Sequence record: DRR378314_2505
Direction: 5' to 3' (one strand)
Length of the DNA: 42,575 nt
In this document: in pieces, positions 1 through 42,575 of the stretch
How positions within the stretch are numbered: position 1 is the first letter of the stretch
How the letters are laid out: each line of letters starts with the position of its first letter
Notes under the pieces: model-generated
What the model was told of the DNA's origin: nothing
The model's input: the letters and a program-made list of their open reading frames with translations, nothing else
Databases searched by the model: none
Position numbers and translations under genes: made by a program

Positions 1-3
1 CTT

Positions 4-42
4 TCGCGGGCGAGGCCCGCTCCCACAGGGCCCGCTCCCGAC
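4..42 (-). repeat. REP-like palindrome plus partial second copy
   Basis: Minus strand GTGGGAGCGGGCCTCGCCCGCGA (26..4) matches the GTGG-tetranucleotide REP layout; GGCCCGCTCCC recurs at 29-39; lies just after the racemase stop. Confidence 0.6.
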
Positions 43-43
43 G

Positions 44-1084
44 TTAGGCGTGACCGTCGCTGAGGATGTGGTGCAGGCCGTCGCAGTCGACCATGGGATC
101 CTCGCAGTTGACCATGGTTCTGGAGTGCGCCAGCACGTAGCTTTTGCCGGTGATGGTGTTTTCCACCACGTCGTGGTCTTCCTCGCGGCGGGTGTCGATG
201 AATTCGCCGATAAAGCCGGAGCCGCGCAGGGAGACGGTTTCCAGGCGGTCGCCGGGTTTGATCCTGCCTTCGTGATGCATCAGCGCCAGCCGCGCCGAGG
301 TGCCGGTGCCGGTGGTGCTGCGGCAGATCACGCCGGGGTGCACATAGGTGGCCGAGCGAGAGCGGTGGAAGTGATCGCTGACCTGCTCCACCGGACCCAT
401 GAAGTGCAGGAACGGCAGCGGCCCCACGTCGCCCAGGGTGTAATGGGAGAAGCCGCGTTCCGCCTGGATCGCCTCGACAATGGCGCGGGCGCAGCGGGCC
501 AGCTCCGCCTCTTCGTCCAGGGTCAGATGAAAGCCCAGCTCGGTCGCATCCACCAGGGCGTAAAAGCCACCGCTGTAGGCCACGCTGTAGGTGACGTTGC
601 CCAGCGACGGCACATGGATGGTGGCGCGGTAGGTGTCGATATAGCTGGGCAGGCCGCCGCAGGTGATCGATTCCACCACGCCGTCGTGGACCTGGGCCTC
701 GATGTGCACCAGCCCCGCCGGCGATTCCATCATAAAGCTTTGCCGGCCCTCTTCCTTGGGTACCAGACCGCTTTCCAGCACCGCGGTGGCGGTGCAAATG
801 GTGTTGGAGCCGGAGTAGATCGCGTAGCCCATCACTTCCATGATGATGTAGCCGACGCTGGCGTCCGGGTGGGACGGCGGCACGATCAGATCCACCGACA
901 TTTCCGGAATGCCGTAGGGCTCTTCCAGTAAAAGCTGGCGCAGGCCGTCCGCGTCGTCGCGCAGATACTCCATTTGCTGGCGCACGGTGTCACCGGGCAG
1001 CGGGTCGATGCCGCCGAGGACGATGCGGCTGACATCGCCACCGGCGTGGGTATCCATGAGATTCAGGCTTAACTCCTGGCGCAT
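44..1084 (-). CDS. Proline racemase family protein, Ser/Thr type (possible hydroxyproline dehydratase)
   Basis: DTHAGGD N-terminus; YSGSNTIC and CRSTTGTG at the two catalytic motifs; start at MRQELS, overlapping the upstream stop (TGATG). Confidence 0.85.
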   Translation of the reverse strand: MRQELSLNLMDTHAGGDVSRIVLGGIDPLPGDTVRQQMEYLRDDADGLRQLLLEEPYGIPEMSVDLIVPPSHPDASVGYIIMEVMGYAIYSGSNTICTATAVLESGLVPKEEGRQSFMMESPAGLVHIEAQVHDGVVESITCGGLPSYIDTYRATIHVPSLGNVTYSVAYSGGFYALVDATELGFHLTLDEEAELARCARAIVEAIQAERGFSHYTLGDVGPLPFLHFMGPVEQVSDHFHRSRSATYVHPGVICRSTTGTGTSARLALMHHEGRIKPGDRLETVSLRGSGFIGEFIDTRREEDHDVVENTITGKSYVLAHSRTMVNCEDPMVDCDGLHHILSDGHA

Positions 1085-2259
1085 CAGGTTGTCTCCTTTA
1101 ACGCGAAGGGTTCGCCGAAGTCCGCCCACTGGCTGTCGGGGACAATGACGATCTTGCCGAGGAAGTTGTTGCCCCGGCTGACGAAGTAGTCTTCCGCGCG
1201 ATGCAGCTCGGACAGTTTGAAGGCGGCGTGCAGCACCGGCTTGAGCTCGCCGGAGCGGATCCAGCCAATCAGCTGTTCCGCTTCTTCGCGGGTGCCGTGG
1301 GACACACCGAACACCCGCACCTGATAGAGGTAGATGCGCGTCCACATGATCTCGCTCAGGTTGCCGCCGCTGGCGCCGGCGATGCTCAGACGCGGGTAGC
1401 TGTTGCGCGCCTTCATGTCGAAAATCATGGCGTCGATAAAACGGTCGGTCATGTCGCCGCCGACCAGATCCATCACCGCGTCCAGGGGCGCGCCCCCGGT
1501 CAGCTCGCGCACCCGGTCGGTGAAGCCGTCCATATCGGAGCGGTCGAACACCGCTTCCGCGCCCAGTTCACGCAGGGCGTCCGCCTTGTCCGGTGTGCTC
1601 AATGCGTAGGGAATCGCGCCCATTACCCGGCAAAGCTGGATCAGCGCCGTGCCGACGCCACCGCTGGCGCCGGTGATCAGCACCCGCTCCCCGGCGAGCA
1701 CATTGGCGGCGGTGAGCATGTGAAAGGCGGTCTGGTAGGAGCACATCCCCATGGCCGCCAGTTCTGCGTCGGCCAGATCCGGCTTGTCCACGGTGTGGAA
1801 CTGATCCGAGGGCACCGCCACGTACTCGGCAAAGCCGCCGTCGGCACCGTGGCCGTAGTAGTCCGGCGTCAGGTTGATATCTCGGCGGTCGTCCGGGTAG
1901 AGGTTGAAGTCCAGCAGGCCGCGCTCGCCGATGCGCGCCGGGTCCACGCCGTCGCCCACCGCGGCGACCCGCCCGGCCACGTCGGCGCCCTGAATACGGG
2001 GGAAGGTGAGCGTGGCCGAACCGCCCATCTGAAAGGACGCCACCTCATCCTTGTCCTTGGTGGGATACAAGCCCTCGCGGGCCTTGCGGTCGGTGTTGTT
2101 CTTCGCGGTGGCGGTGACGCGCACCAGCACCTGGCCCGGCGCGGGCCGCGGCACGGTCACGTCGTCCCGGTAGACCAGCTTGTCCACGCCGCCGTGGCCG
2201 GTGAGTACCATGGCCTTCATGGTGCCAGGGACAGCCTGCGATTGATGATCGTCGTCCAT
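1084..2259 (-). CDS. MDR-family (zinc-binding-type) alcohol dehydrogenase/quinone oxidoreductase
   Basis: MKAMVLTGHGG, FPRIQGAD, GASGGVG Rossmann motif, GKIVIV C-terminus; AAGGAG RBS. Confidence 0.9.
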   Translation of the reverse strand: MDDDHQSQAVPGTMKAMVLTGHGGVDKLVYRDDVTVPRPAPGQVLVRVTATAKNNTDRKAREGLYPTKDKDEVASFQMGGSATLTFPRIQGADVAGRVAAVGDGVDPARIGERGLLDFNLYPDDRRDINLTPDYYGHGADGGFAEYVAVPSDQFHTVDKPDLADAELAAMGMCSYQTAFHMLTAANVLAGERVLITGASGGVGTALIQLCRVMGAIPYALSTPDKADALRELGAEAVFDRSDMDGFTDRVRELTGGAPLDAVMDLVGGDMTDRFIDAMIFDMKARNSYPRLSIAGASGGNLSEIMWTRIYLYQVRVFGVSHGTREEAEQLIGWIRSGELKPVLHAAFKLSELHRAEDYFVSRGNNFLGKIVIVPDSQWADFGEPFALKETT

Positions 2260-2426
2260 GGCCTGTCTCCTTGTGTTGCTTACTCATAACCCTGCGTGGC
2301 GATGGACAGAGGGATTTAAAGGCCCCCCACCAACAATCGGTGACGGTTTAGCCCATATGGGGTATGTGCCCATTAAGCAAACGCCCTAGGCTCGATCGAA
2401 CCTGATTGGACATCGGAAGGGCAACC

Positions 2427-4421
2427 ATGAAGAAAGCAGCGTTATTCCTCATTGCGTGCGTGGCATCGGCCACGATTCTGGCGGGGTGTGGGGGCGGTTC
2501 CTCCTCATCCAGCGACGATACCGGCGGCGCCACCTCGCGCACCATCAGCGGCACCGCCACGGCACCGGCCGGCGCCGTGGCCTTTCACGAGGCCCCAAGC
2601 GTCTTCGAACTGGCCCTGAACGCGCTGATCCCGTCGGCGCACGCGGCCATCACCGGTCTTGATCCGGTCGGCGGCGCGACCGTCGAGCTACTGAGGGTGG
2701 ATAACGCCGGCAACCCGGTGGGTGAGGTGCTGGCTGAAACCGTCACCTCGATCACCGGCGACTACCGTCTGACGCTCCCCGAAGGCGTGAACCTGGCGGG
2801 CGATCTGATCGTGAGGATTACCGGCACCGGCACCGAGATGCGGGCCCAGGTGGTGGATCAGGCGGTGAACATCAACCCGGTATCGGAATTCGTGCTGCGT
2901 AAGTTCATCGAGGAAGGCACCGATCTGGACCAGTTGGTGGTCACGGACGTGGTCACCCTGAGCGGCAAAGTGGATACCTTTGATCTCACCGCCGGCAACG
3001 ACCTCAGTGACATGCTCGCCAAACTGGACCAGGAAGTGGGCGAGTTCGTCGAGCAGCAGGTAGCGGTCATCAAAGAGCAACCCGGCGACGTGGACAGCGT
3101 GACCGGCGATTACCGAAGCGCGGCCTTCAGCCTCGGCCTGCATGACAGCGACAATAACAATTTCGGCACCTTCGCCAACGATATGTGGCGCAGCCAGTTC
3201 AACTTCGCCAACGGCGGCGGCGACACCGTGGCGATCACCCTGGAAGGCGAAGAAAGTGCCTACTCGAACTTTTCCGGCATGAGCGTGGCCACCGGATCGA
3301 TCTACTACGAAACAGACATCGACACCGAATCCGAAAACCTCTCGGGCACACTTACCGACTCCGGCATCCTGTCCATCGAGGGCGCGTTCGAAGAAGAAAT
3401 CAACGGCGACAATGCGTTCCGCTATCCGTCGGTGATCTACAACCTGCAACAGGTCAAGAACAAAGGTCTGTTCTTCCTGTTGTCCCAGGAAGCGGCGGTA
3501 CGCTACGGCACCACCGACACCAACGGCGACGAAGAACCGGACGCGCTCGACCCCAATGACCGCCGTGGCGATGAGGTATTCCGCGCCCTGGAAGTGTTCG
3601 CCCGCTCACCGTCCGGGATGAGCGATTCGGATCTCAGCGGCGCCTTCGGCCGCGTGTTCCTGGAAACCTACGCGCAAACCGGTGTGATCGAACTGCAGAC
3701 CGAGGTCAACGTGGTCACCTTCAATGGCGACGGCACCTTCGATTACGGCGACGCCACCGGCCACCGGGTAGGGCTGGAAAGCAACGGCAGCACCTACCAG
3801 GCGCTGAACGAAATTGGCACTAACGGCGAGCCCATCGACGTCGGCGCCGACGGCGACATCATTTCCGCCGGCACCGACGACGGCCAGCCCGTGCCCGCCG
3901 ATGGCTTTGTCAACGACACTTTCGATTTCATCGCCTTCGCGGAAACGGAAAACAACGAGAACGTTTGGGCCCAGTTCAACAAAACCCTGATGGTGAAGCT
4001 GCCTGAAAGCGCCCCCGACGTGGCCGGAAAAAAATACCGATTGATGCTGCTGTCCGCTGCCCTTGAAGGGGTCGGCAACGGCACCAGCGACATCGAGATG
4101 ATCAACAGCCAGTTCAACAGCTACGTGACCCTGAGCAGCAATACCGCCGGCACCCTGGCCGGGGACTTCACGGAAGTCCATAAAACCGGCCTCGGCGGTG
4201 ATCTCTCCGTGGACAGCGATACGGCAAGCGCCGCCCTTAACGTCACTGTCGCCGCCAACGGCGCCACCACCCTGACCCTCGCCGATCAGGACGGCAGCAA
4301 TATCATGGAAGGCTTTTTCAACCAGGACGCCAGCCTGGGCGTATTCACCACCCGCTGGGTTCCGCAGGGCGGCGACCCCAACGAGCTGGGCCTGGTGGTG
4401 CTGATCGACGTCACCGAGTAA
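2427..4421 (+). CDS. Large acidic outer-membrane lipoprotein, unknown function
   Basis: MKK signal peptide, lipobox LAGC followed by GGGSSSS linker; D/E/G/T-rich beta-type sequence. Confidence 0.8.
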   Translation: MKKAALFLIACVASATILAGCGGGSSSSSDDTGGATSRTISGTATAPAGAVAFHEAPSVFELALNALIPSAHAAITGLDPVGGATVELLRVDNAGNPVGEVLAETVTSITGDYRLTLPEGVNLAGDLIVRITGTGTEMRAQVVDQAVNINPVSEFVLRKFIEEGTDLDQLVVTDVVTLSGKVDTFDLTAGNDLSDMLAKLDQEVGEFVEQQVAVIKEQPGDVDSVTGDYRSAAFSLGLHDSDNNNFGTFANDMWRSQFNFANGGGDTVAITLEGEESAYSNFSGMSVATGSIYYETDIDTESENLSGTLTDSGILSIEGAFEEEINGDNAFRYPSVIYNLQQVKNKGLFFLLSQEAAVRYGTTDTNGDEEPDALDPNDRRGDEVFRALEVFARSPSGMSDSDLSGAFGRVFLETYAQTGVIELQTEVNVVTFNGDGTFDYGDATGHRVGLESNGSTYQALNEIGTNGEPIDVGADGDIISAGTDDGQPVPADGFVNDTFDFIAFAETENNENVWAQFNKTLMVKLPESAPDVAGKKYRLMLLSAALEGVGNGTSDIEMINSQFNSYVTLSSNTAGTLAGDFTEVHKTGLGGDLSVDSDTASAALNVTVAANGATTLTLADQDGSNIMEGFFNQDASLGVFTTRWVPQGGDPNELGLVVLIDVTE

Positions 4422-4486
4422 CCGCTTCACCCCCGAACGCCGCCAGGCGTACCCCCGCGGCGGGCTTCGGCCTCGCCGCACCCTTT

Positions 4487-4511
4487 GACCCCGGCCCCCC
4501 GGGGTCTTTTT
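4487..4511 (+). terminator. Rho-independent terminator
   Basis: GACCCCGG-CCCC-CCGGGGTC stem-loop followed by TTTTT, downstream of the lipoprotein gene. Confidence 0.75.
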
Positions 4512-4578
4512 CGTTGCGCTCCCGGCGCGCGCTTCCTATGATCCGGACAACCACCTTGCCGAATCCGGGGCCGTCGCC

Positions 4579-6294
4579 TTGCAGGATGAGAATAACGACC
4601 TGATTGGTCGGATCTACGAAACCGCCCTGTCCCCCGGCGACTGGATGGACCTGCTCGACACCATCACCGGCTGGACCGACGACAACCCACCGGGCGACGC
4701 CAACGGCGCGCCCATGGAAGTGGAGCAATTGATCGGGCACCTGGAACGGGCGGTGCGCAGCAGCGCCTATATGCACGCTCTTGAGGACCGCACCCAGATT
4801 CTCAACAGCATGTACAACCAGATGCCCTGGCCCATGCTGATGCTCGACGAGCAAATGCGCGCGCTGGAGTGCAATCCGGCGGCGCGACAGGCACTCACCC
4901 AGGCGCCCATTGAACTGCTGCCGGACGGCACCCTGCGATTCGCTGATCGGGCATTGAAAGAGGGCCTGAAACGGGTTCACAGCCTGGCCGCCGGCCGGCA
5001 TACCCAACTGCTTGCGTCCCAGCGTGACGCGGTGACCTTGCTTTGTCTGCCGGTCAAGAAATCCGACGCACCAGGCAACATCGCCAGAGTCCGCACCATC
5101 GTCTGGGTGCTGGCCGGCCACAGCGTGGTGACGCCATCAGCGGAATCCCTGAAAGCCATTTTTCCGATCACGCACGCGGAATCGCGCCTGCTGCATCTGC
5201 TCTGTAAGATCGGCAACCTCAACCAAAGCGCCGAACTGCTCTCGATCAGCGTGCACACCGCGCGCAGCCAGCTTAAGTCGACCATGGCGAAGCTGGAAGC
5301 CAACAGCCAGGTGCAGTTAGTCAGTCAGGCGATGGGGCACGCTTTGGTGCAGGCGGCCCAGTCCCCGGCGTTGCGCCGAACACCGGAACACACCCTGACC
5401 CTGGCCGATGGCCGCGTGTTGAGCTGGTTCGAATACGGCGACCCCGCCGGGCGAGCGGTGCTCACCCTGGACAACCTGGGCAGCGCCCTGCCCGACCACC
5501 GTCTCTTCGATGAGTGGTACCAGGCGAAGGGCCTGCGCATGATCCTGATCGTGCGCCCCGGCTACGGACTCTCCACCGCCCGGCCGGACATGGAATTCCG
5601 CGACTTCGGCCCGGACATCCGCGCCCTGTGCAACCACTTGGGCCTGCAGCGACCGCCGATGGCGGCGTACTGCGGCGGCGGCCCCTACGCGCTCTGCGCG
5701 GCGGCGCTGCATCCCGATCTCTTCGACCGGCTCGGCCTGCTGGCCAGCACCGTGCCCATTGAGCACTTCGAGTTGGACAAGCTCGACCGCATCCACGCCA
5801 TGTTTCTGCGCATTTTCCGCAAGGACCCGCGCCTGTTTGTACTGGTGGGCCGGCTGGCGTTGCGCGGCGTACGGCGCTCTCCGGAAAAATACCTGGCCCG
5901 CCTGGCCAAATCTCTGTGCGCGGACGATCAAGCGGTGCTCAACGACCCGGACCTGCTGGCGCGCCTGATCGAACGTATGCACGCCAGCCACTTCCAGGGC
6001 GCGCGCATCCTGATCGACGAATACATACGCATGCAACACCCCTGGCTGGTGGACCTGAAGCAGATCAAAGTACCGATCCTGCATTGGCACGGGGAGGACG
6101 ACCGGATCATCTCCATCGGCAGCGCCCGCGGGCTGGCAGGGGATTTGCCCAACGCGCGCTTCCGCAGTTTCCCCGGTCTCGGGCGTTTTATGATTTATAA
6201 AGTCTGGCGGGAATTTCTCACCGAGTTGCTGGAGTTGCCATCCGAACCGGCACCCGGGCCCCAGCGCGTTGCGGCCTCGGCCGGGACGCGCTGA
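4579..6294 (+). CDS. PAS-like / LuxR-HTH / alpha-beta hydrolase fold fusion regulator
   Basis: ITHAESRLL...SVHTARSQLK...SQVQLV LuxR HTH; LADGRVLSWFEYGDPAG, RPGYGLS, HWHGEDD hydrolase motifs; TTG start uncertain. Confidence 0.8.
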   Translation: MQDENNDLIGRIYETALSPGDWMDLLDTITGWTDDNPPGDANGAPMEVEQLIGHLERAVRSSAYMHALEDRTQILNSMYNQMPWPMLMLDEQMRALECNPAARQALTQAPIELLPDGTLRFADRALKEGLKRVHSLAAGRHTQLLASQRDAVTLLCLPVKKSDAPGNIARVRTIVWVLAGHSVVTPSAESLKAIFPITHAESRLLHLLCKIGNLNQSAELLSISVHTARSQLKSTMAKLEANSQVQLVSQAMGHALVQAAQSPALRRTPEHTLTLADGRVLSWFEYGDPAGRAVLTLDNLGSALPDHRLFDEWYQAKGLRMILIVRPGYGLSTARPDMEFRDFGPDIRALCNHLGLQRPPMAAYCGGGPYALCAAALHPDLFDRLGLLASTVPIEHFELDKLDRIHAMFLRIFRKDPRLFVLVGRLALRGVRRSPEKYLARLAKSLCADDQAVLNDPDLLARLIERMHASHFQGARILIDEYIRMQHPWLVDLKQIKVPILHWHGEDDRIISIGSARGLAGDLPNARFRSFPGLGRFMIYKVWREFLTELLELPSEPAPGPQRVAASAGTR

Positions 6295-6317
6295 CTCGGC
6301 CGGCGCCTCTCTCGTGA

Positions 6318-7109
6318 TCAGGCGTCGGAAACGCTGTCCAGGCAATCGCGAAACAACGTATTCAAGCGGCTCAAGTCGCCACCGCCCGGCGCGGCGTTAC
6401 CTGGGTAGCGCGACAGCCGGGACAGTTCTTTTTCAATAAAATCGTTCAGCTCCGCCATCACCGGAACAAATTCCTTTTCCTGGCTGCGCTGCTTTCTCGC
6501 CAGCAGGCGGGTGATCTCTTTATCCACCGTTTCATCGTCAGCCACCAGCGGCCGCAAACGCTCGAATGCAACCGGCGCCGGCGAGCGGTAACGTTCCAGC
6601 CAGCGAATCGCCAACAGGGGACGCAGGACGTAAAAGTATTTCTTCAGCGGCACCAGCTTCGCTTTCAGATAGCCGCGATAGTTCTTGTCCGCCATGCTCC
6701 AATAATGATGCACGCCTTTGTTCACATCGTAGACGTCAGGTAATAGTGCCCTCGCCCGTTCGGCAAAACCGGCCTCGTCGCGATAGACGATAGGGGAATG
6801 CAGCCACTCCACGAACGACGGGTTGGACTGCCAGAATAATTTCAGGGCCTTGCGGATATCCCAGCCGCTGAGATCGATGTGGTCGACAATCTCGCATTCG
6901 ATCACGTCACGGCGCTCTTCCAGATCCAGCGACAGGTACCATTCGCGGGGATGCGCGTAGATAAAGCGCACGTCGTAATCACTGTTCGGTGAGGGAAAAC
7001 CCCAGGCCCGGCTGCCGGACTCCACCGCGAACAGCACACGCACATCGTGCTCTTCTTCGATGGCCCGCAGGCGGCCCTGGATATCCCGCCGAACGTCCTC
7101 GCTGATCAT
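6318..7109 (-). CDS. Pol-beta superfamily nucleotidyltransferase (YcgL/RlaP-like)
   Basis: ESGSRAWGFPSPNSDYDVRFIY, GWDIRKAL and KKYFYVLRPLLA motifs. Confidence 0.85.
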   Translation of the reverse strand: MISEDVRRDIQGRLRAIEEEHDVRVLFAVESGSRAWGFPSPNSDYDVRFIYAHPREWYLSLDLEERRDVIECEIVDHIDLSGWDIRKALKLFWQSNPSFVEWLHSPIVYRDEAGFAERARALLPDVYDVNKGVHHYWSMADKNYRGYLKAKLVPLKKYFYVLRPLLAIRWLERYRSPAPVAFERLRPLVADDETVDKEITRLLARKQRSQEKEFVPVMAELNDFIEKELSRLSRYPGNAAPGGGDLSRLNTLFRDCLDSVSDA

Positions 7110-7123
7110 AAAACCGTCCCTGT

Positions 7124-7882
7124 TCAGGTGCCGCTGTCTTCAAACAACGTATGCATGTGCTCAAGCAACTCGGGGCCGCCGGGCTTGCCGTGGCCGGGGA
7201 TCACGACCCTGGCTTCGGGGTACGTTGCCTGGGCATTACTAATCGCTTGCGGCCAGTAGGCCAGGTCCGCGTCGGCGGTATTGCCCAGGCTATCGGTGGC
7301 CAGTTCGCGCACCGCGCAGCCACCGTAAAGCATCTTTCGGTCGGGCAGCCACACCATGATGTTGTCGCGGGCGTGGCCGCCGCCAGGGTAGAGCACTTCC
7401 AAACTGCCGAAACCGGTGGTGCTGCCCGGGGCTTCAATGCCCTTCAACGCGTTAGCTGGCACCGGATTGCCCTCTTCCGCGCTCAGGCGTTGCGTCATCG
7501 GGTGCGACCAGACCGGGATGCCCGCGGCGTCCAGCACCGCCACGCCGCCGGTGCGGTCGCTGTGAAAATGCGTGGACAGCGCCCGGTCCACCGGCAAACC
7601 GATCTCTTCGTCGATCCAGACCAGCAGCTCTTCGGTGGCCTCGGCGCCCCAGGCGGAATCCAGCAGCACCAGGTGATCGCCTTCGCGCACGATCAACCCG
7701 TTGGAGGGATACAGCACGCCGTCGAAGGTGTTGTAGGAGGTGTGCATCCAGACACCAGGCTCAAGCTGCTCGACGTGGAGCCCCGGGTTCGCCGACGGAG
7801 AATGGCGGTTATGGCTTAGGCAGCCGGCCATCAACAGGGCGGCGATCAACAACCAGGGGGCCAAAAAGGTGTGGTGTTTCAT
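7124..7882 (-). CDS. bla: Subclass B1 metallo-beta-lactamase, VIM-like, predicted lipoprotein
   Basis: All six B1 zinc ligands: HFHSD, GH (ARDN), GGC, PGHG; YPSNGLIVR, AWGA, GNxADADL segments as in VIM; lipobox MAGC. Confidence 0.9.
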   Translation of the reverse strand: MKHHTFLAPWLLIAALLMAGCLSHNRHSPSANPGLHVEQLEPGVWMHTSYNTFDGVLYPSNGLIVREGDHLVLLDSAWGAEATEELLVWIDEEIGLPVDRALSTHFHSDRTGGVAVLDAAGIPVWSHPMTQRLSAEEGNPVPANALKGIEAPGSTTGFGSLEVLYPGGGHARDNIMVWLPDRKMLYGGCAVRELATDSLGNTADADLAYWPQAISNAQATYPEARVVIPGHGKPGGPELLEHMHTLFEDSGT

Positions 7883-8098
7883 GCAAGGGTCCCGCTTCCA
7901 ATGGAAAAGACACCGACATTAACCCTGCATCGAAGTGCGTGCCATGACGGACTCGGCATAACCGCGGGCGAAACATTCGCGGACGGGCTTCGCCGTTAAC
8001 CAGGCGCAGCGGGATTTCACCGGCCACTACCCAAACAGCGCCGGCGAGGCCGGCCAGCGACGGCTTAATCCGGACCGCTGTTTGCACGGCATACCAGG

Positions 8099-9526
8099 CT
8101 AGTCCTGGGCAATGCACAAACGGTCACGGCCGCTCTGTTTGGCCTGATACAGGGCATGGTCAACGCGTTGGAGAATCGATTCCAGGGTATCCCCCGGCTG
8201 CAGCGACGTCAGTCCCGCGCTCACCGTGACGTTGATCGATTCGCCTTCCGACACCGACATCGGCGTCTCCGCGAGACGCCGGCGCAAGCGGTCACCCACC
8301 ACACAGCCGCCGCTGGTATCCGTGTCCGGGAGCACCACGATGAACTCCTCCCCCCCAAGCCGCCCGCACAGATCCACCTCGCGGGTGACGCCGCCCAGCA
8401 GTTCGGAGAAGCCGCGCAGCACATGATCCCCGACCCCGTGGCCCCAGGTGTCATTGATCGCTTTGAAATGGTCCAGATCCAGCGACATCACGGTCAGCGG
8501 CAAATCGGATCGCAACGAATGCGACATTTGCCAGTGCAGCGATTCCATCACTGCGCGCCGATTGGCCAGCCCGGTCAGCTCGTCCGTACGCGCCAGCAGG
8601 CTGAGCTGATCGCGCATGGCATTTTGGTGAATCTCGTAGCCCACCGTGTCCGCCAGCAGCTGCATGAACACCAGATCGTCACGGGAAAAGGGCTCACAGG
8701 CCCGCACCGAGGAAAAATTCACCGTGCCGTACAGCTTGCCGTTCACCTGGATTGGGCTGCCGATATAGGCCTCCAGGCCGAAATCGCGGTAGCACGGATG
8801 GGTGCGGATCTCACTTTCCCCGGCGTGATGAAAGCCCACCGGGCCGCCCGCCTCCAGGGCGTGCACGCAATAGGTACCGCCAAGATCAAAGGTGGTGCCC
8901 GGCGACACACCGCCGGCCGGGTCGTGGCAATGCTCGACCCGGTACACGTCATCCTGGATGCTGGACAGAATCGCCAGTTCCAAGCCAAAGTGCCGCGCTC
9001 CCAGCTCAAGGATAGCGGCTAGCCTGGCGCCATGATCCCGTTCGGTATCGGCGGTGATGGAATGCAACCGTTGCAAGGTATCAACGGATTGCTCCGCGGA
9101 ACGCGCGGGCCGAACCAACGCCAGGTATCCCTGGATTTCACCCGAGGCGCTGGGCAGCCCCCCGGCGGACGTTTGCCCCAGAAACGTGGCGCCGTCGGAA
9201 GAGCGATATAATACCCTGTACGCTGAAAAGACCGGGTCCGCCTGTGGGTTATAACGCTCCTTGCCCAGGTTCAGGAAGTCGGTCGGGTCCGCATACAGAA
9301 TTTCGGTCTTCCGGCCCTGCAAGTCTTGCAGGCTGTACCCGAAGAGCGTCACCGCCGCCGTATTGACATACCGCACCCGGCGCTCACGGTCCGCCACTAC
9401 CACGGCCTCAGGGAGCGAGTCGAACAGGGTCGCCAGCGAGAACAACGACCACTCCGTTAAATCATCGCGGTTCGCGGTTTCGGCGTGGTGCGCCTGATCG
9501 TGGGAATAAGGATCAGTGGGGGGCAT
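8099..9526 (-). CDS. PAS-GAF-GGDEF diguanylate cyclase
   Basis: PAS, GAF (YCVH...HPCY...AYIG), TDELTGLANRR, DLDHFKAINDTWGH, RxxD I-site (REVD), GGEEF. Confidence 0.92.
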   Translation of the reverse strand: MPPTDPYSHDQAHHAETANRDDLTEWSLFSLATLFDSLPEAVVVADRERRVRYVNTAAVTLFGYSLQDLQGRKTEILYADPTDFLNLGKERYNPQADPVFSAYRVLYRSSDGATFLGQTSAGGLPSASGEIQGYLALVRPARSAEQSVDTLQRLHSITADTERDHGARLAAILELGARHFGLELAILSSIQDDVYRVEHCHDPAGGVSPGTTFDLGGTYCVHALEAGGPVGFHHAGESEIRTHPCYRDFGLEAYIGSPIQVNGKLYGTVNFSSVRACEPFSRDDLVFMQLLADTVGYEIHQNAMRDQLSLLARTDELTGLANRRAVMESLHWQMSHSLRSDLPLTVMSLDLDHFKAINDTWGHGVGDHVLRGFSELLGGVTREVDLCGRLGGEEFIVVLPDTDTSGGCVVGDRLRRRLAETPMSVSEGESINVTVSAGLTSLQPGDTLESILQRVDHALYQAKQSGRDRLCIAQD

Positions 9527-9635
9527 GGCCTATCTCATCGTCGGCGTCAAAGACAGCTAGAAGTGTAGAGTAATCACCGTACAACGCCACCCCGTGGGCC
9601 GCCCCCTCCCCTATCGCCCGGACGGGCCGGCGCTG

Positions 9636-10694
9636 TTACTTCTTCAGCTGACCGCTGTCCACCAGCTGCTGGAAGAATTCGTTCAGGGACTGGTCCAACG
9701 GGCGGTACTGGATGCCGAGCTGCTCGCGGCTACGGCTGTTGTCGGCTCGCCACGGGAGATTGACGTTACGGCTGACGAACTTGCGGGTGAGGGTTTTGTT
9801 CACCACGGGCCCGACCAGCCACACGGCGGCCTTGGGCAGGGTGCGCTTGGGGATCGGGTATTTCTTGCCGAAGCGGCGGCGCAGCACGGCGGCCATCTCC
9901 GGGAAGTCGGTGTCATGGCCGGAGAGGATATAGCGGCCATTGGCTTCAGGCAGGTAGGCGGCGCGCAGATGCGCTTCGGCCACCTCACGCACGTCCACCA
10001 CGCCGATGCCCACATCGGGCACGCCGGGCTTCGCGGTGCCATCGCCGAACTGACGCAGAATATCGAAACTTTCCGAGGTGGCGTTCGGGTTAATACCCGG
10101 CCCCACCACCAGGGACGGATTGATGGTGACCAGATCCCAGCGGTCCTGGGCGTCGGCGATTTTCCAGCCTTCTTTTTCCGCCACGGTCTTGGAGTAGGCG
10201 TAGGGCTGATGGCTCAGGGACGAACTGGTGTTCCAGTCCGCTTCGGTGAACACGCCGTTGGTGGTGTGCTTCAGGTCCGCGTTGTCGCCGTAGATCGCCG
10301 CGCAGCTGCTGGTCAGCACCACCCGCTTCACGGACGGGGGGTCGTTGACGGTTTCCAGCACATTGCGGGTGCCCAGCTGCGCCGGTTCCACCAGCTCTTT
10401 CTGCGGGTCCTTCACCGTGGTGGTGAACGGCGACGCGGTGTGAAACACCACCGAACAGCCGGCCATGGCTTCCGCGTAGGAGCCGGGTGAGAGCAGGTCC
10501 GCCTTGAAGTAGCGGATAGTGCCCGGCGTCTTTTCGGCGATGGCGTTCAAATACTGAAGTTTGCGGCTGTCGTCCGGATTGCGCACCGCCGCGTGCACGG
10601 TGACGCCTTCCTCCAGCAGCCGCTCCACCAGTCGTCCGGCCACATAGCCGGTGGCGCCGGTGACCATCACCGGCGTGCTCGTATCGATTTGCAT
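9636..10694 (-). CDS. NAD-dependent epimerase/dehydratase (aldehyde/dihydroflavonol reductase-like)
   Basis: TGATGYVA, HTASP, TSS, YAYSK (YxxxK). Confidence 0.9.
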   Translation of the reverse strand: MQIDTSTPVMVTGATGYVAGRLVERLLEEGVTVHAAVRNPDDSRKLQYLNAIAEKTPGTIRYFKADLLSPGSYAEAMAGCSVVFHTASPFTTTVKDPQKELVEPAQLGTRNVLETVNDPPSVKRVVLTSSCAAIYGDNADLKHTTNGVFTEADWNTSSSLSHQPYAYSKTVAEKEGWKIADAQDRWDLVTINPSLVVGPGINPNATSESFDILRQFGDGTAKPGVPDVGIGVVDVREVAEAHLRAAYLPEANGRYILSGHDTDFPEMAAVLRRRFGKKYPIPKRTLPKAAVWLVGPVVNKTLTRKFVSRNVNLPWRADNSRSREQLGIQYRPLDQSLNEFFQQLVDSGQLKK

Positions 10695-10805
10695 AATCGG
10701 CCTCTTTTCCAAGTCAGAGGCCATCATGGCGGGGCGCAACAGCCGTGTAACGGGCCTTTCGTGCCAAACAAGGTGGACATTAGGTAACCCGGCGCGCCAC
10801 GGGGT

Positions 10806-11156
10806 TCACTCGTGCTGCAGAATATTGAGCAGCTTGCCGAACGGGTCGCGCACGTAGAAGCGACGCACGCCCCAGGGCTCGCTGACCGGCCCGTACTCAA
10901 TCGGCACACCGGCCTGCTTGAACCGGGACAAGGCACCTTCCAGATCGTCCACCTCAATGGACAGATCAGGGACCGGCGTGCCCGAACCGCCCTCGGACCC
11001 GAAGCTGACCTGCACCATCATGGTTTCATGGGAGCCATAGGTGCGGAACCAGCCGTGGTCCATTAGCCGTTCCAGGCCCAGAATCTCGCCGTAAAAGCGG
11101 TCGGCTTTGTCCAGATCGGAAGTGGCCGTGTTGGCCATGATGCGTTTCACTTTCAT
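10806..11156 (-). CDS. VOC/glyoxalase family protein
   Basis: FYGEILGL, LSIEVDD, EPWGVRRFYVRDPFG. Confidence 0.9.
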   Translation of the reverse strand: MKVKRIMANTATSDLDKADRFYGEILGLERLMDHGWFRTYGSHETMMVQVSFGSEGGSGTPVPDLSIEVDDLEGALSRFKQAGVPIEYGPVSEPWGVRRFYVRDPFGKLLNILQHE

Positions 11157-11240
11157 GGTGCACCTCGCGTGTCGCGCGTTCGTTCATCACTGCTAGACTC
11201 AGAGCGGTTATAACAGGCGGAGACACATGGTGGCACCCCT

Positions 11241-12458
11241 ATGGATTCGCTGATTTCAGCGGCGGCGCGGGCGCTGGCCGGCGGCGACCCGCTGCGTGCG
11301 CTGAACCAGATCGCGCTGCGCGACGACGCGCCGGCGCTGGCGTTGCGCGGCATCGCCATGGCGCAGCTCGGCGACCTGGCCCGCGCCCGGGCTCTGTTGC
11401 GCTGCGCCGCGCGAGCGTTCTCCCCACGGGAAACGGTGGCCCGCGCCCGCTGTGTGGTCGCCGAAGCGGAAGTGGCGCTCGCCGCCCGCGACCTGCACGC
11501 CTCGTCGAAGGCGCTGGACACCGCCCGGGAAACGCTGCAACGCCATGGCGATACCGTGAACGCCGCGCACGCGCGCTACCTGACGATTCACCGTCTACTG
11601 CTGATCGGCCGGCTCGACGAAGCGAAAGAGCAGCTGGAAGCGCTGCCCTGCGACACCTTACCACCTGCCCTTCAAGCCACCCACGGACTGGCCGCCGCCG
11701 GCATCGCATTACGCCGGCTCGACACAGGGACCGCGCGCGCAGCGCTGGACCAAGCCGGGCAAGCGGCGCGCCGCTCGGGCATTGCCGCACTCATCAACGA
11801 AGTGAACAAAACCGCTCGGGTGCTGCAGGCGCCGGCGGCGCGACTGGTGGCACGGGGTGACGAAAGACCAGTACGGCTCGATGACGTGGAAACGCTGTTC
11901 GCCTCGCCCAGCCTGGTGGTGGACGCCTGCCGCTACAGCGTGCGCCAGGCCAACACCGTCATCGAACTGGCGACGCGCCCGGTGTTATTCACCCTGGCGC
12001 GCACGCTGGCCGAAGCCTGGCCCGGCGACGCCCGCCGCGACACCTTGATCGAACGCGCCTTCCGCCTGCGCCAGGTGGAGGATTCCCACCGCGCCCGCCT
12101 GCGCGTGGAAATCGGCCGGCTGCGCAAAGCGCTACGCCCGCTGGCCCGGCTGCACGCCACCCGTCACGGCTTCAAGCTGGAGCCGCTGACCGGCGATGTC
12201 GCCGTGCTGGCCCGGCCGGTGGAAGACAAGCACGCGCCGATACTGGCGTTTCTTTCCGACGGTGAAGCCTGGTCCAGCTCCGCCCTGGCGCTGGCGCTCG
12301 GCACCAGCCAGCGCACCGTGCAACGGGCGCTGGACGCCTTGGCGAACGCCGGCAAAGTGGAAGCCATAGGGCAAGGCCGCGCGCGCCGCTGGGTGGCGTC
12401 GCCGGTGCTCGGATTCACGACAACCTTGTTACTCACCGCGCCACTGCCGGGCGGCTAG
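11241..12458 (+). CDS. Helical-repeat + winged-HTH DNA-binding protein
   Basis: Ala-rich TPR-like N-terminus, LRVEIGRLR OmpR-like wHTH, C-terminal HTH (SSSALALALGTSQRTVQRAL). Confidence 0.75.
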   Translation: MDSLISAAARALAGGDPLRALNQIALRDDAPALALRGIAMAQLGDLARARALLRCAARAFSPRETVARARCVVAEAEVALAARDLHASSKALDTARETLQRHGDTVNAAHARYLTIHRLLLIGRLDEAKEQLEALPCDTLPPALQATHGLAAAGIALRRLDTGTARAALDQAGQAARRSGIAALINEVNKTARVLQAPAARLVARGDERPVRLDDVETLFASPSLVVDACRYSVRQANTVIELATRPVLFTLARTLAEAWPGDARRDTLIERAFRLRQVEDSHRARLRVEIGRLRKALRPLARLHATRHGFKLEPLTGDVAVLARPVEDKHAPILAFLSDGEAWSSSALALALGTSQRTVQRALDALANAGKVEAIGQGRARRWVASPVLGFTTTLLLTAPLPGG

Positions 12459-12489
12459 GATGGCCTGAACCTAAAAGGAGGACATCACC

Positions 12490-13122
12490 ATGAAACAGTC
12501 ACAAGCACGAATCACCCGCGAGTACGGCCCCTTCCCCGGCGCGTCAACGGTGGGCGGCGTGGACTACGACGGCCGTTACGTCTGGCTGGCCACCGGCGAC
12601 AAGCTCCAGGCCCTGGACCCGGCCAGCGGTGAAATACAACAAACACTGAACGTGGCGGCGGACGCCGGCACCGCCTTCGACGGCACCCACCTCTACCAGA
12701 TCGCCGAAAAGCAGATCCACAAAATCGACCCGAAGACCGGCGATATACTCGCCAGCCTGCCGGCCCCCGGCGACGGCGAGGACTCCGGCATGGCCTGGGC
12801 GGAAGGCTCGCTGTGGGTCGGCCAGTACCGGAAACGAAAGATTCATCAAGTGGATCCGGAAACCGGCGCCGTACTGCGCACTCTGGAGTCCGACCGCTTC
12901 GTCACCGGCGTGACCTGGATCAACGACGAACTCTGGCACGGCACCTGGGAAGGCGACGACGCCGACCTGCGGCACATTGATTCGCAGACCGGCGACGTGC
13001 TCGAGCGCATCGACATGCCCGAAGGCGTGCATGTATCCGGGCTGACCTACGACGGCAACGGGCTTTTCTATTGTGGTGGCGGCCCCACTGGGAAAGTCCG
13101 CGCTGTCGCCCGGCACGGGTAG
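12490..13122 (+). CDS. Glutamine cyclotransferase-like beta-propeller protein
   Basis: Repeated GxxxDG..W/Y......IDPxTG blades; AAGGAGG RBS. Confidence 0.7.
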   Translation: MKQSQARITREYGPFPGASTVGGVDYDGRYVWLATGDKLQALDPASGEIQQTLNVAADAGTAFDGTHLYQIAEKQIHKIDPKTGDILASLPAPGDGEDSGMAWAEGSLWVGQYRKRKIHQVDPETGAVLRTLESDRFVTGVTWINDELWHGTWEGDDADLRHIDSQTGDVLERIDMPEGVHVSGLTYDGNGLFYCGGGPTGKVRAVARHG

Positions 13123-13197
13123 CAGTGCAATGAAATGGGTTCAGGTTGAGCTGGGCCCGTTACAGGAGGCGGAGCCGCCGGGGCGCTAGGCGGCCAG

Positions 13198-14076
13198 CTA
13201 CGCCGTCTGGTCGTTAACCTGCTTGCGGTCTTTTACCGGCGGCAGGCCGAACATCCGCGCGTATTCGCGAGTAAACTGCGGCACGCTGGCGTAGCCGACA
13301 TCGAACGCGGCGCGGCTGGCGCTCTTGCCCTCCGCCAGCATCAGTCGGCGCGCTTCGATCAAACGCAGCTGCTTCTGAAACTGCAGCGGCGACACCATGG
13401 TGACCGCGCGGAAATGCTGGTGGAAGGCGGACCGGCTCATGCCGGCTTCCCTGGCCAGCCGCTCAATGGTCAGCGGCTGCGCATAGTCTCGGCGCAGTAT
13501 CGCCACGGCCCGCGCGATGCGCCGAACACGGCCGTTCGGCGGGCCGAGCCGCCGAATCGCTTCACCCTGCTCGCCGAGCAGCAGCCAATAGTGGATCTCG
13601 CGCACCAGCGACGTGCCCAGCACCGCCAGCGAAGCGGGGCGATCCAGCAGCCGCACCAGCCGGAGCACGGCATCACGAAGGTGGTTATCGATAACGGCGG
13701 GCGTTTCCAGAGCGGGCTGTTCAGCACCGTCGATCGCCGCATCCAGCTCCGCAATCACCGACGGATCCAAGTTCAGCGCAAACGCCAGGTAGGGCCTGGC
13801 GATGCTGGCCTCACTGATGCGGCTGACTGTGGGCATCGCGGCCGGAACGATCATTGAATCCCCAGATGCAAAGCTGAGGTCCCGGTTGCCGATGGTGACC
13901 TGCTTGCTTCCCTGCAACACCAGACACACCAGCGGGCTGGCGATGGTGTGCTCCAGCCCTCCGGGGACAGTACCACGCACCAGAAACAGCCCCGGCACCG
14001 GCGTCGGGGCGATCCCCGCCGCGTCGGCGTGGGTTCGGGTGTAGTGATCTACGGCTTGGCGCAAGGCATCGGACAT
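13198..14076 (-). CDS. AraC family transcriptional regulator (AraC_N type)
   Basis: LVLQGSK, AGMSRSAFHQHF, SPLQFQKQLRL, VGYASVPQFTREY. Confidence 0.92.
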   Translation of the reverse strand: MSDALRQAVDHYTRTHADAAGIAPTPVPGLFLVRGTVPGGLEHTIASPLVCLVLQGSKQVTIGNRDLSFASGDSMIVPAAMPTVSRISEASIARPYLAFALNLDPSVIAELDAAIDGAEQPALETPAVIDNHLRDAVLRLVRLLDRPASLAVLGTSLVREIHYWLLLGEQGEAIRRLGPPNGRVRRIARAVAILRRDYAQPLTIERLAREAGMSRSAFHQHFRAVTMVSPLQFQKQLRLIEARRLMLAEGKSASRAAFDVGYASVPQFTREYARMFGLPPVKDRKQVNDQTA

Positions 14077-14206
14077 GCCCCATTGTTATCCAGTGTCGGC
14101 TCCGGGTATAGGCATCCAGGACAATCAGGCAAAAACGAGCGTGTTTTAAGCATCCTACGTTGCCCGCCTCCGACTACCGTATAAACCTCAGCAACGGGAG
14201 AACACC

Positions 14207-14620
14207 ATGACCGATAACGCCACCCGCAATCCGGGACCGACCCCGCAACCACAGCCGATAGCCGCCCGCCCTCACCGGGGCGTCGAGGTCTCCGGACAGG
14301 ACGGCGAAGAAGGCCGTAAAGCCTTCTACATCCACATCGAAGCACTGCCCGGCAAGGAGAACGAGGTAATCCGCATGCTCGAGGACATTCTGGGGTGCGT
14401 GCAAGACGAACCCGCCACCGGACCCTGGTATGCCGTACGCTATTCGCGGTCGACCTTCGGCATCTTTGAAGTCTTCCCGAGCCGCGCCGGCCGCCAAGCG
14501 CATGTGGAAGGGGGCGGCGGCGAGATATTCCGGGACGTGGCGCGGATGAACGACATTCTGGCGCGCCCGGCGCATGTGCACCGCCTCGATGTACTAATGA
14601 GCAAAGAGGTATTCGCCTGA
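14207..14620 (+). CDS. Antibiotic biosynthesis monooxygenase (ABM) family protein
   Basis: EALPGKE, EPATGPWYA, FGIFEVF, GRQAH; divergent from AraC. Confidence 0.75.
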   Translation: MTDNATRNPGPTPQPQPIAARPHRGVEVSGQDGEEGRKAFYIHIEALPGKENEVIRMLEDILGCVQDEPATGPWYAVRYSRSTFGIFEVFPSRAGRQAHVEGGGGEIFRDVARMNDILARPAHVHRLDVLMSKEVFA

Positions 14621-14634
14621 TCCCGGGCGGTACT

Positions 14635-15330
14635 CTAGCGACGCCGGGCGAACCAGGCGCGAATCAACCCGGCCTGGAAGAAGGTTCGTGGCGCCTCGAA
14701 GCCGCCGGCCCGCAGAATGGCCTCGACCTGGTCGGACGGCAGCACGGCCACATCCTTGGCGTAGGTGGCTTTCATCCGGCGCAGCCCTTCGTCGCTGACG
14801 TCCGTGGGGGTGATGGTTCGCTGCCAGACGCGTAGTAAATCGTCGTAACCTGGCGCGTCCTGCTCGGTGGACAAATCAGAACTGGCCAGCATGCCACCCG
14901 GCACCAATCGCTCGGCGATCTGTTCGAAGAACGCCGAGCGCGCCGTTTGATCCAGGATGAACTGCGATACCAGAAAGCTGGTGGCGGCCTGGTAAGACGC
15001 ACCGGCCGGTAACGAATCCAGGTAGCCTTCATGGAATTCGCACCGCTCGGCGATGCCCGCCTCGTCAGCCCGGCGCCGGCACACGTCCAACATGCCACGG
15101 GCCGGTTCCACCGCGGTGAACCGCCAGCCGGGAAAGCGATGGGCCAGATGCAGAATCTCACTGCCGGTGCCGGCGCCCACGCAAAGAATCCTGGCGTCCT
15201 CAGGCAACGCCGCGAACACGGACTCCAAGAGGAAGTACAGGCATTGGTTGATCGGCGCGGTTCTTTCCCACTGCTTGTCGTAGCCCGGCGCCATCTGGTC
15301 AAACAGGGCTTTCAGTTCGTTGTCGTTCAC
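14635..15330 (-). CDS. Class I SAM-dependent methyltransferase
   Basis: ILCVGAGTG motif I, AVEP, LVPGG; GTG start. Confidence 0.88.
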   Translation of the reverse strand: MNDNELKALFDQMAPGYDKQWERTAPINQCLYFLLESVFAALPEDARILCVGAGTGSEILHLAHRFPGWRFTAVEPARGMLDVCRRRADEAGIAERCEFHEGYLDSLPAGASYQAATSFLVSQFILDQTARSAFFEQIAERLVPGGMLASSDLSTEQDAPGYDDLLRVWQRTITPTDVSDEGLRRMKATYAKDVAVLPSDQVEAILRAGGFEAPRTFFQAGLIRAWFARRR

Positions 15331-15341
15331 TGACTACCCTC

Positions 15342-15917
15342 TCAACCGAACGGGCGCACGCCGATCAGAGCGCCGTGCAGCCAGAAGGCGAACAGCGCCC
15401 AGGCAAGCACGCCCACCACCACCGTGATGATGTCGCCCTTGAGCGTCCCCGGCGCGTAAGTCACGCCCTGGGCGCGGTCACGGCGGCGCAGTTTGGCGAA
15501 GGCCACGATCGCCCACACCAGGAAGGCGCCGAACAACACCACGTCGTGCAGCAAGCCGATGGACAGCAAGTGGCCGAACGCCCACACCTTGGTGCCCACC
15601 ACCATGGGGTGGCCGATGCGGGCACGCAGGCGGTTGCCGGGCACGTAGGCGGCGGCCAGCAAAACGAACGCCACCAGGGTGAACAACGCATTCAGGTGGC
15701 CCAGCCACGCCGGCGACGTGTACAACACCATCGGGGCCAGCCGGGCCCGCTGGAAGCCGAGAATAATCAGCACGAAACCGGCCAGGGCGATCAGGCTGTA
15801 GAGCCCTTTCCAGGGCAGCAGGCCCATACTGTCCACGCGGCGCTGCCGCCATTCCGGGGCGAAGCCCACGCAGTGAATACCCAGGAAAATCAGCAAACCG
15901 AGAATCAGCATTATCAT
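15342..15917 (-). CDS. NnrU family membrane protein
   Basis: LGLLIFLGIH, YSLIAL, HPMVVGTKVWAFGHLL, LHGALIGV. Confidence 0.85.
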   Translation of the reverse strand: MIMLILGLLIFLGIHCVGFAPEWRQRRVDSMGLLPWKGLYSLIALAGFVLIILGFQRARLAPMVLYTSPAWLGHLNALFTLVAFVLLAAAYVPGNRLRARIGHPMVVGTKVWAFGHLLSIGLLHDVVLFGAFLVWAIVAFAKLRRRDRAQGVTYAPGTLKGDIITVVVGVLAWALFAFWLHGALIGVRPFG

Positions 15918-15994
15918 TGTTGTGTGTCTCCGTGCGCGAAAGGGGTGGCCCTATAGTGCCGCAATCCGGACGACGGGAACATGACCCGCAGCCG

Positions 15995-16549
15995 TTACGC
16001 CTCGGCCTCCGGCGCTTTCAGGGCCTTGCTGTAGAACCCGGACGGATCGAAACAACACACCCGCTTTTCGCCGGACGCCAGCTTGTCCAAGGCGTCGTTG
16101 ATCCGCTTGGCGCGGGTCTTCGCCTGCTTGGCGGTGACCACCCAGTGAACCCAGTCCACCCGCGCCAGGGTGGTGGTGGCTTCCCAGGTGGCAAGGGCGT
16201 CGGGCGACGCCTGCAACGCTTGCCGCAGATCTTCAGGCACCTCTGGTTCCGGCTCCCGCACCACGGGCGCGATCCCGAACTCGGCAACGTCGCCCGGCGC
16301 GGTGTGGGACGCGGCCATCAAGGCCTTGTCGATGCGCAACCAATGGCTCTTCCGGCCGTCCGGCTCCAGCAACAGAGCATTAAAGGGCTGGCCGTTGAGG
16401 GTGCCGTCCACGGAAGTGCGGCCACGCCGGGGCAGCTTGGCACTGGCCTCCTTGGGCAGCACCACGAAGGCCCAGTCTTCGCCGTCACCCGGCTTTTTCG
16501 GGCGAAGCAATTTGGCGCTGAACGTGGAGCGGGTTTCTTTATTCGCCAT
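15995..16549 (-). CDS. DUF1905 + YdeI/OmpD-associated domain protein
   Basis: VDGTLNG, VPEDLRQAL, WVVTAKQAKTRAKRI. Confidence 0.8.
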   Translation of the reverse strand: MANKETRSTFSAKLLRPKKPGDGEDWAFVVLPKEASAKLPRRGRTSVDGTLNGQPFNALLLEPDGRKSHWLRIDKALMAASHTAPGDVAEFGIAPVVREPEPEVPEDLRQALQASPDALATWEATTTLARVDWVHWVVTAKQAKTRAKRINDALDKLASGEKRVCCFDPSGFYSKALKAPEAEA

Positions 16550-16639
16550 CGTCCATTACAGCCTTTCGATTTGGAGGGGTGCTTCGAAGCGTGCCAGAAG
16601 CACGGTCACTGTTCTACCGGCACCGTCACTGTCCCGACC

Positions 16640-16867
16640 TTACCTCAGCTTGCGGTAAACCCGACCGCCGTCTTTCTTTTCTCCGGTGTCCTCGATGCCC
16701 TGGAAGCGGCCCTGCCGGACCAGCCTCAGAAAGTCGTTGCCGAGCTTAACGCGATCACCGATGTACAGCTCACCCCAACCCCGGCCGTAGATCTCCGGGA
16801 AATGGAACAGGCCGGGCGCCTGTTCGCGTAGCGTCCGTTCCAGCCGCTTCTGTAACGCCGTGTCCAT
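16640..16867 (-). CDS. Small DUF1413-like protein
   Basis: MDTALQ...EIYGRGW...RVKLGNDF...VYRK; AAGGAG RBS. Confidence 0.6.
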   Translation of the reverse strand: MDTALQKRLERTLREQAPGLFHFPEIYGRGWGELYIGDRVKLGNDFLRLVRQGRFQGIEDTGEKKDGGRVYRKLR

Positions 16868-17003
16868 GAAAACACTCCTTTGCGATCGTGGCCGGTGATG
16901 AGGGTCATTGAAACGCCGGCGCGGACCGGTGGGCAAGCGCACCAAGACGCTAGTGCCGGGCCGGCTTTCTATGCTTTCCTGGTGACTCATAACAGGAGCG
17001 AAC

Positions 17004-18245
17004 ATGGCCCGCGATATTCTGGTTCTGGGCGCCGGCATGGTCGGCGTCTCCACCGCCTGGCACCTGCTGCAACGCGGCCACCGGGTTACCCTGGTGGACC
17101 GCAACGCGCCGGGGCGCGAGACCTCGTTCGGCAACGCCGGCATCATCCAGCGCGAGGCCGTGCGGCCCTACCGCTTCCCGCGCGATCTGACCACGCTGAC
17201 CCGGGTGCTACCCAACCGGCGGGTGGATATCCGCTATCGACCCTCCGGCATGGCGCAAGCCGCGCTGCCCCTGTTTCAGTACTGGCGCAATTCGGCGCCG
17301 GAGCGCTACGCGCGCATCGTCCCGGAATACGCGGCGCTGATCACCCGGGCGCGGGATGCCCACGCGGCGATGATCGACGCCGCCGGCGCCGACGACTTGA
17401 TTCGTCAGGAAGGCTACCTGGAAGTGTTCCGCACCGCCGACGCCTTCGACGCGGAATGCCGGCAGGCGGAACAGGACGCCGACGAGTACGGCGTCACCCA
17501 CGACATTCTGGATAGCGACACGCTTGCCCAACGGGAGCCGGACCTGGCGCCCCGCCTCGCCGGCGCCATCCACTGGACCCAGCCCTGGACCGCCACCGAC
17601 CCCGGCGCCCTGGTGGCCGCCTACGCCGACCACTTCCAGCAACAGGGCGGACGCTTCGTCCAGGCGCCACTGGAAACGCTGTCGCGCCACGGCAACGGCT
17701 GGCAGGCCGTGGCCGGCGGGGACACGTTCTTCGCCGAGCAGGTGGTGCTGGCCCTCGGCCCCTGGTCCACGCAATGGCTCGACCAACAGCGCCTGCATGT
17801 GCCGCTGTTCGTGAAACGCGGCTACCACATGCACTACGGCGCCCGCGACAACGCCCGCCTGCGCCACTGGCTGATGGACTCCGAAACCGGCTACCTGCTC
17901 GCCCCCATGCGCGCCGGCATCCGCCTCACCACAGGCGCCGAGCTGGCCCGCCACGACGCCCGGCCCCACTACCGGCAACTGGCCGCCGCCGAAGCCGTCG
18001 CCCGCACGCTCTTCCCTCTGGGCGACCGGCTCGACCCGCAACCCTGGATGGGCGCCCGCCCCTGCACGCCGGACATGAAGCCGGTGATCGGCCCGGCCCC
18101 CGGCCTGCCGGGCCTGTGGCTGGCCTTCGGGCACGGGCATCAAGGCTTCACCATGGGGCCGATTACCGGCAAGTTGCTCGGGCAAATGATGGATGGGGAA
18201 ACGACGGACGTGGATATGGCGCCCTATCGGGCGGATCGGTTTTAA
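17004..18245 (+). CDS. FAD-dependent D-amino acid dehydrogenase family oxidoreductase
   Basis: GAGMVG, TSFGNAG, KRGYH, GARP, FGHGHQG. Confidence 0.9.
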   Translation: MARDILVLGAGMVGVSTAWHLLQRGHRVTLVDRNAPGRETSFGNAGIIQREAVRPYRFPRDLTTLTRVLPNRRVDIRYRPSGMAQAALPLFQYWRNSAPERYARIVPEYAALITRARDAHAAMIDAAGADDLIRQEGYLEVFRTADAFDAECRQAEQDADEYGVTHDILDSDTLAQREPDLAPRLAGAIHWTQPWTATDPGALVAAYADHFQQQGGRFVQAPLETLSRHGNGWQAVAGGDTFFAEQVVLALGPWSTQWLDQQRLHVPLFVKRGYHMHYGARDNARLRHWLMDSETGYLLAPMRAGIRLTTGAELARHDARPHYRQLAAAEAVARTLFPLGDRLDPQPWMGARPCTPDMKPVIGPAPGLPGLWLAFGHGHQGFTMGPITGKLLGQMMDGETTDVDMAPYRADRF

Positions 18246-18257
18246 GCGGCTGCCCTG

Positions 18258-18770
18258 CTATTTGACGCCGTCCAGGCTGGACAGGGCGGCGCCGGGTTGG
18301 CCGGCAATCACGCTGAAGGAGCCGTCGGTTTCCAGCACCACGGCGGCGACCTCGCCAAGGGCGCCGATGCCGGCGGAACGCACCGCCGCGTGTACTTCTT
18401 CCCGGGTCACCCGGGCGTCGCGCAGCGCGTCGTCGAGCATGGCGCCGTCGCGCAACAGCAGGCGCGGTTCGCCGGTGACGACCCGGCGCAGCCACGGCAT
18501 GCGCGTGCTCGACCAGGAAATGGCGAACTGCATGCCGATCAACAGCGCCAACGCCAGGAGACCCTCCGCCAGCGCCACGCTCTTGCTCAGCACGATGGTG
18601 GCCAGGGTCGAACCGATCGCCACCGTGACCACCAGATCAAAGGCGTTCATCTTCGCCAGCGTCCGCTTGCCGGACACCCGCAACATGAACACCAACGACA
18701 CATAGGCCAGCACGCCAATCAGCAGTGTGCGGCCCAGCACCGACCAGCCGTTGAAAAAGATCGCTTCCAT
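18258..18770 (-). CDS. DUF421 (YetF) membrane protein
   Basis: GKRTLAKMNAFD, AVVLETDGSFSVI. Confidence 0.85.
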   Translation of the reverse strand: MEAIFFNGWSVLGRTLLIGVLAYVSLVFMLRVSGKRTLAKMNAFDLVVTVAIGSTLATIVLSKSVALAEGLLALALLIGMQFAISWSSTRMPWLRRVVTGEPRLLLRDGAMLDDALRDARVTREEVHAAVRSAGIGALGEVAAVVLETDGSFSVIAGQPGAALSSLDGVK

Positions 18771-18840
18771 ACCGAATTACTCCCTGTGCGGCGAACCAAC
18801 GCAGCATGGCAGTCATCCGGCCGGATAGCGAACGGGGGAC

Positions 18841-19233
18841 TTACTGGACGCGGTAGAGCCCGCAAAGCTTATTGCCGTCCGGGTCGAGTACGTAGCTGAG
18901 GTGCATGGCGCCCATGGCGCTTTCGCGCAGGCCCGGCGGATCTTCCACGGAGGTGCCGCCGTGGGCCACCGCCACGTCGTGCAGCTCTTTCACCTGTTCC
19001 GGGGAGTCGCACTTGAAGCCGATGGTGCCGCCGTTGGCGCCGGTGGCCGGCTGGCCGTTGAGCGGCTGGGTGATCGCCAGGGTGTTGCCGTCGTGGCGGT
19101 AGAACAGCCGCACGATGCCGGAAGCGGTCTCGTTACGGATCGGCTCGCCGGCGCCGAGCACGCCGAGTACCGCGTCGTAGAACCGCTTGGAACGTTCGAT
19201 ATCGTTGGAACCGATCATGATGTGGTTGAACAC
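18841..19233 (-). CDS. VOC family protein
   Basis: GTG start after AGGGAG; FNHIMIG, RSKRFYDAVL, NGGTIGF, YVLDPDGNKL. Confidence 0.88.
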   Translation of the reverse strand: MFNHIMIGSNDIERSKRFYDAVLGVLGAGEPIRNETASGIVRLFYRHDGNTLAITQPLNGQPATGANGGTIGFKCDSPEQVKELHDVAVAHGGTSVEDPPGLRESAMGAMHLSYVLDPDGNKLCGLYRVQ

Positions 19234-19282
19234 GTGGTTTCTCTCCCTTTTTTGCCGCCGGCGTTGTGCCGGCTTCATTGTT

Positions 19283-20200
19283 TTATTCGCTGGATGGCGC
19301 AGGCCCGTTGTACGCGCCTTCGTCCTCCACCGCCAGCAACGCCAGCAGGGCCCGGGTGGCGGGTGAGGCGGTCTTTGGCCACACCACGCGCACCGAACGC
19401 TGGGGCGCATTGTCCACCCGCCGGGTGCTGACGTCCGTCAATTGGTGGGACAGGCTTTGCGGAATCAACCCCACCGCCAGCCCCTGGCGCACGATCGCCA
19501 CCAGGTGCTGCACGGTGCTCACCTCGAACTGGACGTTATATTCCAGCCCCTGGGCGGCGAAGGCCTCCGCGGACTGGCGATGCGCACTGCTGCCCACGGG
19601 GAAATCCACCACCGGGCAGGACGCCAGCTGGCCCAGGGTCACCGTGTCGTGGGCGGTCAGCGGATGGGACGGCGACATCAGCGCCACCAGCTCTTCGTTA
19701 CACAGCGACCGGCTACAAAGGCTACTGGGTACCGTCTCGCCCGGCCAGACGCCGATAAACGCCACATCCAGACGGCGCTCCTCCAGTTTGGCCAGCATCT
19801 TCTCACTGCCCTCCATGACCAGCTCCACACGCACATGCGGGAAGCGGCGGTGAAAGCGCGCCAGCAGCTCGATCGGGTCCGGACTGGTGAGCGTGGAGAT
19901 GGTGCCCATGGAAAGGCGCCCGCGCACCTCGCCGGTGGACGCTACCACCTCATCGGTGATGCGCTGCACGGCTTCCAGCGCCTGGCGCCCCTGCTGAACG
20001 AACACCCTGCCCGCCTCGGTCAGACGCACCGAGCGGGAGTTGCGCTCAAACAGCGTCACGCCCAGCTCGCTTTCCAGTTGGGCGACCTGATGGCTGAGCG
20101 CGGACTGGACCGTATGGCACTGTCGGGCGGCACCGGTGAAACTGCCGGCATCGGCCACCGCCAGCACATACTCCACCTGCTTCAGCTTCATGGCATGCAT
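19283..20200 (-). CDS. LysR family transcriptional regulator
   Basis: GSFTGAA...QSALSHQVAQLESELGVTLFER...LTEAG. Confidence 0.92.
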   Translation of the reverse strand: MHAMKLKQVEYVLAVADAGSFTGAARQCHTVQSALSHQVAQLESELGVTLFERNSRSVRLTEAGRVFVQQGRQALEAVQRITDEVVASTGEVRGRLSMGTISTLTSPDPIELLARFHRRFPHVRVELVMEGSEKMLAKLEERRLDVAFIGVWPGETVPSSLCSRSLCNEELVALMSPSHPLTAHDTVTLGQLASCPVVDFPVGSSAHRQSAEAFAAQGLEYNVQFEVSTVQHLVAIVRQGLAVGLIPQSLSHQLTDVSTRRVDNAPQRSVRVVWPKTASPATRALLALLAVEDEGAYNGPAPSSE

Positions 20201-20289
20201 CTCGAAAAACGATAGTTGGCATCATAATAATACATTTGCCCGATGACACCGAGTCGCCGACACTTCCCGCCTCACCGGAAGGAGGCACC

Positions 20290-21498
20290 ATGACGCACGC
20301 CGAGCGCACCACCGAATCCGCCCTGAGCACCTGGCTGATCCTGCTGATGGCCACCACCACCGGCCTGGTGGTGGCCAGCAACTACTACGCCCAGCCGCTG
20401 CTGCACACCATCTCGGATCAGCTCGGCCTGTCCTACGCCCGGGCCGGCATCATCGTCACCGTGGCCCAGGCCAGCTATGCGCTGGGCCTGATCCTGCTGG
20501 TGCCGCTCGGCGACCTGGTGGAGCGCCGGCGCCTGATCGTCACCATGATGCTGTTCGCCACCGCCGGCCTGCTGGTGAGCGCCACCGCCGGCTCCCTGGC
20601 CGCGCTGCTGGTCGGCACCGCCATCACCGGGGCGTTCTCCGTGGTGGCCCAGGTGCTGGTGCCGTTCGCCGCCACCCTGTCGCCGGTGGCGCAGCGCGGC
20701 AAGGTGGTGGGCACGGTGATGAGCGGCCTGCTGATGGGCATCCTGCTGGCCCGCACCGTGGCCGGCGCGCTGTCCAGCCTGGGCGACTGGCACACGGTCT
20801 ACTGGGTGGCGGCGGCGCTCATGCTGCTCAACACCCTGGCCCTGTGGCGCGCCCTGCCCCGCTACGCCCAGACCACTCCCATGCACTACGGGCAGCTGAT
20901 CGGCTCGGTGTTCGCCCAGTTCGCCCGTTACCCGCTGCACCGACAACGGTCCCTGCTGGGCTGCCTGATCTTCGCCATGTTCAGCGTGTTGTGGACCTCG
21001 CTGGCGTTCCTGCTGTCCAGTGAGCCCTGGTCCTATTCCGACGCCACCATCGGCCTGTTCGGTCTCGCCGGCGCCATGGGTGCGCTGTCCGCCCGCCACG
21101 CCGGTGTGCTCACCGACCGGGGTCACGGCGCCCGGCTCACCGTGCTCGGCGTGGTGGCGCTGCTGGTGTCCTGGGGGCTGTTGGGGCTGGGCGGGTATTC
21201 CCTGATCGCGCTGATCGCCGGCATCGTGCTGCTGGACCTGGCGCTGCAGGCGGTGCACATCACCAACATGAACATGATCTTCAACCTGGACGAGGCCGCC
21301 CGGAACCGCCTGAATTCCGGCTACATGTTCCTGTACTTCGTCGGCGGCGCCCTGGGTTCGCTGGGCTCCGCCGCCGCCTACCAGCAAGCCGGCTGGCTGG
21401 GTGTGTGCCTGCTGGGGGGCGGGCTGGGAGTGTTGGCGGTGGGCTATGGGGTGTGGATTACCCGCTTCAGTCCACGCTCTCAAACACCGCCGGGTTGA
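20290..21498 (+). CDS. MFS transporter
   Basis: SNYYAQPLL, PLGDLVERR motif A, about 12 hydrophobic segments; divergent from LysR. Confidence 0.9.
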   Translation: MTHAERTTESALSTWLILLMATTTGLVVASNYYAQPLLHTISDQLGLSYARAGIIVTVAQASYALGLILLVPLGDLVERRRLIVTMMLFATAGLLVSATAGSLAALLVGTAITGAFSVVAQVLVPFAATLSPVAQRGKVVGTVMSGLLMGILLARTVAGALSSLGDWHTVYWVAAALMLLNTLALWRALPRYAQTTPMHYGQLIGSVFAQFARYPLHRQRSLLGCLIFAMFSVLWTSLAFLLSSEPWSYSDATIGLFGLAGAMGALSARHAGVLTDRGHGARLTVLGVVALLVSWGLLGLGGYSLIALIAGIVLLDLALQAVHITNMNMIFNLDEAARNRLNSGYMFLYFVGGALGSLGSAAAYQQAGWLGVCLLGGGLGVLAVGYGVWITRFSPRSQTPPG

Positions 21499-22717
21499 GA
21501 AACATTCGCTGACTCAAGAGCCGGCGATCCACCTCGCTGAGCGTCGCTTCTTCCATTACAGCCGGGAGCTTTTCGCGGATACCGGCGATCTGCTCGCCAA
21601 TGATCTGGTTGGCGCCATCTTCGGACAGTAGAAAATGTTTCGCCGCCCCACGGCAGATATTGAGGTTGCTGAGGCGCCGGTCTCCGTCGATCAGCATCGC
21701 ATGGGAGGCCTCGTTGCCGGTCCGTGCCTGAGGGCAGATGTCATAGGCCGGCGTCAGCGTGAGCGAATCGCCGCTCCAGAAAGCGGCGTGATTACGCGCG
21801 TGGTCATCGGTGTTGCCGCAAAGCACGTTGAACACCAGTCGCCGGAACAACTCACGCAGGGTGGCCGTAGGCTCGGTAAACCGATGGCGGATAATCTCGG
21901 TCAGGGTTTCGTAGCTGGCGTAGCGCGCCATCATCTCATCAAGCTCGAACAAGGTGAGGGCCGACACCATCGCCTTGCGGGCCCAGCCGTTGCCAACCCT
22001 GCTACGGTCGAAGCGTTCAACCAATAACACGTTCTTGCCGGCGACACGCTTCAGTTGCACAGGAGCAACTTGTAGCCCGAGCTCCGCCGCCAAGCGCATC
22101 GCCACATACTCCACCTTCACCACATCGTAGGTGTCGGTGCTGGATGAGAACTTGGCAATGTACTTGAGGTCCCCGCTTTCAATCTCGGCCTTGGGCCGGG
22201 CACCGCCCAGGGAACTGCCGTGGAACAACGCCTGATCCAGCGCCGGCGGCAAGGACTTGCCCGCCTCCACAAAAGCCGCCGCTTCGAGGAGTTGTTCCAG
22301 AGACGCCCCACCGGACTGACGCGGCACATACTCCGAAGCCGAGCGCTGAAAATCCAGCGCCCCCGGGCGGTCCGAACCGGAATTAAGCAGATAGGTGAGC
22401 TCGCCGAGCTGCCCGGGGTCCGTATCACGTCCCGGACGGCCCAACAGCCGATTCAAAACCACCCGGCGGCCCCAGGCATCCGGCGCGCCGTCACGCAAAC
22501 AGCCCGACATCGACAGCCCCGGCAACGGGGCGATGGCACCGCGCCGCAAAGGCAGCTCAGGCAGGTACAACGGGATAGCGTCATCACGGTCCAGATAGCT
22601 GCGGCCGTAATTAAATGCCAGCCGAGCCCCTTCCTGATACAGGCGCCCCGCCACCACCGGCTCGCTCCGGCCGGGCAGCCACACCCAAACGTAGGCTTCG
22701 TGATCGTTAGAAGTCAT
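21467..22717 (-). CDS. hipA: HipA family Ser/Thr kinase toxin
   Basis: N-terminal couple domain (PDAWGR), SSLGGARPK P-loop, ERFDR, NTDDHARNH, LTPAYD. Confidence 0.9.
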   Translation of the reverse strand: MTSNDHEAYVWVWLPGRSEPVVAGRLYQEGARLAFNYGRSYLDRDDAIPLYLPELPLRRGAIAPLPGLSMSGCLRDGAPDAWGRRVVLNRLLGRPGRDTDPGQLGELTYLLNSGSDRPGALDFQRSASEYVPRQSGGASLEQLLEAAAFVEAGKSLPPALDQALFHGSSLGGARPKAEIESGDLKYIAKFSSSTDTYDVVKVEYVAMRLAAELGLQVAPVQLKRVAGKNVLLVERFDRSRVGNGWARKAMVSALTLFELDEMMARYASYETLTEIIRHRFTEPTATLRELFRRLVFNVLCGNTDDHARNHAAFWSGDSLTLTPAYDICPQARTGNEASHAMLIDGDRRLSNLNICRGAAKHFLLSEDGANQIIGEQIAGIREKLPAVMEEATLSEVDRRLLSQRMFLNPAVFESVD

Positions 22718-23045
22718 CCTTCACATCCTTGTCGGACGTCCGCACCGACCGGGGCAGCAGCCGCAGGGTGTACTCCGTCTCCGCCACCCGGGACGCCAAC
22801 TCCGCTGGCGAGGCCTCGAACAACGGCACCCCGACAATCGCCGCCGCCTCGAACACGGCACCGATGGCGCACCCCATTTCCCCTCGCTCAATGCGCTGCA
22901 CCAGCCCGCGCGAGATCCCGGCGCGCTCGGCCAGGGCCTCGGCGGTGAGACCCTGCTCGATGCGAGCACGACGAATCAGCCGGCCCAGAAGCTGGGCGGC
23001 ATCGCGACTGTAGCGTGAATATGAGCGATTATCGGGCTTGGCCAT
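22707..23045 (-). CDS. hipB: HipB-like XRE HTH antitoxin
   Basis: LTAEALAERAGISRGLVQRIERG; overlaps the hipA start. Confidence 0.8.
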   Translation of the reverse strand: MAKPDNRSYSRYSRDAAQLLGRLIRRARIEQGLTAEALAERAGISRGLVQRIERGEMGCAIGAVFEAAAIVGVPLFEASPAELASRVAETEYTLRLLPRSVRTSDKDVKDDF

Positions 23046-23093
23046 GATCCATTAATAAGTCATAAATAAGGTCAGTGATTACTTTATAGACCA
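23045..23093. promoter_or_regulatory. Two 18-bp imperfect palindromes, probable hipBA operators
   Basis: TGATCCATTAATAAGTCA (23045-23062) and TGATTACTTTATAGACCA (23076-23093) abut the hipB start in an AT-rich patch. Confidence 0.5.
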
Positions 23094-23183
23094 TTCCTAG
23101 CGTAAGCAAGAACGGAGCTTCAGGCTGTCGATGCCTGACCGGCCGGATCGACTACCGGGTACACAACCGATAGGAAGCGAACC

Positions 23184-23978
23184 ATGCCCAATCAACACGG
23201 CGAATTTATCTGGTACGAACTGGCCACCGACAACGCGGACGCCGCCCAGCACTTCTACAGCGCCATTCTCGGCTGGCGGGTCACCGACAGCGGCCAGCCC
23301 GGCGTGGATTACCGGATTCTCCACGCCCCCGACGAGGACACCGGCGAGTGGCGCCCCATAGGCGGCGTGATGCCGCTTAGCGAAGAGATGAAACAATGTG
23401 GCGCCCGGCCAATATGGCTGGGCTATATCGGCGTCGACGATGTCGATCAAACCGTTGCCAGGGTCACCGCCCTGGGCGGCAGCGTGCAAATGCCCGCCAG
23501 GGACATCCCCGGCGTGGGCCGGCTCGCCATGGTGACCGACCCGCAGGGCACGCCCTTCTATATGATGCGCGGCCACAGCGACCAGACCAGCCTGGCGTTC
23601 GCCTCCGACCGCCCGCGCGTGGGCCACTGCGCCTGGAACGAACTGGGCACCACCGACCCCGGCATCGCGAAAGCCTTCTACTTCGAGGCGTTCGGCTGGA
23701 CCAAGGACGGCGAGATGGACATGGGCCCGATGGGCGCCTACGAATTTATCCGCCATAACGGCGTGATCGGCGCCATCATGCCCAAGCCCGACGACATGCC
23801 GGTGCCGATGTGGCACTACTATTTCCGAGTCGCCGACATCGACGCCGCGATCCAGGCAATCACCGATGGCGGGGAAATCCTGCACGGCCCGGATGAGATC
23901 CCCGGCGGCGACGTTATCGTCAAAGGGTTTGACCCTCAGGGTGCGTTGTTCGCGCTGGTGGGGGCCCGGCGGGCCTGA
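23184..23978 (+). CDS. Tandem-domain VOC family protein
   Basis: Two repeats of W.EL.T...A..FY...FGW ... DPQG. Confidence 0.88.
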   Translation: MPNQHGEFIWYELATDNADAAQHFYSAILGWRVTDSGQPGVDYRILHAPDEDTGEWRPIGGVMPLSEEMKQCGARPIWLGYIGVDDVDQTVARVTALGGSVQMPARDIPGVGRLAMVTDPQGTPFYMMRGHSDQTSLAFASDRPRVGHCAWNELGTTDPGIAKAFYFEAFGWTKDGEMDMGPMGAYEFIRHNGVIGAIMPKPDDMPVPMWHYYFRVADIDAAIQAITDGGEILHGPDEIPGGDVIVKGFDPQGALFALVGARRA

Positions 23979-24113
23979 GCGTCCCTGGCATTCCGGCCAG
24001 TTATGCGCACTGGTGTCTTTCAGGCTGTACTTTCAGGCCAATGCCTTTCACGCGCAGGGCGCGGCATAGTGGGATTCTTGGTTTGCCGCCCAACCCGACG
24101 CGAGGAAGCACGC

Positions 24114-24920
24114 ATGAGCACCGCACTGATCACCGGGGCCTCCAGTGGCATCGGCCTGGACATCGCCCGGCAATTGGCCGCGCGCGGCCTGAACCTGATA
24201 CTGGTCGCCCGCCGCAAAGAGCTGCTGGACACGCTTGCCGATGAATTGGCCGCCAGCCACGGCATTACCGCCACGGCACTGGCCTGTGACCTGGCCGACC
24301 GGCAGAGTCTGGGTGCGCTGTTCGATGACGTGGATGCCACCCTCGCCAAGCACAACGACCACCTGACAGTGCTGGTCAACAACGCCGGCACCGGCTTCTG
24401 GGCGCCGTTCGCCGACCAGGACCTGGCCGGCCTGCAGCGGGATATCGATCTCAACGTCACCGCGCTCACCACCCTCAGCCACGGCTTTATCAACCGCGCC
24501 CGCGCCCACGGGCAACGCAGTTATCTGATGAACGTGGCCTCCCTGGCCGGCATCCTGCCCACGCCCCAATACGCGACCTACTCCGGCACCAAAGGCTATG
24601 TGCGGTTCTTCACCGAAATCCTGGATTACGAGCTGCGCGACAGCCCCATCAGCGTCACGGCCGCCTGCCCCGGCGGCGTGCTCACGCCCTTCCTGGACCA
24701 GGCCGGCCAAACCGTGAAAAAACAAACCGGCATCATGACCGCCCCCGAAGTCGCCAAACTCTGCGTGGACGCCATGTACGCCGGCAAGGTGGTGTACGTC
24801 CCCGGCCTGCTGAACAAGATTGCCGTCTACACCAACCTGCTGCCCCGCCGCCTGCGCGGCTGGCTGCTGGAACGCAGCATGATGGTGAGCGTGGAGGCGC
24901 GGCCGGATGCGAGCCGCTAG
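24114..24920 (+). CDS. Short-chain dehydrogenase/reductase
   Basis: TGASSGIG, NNAG, NVAS, YSGTK. Confidence 0.92.
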   Translation: MSTALITGASSGIGLDIARQLAARGLNLILVARRKELLDTLADELAASHGITATALACDLADRQSLGALFDDVDATLAKHNDHLTVLVNNAGTGFWAPFADQDLAGLQRDIDLNVTALTTLSHGFINRARAHGQRSYLMNVASLAGILPTPQYATYSGTKGYVRFFTEILDYELRDSPISVTAACPGGVLTPFLDQAGQTVKKQTGIMTAPEVAKLCVDAMYAGKVVYVPGLLNKIAVYTNLLPRRLRGWLLERSMMVSVEARPDASR

Positions 24921-27304
24921 CTCAAGGTGGTGACGAACTCGCCAATAACCCGCAGATCGCTGGCCGCGTCTTCGGTCAGCTCGATATCCCGGTAGCCGAA
25001 CAGGCGGCTCTCCGGCTTCAGCACGATGCGGGTGTGGTACCACTGGCCGTCGTCGTCCTCTGACTTCTCGCTGTGGTAGCGCTTTACGGTGTAGCGCCCA
25101 CCGGTGTCGGCGTCCTGGATGTCGCGATGGGATACCAGCACGATCTTGCCTTCACGGCTGCCGGCGGGCTTGGCGCGGAACAGGCACCAGGTGCCGCTGG
25201 GAATGCGCTGATTCATGGATTCGCCCACCACGCGGGTGACGAAATGGCCCGGCTCCGCCTTCAGCCAGTCCGGCCGCTGCATCCAGTCACAGTCTTCCAC
25301 CGCCTGCGGGTCGCTGAATTCGCCGGCGGCCACGGCCAGGTCATACACCGGCAGGGCGTTTTCGAACGGCACCACCTCCTGCGTATCCAGCAGCGGGTAC
25401 GGCAGGGCCTCGTAGTCCGCCGCCCGCATCACCGGGTTGGCGGAAGGCGTCTGTATCTGCTCCCGGAACCAGGCGTTGGTCTCCGGGTCGGTGCAGAACA
25501 CAAAGCAGCCTTTCATGCCCCGGGTCATCAGTGTGCGGTAGGTGTTCTTGATGATCTCGTCGGCTTCGCGCTTCGCCGTCTCCGGGTCCTCTTTATAGAG
25601 CTTCCGGATGCCGCGCACCGAACGGTCCATGGACGACCGCTTGCGGCCATCGGTCTGGATCTCGCCGTCGCGCACGATCAGGTCCGGGCCGATAATCACA
25701 CCCACGTAATCCAGTTCGAGACCCTGGATGGTGTGGATACAGCCGATCTGCTCCACCGAGTGTTCCGCCAGAGCCCACAGGCTGCCGTCCCGGGTCAGGT
25801 TCCACTGCGCGGCGAAATCATGCTCCGGCAGTTCGATATCCATGGCAACCGGGTCTTTCTTGCTCTTCCAGTCCCAGCAATAGCCGGCCACCATCCGTGC
25901 GCGGTTGTTGGCGTTGCGCGACACGATGGCCTGGCGCAGCGCCTGCGGCGAGTCCACCACTTGAATGTCGTAGTCCACGGACTCGAGGTCATCGTTGGCG
26001 GTATCGCGGATTTGCAGTAACTGATCGACGAACGCCAGATAACCGTCCGAGCCGCCGCAGCGGAACTGCGAGGCGAGCCCCAGCTCCGTAACCTCGGCGC
26101 CCAGACGTTCCGCCCAGCGCCGAATCTCCGCCCGCGAGCCCACGTCTTTCAGGGTGACGCGCTGCGCCTCGTCCACGAAGAACACCGACAGCCGGGCCGC
26201 CTGCATGATCTCCTTGATCTGGTGCTCGCCCTGGTTGCCGTAGAGGCCGCTTTTCTCATTCAGGCGGTGCGCCTCATCCACCAGCAACGCCCCGAAGCTG
26301 TCCGGCGCGGTATCCATAAACGACCCGGAGCCACGGAACATATTGCTGATGCGGCTCTTCTTGAACGAGCCGGTGAGCTGCGCCTCGTATACCGCCCGGG
26401 GCGCCGCGTTGCGTGAGACGTATTGGGCAGCCATATCGCGGCCGGTAAGGCGGGCCAGCAGGTTGATGGCCAGCACGGACTTTCCGGTGCCCGGGCCGCC
26501 CTCAACGATCAGCACCTGCCGCTTGCCCTGTTGCGCTCGGTGGGCCAGCTCCAGGGCGGTCTCGAACGCCACCTTCTGATCATCGATCATGACGAAGGCG
26601 TCGTTGCCCTGAAGCATGGTCAGCACCGCATCCGCAAGGCTGCGCGACGGGCGAATGCGACCATTCTCTATGCGGTAAAGCAGGTCCCGGTCATCGCCAT
26701 AGCGCACATGCTGCTTCAGAAAATCGGCCAGCCGCTCCACATCCCGGGAAATAAACACCGGCGCCTGGCTGGTGTGCGGCGCGTACACCGGATCGTTCAC
26801 CGCACTGCCGTCGTCCATATTGTGCAGGTAGGCGCAAGGCACCAGGCGAATAGACTCGGCGCGAACGGTTTCGTTGTAGTCTCTGATCAGGCTCGCGTAG
26901 GTCCACGCCTGATAAGACGGGTGGCTGGTCTCGCGCCAGCCGCCGCCCAGCGGCGTGCGGATAATGCCGTCCTTGTGCGACAACGGTTCGGCCTGCTGCC
27001 ACTGCTTCAGCTCGACGATGACAGCGGTCTCCTGCCGCTGTTCGTTGGCGCCACTGAGAATGAAGTCGATGCGCTTACTGGTCAGCGGGATGTGGTACTC
27101 CAGGGAAACGCCGGCGTCATCCGGAATCGCCTGATCCAGCATCAAGTTGGACATGAACTGCAGCGAGTGGCGCCAGGAATCCACCTCCTTGGCCGCCACC
27201 GAGCGTGACAGCCGACGCCGGAACTCGAGCAGAATCTTTTCATGAATGCGATTAAGGCGGACGTCTTCAATAAACGTCTTCTTCTTAGCGGTATAAACAA
27301 TCAT
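24917..27304 (-). CDS. Nuclease-like + DUF2075 (Schlafen-type SF1) helicase + C-terminal S24 peptidase fusion
   Basis: RIDFIL...IVELKQW (PD-(D/E)xK-like), GGPGTGKS, VDEAH, QFRC, HTIQGLE, YRTLMTRG; C-terminal VAAG, GESM, VKR. Confidence 0.85.
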   Translation of the reverse strand: MIVYTAKKKTFIEDVRLNRIHEKILLEFRRRLSRSVAAKEVDSWRHSLQFMSNLMLDQAIPDDAGVSLEYHIPLTSKRIDFILSGANEQRQETAVIVELKQWQQAEPLSHKDGIIRTPLGGGWRETSHPSYQAWTYASLIRDYNETVRAESIRLVPCAYLHNMDDGSAVNDPVYAPHTSQAPVFISRDVERLADFLKQHVRYGDDRDLLYRIENGRIRPSRSLADAVLTMLQGNDAFVMIDDQKVAFETALELAHRAQQGKRQVLIVEGGPGTGKSVLAINLLARLTGRDMAAQYVSRNAAPRAVYEAQLTGSFKKSRISNMFRGSGSFMDTAPDSFGALLVDEAHRLNEKSGLYGNQGEHQIKEIMQAARLSVFFVDEAQRVTLKDVGSRAEIRRWAERLGAEVTELGLASQFRCGGSDGYLAFVDQLLQIRDTANDDLESVDYDIQVVDSPQALRQAIVSRNANNRARMVAGYCWDWKSKKDPVAMDIELPEHDFAAQWNLTRDGSLWALAEHSVEQIGCIHTIQGLELDYVGVIIGPDLIVRDGEIQTDGRKRSSMDRSVRGIRKLYKEDPETAKREADEIIKNTYRTLMTRGMKGCFVFCTDPETNAWFREQIQTPSANPVMRAADYEALPYPLLDTQEVVPFENALPVYDLAVAAGEFSDPQAVEDCDWMQRPDWLKAEPGHFVTRVVGESMNQRIPSGTWCLFRAKPAGSREGKIVLVSHRDIQDADTGGRYTVKRYHSEKSEDDDGQWYHTRIVLKPESRLFGYRDIELTEDAASDLRVIGEFVTTLS

Positions 27305-27672
27305 GAACCGTCGTCGTCCTTGTTCTGATACGCCGTGTACTTGCGCGCCGAACCGCGTGCCTGATCGGCGGGATAACGGGCTTCGTTAATGGCCATCTTC
27401 TCTTCCACGGCTTTCGGGATATCCACGCCCAGCTTGTCCGCCAGTCGCAACAGGTAGATCTGCACATCCGCGATCTCATGGGCGGCCGCGCGATGCTGCT
27501 CCGGCGTCAGCTCGTAGGACTGCGCCTCCGTCAGCCACTGGAACAGGTCCAGCAACTCGGACACCTCGCCACCCAGCGCCATGGTCAAGTTCTTGGGCGA
27601 ATGGAACTGGTCCCAGTCGCGCGCCTCGGCGAAGGCGCGCGCTTTGTCGCTGAGGCGCTGGAAGTCGGACAT
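27301..27672 (-). CDS. MazG-like nucleotide pyrophosphohydrolase
   Basis: RDWDQFHSPKNL, EVSELLDLFQW, EIADV, KMAINEARYP; ATGA overlap with the helicase gene. Confidence 0.9.
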   Translation of the reverse strand: MSDFQRLSDKARAFAEARDWDQFHSPKNLTMALGGEVSELLDLFQWLTEAQSYELTPEQHRAAAHEIADVQIYLLRLADKLGVDIPKAVEEKMAINEARYPADQARGSARKYTAYQNKDDDGS

Positions 27673-27723
27673 GGTGGTTCCCCGTAACGTTAAAAGTTGG
27701 CTCAGCGCCCGCTGGCTCAAGCG

Positions 27724-28047
27724 CTAAGCGGCGTCCAACGGCGTAATCCGCGACACCTCATCCTTAGCGGATTGCGACGCGGCCCATAAATCCACCGCGC
27801 GCTGCGCGTTAAGCCAGAACTCCGGTGAATTGCCGAACAAACGACCGAGCCGCAGCGCCATCTCCGGGCTGACCGCGCGGCGCTCGCGCAACAGTTCATT
27901 CACCGACTGCCGCGAAACGCCCAAACGCTCAGCAAGCTGCGCCACCGTCAGCCCATAGTCCGGAATGAAGTCCTCTCTCAGCATTTCGCCGGGATGCGTT
28001 GGCTTACGCTGGATGCCGGCGGTATTGGAAATCGTCATGTTAACCAC
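27724..28047 (-). CDS. higA: HigA antitoxin
   Basis: PTHPGEMLREDF, HTH, SPEMALRLGRLFGNSPEFWLNAQ. Confidence 0.92.
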   Translation of the reverse strand: MVNMTISNTAGIQRKPTHPGEMLREDFIPDYGLTVAQLAERLGVSRQSVNELLRERRAVSPEMALRLGRLFGNSPEFWLNAQRAVDLWAASQSAKDEVSRITPLDAA

Positions 28048-28053
28048 CTCTCT

Positions 28054-28335
28054 TTAATGGTAATCGCAGACCTCAACGTCATACGCATCGCCATCCTCAA
28101 AACGAAAGCAGATACGCCACTGATCGTTAATCGAAATGGCGTGCTGACCTTGTCGGTTACCGGAAAGCGCATGCAGTTTGTTACCCGGGGGCACCCTCAG
28201 GTCATCCAGACACGTCGCCAAATCCACATACTCAAGCTTACGCGCTGCCCTTGAGGCCACATCGGGAGGAAACTTCTTTGCCTTGCCTTTGGCATAGAGC
28301 TCCTGGGAACGCTTGTCCGTAAACGTCTTGATCAT
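28054..28335 (-). CDS. higB: HigB (RelE-family) toxin
   Basis: LRVPPGNKLHALSGNRQGQHAISINDQWRICF...DYH. Confidence 0.92.
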   Translation of the reverse strand: MIKTFTDKRSQELYAKGKAKKFPPDVASRAARKLEYVDLATCLDDLRVPPGNKLHALSGNRQGQHAISINDQWRICFRFEDGDAYDVEVCDYH

Positions 28336-28342
28336 GCCCACA

Positions 28343-28371
28343 ACCGTATTCTGTCACGTGACACTTGTCAA
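28343..28371 (-). promoter_or_regulatory. higBA sigma70 promoter with palindromic operator
   Basis: TTGACA-17 bp-TACGGT; perfect palindrome TGTCACGTGACA (28352-28363) in the spacer; ATG 7 nt after the -10. Confidence 0.7.
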
Positions 28372-29522
28372 CCAAGCTCACGGGGATGCTCCGCGACCAA
28401 ACTCTCCCGCGAAATCTCCCCAACCGCCCTGGCCCCAGTCAACGTCATCGCCACCTTCATCTCGCTGGCGATCAGGTCCAGCAGGTTGGCCACGCCCTGC
28501 TCGCCGGCGGCGGCGAGAGCGTAGACGAAGGGGCGGCCGAGCAGCACGCCGTCGGCGCCCAGGGCGAGCATGCGCACCACGTCCAGGCCGGAGCGGACGC
28601 CGGAATCCGCCAGGATCGTCAGGTCGCCCTGCACGGCGTCGGCGATGGCCGGCAGGGCCCGGGCCGAGGAGAGCACGCCATCGAGCTGGCGCCCGCCGTG
28701 GTTGGAGACCACGATGCCGTCCGCGCCGAACCGCACCGCCTCGCGGGCGTCCTCCGGATCGAGAATGCCCTTGAGCACCATGGCGCCCTGCCAATACTCC
28801 CGAATCCATTCCAGATCCCGCCAGCCGATGGACGGATCGAAGTTCTCGCCCAGCCAGCCGATGTAATCCTCCAGCTGGATGCGGTGGCCCAGATAGGCCG
28901 ACACATTGCCCAGATCGTGGGGCCGCCCGCGCAGGCCCACGTCCCACGCCCAGCGCGGGTGCGTCACCGCCTGCAGCACCCGCCGCCAGGCCGCGAACGG
29001 CCCGGACATCCCCGAATGCCGATCGCGATAGCGCGCCCCCGGCACCGGCATATCCACCGTGAACACCAGGGTCCGCACCCCCGCCGCCCAGGCCCGCTCC
29101 AGCGCGTTTTTCATGAAACCTCGGTCGCGCAGCACATACAGCTGAAACCACATCGGCCGCATCATCGCCGGCTGCACCTCCTCGATGGGACACACCGACA
29201 CCGACGACAACGTAAACGGCACGCCCCGCGACGCCGCCGCCCGCGCCGCCTGCACCTCGCCCCGCCGCGCGTACATCCCGGTGAGCCCCACCGGCGCCAG
29301 CGCCACCGGCAGGCTCACATCCTCCCCGAACCACCGCGCCGACAGATCCACCTCCCCCACCTCCTTCAACACCCGCTGCCGCAACGCCAGAGCGCGCAGA
29401 TCCGCCACATTGCGCGCCAGGGTGTGCTCGTCGTACGCGCCCCCGTCGATGTAGTGGAACAGGAACGGCGGCAGGCGGCGTTGGGCGGCGAGGCGGTAAT
29501 CGTGGGTGGAGGAGATGATCAT
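28368..29522 (-). CDS. lldD: FMN-dependent L-lactate dehydrogenase
   Basis: [46 protein letters not shown]. Confidence 0.92.
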
Positions 29523-29587
29523 GGTTGTCTCCTGGTGGGGTGGCGAACCGAGAAGCCCGAAGAGGAAGTATTCGAATTGCGTACGAA

Positions 29588-29818
29588 CTAAAGGCCCGCC
29601 TCACTGAACAATTGGGCAGCGGAGACATTCAACGCCCTGGCGATACGCAGGATGTTCGCCAGGGAGACGTTGCGCTCTCCTCGCTCCACCGCGCCGATAT
29701 AGGTGCGATGAATCCCAACCTCGGTGGCGAAGGCTTCCTGGGAAATACCGGCAGCCCGTCTCCGCTCCCGAATCACGGAACCCAGCTTTTTCTGTGCGTC
29801 ATCAATGTGAGTAGTCAT
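29588..29818 (-). CDS. XRE HTH protein of RM controller (C-protein) type
   Basis: SQEAFA...[22 protein letters not shown]-box directly upstream. Confidence 0.85.
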
Positions 29819-29837
29819 ATTTCAAATTGTTCTTATA

Positions 29838-29870
29838 GATGACTATAAATCTACACACTATGAGTAGCAT
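29838..29870 (-). promoter_or_regulatory. PvuII-type C-box (two operators with TGTA spacer)
   Basis: Minus strand ATGC-TACTCATAGTG-TGTA-GATTTATAGTC-ATC fits GACT-N3-AGTC-TGTA-GACT-N3-AGTC; ends 22 nt before the C gene ATG. Confidence 0.8.
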
Positions 29871-29928
29871 ATCCGGCCATCATATCCTATGATGACTTTA
29901 CGTATCATCGAAACTCATGGAGGGAATC

Positions 29929-30072
29929 ATGAGAAAGCGTAAGCCGAACATCGAAATCGGGCACTATCGTGGTAGCCGGTATTGGGGCGTTTGGGTTGAT
30001 TCGGAGCTTTTGGCTGTGGTGTGCTACCGAAAAGATGCTGAGGCGATAAAATCAGCGCTACTAAATGGTTGA
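29929..30072 (+). CDS. 47-aa hypothetical protein, missing from the ORF track
   Basis: GGAGGG RBS; MRKRKPNIEIGHYRGSRYWGVWVDSELLAVVCYRKDAEAIKSALLNG*. Confidence 0.6.
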   Translation: MRKRKPNIEIGHYRGSRYWGVWVDSELLAVVCYRKDAEAIKSALLNG

Positions 30073-30102
30073 AAGGATTGTTGCTAAAGGGGGAGAGGGG
30101 AC

Positions 30103-33100
30103 GTGTCGATTAATGAAACCGACATTCGGCAGTGGGCGGATCGTCATGAATGCCGTAGAAGTCTGCCAATACTAGTTCGTCGTTTAATCAGGGAGACAGC
30201 CGGGTCCCTATCGGCTTTTCGGTTCCCCGGGAATGATGCCGTCGACTTAAGCGGCCTTGACGGTCAAGTTGAGAATGAGATCGCGACGACCTGGGTGCCT
30301 CGCGGGCGAAGCGTGTGGGAAATGGGGAGTAACCACGATCCTCGGGCCAAGGCAGAAGGCGACTATAAAAAGCGAACCGCAGAAACGCCATTAGAAGTGC
30401 GTCAGGCCACCAGCTTCATATTCGTCACCCCCAGGCGGTGGAATACAAAGGATGAGTGGCTAGAAATGCACTGCCAAGAAGCCTCTTGGGCGTCTGTAAA
30501 AGCATACGACGCAATAGATCTAGAAACTTGGCTTGAAGAAGCACCAGTTACCACTCGATGGCTGGAAGAACTGATCGGGGTTGCCCATCCGGGCTTGATG
30601 ACGCCTCACGAATGGTGGAAACAATGGTCAACAGCTTCGAATCCGGCCATCTCCATGAAGCTAGTTTCAACACGAAGGCATAACGAACAGCAAACACTAT
30701 TATCACTTTTACGAGATGGCGAAGAATTTCTGCCAATACAAGCCGATGATAAGCAAGAGGCAGTGGCGTTTGTAATAGCATCATTGATCGAGGCAGATGC
30801 ACTTGATCTCTTAGACCGGAGCTTAGTATTAACGTCCAACGCTGCCGAAATCCAATCATCGCCAGCTGGCTCAATAATTATTTCTGACGTGGTGGAAGGC
30901 AATGAGCCAAATTTTGGTGACAGGCGAAAAATCACAATCATAAAAACCTATCCAAAAGGGCGCTCAGATGTACGGCAAGCCATCCAGCTCTCACACGTAC
31001 CTTCTGAGATCTTCCGTATCGAGCTGGAAGCCATGGGGCTAAGTCGGGACGAGGCAGCAAGCTGGGCTTTAAAGACTGGGCATTCCGTTCCAGTCCTGAG
31101 ACGACAGCTTTCCAAGGATCCTGACGTACGAACACCAACTTGGGCACGAAACCGCGCATCTGCCAAAATGCTGCTCCCATTTGCATTGTCTGGTTCTTGG
31201 GTCGAACGCGAGAACACTGGCGACGAAACAGTTCTAGAGTTGCTTGGGGAGCTAGGGGATGGAGAGGTGGAACGAATTCGTGATCAGCTTCTCGCTTTAA
31301 ATGACGCCCCAGTTGCTCGTTACGGAAACATAAACATCGTAGTTTCACAACTTGATGCTTTGTTTGCAGTAGGCCCTTTCATTGGGCTAGATGACCTTGA
31401 CCGTTTTTTTCAACTGGTACCTGAACTACTAGGAGATCGAGACCCAGTTCTCGACCTTCCACAAGACCAATGGTGGATGGCCAGCGTTCTCGGTAAGACT
31501 AGGGATTACTCCAACGCGTTACTCTCAGGCCTTAGCGATGCACTTTGTATCCTTTCCATTCACGGAAGGGAGATCTGTGGAAATAGACTCTCTGCTGATC
31601 TAGCGCGCCGTTCGGAAAAAGTAGTCCGCTCTCTAATGAAGAATAACGACGAGGACCGTTGGCTCTCCATCCGCGGCCATCTGAGAGAGCTCGCCGAGGC
31701 ATCGCCGGGTGCATTTCTCGACTGTCTCGAGGAGGAGCTTGGCAGGTCAGAGCCAACTATCCGAGCTATAATGGGGACCACCACTGGAGCGATTGGCGGG
31801 GAATGCCTCCGAACGCATTTACTGTGGGCACTTGAGTCGCTGGCCTGGCACGCGGAGTATTTCAAACGTGTGTTGGAGATTGTTTATAAACTTCGGGATA
31901 TTGAAACTGAAGATAACTGGACAAACTCTCCGAAATCCACGGCTAGAGCGCTTTTTCTCCCATGGTTACCCGCTACATCCGTTAGCGTAACTGAAAGGAT
32001 GGTGATTTTACGGGAACTATCGAAAATACATAGAAGGCATGCTATTGACGTTTGTATTTCTCTACTTCCAGGAGCAGGCCCCGATTTTGCGTCTAGAACA
32101 GCAAGGCCACGTTGGCGAGCACTAGAAATTGAGGTAACAGAGCCTACAAACGCGGACGTAAAGTATGCAGCTGAGGAAGCAAGTCACCTACTCCTAGACT
32201 TGGCCCCATTCGATAAAGAAGATCTCAAACAACTGATCGAGGTCACAACACTACTGCACCCAGACGATTTAAGCCGGCTTGTAAATGAAGTTGAGCGTTG
32301 GTCGGCCAAGTCTGATGATGAAGAAAAAGCCGAGTTAAGGCACGATCTTCGTCGACGAGATGTTATGCGTGCATACCAAGAAAATGAAAAGAACCAAGCA
32401 TTGGCTACTGCGATCCATCAGATGGAGGATTTTTTAGAGCCAGCGGATCCTAGCTTACGGCATCGATGGCTATTTGGTAGCCACCCTGTCGAATGGCGCG
32501 CCTTGGCCGAAGCTGAAATCGAAGGTAACTTGTCTTGGCAAGAAAGGGCTGCCCTATTGGAGGAGCGGAGGCAGGAAGCAATCTCAGAGGTTCAAGAATA
32601 CCTCGGGGAAGAGGCTATACTTCCATTTGCTCTCAGCACGCAGCAACCCGACCTAGTCGCGGAAACCCTAGTCCCGCATAACTCTCCAGCTACAACTGCA
32701 GGAAAATGGGCCAGCATAGCGTTTCAGGAGAAAGTTAATGAAAAATCAACTGCATTTCTTCGCCAGATCTTATGGAACACAAACCGAGAAAGCCTAATTG
32801 ACATGGGCAATTTACTTACTCATGAAGGACTACTCAGTCGGGCAGATAGCAGGGAGCGCTTTGCACAGCTCCTTCCTGGGTGTCGAGAGGGATGGGAGGC
32901 TGCTGAGTCTTTGGGAGACGACATAGCCTCATCATTTTGGCGTTCGGTCTCCATCCGTCTCTGGAATGATACCGAGCCACAAGCAGTGTTGTATGTAGTA
33001 GAAAAACTTCTTGAAGTCCAGCGCCCACGGTCAGCGCTTTTGGCTTTACAATTTCAACCCGACCGGCTTCCGCCCGAGCAATGGTCCCGCATCCTTCAAG

Positions 33101-33894
33101 CTGTCGCTCGCGGGGAAGAGCCGCATGCCCCCCTGCCCATTTCTTATCATCTTGACGAAATATTCATGCTGCTAGACAAGGCGCAGGGAATTTCAAATCA
33201 ACATATTGCTCACTTGGAGCTGCCTTTTATTCCTCTATTGTGCAACCATGGTCATCGCAACCATCGAAGAACTCTTGCTATCCACCATGAGCTATCACGC
33301 GATCCTGAGCTCTTCGTTCAACTCCTTTGCTGGCACTATAAGCGCAGAGACGGGGCGTTTGAGCCCGAGCAGAAGGAATTATCAGATGATAGACGTGAAT
33401 TTCTAGCAAGCCTAGCGCACCACACACTCAAGGGTTGGAAGGAGCTACCCGGCTGCCAAGCCGATGGGGAAATCAACGAGCAGGAATTTACTTCCTGGGC
33501 GGATGAAGCGTTAAGACGTGCGTCCAGCATGGACCGTAGAGAGGCTGGCGAAACCCATTTCGCCGAATTACTGGCACACTTTGCCCGTCAGCATCCATGG
33601 GAAGACTGGCTGCCTGACTGTGTGTTGCGCTTCTTGGATAGACAGGGCAATACCAGCCTCCGGGAGAAGTTCGAGATCGGTGTTCATAATGCTCGTGGAG
33701 CAACAATACGAGGGCCATACGATGGCGGTGAGCAAGAACGGAACCTAGCCGGCCACTATCGTGATCTTGCGGCACGATATGGAAACTCGTATCCCCGGGT
33801 GTCCGCGATGCTTATATCGATCGCAGAGAGTTACGAGCAGGACGCTCGTCACCATGATGAAAAGGCTGCAATTGGCGAGCGCTGGCACCCTTGA
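30103..33894 (+). CDS. 1263-aa protein, putative N-terminal restriction-endonuclease-like domain plus long helical region; candidate defence protein
   Basis: Uninterrupted ORF, lower GC than host genes; GLDG...WEMG...DYKKRT...FIFVTPR pattern; GTG start after a G-rich RBS. Confidence 0.7.
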   Translation: MSINETDIRQWADRHECRRSLPILVRRLIRETAGSLSAFRFPGNDAVDLSGLDGQVENEIATTWVPRGRSVWEMGSNHDPRAKAEGDYKKRTAETPLEVRQATSFIFVTPRRWNTKDEWLEMHCQEASWASVKAYDAIDLETWLEEAPVTTRWLEELIGVAHPGLMTPHEWWKQWSTASNPAISMKLVSTRRHNEQQTLLSLLRDGEEFLPIQADDKQEAVAFVIASLIEADALDLLDRSLVLTSNAAEIQSSPAGSIIISDVVEGNEPNFGDRRKITIIKTYPKGRSDVRQAIQLSHVPSEIFRIELEAMGLSRDEAASWALKTGHSVPVLRRQLSKDPDVRTPTWARNRASAKMLLPFALSGSWVERENTGDETVLELLGELGDGEVERIRDQLLALNDAPVARYGNINIVVSQLDALFAVGPFIGLDDLDRFFQLVPELLGDRDPVLDLPQDQWWMASVLGKTRDYSNALLSGLSDALCILSIHGREICGNRLSADLARRSEKVVRSLMKNNDEDRWLSIRGHLRELAEASPGAFLDCLEEELGRSEPTIRAIMGTTTGAIGGECLRTHLLWALESLAWHAEYFKRVLEIVYKLRDIETEDNWTNSPKSTARALFLPWLPATSVSVTERMVILRELSKIHRRHAIDVCISLLPGAGPDFASRTARPRWRALEIEVTEPTNADVKYAAEEASHLLLDLAPFDKEDLKQLIEVTTLLHPDDLSRLVNEVERWSAKSDDEEKAELRHDLRRRDVMRAYQENEKNQALATAIHQMEDFLEPADPSLRHRWLFGSHPVEWRALAEAEIEGNLSWQERAALLEERRQEAISEVQEYLGEEAILPFALSTQQPDLVAETLVPHNSPATTAGKWASIAFQEKVNEKSTAFLRQILWNTNRESLIDMGNLLTHEGLLSRADSRERFAQLLPGCREGWEAAESLGDDIASSFWRSVSIRLWNDTEPQAVLYVVEKLLEVQRPRSALLALQFQPDRLPPEQWSRILQAVARGEEPHAPLPISYHLDEIFMLLDKAQGISNQHIAHLELPFIPLLCNHGHRNHRRTLAIHHELSRDPELFVQLLCWHYKRRDGAFEPEQKELSDDRREFLASLAHHTLKGWKELPGCQADGEINEQEFTSWADEALRRASSMDRREAGETHFAELLAHFARQHPWEDWLPDCVLRFLDRQGNTSLREKFEIGVHNARGATIRGPYDGGEQERNLAGHYRDLAARYGNSYPRVSAMLISIAESYEQDARHHDEKAAIGERWHP

Positions 33895-34140
33895 GAAGCT
33901 CATCGCGTTGGTCTTTTTCTAAAAGCCTATCAACTGCCGTACATTCCAGTGAATGTGTCCGTGGCTTGAGGTAGAAATTTGCCCAATTTATCTCTACCGA
34001 TTCGAAGCATGAGAGCTCATAGTGTGTAGTGATGGTTTTCATTCGCTCCGTCACCGGCTCGGACTCGCCCAGCCCACCACATGGGCCTCACGGCCAACCC
34101 GCAAAGCGCTGGGAACTAAAATATCATCTGCAAGGCATCC

Positions 34141-34929
34141 TTAAATCGCATCTGCAGCTTGCCATCCCTTGTGGGTTAGCTCGAAAATTTCGCCCTTCTC
34201 GCCGAGTCCCTTTATCAATCCGTACGCTACTAGTTCCCCTAAAGCATCATCATACAGCGCAAAATCACGAGAGCCTTCAGAGCCAAACGATTGATTGCCA
34301 GCATGAATAGTTCTATTGCCTATAGACTGGGACTTTAGGATTGTTCCTTTTTTGTTCTCCGAGGCCGCTTTCAAGATCTCGAAGGCTTGCCGAGAGAGAT
34401 TATATGCGGTCGGTTCTCCGACCGACACTTGACTTTGAAGTTTCTCAGAAAGCTGATCACGCTCCCTGCGCAAATTTTCGAGTTGAGCCGTCAACTTCTC
34501 CTTAGCTTCCTCATCCCCAAGTCCTGCCACTTCCTCGTCCCGCTTCGCCCTTTCAATGAGCTCCTTTTCCTTTACAGCAAAGAGGTTGGACCGCGAATTT
34601 TCAAGCTCTGTCTGCCGAATTGTCTTGTTGTGCTCTGCTTCGAGACGAAGGTTTTCAATTAGCCCAGCGGGTTTTCTTGAAATGAGCCCAAAAGCATACT
34701 GAATCCAATGCTTTGAGGCCGCCACAAAAGCACCGACTAGGAGCGGAAAAACCACCAATGTGTAGTGGCTGGTCACACCATCAAAAGCGGCGAGGCGTTC
34801 TTGAGGTGTTCCCCTAGTCATCACCAACAAGAATATGCCGCGCCAATTGAGAGCAAAGAGCGCAAGAGCCGCATACCCAAAATACGGAGTTTTGATTCTT
34901 GAATTGACCGCATCGATCACCTCCTTCAT
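34141..34929 (-). CDS. Hypothetical membrane protein (2 TM, coiled coil, C-terminal wHTH-like)
   Basis: Two N-terminal hydrophobic segments, E/K/R-rich heptads, ...LVAYGLI...FELTHKGW. Confidence 0.7.
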   Translation of the reverse strand: MKEVIDAVNSRIKTPYFGYAALALFALNWRGIFLLVMTRGTPQERLAAFDGVTSHYTLVVFPLLVGAFVAASKHWIQYAFGLISRKPAGLIENLRLEAEHNKTIRQTELENSRSNLFAVKEKELIERAKRDEEVAGLGDEEAKEKLTAQLENLRRERDQLSEKLQSQVSVGEPTAYNLSRQAFEILKAASENKKGTILKSQSIGNRTIHAGNQSFGSEGSRDFALYDDALGELVAYGLIKGLGEKGEIFELTHKGWQAADAI

Positions 34930-34987
34930 GGCCTTTCATTCCTCCTACCCGTCAATACGCTCTTGTGAATGCCAGAGCGCCAACCCA

Positions 34988-35190
34988 AATATGCAATAAA
35001 TACGCCGGCGCCGTATTTTTCTTGTTTGATGTCCCCTGACAAAAAATAAGACCAGAAAAAGAAGCCGCTGACAAACGTCCTCTCCTGATATCTTTGCTAA
35101 TCTTCTCTCCTCAAATTAAAAGGCCGCCAACGCCCAGGCGTCAAAGGCCTCTTAAGTAAGCCGTTACTAATTAGCCAAACCAAATAGATC
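34988..35190. repeat. Diverged copy B of the guaA-downstream ~200-bp element
   Basis: Collinear blocks shared with 42339-42548: CGCCGGCG, TCCCCTGAC, AAAATAA, ACCAGAAAA, AGCCGCT, ACAAAC, CCTGATATCTT, AAAAGGCCGCC, TTAAGTAAGCC, TTACTA, AGATC. Confidence 0.85.
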
Positions 35191-35239
35191 CCAGGTCAGC
35201 CCCTATGCTGAGGGAATCCAGCTATTCCCCCCCGGCAAC

Positions 35240-35460
35240 GGCAACCCAGCAATCCGCCTATCCTTCTCCGACGGCCCCCCAGCGCCTGCAGCACCATCTC
35301 GGCAGCAATATGATCGGCGTGTTCCATCTCGCCGTCTTCCACGAGCAGCTTCATGGCGCCCGAGGTGGCGGCGATGACTATGCTCATTGCCATAACCTCG
35401 TGGGCGTAGCGGAAGTCGCCTTGCCAGCGGCCGGCGCGGGCATAGATCCGCAGGGCAGCG
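35240..35460 (-). pseudogene. Possible remnant of a TetR-family C-terminal domain
   Basis: Host-like GC; GDFRY...IVIAATSGAMKLLV...HIAAEMVLQALG looks like TetR C-terminal helices; no HTH or clear start; bounds approximate. Confidence 0.35.
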
Positions 35461-35550
35461 CCCAGCAGTTGTGGCCGACTGCACAGCTCAGAGGCGCCCA
35501 CGGGTGGGGCCGAGAATCATTCGGAGCGGCACTGGGGAATACGTACTCGC

Positions 35551-35847
35551 TTAATCCAGCAGCCTTTCCGGTGCATCCATGTACTCATGCAGCACACGAA
35601 CCACTAACACCTCCGCCTCGAGCACTCGGTAGAACACCGCGTGATGCTCAACCTGCAGTCGGCGATACCCGGGAAGAACATGGGCGTAGTCGGTCCCAAG
35701 CAAGGGGTGCTGAATCAGCGGCCTCATGCCCGCCTCCAGCTGATCAAGGTAGCCATCCGCCTGATCCGCACCCCACTCTTCGCAGGTATACACCCAGATG
35801 TCGATGAGGTCGGGTTCCGCCTTTGGCGTAAGGCTCAGCGTGCGCAC
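35551..35847 (-). CDS. parE: ParE (RelE/ParE) toxin
   Basis: DLIDIWVYT.EEWGADQADGY, GYRR, HAVFYR, VVRVLH. Confidence 0.9.
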   Translation of the reverse strand: MRTLSLTPKAEPDLIDIWVYTCEEWGADQADGYLDQLEAGMRPLIQHPLLGTDYAHVLPGYRRLQVEHHAVFYRVLEAEVLVVRVLHEYMDAPERLLD

Positions 35848-36101
35848 TACTCCGGCGCCTTCACCCGCTTACGGCCAGCCGCCTTGATCGCCGCCATATC
35901 GACTGGCTTGGCCTCGCCGCTTGCTTCACCCTCAACCAGGGCCTGCCTGAGCGTGGCAAGCCGTTCCTGGGCTTGCTGGTCCTGCCGGATGAGATGGCGG
36001 ATATACTCACTGTCGTTGCCGAACTGGCCGTCTTCGATCCGGCTTTTTACCCAGCCGTCCTGTTGTTCGGTGAGGGTGATGGTCTTCCGGTGCATGCTCA
36101 T
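35847..36101 (-). CDS. parD: ParD antitoxin (RHH)
   Basis: KTITLT, GQFGNDSEYIRHLIR, LRQALVEGEASG. Confidence 0.9.
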   Translation of the reverse strand: MSMHRKTITLTEQQDGWVKSRIEDGQFGNDSEYIRHLIRQDQQAQERLATLRQALVEGEASGEAKPVDMAAIKAAGRKRVKAPE

Positions 36102-36126
36102 AATGGGTACTCCTGAGCCCCAAACA

Positions 36127-36143
36127 GTATGACAATATCATAC
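36127..36143. promoter_or_regulatory. Probable parDE operator
   Basis: Inverted repeat GTATGA-N5-TCATAC about 25 bp upstream of parD. Confidence 0.55.
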
Positions 36144-36758
36144 CAAGCTTTTGCGCCGGATCAATTCCGTCTACCAACGGGCGGCAGCAGACACTGTGTT
36201 TGTTCAGGCACCCTCAAAAGCCTTTGAGCCCGTCATCATCGGTGACGGTCTCACGGCCTTTTGATCCTGCCTATGCGCAGCATTGATTGCGCATAGGATT
36301 GATCGTTGCGCATAGGCGTAAAAGCCTTTGGAATATTCCGTCTGGCAGGCTGTTGTCGGCCAGTGCATGAGTATCATCGGCGTCCGCATTTCGAGCGGAA
36401 AGGCGTCATAACGGCATCATCCATTGGCGGCAACGCACCCCTGGAGTGTGGGTAGAGCGCTTGTCGTAAAGAGGCGGAATTGCATTTTCGACCTCAAGTC
36501 CGTACCAAGAAGAATCAATGCGACGCGAATCGGAAAGAAGAGCAGCTTCATGGTGACCTGCTGTTGGTACTAATCCAGACCTGATCTGCTGGCATGCAAC
36601 AGTTTTGGAATGGAGCACACCTTGTGTAGCGGCATGCATTTTCCGTACTTCTCGATGGCTATCTTCTGGAGTTAGCTCGAAGTACCCCGTATGACTTCCA
36701 GCATCACATGCCCGCAAGTACCAAGTTTAAATATCGGCTGTTCAGTATTTATTATAAG

Positions 36759-36867
36759 GCATGACGCCTTGCCTACAGGCCGGATAGAGCAGAGTAAGCT
36801 TTTGATAGTTTGCGCAGCTAAACCACAATCTTGCGCGTAGCTGGTTCCGAGCACAGCAATTTTAAGT
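36759..36867 (-). repeat. Degenerate attC-like site 3
   Basis: Starts 3 nt after the stop: ACTTAAA...GCTGTGCTCGGA...internal hairpin TTGTGGTTT/AAACTATCAA...AAGGC-GTCATGC; both core triplets altered. Confidence 0.45.
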
Positions 36868-36870
36868 TCT

Positions 36871-37842
36871 CTAATCGCTATTCTTTCTAACGATTTCGGC
36901 TAACAAAGCATCTATTTGGGATATATAGTTTACTTGATTAAAATTTGGCAACGACTCTCTTTTTCGGATATATTGGTGTAATAGACCATCTGAAATTTTT
37001 CTACAGCCTTTCTCAAGATGATTGAACGCTTCTTTTAAAGATTTTCCAGGATAACTAGCGGAAACCTCGCCAAATGTTGAAAACCCTAGAGAAGGAGGAA
37101 CATGATCCAGAATCACCCTCAATAGAGCACCTATCGAAAAATAGTTTCCATTTTCGTAAGCCGAATTTATTTCTCTACATATTTGAACCAACCTAGAGAA
37201 ATCAAAGTTCACAGACTCGATACGTTCCAGGTCTTTTATCCGAGATTTGTCAATGTAACTAATAGTGGTTCTGGACTCTGAAGTTTCTTCTTTTCCTATA
37301 TTTCCAACGATAGAATCTGTCCAGATCATCCCGTCCTCAGGATATTCAGAAGGCTCCCTTATTCGGTGAATAGTATCTTTGAAGGCTTTAGATCTAATTA
37401 TCGATTCTGAAGGCTGAACCCAGGCGCCGTCTGCTTCGGTCAATGCTGTAGTATAGCTGCCAAATATGCTCGATTGGACCATGTAACCTAATGATTTAAC
37501 AACATCACCTTTTGGCAACTCAAGGCGTTTGGCCAAATCATCGACAGATATTTTATGCTCTGGATTCTCAATATAGAAGTTACGAAGAAATTGAAATATA
37601 AACTCACATCTTAAAAGCAATAAATTTGCTTCTTTAGATTCACTTTCTAACTCTAGGAGCGCAGGCAAGCATACGTAGTATTTTTGATCCCTCCTATCAA
37701 CATAACGCTTTGATTCCAATTCATCCAATAGATCTAACTTATCGTGATTTTTAGCTCTGTACTGGATCGCATTAACCCCTTTTGAGCCAGCCACGCTAGC
37801 TTCAAAAAGATCTACCAAAGATTTTTTTAATTGCTCTTGCAT
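36871..37842 (-). CDS. Hypothetical protein, wHTH-like N-terminus + HEPN/DUF4145-like C-terminus
   Basis: Very AT-rich; ISVDDLAKRLELPKGDVVKSL helix-turn-helix; EINSAY..GNY...ALLRVILD...RKISDGLLH. Confidence 0.65.
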   Translation of the reverse strand: MQEQLKKSLVDLFEASVAGSKGVNAIQYRAKNHDKLDLLDELESKRYVDRRDQKYYVCLPALLELESESKEANLLLLRCEFIFQFLRNFYIENPEHKISVDDLAKRLELPKGDVVKSLGYMVQSSIFGSYTTALTEADGAWVQPSESIIRSKAFKDTIHRIREPSEYPEDGMIWTDSIVGNIGKEETSESRTTISYIDKSRIKDLERIESVNFDFSRLVQICREINSAYENGNYFSIGALLRVILDHVPPSLGFSTFGEVSASYPGKSLKEAFNHLEKGCRKISDGLLHQYIRKRESLPNFNQVNYISQIDALLAEIVRKNSD

Positions 37843-37865
37843 TAATCAGTACTCGACCTAGTTTC

Positions 37866-37928
37866 GCCTGATGCTTGAACTCTGGCCGCCGGCCAACGTC
37901 CGGCGGCCGCTCGAACAACTTGTTGGAT
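37866..37928 (-). repeat. Degenerate attC-like site 2
   Basis: R'' ATCCAAC, 5-nt spacer, GTTCGAGC, 9-bp stem GGCCGCCGG/CCGGCGGCC, then TCAAGC-ATCAGGC (decayed R'). Confidence 0.55.
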
Positions 37929-37993
37929 AGCACCTCTCGGATCTTCGGAGGCAATAGGTTCGCGTTCACTCCAACTTACTCGCAGTTGAAGTA

Positions 37994-39850
37994 CTACGGC
38001 CGCATGGAAACCGGCAAGAAGCCATACCGTCCCGCAGAGCTCCTCGAGAAGTGGACGTGGTTGCACGACGCTTGCACATCGGCGGGAGGAGCCACGTTCT
38101 CGAAGACGACCACCTGGCCAAGCGCACTCGACGAGCAGAGGTTCCGATAGAAGGCATCCTTCACCGAGGTGGCGACCTCACCATCGTCGTCGACGTCGGC
38201 CTCCTTGTATGGGTTCAACGGAGTATCCAGGACGACGAAGCCAGGGTGGCCCTTGTTCGCCCCGAGTGCCTCTTGCATAAGTCCGATCACGTATCCGGCG
38301 CACATGACCGCACGCACGCCCTTGCCATGACTCGTCCGCCTCCGGCCATTTACAACTAGATCAGCGCTTTTCTCGTCAAATGCCACTGTAATGTCGTCAG
38401 CCACTCTCCATGCGATGAGGAGCGCCTTGATACGCGAGCATACGTCGGACATGGTGTTCGCTGTGAGCTTGATGAACTCCAACTTCTCCCCCTTGTCGCG
38501 CGTGGCATCCAGGTCGAGCATTTGGCTCTTCAGCGAGTCGATCTGGGCGCGCAGTTGCTCCACCCTGACGAACGCCCCGTAGCTCCCCTGGATCGCGCGG
38601 AGTTCATTGGCCGTGGCTCGGACTTTCGCGGCAAGGGCTCCCTCAATCTCTTCCGAGATCCCCTGGATCGCTGCATCGACCTCTCTAAGGCTCGCCGCCA
38701 AGACACGCTGCTCGGTGGACAGCTGGTCAGCTGCAACGCGAAGTTCCACTCGGAGTTGCTGGACCTTGGCCGCTTCCGCCAAAGCTGCCCGGAGCGTAGA
38801 CTCGGGCTCGTGCGCATCAGCATGCCGCTGATGTTCTGGTCTAGCGCCACAGTAGTCGCACGATCTGTCGCCGTACATCTGCAGGAGATAAGAAGACTCT
38901 CCCATGGCCTCAAGCCGAAGCAGATCAGACTCGTAGTGCGCGTCGAGCAACGAAGCACGTGCGAGCATCCCGTCGAGCTCACCTAACCGTCCGTTTTGCT
39001 CGCGTTGCTCGTTCACGAGCTCTCCTCGCCTCGACTCAGCGGCGCGCAGATCAGCCAAGGCCGTGCTCGACAGCTCGCCCAGCTCACACAGCTTGGCTTC
39101 AAGTTGGGACAGCACCTCTGGCGTCGCATCTATGTTCTCAAGGAGCTCGTCAAGCGCGGCTTGATCACGTTCGAGCAGATCCTTGATCGCCTCCTTCCTT
39201 CCGGCCAACCGGCCCGCGGATGTCTTCGGATCTTCTGGCTGCACGATCCCGGAGTCATCAACGCCCGTCAGCAACATCCGAATCGTACTTGCGGCGGCCG
39301 TGTTGCCAGTGTTCTGGGAACCGTAGAGGGGAGAGCGCTTCGCAATGATTCGCCCTTCATCGACGAGCAGGGCCTTGGATAGGACCCTGAAGCTGATCTT
39401 CTGAGTCTTCCCGCTGTCGTTCTTGCGGACTCGCCTGCCATCAAGGCCACACAGGCCAAGCAAGAAGCCAGAGACGGACTCCTTGGCGTTGGTGGTCTCA
39501 CCCAGTACATTCCACTCTTCATCGGCTTCGAGTGCATCATCAATCCGCCCGCGAAAGAGTCCGATCTTCCCACCAACGAGCGCACGCTTCAGGGTGTAGA
39601 ACTGGCCGTCCGCCGTTTGGATACAGAGATAGGCGACATCGTACAGTCGCGCTTGCGGGATCTCCTCGGGAGGCGTGCCAGCCCCCATCACGAAGTCGAT
39701 ACAGCTCAGCGCGTACGACTTTCCTGTGTCCGACGCCCCATCAATGACGTTGAGCCCCGACGCGAAAACGAGACTTCCGGGCACCTGACCAGGGCCACAG
39801 AGACGAAGCTCCCGAAGCTCGAACCCGCGTCGAGCGCTCCCGTTCGTCAT
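37994..39850 (-). CDS. SMC/Rad50-like ABC ATPase of ABC-3C/Lamassu system (LmuB-like)
   Basis: GLNVIDGASDTGKS Walker A, coiled coils with central CDYC hook, HGKG signature, VVLDTP Walker B. Confidence 0.85.
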   Translation of the reverse strand: MTNGSARRGFELRELRLCGPGQVPGSLVFASGLNVIDGASDTGKSYALSCIDFVMGAGTPPEEIPQARLYDVAYLCIQTADGQFYTLKRALVGGKIGLFRGRIDDALEADEEWNVLGETTNAKESVSGFLLGLCGLDGRRVRKNDSGKTQKISFRVLSKALLVDEGRIIAKRSPLYGSQNTGNTAAASTIRMLLTGVDDSGIVQPEDPKTSAGRLAGRKEAIKDLLERDQAALDELLENIDATPEVLSQLEAKLCELGELSSTALADLRAAESRRGELVNEQREQNGRLGELDGMLARASLLDAHYESDLLRLEAMGESSYLLQMYGDRSCDYCGARPEHQRHADAHEPESTLRAALAEAAKVQQLRVELRVAADQLSTEQRVLAASLREVDAAIQGISEEIEGALAAKVRATANELRAIQGSYGAFVRVEQLRAQIDSLKSQMLDLDATRDKGEKLEFIKLTANTMSDVCSRIKALLIAWRVADDITVAFDEKSADLVVNGRRRTSHGKGVRAVMCAGYVIGLMQEALGANKGHPGFVVLDTPLNPYKEADVDDDGEVATSVKDAFYRNLCSSSALGQVVVFENVAPPADVQASCNHVHFSRSSAGRYGFLPVSMRP

Positions 39851-40347
39851 GGCGTCCTCCCCGCCCCACGATACTCGGCGAACTGCCCACCCCATTGGTC
39901 GAGCTCGGTACTGACGTATCGGGTGATCTCACTGGTCTCCAGCTGCCCGAAGCTCACCGCGATCCAGCTGGCGCGGTTCCGCAGGGCTTCGACATACCTG
40001 CTGCGCAGCGTGTCCAGGAAGCAGCCGGCCCGATCCGTCGCGCCGTAACTGAAACCATTCGCGTCCACCGTCACTGAGACAAGACCACGCCTGGCGTACA
40101 AAGCGAGGCCAGGTTCCAGCACGGCACGCCGCACGAGAACCTCCGCTCCGCGTTGTGGCACAGCAGGATGGAGGCTCTCGGGACCTCCGTCCACGTCGGC
40201 CGAGTGGACCAGCAGGTAGTCGAGCAGAACGAGCCGCTGAAGATCGTGGTGGTGACGGTCAAGCTCGACGAGGACACACAGCGAGCGCAGCCCAAGCTCG
40301 ACTGGCGAGTTAAACACCCACGATGTTGTCGCGTCCGGCGTACCCAT
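39847..40347 (-). CDS. ABC-3C middle component (LmuC-like)
   Basis: FNSPVELGLR...LQRLVLLDYLLVHSAD...SLHP; translational coupling on both sides (TGATG, ATGA). Confidence 0.8.
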   Translation of the reverse strand: MGTPDATTSWVFNSPVELGLRSLCVLVELDRHHHDLQRLVLLDYLLVHSADVDGGPESLHPAVPQRGAEVLVRRAVLEPGLALYARRGLVSVTVDANGFSYGATDRAGCFLDTLRSRYVEALRNRASWIAVSFGQLETSEITRYVSTELDQWGGQFAEYRGAGRTP

Positions 40348-41420
40348 CACTGAACCCACTTGAGTCGAGCGTTGTCGGCGAGCTGGTGGCAGATGCCAGC
40401 CTTGTCTTTGACCCCGAGCACCTGTCGCAGGGCGTTGTTCGTCGGGTCAAGCTGCTGCGCTACTCCCGTCGCGGCCTTAACCCGTTGAAACCCATCGGCG
40501 TGGCTAATGTCCTCCACGGTGTCGATGACTGCATCGAAGAACTCCTCCTGAAGATCTTCAAATTGCCCAGGGGGAAGGGTGTCGCGGGAGAAATTACGAA
40601 GTGATTCCGCATGAAAGAATCGCTCGCGGCTCCGCAGCAAATGCCGATGGAGAGCCTCGTGCGCGGCCAAGCTCGCGACGCTCAGGGCCACGCCGGTGTG
40701 ATCGGAGTACGCCTCGAGGAGTCGACCGATGTATAGGCTCTCGAACTTTTCCTCGTCGATGTGCGGGACTTTGGCTGGCGGGCGAGGCGGTAGGCCGCCT
40801 GGAAATCGAGCGGCATGCCAGCGCGTCAACGCATGTTGCTCGATGATATCCATCGGCGGGACGTAGCTGACGATGCTGAAGTCGAAGCTCTCGACGAAGT
40901 TCAGGAGCTCGCCGGTCAGCGGAACTTTCTTCGTGGAGGTGATGTGCTCCTCGCACTTTCTCGCCCAGTCCTTGATGAGCCGCGCGCGGAGCTCCTCCGG
41001 CTCCTTGAAAAGCAGCGACAGACTGTTCCCCGCCCCCTGGGGAGCCACGAAATAGTACTCGGTTGGGGCCGAAAACGCCTTCTCGTAAACGTAGTAGCAG
41101 AGCTTCCCCAGCTCGAGGACAACCTGGTTCGGCTGCAGCGGGTCCTTATAGTGCTTGCACTGGTAGTTGTGCCACTCATCGTCGGAGACAAATGCCACAA
41201 CGTCGCGGCCGAGGTCGCCCGCTCCGCCACAGCGCTCAACTCGTTGGTACCTGCTCTTCAGGCTGTGGGCCCATTCCAGAGCGAAGTCCTCCCACTGGCC
41301 AGGGGAAAAAATGCGCAAGAGGTCGATGGCGGGCACAATCGTGCTACTCGCGGGCGTTGGCACCACGGTGTCTACTGTGGGCTCCTTCAGCGGCTGCGTC
41401 GTTGCCTTCAAAACGCTCAT
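40347..41420 (-). CDS. Mrr-like nuclease effector with ABC-3C C-terminal domain (LmuA-like)
   Basis: WEDF...GGAGDLGRDV...YQCKHY nuclease motif; C-terminal RERFFHAESL...GICHQLAD...LKW. Confidence 0.82.
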   Translation of the reverse strand: MSVLKATTQPLKEPTVDTVVPTPASSTIVPAIDLLRIFSPGQWEDFALEWAHSLKSRYQRVERCGGAGDLGRDVVAFVSDDEWHNYQCKHYKDPLQPNQVVLELGKLCYYVYEKAFSAPTEYYFVAPQGAGNSLSLLFKEPEELRARLIKDWARKCEEHITSTKKVPLTGELLNFVESFDFSIVSYVPPMDIIEQHALTRWHAARFPGGLPPRPPAKVPHIDEEKFESLYIGRLLEAYSDHTGVALSVASLAAHEALHRHLLRSRERFFHAESLRNFSRDTLPPGQFEDLQEEFFDAVIDTVEDISHADGFQRVKAATGVAQQLDPTNNALRQVLGVKDKAGICHQLADNARLKWVQ

Positions 41421-41456
41421 AATCGGAGTCCTCGCTCTTTCCGCCCACGCTCGGCT

Positions 41457-41534
41457 GTCCAACGCAGAGCGCACCGGTGGCCTTTGCAGAGCGAAGCGGC
41501 GTAATGGACATCCGTATGACGCGAACTGTCAGAC
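41457..41534 (-). repeat. attC-like site 1 (78 bp), AAC changed to GAC
   Basis: GTCTGAC-N5-GCG(T)CATA-CGG(A)TGTCC...GGCCACCG-GTGCGC-N5-GTTGGAC: R''/L''/L'/R' geometry with two extrahelical bases, 2 nt after a stop codon. Confidence 0.75.
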
Positions 41535-41536
41535 AT

Positions 41537-42295
41537 TTACACCCCGACTCGATTCCTTGTGGCAGCTGAAAACCCCAAATTGGTGAGATAAATCGGAAAC
41601 TCTGATTTGATAGCTTCGTGGCACCTATTCACTAAAAATTCAACATCTTCAACAGACTTCTTGGCAGACGTTTCACGTATTAGAAGAGGTGATATTTTTG
41701 GCCTATCACAGTTGTGAATACAGTCATGTCTACGCTGAAAAATCATATCGTATCGTTCTTTGACTTTATCCAATGCATCTTTTCGAGCCTTACCTTTCTG
41801 AGAGGGATTTAACTTTCGATAGTCTGTCGCGGCAATGCCAAACATTCTCTGTTTCGATTCACGGTGGGTAATCCATGGCTCAATAGAATCGGCTACCAGT
41901 AATTTTCGGCCTCTCCTAAAAAAATGGTTGAAAAGCTGCTGTATTTTTCCAAGCGAGAGCACATTTTCTTCTTCTATGAGCTCTCTAGCTGCCATTCGCC
42001 ATCGCCACCCACCATTCGCCTGGCGAAGCAAAGCCGTTACCGGAAGTTTTAAATTATTTAACCTGTCTGGCATTTCTATGCCAGGTTCAATTTCCTTTGC
42101 TTGAATGGCCTTGGCCACCAAATCTGCATACGCGTCGGAAAAATAAGCATCACACGCACCAACCCCCATCATCCAACTAGCACGGAGAATATCATCTTTG
42201 ACCATGCCTTCAGCTTGCAACTCAGCATGACCAAGTAGACCTCGAGCACGGGCAATATCTTCGGTAAAATGGCTCATTGCGGTGTCAAGAAGCAC
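41537..42295 (-). CDS. HEPN-like putative RNase
   Basis: DILRASWMMGVGACDAYFSD N-terminal helix and RHDCIH (Rx4H); GTG start after GGAAGGAG; AT-rich. Confidence 0.7.
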   Translation of the reverse strand: MLLDTAMSHFTEDIARARGLLGHAELQAEGMVKDDILRASWMMGVGACDAYFSDAYADLVAKAIQAKEIEPGIEMPDRLNNLKLPVTALLRQANGGWRWRMAARELIEEENVLSLGKIQQLFNHFFRRGRKLLVADSIEPWITHRESKQRMFGIAATDYRKLNPSQKGKARKDALDKVKERYDMIFQRRHDCIHNCDRPKISPLLIRETSAKKSVEDVEFLVNRCHEAIKSEFPIYLTNLGFSAATRNRVGV

Positions 42296-42310
42296 TTGCT
42301 CTCCTTCCCT

Positions 42311-42327
42311 GTCTAACAAATTTTAGG
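42311..42327 (-). other. attI-like / cassette 5' core site
   Basis: CCTAAAA-TTT-GTTAGAC directly before the RBS; resembles class 1 attI CCTAAAACAAAGTTRRRY, one base shorter. Confidence 0.5.
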
Positions 42328-42338
42328 ACGCCGGCTCG

Positions 42339-42548
42339 AATATCCAATGAACCCGCCGGCGTCACATCCCTTTTCTTCATTTCCCCTGACGCAAAATAAA
42401 ACCAGAAAACGCAGCCGCTTACAAACTCTACCGCAAGCAGTCCCCTGATATCTTGACCAACCCGCGTCCCAAAAACGCAAAAAGGCCGCCGACGCTCCCG
42501 CGCCGGCGGCCTTTTAAGTAAGCCCTTACTACCAGCCTAAATCAGATC
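42339..42548. repeat. Copy A of the ~200-bp element abutting the guaA stop
   Basis: Collinear with 34988-35190; similarity ends at the guaA stop codon. Confidence 0.85.
42480..42515 (-). terminator. guaA terminator (bidirectional)
   Basis: AAAAGGCCGCCG...CGGCGGCCTTTT. Confidence 0.8.
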
Positions 42549-42575
42549 ATTCCCACTCAATCGTAGCCGGCGGCT
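42547..42575 (-). CDS. guaA: GMP synthase, 3' end only
   Basis: Translates PPATIEWE*, the conserved GuaA C-terminus. Confidence 0.92.

Follow-up and report, generated by a model that had tools for sequence, protein, structure and literature searches.

A diverged repeat downstream of guaA that probably comprises orphan integron attI-type sites at the head of foreign gene blocks

Two copies of a module and the genes behind them

We analysed a DNA stretch of 42,575 nt (record DRR378314_2505; hereafter the window), at the right edge of which lies the 3' end of guaA (Table 1). Direct reading places the guaA stop codon at the complement of positions 42548-42550. In relatives, the homologous ends of the module described below adjoin tblastn matches to a C-terminal fragment of GuaA, and this fragment matches Pfam GMP_synt_C at E=5e-44. 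The module, R, is present twice. Pairwise alignment of positions 34977-35201 (copy A) and 42326-42564 (copy B) gives a mean column identity of 76%, and a repeat search of the window joined the copies as family D5 (72% identity over 76 nt). A profile built from 29 copies of relatives matched copy B at E=1.9e-69 and copy A at E=3.7e-51, and found no third full copy in the window. The initial annotation had thus correctly described the two as collinear but diverged.

Copy B shares 86-87% identity with its guaA-adjacent counterparts in six relatives and was placed in the guaA-linked clade (class R1). Copy A is a long branch within a TetR-linked clade (class R2): its terminator stem is eroded, its inverted repeat degraded, and its left end lacks the TAAC/GTT core. 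Every R2 copy is preceded by a TetR gene, of which the window retains only the 3' remnant; compared with the relatives G006 and G018, this remnant lacks 313 bp at 35430-35435. A full-length homologue (L051:17280-17915) matches TetR_N and TetR_C_40. The unit runs about 12 nt further left than annotated at first, to the sharp TAAC boundary at 42314-42317; beyond the right end of copy A, relatives show the unit extending into the TetR 3' end, of which 35196-35435 is the remnant.

The half of R adjoining the upstream gene is an intrinsic terminator, of guaA in R1 and of the TetR regulator in R2. A terminator scan found it in copy B and found none in copy A, which reverses the annotated state of the hairpin, intact in A and decayed in B. 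The guaA terminator looks bidirectional, judging from the A-run and the T-run at its two sides. Other annotated details are borne out by direct reading. Each copy has two TC(C/T)CCTGA motifs (42382-42389 and 42441-42448 in B; 35032-35039 and 35082-35089 in A), and the AGTAAG-CC-(C/G)TTACT palindrome, AGTAAGCCCTTACT in copy B, recurs in copy A at 35155-68. This palindrome is conserved in R1 and R2 in the alignment of 29 copies, and searching the genome collection with an 18-mer around it gave 19 matching stretches, of which 14 are from Alcanivorax/Alloalcanivorax.

Table 1. Features of the guaA-downstream region, in window positions
Feature	Position	Strand	Evidence or remark
3' end of guaA (GMP synthase)	42548..42575	minus	reads ...IEWE and stop; gene extends beyond window edge
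Copy B, R1, guaA-linked class; terminator and candidate attI-type site	42314..42547	minus	profile, identity, clade
Palindrome AGTAAGCCCTTACT	42518..42531		between guaA stop and terminator
Intrinsic terminator of guaA	42480..42515	minus	16-pair stem, then T-run (terminator scan)
Distal R1, homologous to integron attI/intergenic platform	42314..42465	minus	profile columns about 1-148
Imperfect GC-rich inverted repeat, 12 + 12 nt	42327..42363		13-nt spacer AATATCCAATGAA
Junction/R box	42314..42325	minus	reads ...ATTTG/TTAGAC (slash, junction)
First cargo gene of block 1, ORF up to 260 aa	41537..42319	minus	ORF list
Lamassu (ABC-3C) anti-phage system	37994..41474	minus	PADLOC; Pfam CTD6 and MC2
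LmuA	40347-41474	minus	PADLOC 8.8e-114
LmuC	39847-40359	minus	PADLOC 1.9e-48
LmuB	37994-39895	minus	PADLOC 2.4e-156
323-aa ORF	36871..37842	minus	in AT-rich stretch, GC about 0.38-0.42
ParD antitoxin	35847-36101	minus	Pfam ParD_antitoxin 4.7e-13
ParE toxin	35551-35847	minus	Pfam ParE_toxin 1.9e-19
TetR-family gene 3' remnant, ~60-80 codons	35196..35435	minus	comparison with relatives
Copy A, R2, TetR-linked class, decayed	34977..35195	minus	profile match, clade
262-aa ORF of block 2	34141-34929	minus	uncharacterised
1263-aa ORF of block 2	30103-33894	plus	uncharacterised
Conserved distal flank, end of variable region	28368..30056		93% identical in G006, G015, G018
51-aa ORF in distal flank	29917-30072	plus
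XRE HTH gene	29588-29818	minus	Pfam HTH_3
lldD	28368-29522	minus	NCBIfam LldD 3e-220

R1 heads a 7-kb block consisting of an unknown ORF, the Lamassu system, a second unknown ORF, ParDE and the TetR remnant. The first ORF (260 aa) is co-oriented with guaA, starts about 20-40 nt past the junction, and has no match in Pfam, NCBIfam or PADLOC; the 323-aa ORF gave only a sub-threshold MarR_2 match in Pfam and none in PADLOC. R2 heads a 4.9-kb block of two uncharacterised genes (30061..34976), for which PADLOC yielded just PD-Lambda-4_A at E=1e-5. Their atlas neighbours are 'hypothetical protein' clusters, and the block was not found in the 19 genus genomes searched. As had been noted, the gene behind each copy on the minus strand is lower in GC (0.45 in the 260-aa ORF region and 0.51 in block 2, against 0.65 in the core). 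The distal flank, at which the variable region ends, sits at the far end of the arrays in G006, G015 and G018.

Two classes of R in related genomes

R is about 240 bp long and confined to Alloalcanivorax/Alcanivorax. Of 19 genus genomes, 16 gave matches to R, which occurs there in 2-5 copies at intervals of 3-15 kb downstream of guaA. The class of a copy agrees with its upstream gene in 38 of 38 copies (guaA for R1, TetR for R2), and the R1 and R2 clades, each spanning species, are supported at 100/99. Since copies A and B fall into different cross-species clades, both predate the insertions of this genome. On sequence comparison, R1 and R2 are two old paralogue classes, tandem platforms downstream of guaA, and the pair was not made by insertion of the intervening DNA. 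The first description as a guaA-downstream element holds for R1; R2 follows TetR, and the left half of R also occurs at three or more other conserved loci per genome.

These relationships bear on the proposal that the copies are attL/attR-type arms of successive tyrosine-integrase islands at the guaA 3' end whose integrase was later lost, as the initial annotation suggested. That integrative mobilizable elements use guaA as attB is known (10.64898/2026.01.12.698999), and relatives provide cases of the expected kind. Four of their internal R1 copies keep a 19-bp remnant of the guaA 3' end, directly followed by AT-rich DNA; in G002 the remnant is 51 kb distant from the real guaA end and stands beside ICE-like DUF2274 and a Lamassu operon; in G006 copies of a 219-aa guaA' fragment lie around a YobI-NTPase block. 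The last 19 bp of guaA do serve as an integration site in relatives, in a process separate from R. Against att arms in the window, copy A has no guaA remnant and follows a TetR remnant, the copies belong to separate paralogue clades and are no hybrids from a single crossover, a repeat of about 240 bp whose copies are 76% identical does not look like a duplicated att core, and the sharp boundary common to the copies is found on the far side of R instead of at guaA. No tyrosine recombinase (PF00589) gene was found in or near the arrays of the five relatives checked, or in the window. We therefore regard this origin of the two copies as very unlikely.

The distribution of the left half, with at least four locus types and up to about eight copies per genome, could recall a small non-autonomous, MITE-like mobile repeat unrelated to the neighbouring genes. 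The profile of guaA-array copies also matched solo left-half sites, among them the ubiD type. However, copies occupy orthologous positions across species, with one flank conserved and the other variable, and are not insertions into a conserved background; neither terminal inverted repeats nor target duplications were observed. The copies are few. When the genomes of 185,579 species were scanned for the exact motif, 15 matches resulted, all in this genus group. To such an element we give hardly any credence.

A further reading takes R as a conserved terminator-plus-regulatory segment copied by cluster duplication, with cargo swapped by homologous recombination at shared anchors (guaA, tetR and R) and a functionless likeness to integrons. 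Six genomes share, at 89-92% conservation, a 6.9-kb metabolic cluster with tetR-R2 at its end, so the inheritance of R2 is partly vertical. The tetR-R2 copies within a single genome are 85-90% alike, sufficient for homologous exchange, and the window itself has a breakpoint: its parDE region is 88-90% identical to the parDE-tetR modules of G006 and G018, against about 77% for the tetR 3' end and R2. We consider this reading unlikely on account of the outer half of R, described below.

The outer half of R, its boundary and integron relics

In an alignment of 50 distinct copies, the outer boundary of R is sharp at (C)TAAC, where the column majority rises from 16-21 to 42-47 of 50. TAAC stands at the boundary in 36 copies. 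Read in the cargo direction, 41 of the 50 copies start with GTT and 15 fit GTTRRRY, and the next two cargo-side positions keep their purine/pyrimidine class in 41 and 35 copies; the copies are related by descent, so these counts are not independent. We take the GTT core at the boundary to be the integron crossover motif. In R1 of the window, the junction heptamer (42317->42311) is GTTAGAC, which fits GTTRRRY, and in the R box 4 of 12 positions deviate from the consensus, AACAGGTATTAG; crossover would fall between 42317 and 42316. The corresponding heptamer of copy A is ACAAGAG, with no GTT core. Visual inspection of copies showed, for the majority, a co-oriented first cargo gene with its start about 15-60 nt from the boundary.

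The distal half of R measures ~120-150 nt. At five loci elsewhere in these genomes, ~105-148 nt of it recur no more than about 100 nt ahead of relic intI genes. A profile built solely from guaA-array copies matched these sites over columns 1-105 to 1-148 (E=1e-13 to 2e-25). The relics match TIGR02249 'integron integrase' (2.4e-43 for a 169-aa fragment), and G018 retains a 340-aa integrase ORF that scores 387.9 bits against a cutoff of 265. A CTGT-N8-ACAG box precedes the intI start. At all seven loci examined in other genera (IntI matches 53-64% identical, full-length or nearly so), YAACAG-NN-AYTAG stands 150-240 nt upstream of intI, the attI position; one of these seven integrons has 7-8 ordinary attC sites. 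With the query used, 7 of the 19 genus genomes keep an intI trace. No integrase was found in the window (best tblastn E=0.70). Integrons are usually described as having one attI per intI; here there are 6-8 attI-type copies per genome.

A covariance model of attC for the genus, trained on regex-picked candidates from the scored loci themselves, gave 37 matches at E<=0.005, 17 of them outside the training set; all 37 lie on the cassette strand. The regex alone performed barely above chance (37 real matches, 32 on reversed sequence). An attC lies within 1.5 kb on the cargo side of 17 of 47 R or half-R sites, including guaA-adjacent R1 copies in G009, G010, G003 and G004, and is absent within 3 kb at 28 of the 47. 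No attC was detected in the window at E<=1, and switching the filters off yielded a single match at E=8.6 on the wrong strand, as the duplication and exchange of R would allow. Lacking both attC and integrase, the window blocks are not canonical cassettes. Homologous exchange, on the other hand, predicts neither a common end base in 41 of 50 copies at a GTT core, nor a first cargo gene starting just past the boundary, nor correctly oriented attC behind R sites, nor R segments ahead of relic intI genes.

The outer half also contains the inverted repeat, which is better preserved in copy B than in copy A and whose spacer columns are conserved at >=84%. If R encoded a structured RNA with regulatory action on the downstream cargo (an sRNA, or a 5' leader containing a conserved hairpin and GGA motifs), this would account for the strongly conserved 13-nt spacer with GGA on the minus strand, for the TC(C/T)CCTGA motifs, which read TCAGGGGA on the minus strand, and for the hairpin, which folds in all versions tried. 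Covariation is absent (72.7% of cells paired, 72.3% when shuffled, with scores as high as the observed one in 83 of 500 shuffles), so that conservation is of sequence, not of structure. Folding z-scores for copy B are only -1.5 to -1.75, no Rfam family matches beyond a weak hit at E=0.15 restricted to the terminator hairpin, and a consensus scan found no sigma-70 promoter in copy B. An RNA role for R is highly improbable.

Taken together, each copy of R is probably a gene terminator fused to an orphan integron attI-type capture site without an integrase. The far half of R would be such a recombination site with intergenic DNA of the integron platform, and R1 and R2 would be old paralogous platforms in tandem after guaA. 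Incoming DNA may have been inserted at the GTT core on the outer edge by an integron integrase whose gene lies at another chromosomal site, and at every copy unrelated foreign genes would consequently start a few bases beyond the core and read away from it. Relatives with any trace of that integrase now have fragments of it, except for one IS-hit copy. In the window, GTTAGAC is a plausible core of R1, and R2 is eroded; IntI may have made the junctions there.

The capture platform proposed by the initial annotation proved essentially right, given the homology to intI-adjacent sites, the GTT boundary and the attC in relatives. Its promoter component gained no support from the consensus scan; the R site may drive expression of the first cargo gene. 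As the distal half is probably an attI-type site, the idea of a lost tyrosine recombinase was right in spirit, with an integron integrase at another locus. The R copies probably mark insertion points of foreign gene blocks downstream of guaA, here with anti-phage genes; defence genes near R sites in relatives include TIR/SLATT/ThsB-like, AAA_15/21, McrBC and others.

Comparison with known systems

R resembles a chromosomal integron platform, with geometry and definitions as given in PMC4889954 and 10.1101/2022.09.11.507474, in that its outer half is homologous to the intI-adjacent site with a GTT boundary, the first cargo gene is co-oriented and near that boundary, and canonical attC cassettes follow in relatives. 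It differs in having no adjacent intI, in occurring as several attI-type copies per genome, some in tandem, and in being joined to a terminator that belongs to a convergent housekeeping gene; cargo in the window consists of 5-7 kb multi-gene blocks on both strands without attC.

Among the classes defined for IntegronFinder (PMC4889954), CALIN (clusters of attC sites lacking an integron integrase) and In0 are similar as integrase-less integron remains, and in relatives R can be followed by at least two attC with no intI nearby. CALIN are defined by attC sites alone; the window, recognisable by its attI-type site and without attC, would therefore be invisible to that definition. The same paper describes attI as unknown for most integrons and left unsearched by the program.

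The IMEs and ICEs at guaA 3' ends, as presented in 10.64898/2026.01.12.698999, share the neighbourhood, and the 19-bp guaA remnants of relatives are typical of them, whereas the window repeat contains no guaA sequence, is ~240 bp long at 76% identity, and has no island integrase.

Integron cassettes carry anti-phage defence (10.1101/2024.07.02.601719, PMC12614218), and defence genes here likewise lie beside integron recombination sites, with Lamassu in the window. The cassettes described in these sources are compact, single attC cassettes, unlike the three-gene Lamassu in a non-cassette block.

Comparable with the blocks between R sites are the attI-bounded cassettes that work with IntI1, in the account given by PMC12901181: their downstream end is derived from attI instead of attC, and IntI1 excises and inserts attI1-aadB-attI1. 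Those are single resistance genes in class 1 and 2 mobile integrons. R-bounded units are chromosomal, span 3-15 kb and carry defence or metabolic genes, and their mobility is putative; blocks between two R sites could move as attI-bounded units.

Two copies of R and their outer edge

The lower-GC, variable part of the window (30061-42547) carries two copies of R, a ~240-bp module of Alloalcanivorax and Alcanivorax made of the terminator half of an upstream gene and an outer, attI-type half. Copy B belongs to the guaA-linked class (R1) and copy A to the TetR-linked class (R2). As the initial annotation had described, the two stretches are collinear but diverged: their mean column identity in a pairwise alignment is 76%, and a profile of R from 29 distinct copies of relatives matches window 42326-42564 (E=1.9e-69) and 34977-35201 (E=3.7e-51). 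A repeat search of the window returns the right-hand 76 nt as a two-copy family at 72%. The two TC(C/T)CCTGA motifs and the AGTAAG-CC-(C/G)TTACT palindrome, noticed earlier, can be read in both copies. The hairpin had been described as intact in A and decayed in B, and this is reversed by the terminator scan, which finds it in copy B and does not detect it in copy A. Elsewhere in the window the profile meets only reverse-strand echoes of the palindromic terminator; a degenerate third copy, sought at the far end of the variable part, was not recovered, and no site was found at the distal boundary. Next to this region, window 28391-30056 shares 93% identity with the distal flank of the equivalent regions of three relatives.

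Coordinates of the repeat copies, their cargo and the guaA remnants of relatives
Feature	Position	Strand	Details
Copy B (R1)	window 42314-42547	minus	guaA-linked class
Copy A (R2)	window 34977-35195	minus	TetR-linked class
guaA stop codon	window 42548-42550	minus	
Terminator hairpin of copy B	window 42515-42480	minus	16 pairs; terminator scan
Block 1	window 35196-42313		ORF of up to 260 aa; Lamassu; AT-rich 323-aa ORF; ParD, ParE; TetR remnant
Block 2	window 30061-34976		262-aa ORF and 1263-aa ORF, both without known family
19-bp guaA remnant, G018	L052:11911-12170		
19-bp guaA remnant, G015	L053:15750-16000		
19-bp guaA remnant, G008	L068:6139-6390		
19-bp guaA remnant, G002	L055:4150-4405		

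The similarity of all copies stops at one place, where the flanks of every copy read cargo (the foreign DNA beyond the outer edge), (C/T)TAACAGG(T/A/C)ATTAGG and a GC-rich inverted repeat. Across 50 distinct aligned copies, the majority base occurs in 16, 19 and 21 at the three positions outside the edge and in 30, 42, 43, 46 and 46 from the edge inward, and unrelated DNA starts there in nearly every copy. Integron core sites have the form GTTRRRY, with the crossover between G and TT. Read toward the cargo, on the minus strand of the window, the junction heptamers start with GTT in 41 of 50 copies and fit GTTRRRY in 15; purine/pyrimidine class is still kept at the next two cargo positions, in 41 and 35 copies. 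Most copies have a co-oriented first cargo gene, with a ribosome-binding site and a start codon 15-60 nt past the edge by eye. Copy B reads ...ATTTG/TTAGAC at its outer edge (slash) and fits the core, with an R box that departs from the consensus at 4 of 12 positions, and it has the two marks of an attI-type site, an edge at a GTT core and homology to a site adjacent to intI. Copy A lacks this combination: its junction heptamer is ACAAGAG and the core motif is lost.

Within the inverted repeat, the 13-nt spacer AATATCCAATGAA (window 42339-42351; all R and half-R copies compared) is more conserved than the arms. Covariation, proposed in the initial annotation as a check for a structured RNA, is absent from the arms: paired cells make up 72.7%, versus 72.3% in shuffled alignments, and 83 of 500 shuffles attain the score. 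An Rfam scan of window 27000-42575 at E<=1 gave a sole, terminator-like match (E=0.15) and reached no family. With neither an Rfam family nor covariation, the reading of R as a structured RNA family was rejected. Folded as single-stranded DNA, the half-site forms no attC-like whole-site hairpin. Because both covariation and an attC-like fold are missing, we read it as an attI-type double-stranded site and not as an attC; recombination of attI-type sites as double-stranded DNA is described in a preprint (Loot et al.). The inverted repeat and its conserved spacer point to a predicted protein-binding DNA site rather than a folded RNA or single strand. Readings as a Xer/dif-like site or a Tn7-like end, judged by eye only, were set aside once the link to intI emerged.

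A scan for the sigma-70 consensus gave no match in copy B; in copy A it picked out a promoter other than TTGTAA/TTGTCA-17 nt-TGgTTTTAT, a candidate that by eye is conserved on the minus strand. Since copy B has no scan match and the -10 hexamer of this candidate has no A at position 2, the Pc-like promoter is regarded as putative.

The R family and the relic integron of the genus

The titles of the matching records place the repeat in Alloalcanivorax/Alcanivorax. Copy B matches 16 of the 19 genomes of the genus that were compared (with G labels), mostly with several matches clustered on a single contig at intervals of 3-15 kb, such as five within 35 kb in G006 and four within 23 kb in G018. 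An R copy on a 3057-bp contig of a metagenome-assembled genome labelled Verrucomicrobiota (L036; profile E=2.2e-35) is most simply accounted for by a mis-binned Alloalcanivorax contig. The arrays of the 14 genomes fetched share one order: guaA-R1, variable DNA, a TetR gene with R2 (sometimes two or three times) and finally a conserved lldD/XRE flank. A shorter variant, R3 (profile columns 1-193), follows R2 in four genomes.

In a maximum-likelihood tree of 38 R copies, 18 TetR-linked copies form one clade (100/99), including one that a regular expression had labelled 'other' and that tblastn showed to be TetR-linked; the other clade holds 16 guaA-linked copies and the four R3 copies. Copy B is placed among the guaA-linked copies and copy A, on a long branch, among the TetR-linked ones. 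Copy A is bordered on its right by the 3' end of a TetR gene (window 35196-35435); the gene matches TetR_N and TetR_C_40 in its full-length form and here misses 313 bp relative to G006 and G018. A similarity break lies at 35430-35435: the parDE side is 88-90% identical to these two genomes, the tetR 3' end with R2 only ~77%. The break is a scar of recombination or deletion, at the joint where tetR lacks the 313 bp. A 6.9-kb metabolic cluster with 89-92% conservation across six genomes ends in one tetR-R2 copy, so R2 is in part vertically inherited. From the classes and the tree, the TetR remnant and the conserved cluster it follows that the two copies of the window are old paralogues and not the product of the intervening insertion. 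Whether the element always follows guaA in related genomes, as the initial annotation asked, depends on its class: R1 is guaA-linked, R2 follows the TetR gene, and the outer half also occurs at other loci.

A 15-nt motif from the spacer of the inverted repeat was found outside the guaA arrays in four of five genomes searched. Profile columns 1 to ~105-148 match three further locus types, one beside ubiD (n=5, including a pair separated by 4.5 kb in G003), a second (n=3) and a third (n=2), each with one conserved flank and variable DNA outside the TAAC edge. The attI-type segment occupies at least four chromosomal locus types, with 6-8 copies per genome and about eight at the most.

At the second locus type, a truncated integron integrase starts ~45 nt past the inner end of the site and reads away from it. 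The 169-aa fragment (L076:4999-5508) matches Pfam Phage_int_SAM_4 (2e-31) and NCBIfam TIGR02249 'integron integrase' (2.4e-43, profile positions 3-133), and directly before its start lies a CTGT-N8-ACAG box, which has the form of a LexA box. With this fragment as query, integrase matches were present in 7 of the 19 genomes and absent in 12. Five relic intI loci adjoin an R-like site (E=1e-13 to 2e-25; R columns 1-105 to 1-148). The only near-full-length integron integrase of the genus sample is a 340-aa ORF of G018, which passes the TIGR02249 cutoff (387.9 bits versus 265) and is interrupted at about codon 5 by an IS3-family element (orfA/orfB; L081:967-3202, contig 2); its attI and cassettes are out of view because the contig ends just beyond the element. 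The seventh genome with a match has two fragments that are only ~50% identical. PF00589 genes were found neither in or near the guaA arrays of the five relatives checked nor in the window, where the best IntI tblastn match has E=0.70. The integron integrase is located elsewhere in the genome and is mostly broken.

R joins a terminator to DNA that shares homology with the attI/intergenic region of the genus's relic integron. In the annotation of the window, the repeat comprises a terminator and a relic attI-type site, and acquired cargo makes up the DNA both between the two copies and beyond them.

Relatives of the G018 integrase are encoded at 80 loci, of which we examined the seven closest with usable upstream DNA (53-64% identity, full-length intI matches): three from Marinobacter, one each from Serpens and Halomonas, and two from Halopseudomonas. 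In all seven, YAACAG-NN-AYTAG lies 150-240 nt upstream of intI, at the position of the junction between attI and the first cassette. The Serpens locus has 7-8 ordinary attC sites of ~70 nt, spaced 0.4-1.1 kb apart. In Serpens gallinarum (L091:1-3990) this is a typical chromosomal integron with homogeneous attC sites and a LexA-type box before intI, and serves as an outgroup for the attI motif. The R profile does not match these foreign loci, so the likeness is limited to the motif and its position.

Integration at the guaA end and attC cassettes

As one of two options, the initial annotation had proposed att arms left by integrations at the guaA 3' end. Such integration does occur in the genus. 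In four internal R1 copies, exactly 19 bp of guaA 3' sequence remain, with synonymous differences and AT-rich DNA straight after; the 19-bp remnant with its abrupt AT-rich DNA is the footprint of integration into the guaA 3' end. More than 110 bp remain in two others. The true end of guaA in G002 lies 51 kb away from R1; the DNA between them includes ICE-like DUF2274, and a Lamassu operon adjoins the remnant. In G006 a 219-aa GuaA C-terminal fragment with a partial R (L048:13319-14114) lies 5 kb downstream of the intact guaA-R1, and the two enclose a block that encodes a 1241-aa YobI-like P-loop NTPase. According to a preprint, guaA is an attB for integrative mobilizable elements (10.64898/2026.01.12.698999). 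The guaA remnants of relatives and this published attB therefore make the island model real in the genus, but it does not explain the two copies of the window: copy A has no guaA remnant, its right flank is the TetR gene end, and the window has no integrase. Gamma-Mobile-Trio islands, considered as possibly targeting guaA, were dropped, as guaA is absent from the text of the preprint on them.

When the cargo of 50 sites was compared all against all, different site types had small cassettes in common; no large block recurred at two site types. One shared small gene, present at a ubiD-type site of G001 and at a site of another type in G019, starts exactly at GTTATAT and is bounded by imperfect palindromes TAAC...GTTA. 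A plain attC regular expression gave 37 matches, versus 32 on the reversed sequence and 12-22 in shuffles; with a filter for arm complementarity the counts were 15 versus 3 (reversed) and ~3 (shuffled). In four of eight candidates the minimum-energy fold is a whole-site hairpin in which TAAC pairs with GTTA across a short unpaired spacer. The regular expression was barely above chance and was replaced by a covariance model trained on 20 candidates and run over 459,570 bases. The model gave 59 matches at E<=1 and 37 at E<=0.005, 17 of the 37 outside the training set, and the strand of all 37 is the one predicted by how the nearest R is oriented. On the cargo side of 47 R and half-R sites, an attC lies within 1.5 kb in 17 and within 3 kb in 19, with none within 3 kb in 28. 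The guaA-adjacent R1 heads cassettes of ~0.3-1 kb in G010, G009, G003 and G004, and internal R1 copies do likewise in G018 and G015. The attC sites of the genus include a 52-nt one at L014:243-294. Behind the intI-adjacent site of G011 (L076:1997-4241), the cargo includes DUF1883-TIR, SLATT and ThsB-like TIR proteins with attC sites between them: integron cassettes bearing Thoeris-like or CBASS-like parts.

In the window, the model has no attC match at E<=1; with filters off, a single match (E=8.6) appears on the wrong strand inside copy A. Having neither intI nor attC, the window holds no complete integron. It holds no CALIN either, a term for at least two attC sites with no intI nearby (PMC4889954); arrays of several relatives, such as G010, G009 and G018, do.

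Cargo, mechanism and comparison with known systems

Block 1 sits between R1 and R2, whose core has decayed. Its Lamassu genes lie in one operon and were identified with PADLOC (LmuA 8.8e-114, LmuC 1.9e-48, LmuB 2.4e-156). Elsewhere in the genus only its first 160-347 bp, next to parD, recur, in 3 of the 19 genomes, and block 2 recurs in none of the 19. In relatives too, many defence and toxin-antitoxin genes lie in the cargo behind R sites.

Two further window genes lie outside the blocks, both on the minus strand. One (24917-27304), in high-GC DNA outside the variable region, encodes a 795-aa protein in which a Schlafen-group-3 helicase domain (Pfam 1.3e-106) is fused to a C-terminal S24 peptidase; PADLOC gives PDC-S41 (1.2e-19) and weak AbiO and Nhi matches, and we regard it as a candidate defence gene. 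The other (21467-22717), in the core-like part, encodes a HipA-like kinase toxin (HipA_C 3.3e-50).

An integron integrase likely made the junctions at R of the relatives' cassettes; that it also made those of the large blocks in the window seems to us evenly balanced. R1 may still be a usable recombination site in the genome of the window, blocks between two R sites could move as attI-bounded units, and the attI-type site might supply transcription into the cargo. Recombination of attI-bounded cassettes by IntI1 is reported in a 2026 paper (PMC12901181). A broader reading, which we offer tentatively and think rather doubtful, is that one decaying integrase served many orphan attI-type platforms in Alloalcanivorax, including those in tandem behind guaA, and that multi-kilobase defence blocks such as the Lamassu-ParDE block of the window move as attI-bounded 'mega-cassettes' by attI x attI recombination. 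If true, it would describe a multi-attI integron architecture with little or no attC, invisible to attC-based finders, and could explain part of the defence-island hotspots without an integrase in other bacteria.

A full-text search, covering literature outside subscription journals and closed supplements, found neither integrons of this genus nor multiple orphan attI-type sites described. Fixed in place behind guaA, near ubiD and at other housekeeping genes, the attI-type site is a 'socket' that borders variable DNA with many anti-phage systems. Should these sockets be, or have been, genuine integrase substrates, they would provide a concrete mechanism for some integrase-less defence hotspots, extend attI-bounded cassettes from clinical mobile integrons to chromosomes and multi-gene blocks, and suggest that attI-based searches would reveal integron remains missed by current tools.

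The closest known systems are the integron platform, its CALIN and In0 remains and the delta-attI-type cassettes (PMC4889954; PMC12901181), and guaA-targeting islands. In this genus, the attI-type site has multiplied and outlived its integrase. The usual description of an integron, by contrast, has a single integrase, a single attI and a series of small attC cassettes, and software finds integrons by intI and attC.

Follow-up and report, generated by a model that had tools for sequence, protein, structure and literature searches.

The window, which is the whole 42,575-nt stretch of DNA analyzed here, ends within the 3' end of guaA (42547–42575, minus strand), recognized from its translation (ending in PPATIEWE, with the stop codon at 42547–42549) and cut by the window end; in the genomes G002–G004, guaA was identified by PF00958. 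The gene is followed by a terminator hairpin with a 16-pair stem and a T-run (42480–42515, minus strand), an orphan attI region, a single-gene cassette (cassette 1), a three-gene Lamassu operon and a gene encoding a 323-aa protein, with all five genes of the array on the minus strand. Four 7-mers predicted to be recombination cores were found on this strand, namely GTTAGAC (42317–42311), GTCTGAC (41534–41528), GTTGGAC (41463–41457), and ATCCAAC (37928–37922). The average G+C content changes sharply along the array (0.457, 0.608, and 0.387 for cassette 1, the Lamassu unit and the third gene, respectively, vs. 0.645 for positions 1–28700). The 7-mers, the co-oriented genes and the compositional changes on which an integron-like array had originally been predicted are all present. 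As a 7-mer match with no more than one mismatch is expected by chance 0.16–0.20 times per 117–150 positions, such coincidences are on their own weak evidence.

Beyond the array lies a toxin–antitoxin pair (35551–36101, minus strand) identified by Pfam, consisting of parD (35847–36101) and parE (35551–35847), in a flank which by blastn is 91% alike to the array region of Alloalcanivorax mobilis. A second, degenerate terminator and attI-like module (34980–35170, minus strand) and then an ORF of 262 aa (34141–34929) were also found. The region of 28.7–42.3 kb, which holds an IS-like repeat together with the ParDE pair, is missing from the matching contig of the nearest genome.

The attI region and the search for an integrase

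The attI region (42311–42458, minus strand) lies 227 nt downstream of guaA and possesses a hairpin (42327–42363) and the core GTTAGAC (42311–42317), with neither intI nor a LexA box. The hairpin-loop 20-mer of this element (~190 nt) was found in 31 genome_contigs loci, 30 of them titled Alcanivorax/Alloalcanivorax or unclassified gammaproteobacterial or Pseudomonadota MAGs. Across copies the hairpin shows covariation, and in an alignment of 30 non-identical copies conservation ends at CCTGTTA, after which a different ribosome binding site and gene follow each time. Directly upstream of the element, and divergent from it, three loci (L027, L029, and L045) encode a 324-aa protein, that of L027 scoring 412 bits on the TIGR02249 integron integrase model (cut-off 265), and two others (L031 and L035) hold N-terminal remnants of it. 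All 64 attC matches (E ≤ 0.01) in the 31 loci lie downstream of the element on the same strand. Because the conserved element adjoins a bona fide intI in relatives, GTTAGAC is identified as the crossover core of a genuine attI whose integrase gene is gone. The original prediction had defense genes captured at a guaA hotspot; the array does lie beside guaA, but the capture site is the orphan attI adjoining the gene and not guaA itself.

No ORF or IntI-like sequence was detected between guaA and the array, or elsewhere in the 42.5-kb window, by tblastn with a natural IntI, in agreement with the earlier statement that no intI lies between the two. When the search for an integrase was extended to related genomes with TIGR02249, the gene was found intact in G004 (415.7 bits), restricted to model positions 3–133 in G003 and 3–87 in G002, and represented by only Xer-level matches in G001 (the nearest genome, a 90%-complete MAG), so that none of the three nearest genomes has more than a truncated gene. 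The most original side observation is that many attI copies in the Alcanivorax/Alloalcanivorax family stand without an integrase, and many of the relatives' loci keep attI with no trace of intI at all.

Promoter-like hexamers (TTGTAA and TTTTAT, spaced by 17 nt) are conserved within the attI module, although the pair agrees with the consensus at only 8 of 12 positions. A strong guaA terminator lies upstream of cassette 1, where no sigma-70-like promoter passed a promoter scan. Judged from sequence conservation, the cassettes are probably expressed from this element within the attI module.

Cassette 1 and its attC site

Candidate attC sites were scored with a covariance model (R1) trained on 21 natural attC sites from the relatives' arrays, the window and L062 being outside the training set. 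Its training alignment (RNAalifold) has 20 pairs, of which 16 show compensatory changes; the model is home-made and its calibration was shortened, so the E-values given here are rough.

Cassette 1 (41463–42316, minus strand) extends from the TT of the attI core to the G of R' in attC1 and meets attI at G|TTAGAC. Its gene (41537–42292, minus strand, GTG start) encodes a 251-aa protein whose HEPN_RiboL-PSP-like family has QRRHDCIHNCDR as an invariant motif. The earlier label HEPN holds through homologs only, as PF18735 (HEPN_RiboL-PSP) is matched by 10 of 24 family members and a Pfam search of the window's own protein gave no match to it.

The attC1 site (41454–41537, minus strand; R'' GTCTGAC at 41528–41534 and R' GTTGGAC at 41457–41463) is the only significant R1 match in the window, scoring 29.3 bits (E 6.9e-5), above every other match on both strands of the whole window (next best 10.9 bits). 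Its R'' has a G at 41530 in place of the A of AAC; in natural attC sites this triplet is AAC in 60 of 64 and GAC in one. In L062, a related MAG, an ortholog of cassette 1 is found at an attI with an intact attC (GTCTAAC…GTTAGGC, 47.5 bits), and identity with the window is 82.7% from 42426 to 41461, covering part of attI and cassette 1 and ending at the GTT of R'. The presence of the intact GTCTAAC in this ortholog indicates that GTCTGAC arose by an A>G change, and it is the ancestral R'' that had been predicted. Folding of the bottom strand, which had been proposed as a check, gave a z of −1.59 vs. −3.96 for L062, the canonical fold of attC1 being lost. A search for cassette context among homologs proved positive: an R1 match was found beside the gene, on the same strand, in nine of 80 kept loci (L062, L065, L072, L079, L081, L082, L093, L101, and L130), whose titles span several phyla, and all 22 matches at E ≤ 1 (in 11 loci) are on the strand of the gene.

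The Lamassu cassette and the 323-aa gene

The predicted Lamassu operon was confirmed by PADLOC and Pfam, with lmuA (40347–41420; LmuA 8.8e-114), lmuC (39847–40359; LmuC 1.9e-48), and lmuB (37994–39895; LmuB 2.4e-156) all on the minus strand, full length and strongly matched by their models; Pfam matches include ABC-3C CTD6 (PF20282) and MC2 (PF20288). The operon occupies a cassette of 3541 nt (37922–41462, minus strand) delimited by homology boundaries. Homology with Halomonas and marine metagenome copies extends from GTTGGAC to ATCCAAC (41465 to 37922 in the Halomonas locus L058, at 92.3% nucleotide identity; 41463 to 37922 in L149; from 41465 in L150), the 5' boundary agreeing within 2 nt among these three, and the boundaries of the unit are common to four other loci. 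An unrelated attC ends exactly at the 5' boundary in L058 (32.2 bits) and L150 (51.2 bits), and in L148 the cassette still has an attC of its own, which folds into a single long hairpin. G|TTGGAC marks the junction of the Lamassu cassette with attC1, and at its other end the cassette has its own R'', ATCCAAC (37922–37928).

The original prediction relied on the rule that the 5' core of an integrated cassette complements its own R''. This rule was found to be exact in natural arrays in 19 of 26 comparisons of attI with the first attC and in 28 of 36 comparisons of one attC with the next; the window has one mismatch at each of two junctions.

Tested site by site, the three-site array that had been proposed is supported at attC1 and, as a remnant, at attC2. 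The left half of attC2 (37866–37928, minus strand), comprising R'' and L'', is conserved and identical to the left half of the intact L148 attC at 20 of 26 positions, but the right half is decayed, its GTT missing and a central G+C hairpin being all that is left, and the full site (6.4 bits locally) is below the noise of the window; of four copies of the cassette, three have their own attC in a decayed or collapsed state. The third site, attC3 (36756–36870, minus strand), is indistinguishable from chance and finds no support as an integron site: it scores 2.2 bits (E 5.6 within 781 nt), its bottom-strand DNA fold (z +1.21) is no better than shuffles, and none of three loci with distant homologs of the adjacent gene has an attC of at least 12 bits beside it.

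The third cassette of the prediction is unsupported as well. Its 323-aa gene (36871–37842, minus strand) has weak wHTH-like matches in the N-terminal part, the C-terminal domain has RxLLDH and D..H..R as conserved residues, and the label wHTH-HEPN was not upheld; the closest homologs of the protein are 88 and 72% identical. The gene may nevertheless be a former cassette, being co-oriented with the others, low in G+C compared with the host and situated immediately behind the attC2 remnant. Within 36100–36880 on the same strand, R1 aligns best locally from just past the stop codon of the gene to GGCGTCATGC, which is a single change away from a GGCGTTATGC-type end, and in a global alignment with L148, CATCAGG and CGTTAGG face each other at the attC2 end. 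That all three units were cassettes, with attC3 decayed beyond recognition, is a tentative and somewhat doubtful extension, given the score and fold of attC3 and the distant loci without attC; moreover, no close relative of the gene was found in genome_contigs, and the 7-mer complement rule cannot be established for this unit.

Origin, stability, and relation to known integrons

Two cassettes stand in integron order behind attI, and the stretch is most readily interpreted (with a probability of roughly 0.85) as a decaying remnant of an Alcanivorax/Alloalcanivorax-type chromosomal integron whose defense cassettes are now fixed. Altered attC cores together with the lack of intI point to a fossilized array beside guaA, a core argument of the original prediction that is now better supported than from the window alone, and the array would be immobilized. 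An IntI recombinase would have inserted the Lamassu cassette first, at attI, and cassette 1 later, ahead of it, by attI × attC recombination. The integrase would then have been lost in the lineage and the sites would have drifted, attC1 gaining the AAC>GAC change in R'' and uncompensated stem changes, and attC2 losing its L'/R' half. With both sites decayed, the Lamassu operon would no longer be excisable as a cassette and would now be a fixed chromosomal defense locus.

Half or more of the words of the stretch were found in each of 16 public runs, which come from 12 or more studies, and one RNA-library run, in which DNA carry-over is possible, covers it whole. The same arrangement was observed in each of four runs examined and in L152 (94.7% identity), and no contig joining across a cassette was found in these four runs. 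In two metagenomes (X13 and X16), there are contigs that resemble cassette 1 at 90% or more and depart from the window precisely at 41461, where attC1 has its G|TT; cassette 1 therefore adjoins other cassettes in close relatives and has been recently mobile in the population. This divergence would also be consistent with a still-active satellite, in which the orphan attI is served in trans by an IntI from elsewhere in the genome and attC1 works despite its altered core. In G004 the intact intI (298046) is accompanied by attI at 297817 and 538760, the MAGs XB_MAG879 and CI.40 combine an intact intI with further integrase-less attI copies bearing attC arrays, GAC occurs in the R'' of one natural attC, and, the integrase searches having covered the window and related genomes, an intI may lie elsewhere in the window's own genome. 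However, continued activity is considered unlikely, as the three nearest genomes are without an intact intI, attC1 has lost its canonical fold and attC2 its R', and the arrangement is unchanged in every run examined and in L152. An origin without any integron, as a generic defense island brought to the 3' end of guaA by other mobile elements with attC-like motifs by chance, could account for the absence of 28.7–42.3 kb from the nearest genome, the IS-like repeat and ParDE, and 7-mer matches are indeed expected 0.16–0.2 times per intergenic region, but it is highly improbable, being already contradicted by the homology of attI to integrase-adjacent sites, the model match of attC1, the orthologous cassette with intact attC in L062 and the Lamassu boundaries common to loci holding strong attC sites.

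As a decaying integron with defense cassettes, the locus adds a new case to a known kind, the CALIN/SALIN type. Elements of this type lack an integron integrase and consist of either clustered attC sites or a single one (IntegronFinder; Cury et al., 2016, PMC4889954), the term SALIN being used in 10.1101/2024.07.02.601686. In the available text of Cury et al. (PMC4889954), CALINs with very degenerate attC sites are suggested to be an intermediate toward gene fixation in the genome, an idea matched by the window, with its cassettes, attC sites and no intI nearby. As only one attC passes the model, the two-site rule makes the locus a SALIN and not a CALIN. It differs in having a recognizable attI; from what is described of IntegronFinder, attI sites of unknown integron classes cannot be sought, and attI retention in CALINs is therefore normally unassessed.

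A similar situation is described, in the available part of 10.1101/2025.06.18.660453, for the chromosomal integrons of Xanthomonas beside ilvD, where the integrase is truncated or deleted in most lineages (Gillings et al., 2005, cited therein), with frozen arrays and with CALINs at further conserved loci. In both cases an ancestral chromosomal integron adjoins a housekeeping gene and its integrase is inactivated; here, however, the family is Alcanivoracaceae, the anchors are guaA, ubiD and others, and many loci have attI but no trace of intI.

Defense genes as cassettes have precedents in sedentary chromosomal integrons, presented as defense biobanks (10.1101/2024.07.02.601686, available text), and in the BRiCs of mobile integrons, which in the available text of 10.1101/2024.07.02.601719 include the two-gene Lamassu-like brc128 (brc128AB). 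In contrast to brc128, the cassette described here carries a full LmuA-LmuC-LmuB operon of 3.54 kb, predicted to act in defense, and occurs in several marine arrays. It shares all three components with Lamassu/ABC-3C systems, and differs in the N-terminal effector domain of LmuA, which is weakly Mrr_cat-like (E 0.034).

Gene layout and the attI region beside guaA

The locus beside guaA is an integron remnant, made up of an attI region, one recognisable attC and two units with cassette boundaries, with no intI in the window. The 3' end of guaA (…PPATIEWE, stop codon at 42547-42549, minus strand) was found at the edge of the window, which ends within this gene, and is followed by a 16-pair terminator hairpin (42480-42515, minus strand). 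Five ORFs follow, all of them on the minus strand as stated in the original prediction: gene 1 (41537-42319, with a likelier GTG start at 42292 preceded by the ribosome-binding site GGAAGGAGAG, giving a protein of 251 aa), lmuA (40347-41474, the ATG at 41420 being the likelier start), lmuC (39847-40359), lmuB (37994-39895) and gene 3 (36871-37842, 323 aa). No recognisable gene was detected in the 770 nt beyond gene 3. The G+C content is 0.457 in the first unit, 0.608 in the three-gene Lamassu block and 0.387 in gene 3; it is 0.645 in positions 1-28700, the part of the window common to the nearest genome, G001. This genome is 98% identical across positions 1-18248 and has just 57 bases of the predicted array region in common (42314-42370), which correspond to a hairpin with a conserved loop. 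The four 7-mers on which the prediction was built are present exactly where it had placed them. Rfam gave no family match to any of the proposed attC sites, the sole match near the array being to the guaA terminator region (22.6 bits, compared with a gathering score of 70), and a simple repeat search of the region did not reveal a repeated attC-like family.

A 20-mer from the hairpin loop is present in 31 loci of genome contigs, at 1-4 copies per genome, with titles that are nearly all Alcanivorax or Alloalcanivorax. When 30 non-identical copies were aligned over ~108 nt, conservation was found to stop abruptly at …CCTAATACCTGTTA| (CCTGTTA|), past which each locus has its own sequence with a ribosome-binding site and its own gene. 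The element reaches about 190 nt upstream, and in three loci (L027, L029, and L045) a divergent 324-aa protein is encoded directly upstream of it, that of L027 scoring 412 bits on TIGR02249 'integron integrase' (cut-off 265). Two further loci (L031 and L035) have the first 143-147 IntI residues only, and several appear by eye to retain just the first ~10 intI codons. As the element abuts a TIGR02249 intI, and as its conservation ends at the core with a different gene after it, it is assigned by sequence as the attI of this family's chromosomal integrons, with GTTAGAC as the predicted crossover core. The window copy is homologous to these intI-abutting sites, and the 64 attCs of the attI loci (see below) all lie downstream on the same strand.

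Within the window, homology to attI begins ~90 nt after the guaA terminator, and both a LexA-box-like palindrome and intI fall outside it. A promoter consensus scan of the minus strand over 42320-42575 found none; a conserved TTGTAA-17 nt-TTTTAT pair (8/12 consensus positions) occurs in 19 of the 32 sequences examined, namely the window and 18 of 31 further loci. Downstream of this pair in the alignment is the attI hairpin (42327-42363, minus strand) of 9+2 pairs (11) with an invariant loop, in which 97.3% of cells are paired and two pairs show compensatory changes. At one pair the sense strand has U-G in eight sequences, equivalent to A-C on the other strand, which hints that the hairpin may form in the sense-strand transcript. 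Rfam gave no match for this hairpin.

attC sites and cassette boundaries

Strict attC pattern scans gave too few sites, leading to a constrained-fold scan and from there to a covariance model, R1. This was trained on 21 natural attCs (63-90 nt, from 11 loci) downstream of attI copies, with the window and L062, a locus with an ortholog of its cassette 1, excluded; RNAalifold identified 20 pairs in the alignment, 16 of them with compensatory changes. Across the 31 attI loci R1 detected 64 sites at E≤0.01, every one of them downstream of attI on the same strand, with at least one in 28 loci; two of the other three have less than 265 nt downstream. The model also reached unrelated taxa, with 70.1 bits at a Halovibrio locus and 51-56 bits on marine metagenome contigs, and at E≤5 it found no site in three non-integron Lamassu loci. 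Natural R'' boxes carry AAC in 60 of 64 sites (GAC in one) and R' boxes GTT in 61 of 64. It had been stated that the 5' core of an integrated cassette complements the R'' of its own attC, and most natural arrays obey this rule: in 19/26 the attI core exactly complements the first R'' (in 6 it has one mismatch), and R' is exactly complementary to the next R'' in 28/36 cases. In the window, both junctions have one mismatch each.

With filters off and both strands of the whole window searched, R1 gave a single significant match (41454-41537, minus strand, 29.3 bits, E 6.9e-5), and this is the site predicted as attC1; the next-best matches, at 10.9 and 10.5 bits, lie elsewhere. Cassette 1 is also found at attI in L062, an Alcanivoracaceae-type MAG, with 82.7% identity over window positions 42426 to 41461, and the homology stops at the GTT of R'. 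The attC of L062 is intact (R'' GTCTAAC, R' GTTAGGC, 47.5 bits), its R'' being the exact complement of its own 5' GTTAGAC. Because this orthologous site has GTCTAAC, the GTCTGAC of the window reflects an A to G substitution in the conserved triplet AAC, as had been proposed. A manual comparison identified about nine further substitutions within the site, of which several are not compensated in the stem. The bottom-strand DNA of the L062 site folds into a single long hairpin in which the R box is paired (-19.0 kcal/mol, z -3.96), and in the window this long hairpin is lost (-15.2 kcal/mol, z -1.59). The attC of cassette 1 is therefore recognisable but degraded, with AAC changed to GAC and a canonical fold that is no longer that of minimum energy.

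Homologues of gene 1 were likewise found in cassette context, as expected from the prediction. Relatives of the 251-aa protein were located at 123 loci, of which 80 were kept; in these R1 detected 22 sites at E≤1 in 11 loci, all on the strand of the gene, and an attC adjoins the relative in nine (L062, L065, L072, L079, L081, L082, L093, L101, and L130). Contigs with at least 90% similarity to cassette 1 in two public sequencing runs (X13 and X16) depart from the window precisely at position 41461, where the G|TT of attC1 lies, which means that cassette 1 adjoins other cassettes in close relatives. The protein itself has no Pfam (even at E≤10), NCBIfam or PADLOC match; its family is large, with 1238 proteins at E≤1e-10. 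The motif QRRHDCIHNCDR, which holds R188 and H193 as candidate residues of an Rx4-6H motif, is invariant in 24 aligned members; 10 of these 24 match PF18735 HEPN_RiboL-PSP (best E 2.1e-5), and one family member is named 'RiboL-PSP-HEPN domain-containing protein' in one source.

The three genes that follow, predicted as a Lamassu operon, are co-directional and give near full-length PADLOC matches: LmuA to PDLC03852 (8.8e-114, profile positions 9-334 of 336), LmuC to PDLC03871 (1.9e-48, 9-155 of 156) and LmuB to PDLC03863 (2.4e-156, 3-609 of 610). Pfam identifies ABC-3C CTD6 in LmuA and MC2 in LmuC, and the N-terminal part of LmuA is weakly Mrr_cat-like (E 0.034). By these matches the block is identified as a complete Lamassu (ABC-3C) system with a predicted anti-phage role. 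Close relatives of LmuB (82-91% amino acid identity) were found in four genome and five metagenome loci, and these delimit the unit. Halomonas fontilapidosi (L058) is 92.3% identical in DNA over window positions 41465 to 37922, that is from GC-GTTGGAC to ATCCAAC; L149 matches from 41463 to 37922, and the L150 match begins at 41465. An unrelated attC ends exactly at this 5' boundary in L058 (32.2 bits) and in L150 (51.2 bits). The H. fontilapidosi unit runs from GTTGGGC to GCCCAAC, a perfect complement; in the window the 5' core GTTGGAC has one mismatch to its own R'' ATCCAAC. L152 (94.7% identity) repeats the window arrangement from lmuB to past gene 3. In four other loci (L059, L060, L061, and L151) the coding region only is held in common (from about 41408-41420 to 37985-38009), with no attC. 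These four operons, at 83.6-85.8% DNA identity, lie in G+C-rich MAGs outside attC context, with a different 3' flank which by eye is common among themselves. Cassette and non-cassette copies of the operon could provide material on how cassettes acquire an attC. L059 also has a Xer-like recombinase close to its Lamassu homologue; with 177.9 bits on TIGR02249 (cut-off 265), this recombinase was rejected as an IntI.

The site proposed as attC2, after lmuB, stands in part. In L148 the Lamassu cassette retains its own attC (2489-2553), a single long hairpin ending in GTTAGGA, which is intact but has GAC in R''. The left half of attC2 matches it at 20/26 positions, up to 37903, but the right half has decayed, with no L' pairing and no GTT; the attC2 interval alone scores 6.4 bits on R1, which is noise level, and its bottom strand folds into a central G+C hairpin only. 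ATCAGGC, a candidate for the decayed R', fits one global alignment. In L058 (~6965-7000) and L149 (~4965-4990) the Lamassu attC has collapsed to R'' plus ~6 nt. The next gene in L058, DUF2971-like by its first residues, follows the collapsed attC at once.

The proposed attC3 was not borne out: R1 gave 2.2 bits, again noise level, and the bottom strand folds worse than shuffled sequences (z +1.21). Gene 3 likewise has little to mark it as a cassette. No close relative was found among the genome contigs, and a profile search identified three distant loci, none of which (0/3) has an adjacent attC match of at least 12 bits; the features of a cassette in gene 3 are composition and position only. 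The 323-aa protein has 64 unnamed homologues and a MarR_2 match (E 0.0012) below cut-off, and among 27 relatives there are four HTH_IclR, three MarR_2 and two Csx1_HEPN matches, all below cut-offs. A PDB-sequence profile search for gene 3 gave no related fold, such searches with the gene 1 and gene 3 families gave nothing meaningful, and hhalign detected no similarity between the two families (probability 1%). The label wHTH-HEPN for this protein is a guess.

The integrase, attI copies and neighbouring elements

The absence of intI from the array had been predicted, and the 227-nt gap between guaA and the array is without an ORF; a tblastn search of the 42.5-kb window with the 324-aa IntI of L027 gave no match. 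This is not a complete integron, as no TIGR02249 intI lies beside the array. A TIGR02249 search covering four related genomes found an intact intI (415.7 bits) beside one of the two attI copies in G004, matches to model positions 3-133 only in G003 and 3-87 only in G002, and Xer-level matches only in G001, a 90%-complete MAG. The intact attI is 12.5 kb from guaA in G003 and 54 kb away in G002, and in G004 attI and guaA are unlinked. Among the 31 attI loci, an IntI match is absent from 21 with at least 1 kb of upstream DNA, a full intI is present in three and a truncated one in two. As a rule, then, attI copies in this family have no integrase gene beside them. By eye, at least about eight kinds of upstream context can be told apart (guaA-type, ubiD, a stub of 10 intI codons, and others), and each kind recurs in several species.

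A tentative and somewhat unlikely reading of these copies is that the Alcanivoracaceae have a 'distributed integron', in which a ~190-nt attI module was copied without intI to many chromosomal places. The module would comprise the conserved promoter-like pair, the G|TT core and, in a predicted 5' leader, the covarying hairpin; its sites would include the neighbourhoods of guaA and ubiD and several further contexts, as judged by eye from upstream sequences. If this is true, a single IntI, where still present, would serve all attI copies in trans, and each genome would have several slots for capture of a first-position, expressed cassette, many of these cassettes carrying defence genes. The window would then be one such slot, frozen once the lineage had lost IntI.

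Next to the array is an intact ParD/ParE toxin-antitoxin pair (35551-36101, minus strand; PF03693 4.7e-13 and PF05016 1.9e-19), common to the A. mobilis array region at 91%. No attC flanks it, and it lies between the cassette region and a second, degenerate terminator and attI-like module (~34980-35170, minus strand). This module is preceded by a decayed gene resembling one upstream of the L041 attI and is followed by a 262-aa ORF (34141-34929) without a family match. Upstream of the A. mobilis attI (L034, ~3050-3110), a decayed guaA 3' end together with the window's post-guaA sequence can be recognised by eye, the real guaA of that genome being 54 kb away; the decayed copy looks like a direct repeat from insertion of an island at the guaA 3' end.

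Several other features of the window were noted. A 1263-aa ORF (30103-33894, plus strand) has no Pfam or NCBIfam match and a weak PADLOC PD-Lambda-4_A match (E 1.2e-5 over ~115 residues). In the part common to G001, a 795-aa protein (24917-27304, minus strand) has a Schlafen group 3 helicase domain (1.3e-106), a C-terminal S24 peptidase and PADLOC PDC-S41 and AbiO matches, and is likely to be a further defence gene. Positions 28391-30056 recur at 94-96% identity in G002 and G003, and G002 has additional partial copies; the two long overlapping ORFs of this segment matched nothing in Pfam or PADLOC. The segment, within which the G001 contig stops, is possibly an unclassified insertion element. 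Positions 1-39 match ~45 places in G001 at 87-97% identity on both strands and resemble a dispersed repeat of the REP type.

Half or more of the sampled words of the stretch are present in 16 public runs from at least 12 studies. Among the contigs of four runs none joins across a cassette; contigs drop rare variants, so excision may persist. Contigs of an RNA library (X9), which cover all 30 bins of the stretch, were rejected as evidence of transcription, as DNA carry-over is possible.

Proposed decay of the array and comparison with known integrons

It may be proposed that the Lamassu cassette was inserted first and cassette 1 later, both at attI. IntI would since have been lost from the lineage and the sites would have drifted, so that the Lamassu operon would now be fixed. 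On this remnant reading the final stages of an integron are plainly seen here in a natural case, in which a horizontally acquired three-gene Lamassu system and a HEPN-like gene would have entered as cassettes and become fixed chromosomal genes as intI was lost and the attCs decayed. The stages of decay can be followed across relatives, from an intact attC through a point-mutated R'' and half an attC to R'' plus a few bases. It also shows that an attI of functional appearance can survive in elements regarded as 'attC without integrase'; such an attI usually goes unseen, since attI sites cannot be searched for across integron classes.

Among the literature matches listed, none dealt with Alcanivorax integrons, going by title and start of abstract (supplementary tables may differ), and none, judged by title, with orphan attI sites. 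The many integrase-less attI modules of this family, and the attI hairpin, go beyond the literature examined. Clusters of attC sites without an integrase (CALIN), and single such sites (SALIN), are well documented, and degenerate CALINs have been proposed as a step towards fixation (Cury et al., 2016, PMC4889954). With one site passing R1, the window falls outside the IntegronFinder definition of a CALIN (at least two attC, with no intI nearby). Frozen integrons with a broken intI have been described beside ilvD in Xanthomonas (10.1101/2025.06.18.660453). Defence systems carried in cassettes have also been reported, including the two-gene Lamassu-like brc128 (10.1101/2024.07.02.601686, 10.1101/2024.07.02.601719), and a complete Lamassu operon would now join the systems that travel from one genus to another in integron cassettes (Halomonas, Alcanivorax, and marine metagenomes).

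Follow-up and report, generated by a model that had tools for sequence, protein, structure and literature searches.

A type II Lamassu operon, probably brought in as an integron gene cassette, that lies stranded in an integrase-less defence island

The minus strand of a 42,575-nucleotide stretch of sequence record DRR378314_2505 (the window, 42.5 kb) carries a block that, judged from its sequence, is a complete three-gene type II Lamassu/ABC-3C system. In our view this real system probably arrived as an integron gene cassette and has since become stranded in a defence island that contains no integrase. The 5' end of the cassette would have been set within the GTTGGAC of the attC site belonging to the preceding cassette, p260 (between the G and TTGGAC), and its 3' end by the matching R'' box ATCCAAC. 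Of the cassette's own attC, everything past the initial 10 nt of L'' would later have been cut off or replaced, R' included. Because R' is gone, the attC is cut and no integrase lies nearby, the cassette would now be fixed in place within a mosaic defence island. The features on which this reading is built are collected in Table 1.

Table 1. Features of the Lamassu cassette and of its upstream neighbour, in window coordinates
Feature	Coordinates	Strand	Description
p260, upstream neighbour cassette	41537..42319	-	GC 0.44; GTTAGAC before (42317-42311), attC 41534-41457 after
attC of upstream p260 cassette	41457..41534	-	only strong covariance-model match in the 42.5-kb window
5' leader	41421..41456	-	36 nt, R' core to lmuA ATG; ribosome-binding site GAGGA 41433-41429
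lmuA	40347..41420	-	357 aa; predicted N-terminal PD-(D/E)xK (Mrr-like) domain and C-terminal ABC-3C CTD6
lmuC	39847..40347	-	166 aa from ATG 40347; middle component MC2
lmuB	37994..39850	-	618 aa; SMC/Rad50-like ABC ATPase, coiled coil, CxxC hook
3' untranslated stretch in cassette	37929..37993	-	65 nt; also conserved in L001 and L007, as far as the R'' box
Remnant of cassette's own attC, 5' part	37909..37928	-	aligns with L007 attC of the same cassette
Non-canonical 3' part	37866..37908	-	GC hairpin, no R'

The three genes follow one another in the order lmuA, lmuC, lmuB, and stop and start codons overlap at both junctions (TGATG between lmuA and lmuC, ATGA between lmuC and lmuB), in agreement with the translational coupling proposed in an initial annotation of this DNA. 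The same annotation had called the system complete, and the PADLOC and Pfam searches bear this out: PADLOC gives full-length matches for LmuA (PDLC03852, 8.8e-114), LmuC (1.9e-48) and LmuB (PDLC03863, 2.4e-156, residues 25-629), while Pfam recognises CTD6 and MC2. Among 80 loci with relatives of LmuA, tblastn finds LmuC in 76 and LmuB in 77. As had also been noted, the operon is richer in GC (0.609 for the cassette) than both neighbouring genes (0.443 and 0.377); the chromosomal backbone stands at 0.646. It is plausible that this Lamassu-Mrr system, fixed as it is in a defence island, works in its host.

The ATG at 41420 is supported as the start of lmuA because close homologues are likewise 357 residues long, at 100% query cover. 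The C-terminal domain of the effector matches Pfam PF20282 (CTD6, E about 1.5e-36). Its description as an Mrr-like nuclease is tentative: D69, D73, Q87 and K89, which provide a D...QxK motif, are invariant in 39 sequences and the fold resembles that of nucleases, but the Pfam Mrr_cat match (E 0.032, 14.8 bits) stays below the cut-off of 21. An AF2 model of LmuA (pLDDT 89.6) has as its top fold matches the solved LmuA chains 9hr5 and 9nxx, and then the FokI and Cap4 nucleases, with a fold-match E of about 0.07 to the nuclease domains of the latter two and a sequence identity of only 9-13% in the fold alignments. A search of the PDB by sequence gave no match to LmuA.

LmuC, for which a GTG at 40359 offers an alternative start, matches Pfam PF20288 (MC2) with an E-value of 2.5e-45 and a score of 154 bits, above the cut-off of 26.9. 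LmuB fits the SMC-like ATPase of about 618 residues with a CxxC hook that had been proposed. The hook, C331-D-Y-C334, lies mid-protein with both cysteines kept in 98% of 64 aligned homologues, and the Walker A motif G38-x4-G43-K44 and the D542-x-P-L motif are conserved in the 64 homologues. The N-terminus of LmuB matches PDB entry 9hqu_A weakly, the PDB sequence match spanning 45 residues only.

The two 7-mers proposed as boundaries of the operon are indeed present (GTTGGAC at 41463-41457, ATCCAAC at 37928-37922), and the distance from the GTTGGAC core to the lmuA ATG is 36 nt, as given before. However, the GTTRRRY motif occurs in the window at chance level (51 observed vs 57 expected from shuffles), and the pair of 7-mers therefore gains significance only from comparative and covariance-model evidence. 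We scanned the whole window on both strands, with filters off, using three home-made attC models (R1, R2 and R3) that were trained only on other genomes and give rough E-values. The segment 41534-41457 was matched by R1 (25.0 bits, E 1.9e-4), R2 (34.7 bits, E 5.2e-7) and R3 (33.7 bits, E 1e-7). Its first half consists of R'' GTCTGAC (41534-41528), a 5-nt spacer and L'' GCGTCATACGGAT, followed by a loop; its second half consists of L' ACCGGTGCGC, the spacer TCTGC and R' GTTGGAC. The cassette begins with the TT of this R' (41462), the crossover falling directly after the G. The sites used for training show 92.3% pairing with compensatory changes in 17 of 23 pairs, and none of 500 shuffles was as good. 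A second, weaker match (11300-11348, 22 bits, E 4e-4 to 2e-3) lies within a GC-rich ORF 30 kb from the cassette and is probably false, which shows how close the noise floor of the models lies. When the upstream attC was folded by MFE, it did not differ significantly from shuffles (z -1.1 and -1.9), and half-site weight matrices rank this site only 62nd and 469th.

The 5' leader is conserved with loci L001, L005 and L007 up to the sequence GCGTTGG(A/G)C, where all four sequences share a breakpoint and beyond which their upstream DNA is unrelated. The 5' boundary thus coincides with the expected position after the G of GTTRRRY, both in the attC match, which ends on GTTGGAC, and in the breakpoint common to four contexts. 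At the start of the p260 cassette, TTAGAC is complementary to that cassette's own R'' (GTCTGAC) at 5 of 6 positions. The protein p260 is possibly a member of the HEPN family; a protein atlas gave HEPN_RiboL-PSP / MAE_28990 as a lead (score 0.97), and neither Pfam nor PADLOC gave a match.

DNA homology with the operon as it occurs in Halomonas (92%) and Marinobacterium (89%) ends exactly at the two 7-mers. The blastn alignments with the window cover 37922-41465 for L001 (92.3%) and 37903-41465 for L007 (88.6%). The cassette is shared, at 82-92% DNA identity, by the host of the window, Halomonas, Marinobacterium, Wenzhouxiangella and a Myxococcota MAG, and more distant versions, from a Pseudomonas genome and from MAGs of Gemmatimonas and Vicinamibacterales, have canonical attC sites on either side. 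At least one attC adjoins Lamassu in 7 of the 80 loci, and attC sites are found on both sides in three (L073, L009 and L079); across 1.13 Mb of loci scanned, all 22 matches at E<=0.1 fall on the strand of the Lamassu genes. The loci L002, L003, L004 and L006 (81-85% nucleotide identity) share only the coding region with the window, and their operons are found in ordinary defence islands, for example after the BREX gene brxL in L004.

At the 3' end, the remnant comprises R'' ATCCAAC, the spacer AAGTT and the start of L'' (GTTCGAGC), and ranks third of 85,104 positions in a search with a 5'-half weight matrix. With filters off, L007 gives two weaker attC matches. The remnant aligns with the attC that this cassette has in L007, a site recognised by model R3 (19.3 bits, E 0.0013). 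The R'' region and the 5' end of the cassette (GTTGGACAGC against GCTATCCAAC) are complementary at 9 of 10 positions, as in the circular form of a cassette. The rule for cassettes that the upstream R' complements the cassette's own R'' holds at all 7 positions in L001, L073 and L009, and at 6 of 7 in the window. Similarity to L007 stops at 37903, within a perfect GC hairpin (GGCCGCCGG / CCGGCGGCC, 37908-37884, folding z -3.3); after it come GTTCAAGC-ATCAGGC (37880-37866) and then GAAACTA in place of R' (GTTRRRY). Beyond the hairpin we found nothing resembling L' or R', and no covariance-model match was obtained at the cassette's own 3' attC, even when the search was limited to 291 nt. An own 3' attC is found in the homologues L073, L009, L079, L069 and L068, and weakly in L007. 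The 3' end in the window therefore appears to be a truncated or chimeric attC. Of the earlier proposal of a single gene cassette, the 5' boundary and the R'' box stand, but a complete R''-L''-L'-R' site of its own was not found in the window, which leaves one supported attC.

Neither an integron integrase nor another tyrosine recombinase was found in the ORFs scanned across the 42.5 kb, and the flanks of attC-bearing loci likewise yielded no tyrosine recombinase; the identity of the attC sites therefore rests on repeat architecture and not on a linked IntI. An array near intI/attI, or one with at least two attC sites, was not found in the window. A scan for consensus sigma-70-like promoters in 37700-42575 returned no sites vs 1.8 expected, and transcription would start from an upstream or an unrecognised internal promoter. 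A parDE pair lies 1.8 kb from Lamassu in the window. Direct repeats at 34978-35193 and 42329-42555 are 72-84% identical, and a GC mosaic of a TetR-C fragment, parDE, p323, Lamassu and p260 lies between them. The repeat, of ~215 bp, is a copy of the stretch immediately 3' of the gene that lies at the right edge of the window.

Could this be an ordinary operon of a defence island that never passed through an integron, and whose 7-mers and palindrome are coincidental or represent terminator or UTR elements? Such an origin would agree with the chance frequency of GTTRRRY, the lack of IntI in the window, the four loci that carry the operon without these ends, and a 3' hairpin that could be terminator-like. 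It is nevertheless very improbable in the face of a covariance-model match with an E-value of 1e-7 that ends exactly on the 7-mer, breakpoints that coincide to the base in four unrelated contexts, attC sites that bracket homologues, and R'/R'' complementarity in all four cassettes examined.

The other alternatives accept the cassette and differ in its present state or its route. Clusters of attC sites (CALIN) and single attC sites (SALIN) both lack an integron integrase, and CALIN cassettes can be mobilised in trans. It is conceivable that the Lamassu cassette is still a mobile element of a functional integron or CALIN, which an integrase encoded outside the window could excise and reinsert: the upstream attC is well formed, and the 82-92% DNA identity across Oceanospirillales, Chromatiales and a Myxococcota MAG implies recent transfer. 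We consider this unlikely, however, since the cassette's own attC, being without L' and R', offers no 3' partner for precise excision, and since the stop of the upstream gene (42547) is separated from GTTAGAC (42317) by only 216 bp, too short a stretch for intI together with attI to lie upstream of the array; moreover, there is one supported attC in 42.5 kb. A less remote, though still doubtful, scenario is that the cassettes, instead of inserting one by one, came within a larger segment of 7.1 kb (35194-42328), which recombination at the ~215-bp repeat would have captured. The direct repeats that flank the segment, the GC mosaic between them and the missing canonical junction after the Lamassu attC remnant all point that way, whereas the repeat is diverged and the segment contains no integrase or other recombinase. 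This route is compatible with arrival as a cassette followed by stranding, and does not exclude it.

If the stranded Lamassu cassette is functional, its action may be pictured by analogy with the Lamassu complexes described in PMC12663957. At rest, a single LmuA would be kept inactive by LmuB and LmuC; the complex would sense free DNA ends or replication intermediates of phages or plasmids, and an ATP-dependent release would allow LmuA to oligomerise. The nuclease, active in this form, would then degrade DNA and so abort the infection (PMC12663957).

For the host genome the practical message is modest, namely a Lamassu system that has a HEPN-like gene and a parDE pair as neighbours. The wider implications depend on a more tentative idea, namely that type II Lamassu may circulate among distant bacteria as a full-size, three-gene integron cassette of ~3.6 kb. 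That integrons store anti-phage systems is a recent insight, and the attC-flanked related copies in other bacteria suggest that large multi-gene defence systems can travel as cassettes. If so, integrons would not be limited to streamlined one- or two-gene defence systems, complex SMC-based immunity would be movable by site-specific recombination, and large defence systems would have an overlooked vehicle in integrase-less attC clusters whose cassettes approach or exceed 4 kb. Such clusters may be under-counted: the two attC sites of L001 are 4.46 kb apart, which exceeds the clustering distance of IntegronFinder.

The three-gene layout is that of known type II Lamassu systems, Vibrio cholerae DdmABC (= LmuACB) and Salmonella enterica LmuACB, the latter with structures in PDB entries 9hr5, 9hqx, 9nxx and 9ny5. 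Shared with them are an effector with an ABC-3C C-terminal domain, a small middle component and an SMC/Rad50-like ATPase; the effector head here is a predicted Mrr-like PD-(D/E)xK domain instead of Cap4, and the genomic vehicle is probably an integron cassette. In this last respect the system resembles brc128, a Lamassu type 1-like cassette of mobile integrons whose B protein is said, in the passages that describe it, to be without Walker B (Kieffer et al., 10.1101/2024.07.02.601719). However, brc128 has two ORFs, whereas the system found here is of type II, has three genes and 3.6 kb, and occurs in attC clusters that are chromosomal and lack an integrase. Sedentary chromosomal integrons, as presented in the corresponding passages of Darracq et al., also store anti-phage systems between attC sites, there as promoterless cassettes that often have toxin-antitoxin cassettes as neighbours; their defence systems are streamlined, with a number of components that 'never exceeds 2', which the survey puts down to limits of size in the formation and recombination of cassettes (10.1101/2024.07.02.601686). 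Compared with the systems of that survey, the present one has three components and an unshortened LmuA of the same 357 residues as in non-cassette homologues, and such a cassette in the window and at least seven other genomes would raise the component limit. Finally, the window, L001, L073 and L009 resemble CALIN and SALIN in that no intI lies within reach of their attC sites and cassettes, the window itself holding one supported attC plus a half site.

The three genes of the type II Lamassu operon, which encode the effector (lmuA), the middle component (lmuC), and the SMC-like ATPase (lmuB), are arranged head to tail on the minus strand. The translational coupling and the 618-residue ATPase proposed in the initial annotation are borne out by overlapping stop and start codons, TGATG at the lmuA/lmuC junction and ATGA at the lmuC/lmuB junction. 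Starting lmuA at ATG 41420 fits the family, since the closest homologues among the matches listed are mostly 357 residues long and cover 100% of the query; in total, the LmuA search gave 1,349 proteins with E ≤ 0.001 among 6,616 candidates. PADLOC and Pfam agree that the Lamassu/ABC-3C system is complete, as had been claimed: all three proteins have full-length PADLOC matches (LmuA 8.8e-114, LmuC 1.9e-48, LmuB 2.4e-156), and Pfam finds ABC-3C CTD6 in LmuA (1.5e-36) and ABC-3C Middle Component 2 in LmuC (2.5e-45). LmuB carries a Walker A motif (G38-x4-G43-K44), a mid-length C331-x-x-C334 with both cysteines present in 98% of 64 aligned homologues, and a D542-x-P-L motif conserved in the same alignment.

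For the description of the effector as an "Mrr-like" nuclease, the Mrr_cat Pfam match in the N-terminal half of LmuA is sub-threshold (E 0.032). An alignment of 39 sequences shows no variation at D69, D73, Q87, and K89, and the AlphaFold model (mean pLDDT 89.6) best matches the solved LmuA chains 9hr5 (E 2e-4) and 9nxx, followed by the FokI cleavage domain and Cap4 nucleases (E about 0.07). At the sequence level, LmuA had no match in the PDB. Taken together, the sub-threshold hit, the invariant residues, and the structural matches make a predicted Mrr-like PD-(D/E)xK nuclease head a reasonable but not proven assignment.

The LmuA alignment, scanned once against species-representative genomes, yielded 80 loci (L001 onwards), in which the LmuA relative is accompanied by LmuC in 76 and by LmuB in 77. 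The upstream and downstream neighbours p260 and p323, as well as p262, p1263, ParD, and ParE, occur in none of the 80, and the neighbouring proteins of the window are therefore not part of the Lamassu unit. As a defence system it is an unexceptional representative of Lamassu-Mrr.

LmuA is 87–94% identical in seven of the 80 loci, and blastn of the window against the close loci reveals sharp limits of homology. The similarity amounts to 92.3% over 37922-41465 for L001 (Halomonas fontilapidosi) and 88.6% over 37903-41465 for L007 (Marinobacterium stanieri); for L005 (a Wenzhouxiangella MAG), whose contig stops inside lmuB, it extends up to window position 41470. The alignments of the window, L001, L005, and L007 share the start GCGTTGG(A/G)C, upstream of which the sequences are unrelated, and the window, L001, and L007 share a 65-nt trailer as far as an (A/G)YCCAAC box. 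In L002, L003, L004, and L006 (81–85%), the coding region alone is common with the window. The first bases of the unit form an inverted repeat with the 3' box, GTTGGACAGC versus GCTATCCAAC in the window (9/10 positions) and 10/11 positions in L001, a pattern expected from the circular form of integron cassettes. Around more distant Lamassu homologues (L014, L015, L025, and L028) a different inverted repeat, GGTGAAGGTG / CACCTTCACC, which does not resemble attC, is found at similar distances from start and stop codon.

The hosts comprise two families of Oceanospirillales, Chromatiales, and a Myxococcota MAG, and the settings vary: the copy in L004 follows BREX brxL, the one in L002 lies in a restriction-modification island, and the one in L005 (span 349-7964), with an attC, adjoins P2-like baseplate and tail genes. 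Searches of plasmids, by megablast with the operon and by blastn with the L001 attC, found no match.

Textbook attC sites adjoin the operon in more distant Lamassu loci, with the layout R'' (RYYYAAC), a 5-nt spacer, L'' of the GYTGCA.CGGAC type, L', and R' (GTTRRRY). A MAFFT alignment of 13 attC sites misaligned the 3' halves and was unusable for model building; a covariance model was therefore seeded from two sites of equal length, L073:11447-11518 and L069:7237-7308, with a structure drawn by us (23 pairs, three unpaired bases within the L stem), and extended in two rounds, by Infernal alignment, with sites that the model had itself hit in the loci (successive models R1, R2, and R3), the window never being in training. 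In the resulting 13-site alignment, which was fitted to the model and is thus biased in favour of the structure, 92.3% of cells pair and 17 of 23 pairs have changed on both sides; none of 500 shuffles reaches the observed values, and slid controls drop to 30–42% paired. Other detectors performed poorly: hand-written scanners combining R''/R' motifs with forced folding or L-box pairing were far too permissive or missed known sites, an nhmmer profile from three attC sites found its own seeds only, and half-site weight matrices from 13 attC sites have low power.

Searched on both strands with filters off, the window contains one outstanding hit for each model, at the end of the p260 cassette, spanning the full model length and ending in GTTGGAC. 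As we read the alignment, the hit and the seeds leave the same three positions of the L stem unpaired. The second-best hit (11300-11348, plus strand, about 22 bits, E 4e-4 to 2e-3) marks the noise level of the models; it lies in an ORF of 71% GC and has a 1-nt loop, and is probably a false positive, though it could be a lone degenerate attC. Minimum free energy folding of the upstream attC was not significant against shuffles, and the weight matrices ranked its halves 62 and 469 without singling them out. As for the boundary 7-mers on which the initial annotation had relied, GTTRRRY occurs at chance in the window (51 observed versus 57 expected) and is on its own uninformative as cassette evidence; what remains is that GTTGGAC ends the covariance hit and that homology stops at both boxes. 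The reported GC contrast is real, with 0.609 for the Lamassu block (37866-41462) compared to 0.443 for p260 (41537-42319) and 0.377 for p323 (36871-37842); the chromosomal backbone (1-29500) has 0.646. A scan of the window found no tRNA, Rfam gave nothing at gathering score and only two sub-threshold, chance-level matches at E ≤ 1, and no tyrosine recombinase was found in the window ORFs scanned.

Features located in the window and in the related loci (covariance E-values are rough, per the tool's own warning)
Feature	Record	Position	Strand	Detail
lldD	window	28368-29522		NCBIfam 3e-220
Perfect 9-bp GC hairpin	window	37908-37884	minus	after L'' start
lmuB	window	39850-37994	minus	ORF
lmuC	window	40347-39847	minus	ORF
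lmuA	window	41420-40347	minus	ORF
Upstream attC, R1	window	41534-41457	minus	25.0 bits, E 1.9e-4
Upstream attC, R2	window	41534-41457	minus	34.7 bits, E 5.2e-7
Upstream attC, R3	window	41534-41457	minus	33.7 bits, E 1e-7
Flanking attC	L073	7851-7898 and 11447-11518		
Flanking attC	L009	7745-7855 and 11461-11524		
Flanking attC	L079	7785-7857 and 11454-11517		first site E 0.055
R3 hits, E ≤ 0.1	L009			8
R3 hits, E ≤ 0.1	L073			5
R3 hits, E ≤ 0.1	L079			3
R3 hits, E ≤ 0.1	L001			2
R3 hits, E ≤ 0.1	L069			2
R3 hits, E ≤ 0.1	L005			1
R3 hits, E ≤ 0.1	L068			1

At the 3' end of the Lamassu cassette, R'' (ATCCAAC), AAGTT, and GTTCGAGCGG can be aligned with the attC of the Lamassu cassette in L007, from which the window diverges at 37903. 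The GC hairpin is followed by GTTCAAGC-ATCAGGC and then by GAAACTA in place of GTTRRRY. The half-site weight matrix ranked this R''/L'' half 3 of 85,104; no model hit an attC at the cassette's 3' end, even in a 291-nt search, whereas the corresponding site in L007 is recognised (19.3 bits, E 0.0013). We read the site in the window as a truncated or chimeric attC, which might have arisen by deletion or by recombination between two attC sites.

Across 1.13 Mb of loci, R3 gave 25 hits at E ≤ 1; the 22 with E ≤ 0.1 are all on the same strand as the Lamassu genes, and the other three are in L021 and L022 (minus strand) and L058. At least one adjacent attC is present in seven of the 80 loci, with two weak hits more in L007. 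Lamassu has attC on both sides in L073, L009, and L079, in the last of which the Lamassu genes, matched in several frames, may be broken. In L001, the attC of Lamassu is wholly missing, and the operon is joined with a DUF2971 gene into a single unit of 4.46 kb flanked by two attC sites (7866-12422). The L073 array abuts valS. The attC hits of L009 lie within 11.5 kb (163-11524), and an IS110-family transposase sits inside the array. With no integrase detected within 8 kb to either side, the attC-bearing loci look like integrase-less attC clusters, unless the integrase lies farther out.

GC content forms a mosaic across 29.6-42.5 kb of the window, between lldD and the 3' end of the right-edge gene, whose product, given its C-terminal ...PPATIEWE, we take to be a GMP synthase. 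p260 resembles a separate small cassette, beginning after GTTAGAC (42317-42311) and closing with the attC; it has no Pfam or PADLOC match, and its sole functional lead, HEPN RiboL-PSP / MAE_28990 clusters in a protein atlas (score 0.97), suggests that it may be a small abortive-infection nuclease. Downstream of Lamassu follow p323, to which a family search assigned no known family, about 770 nt without a convincing gene, a parD/parE pair (35551-36101; Pfam 4.7e-13 and 1.9e-19), and a 101-residue ORF (35196-35501) that resembles the C-terminal part of TetR-family proteins (TetR_C_40, E 0.067) and is probably a gene fragment left by rearrangement. ParD/ParE genes are common in integron arrays; no attC was detected beside this pair, upstream of which a promoter-like TTGATC-16-TATGAT can be seen by eye.

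A direct repeat of ~215 bp (34978-35193 and 42329-42555, 72–84% identical) encloses a 7.1-kb patchwork that includes Lamassu, so the patchwork may have been acquired as one piece. The right-hand copy begins in the last codons of the right-edge gene and includes that gene's terminator; the two copies cease to be similar at a GC hairpin some 12 nt short of GTTAGAC.

Several other genes in the window are worth recording. A candidate for a large defence protein is encoded by an ORF of 1,263 residues (30103-33894, 51% GC), which PADLOC matches only weakly to PD-Lambda-4_A (1.2e-5) and Pfam assigns to no family. Left of lldD, a second cluster of defence-like genes (24917-28341) encodes a fusion of a Schlafen-group-3-type helicase with an S24 peptidase (1.3e-106), a MazG-like protein, and a HigB-like toxin whose gene adjoins that of an HTH protein. 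A hipBA-type pair is possibly present at 21467-23045, where the gene of an HTH_3 protein lies beside an ORF for a HipA-like kinase (weak match, 6e-13). Finally, a chromosomal subclass B1 metallo-beta-lactamase gene (7124-7882; NCBIfam NF033088, 264 bits versus a cut-off of 200) is closest to the VIM model, yet far under the VIM cut-off.

With regard to expression, a consensus scan of 37700-42575 found no sigma-70-like site (1.8 expected), and a strong terminator (42515-42480) follows the right-edge gene. Hexamers kept in both repeat copies (TTGTAA-17-TTTTAT and TTGTCA-17-TCTTAT) were recognised by eye and fail the rule of the scan. Lamassu may be expressed from an upstream promoter, as the initial annotation proposed. 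Mrr is among the LmuA effector heads listed in PMC12663957, and by analogy with the mechanism described there, one LmuA would be restrained by LmuB and LmuC, the complex would sense DNA ends or phage replication, and ATP-dependent release would allow LmuA to form a tetramer, the active nuclease, with abortive infection as the presumed outcome.

A literature search on integrons with Lamassu, ABC-3C, or three-gene cassettes found no three-gene type II Lamassu cassette in the preprint text and paper passages that it covered. Integron-borne defence systems are already known. In their preprint, Darracq et al. (bioRxiv 10.1101/2024.07.02.601686) report 783 defence systems in integron cassettes, which are smaller than elsewhere and whose component number "never exceeds 2"; the preprint of Kieffer et al. 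(bioRxiv 10.1101/2024.07.02.601719) describes a mobile-integron cassette, brc128, which has two ORFs and is likened to Lamassu type 1. The interest of the present locus lies in the probable integron packaging of Lamassu-Mrr rather than in the system itself.
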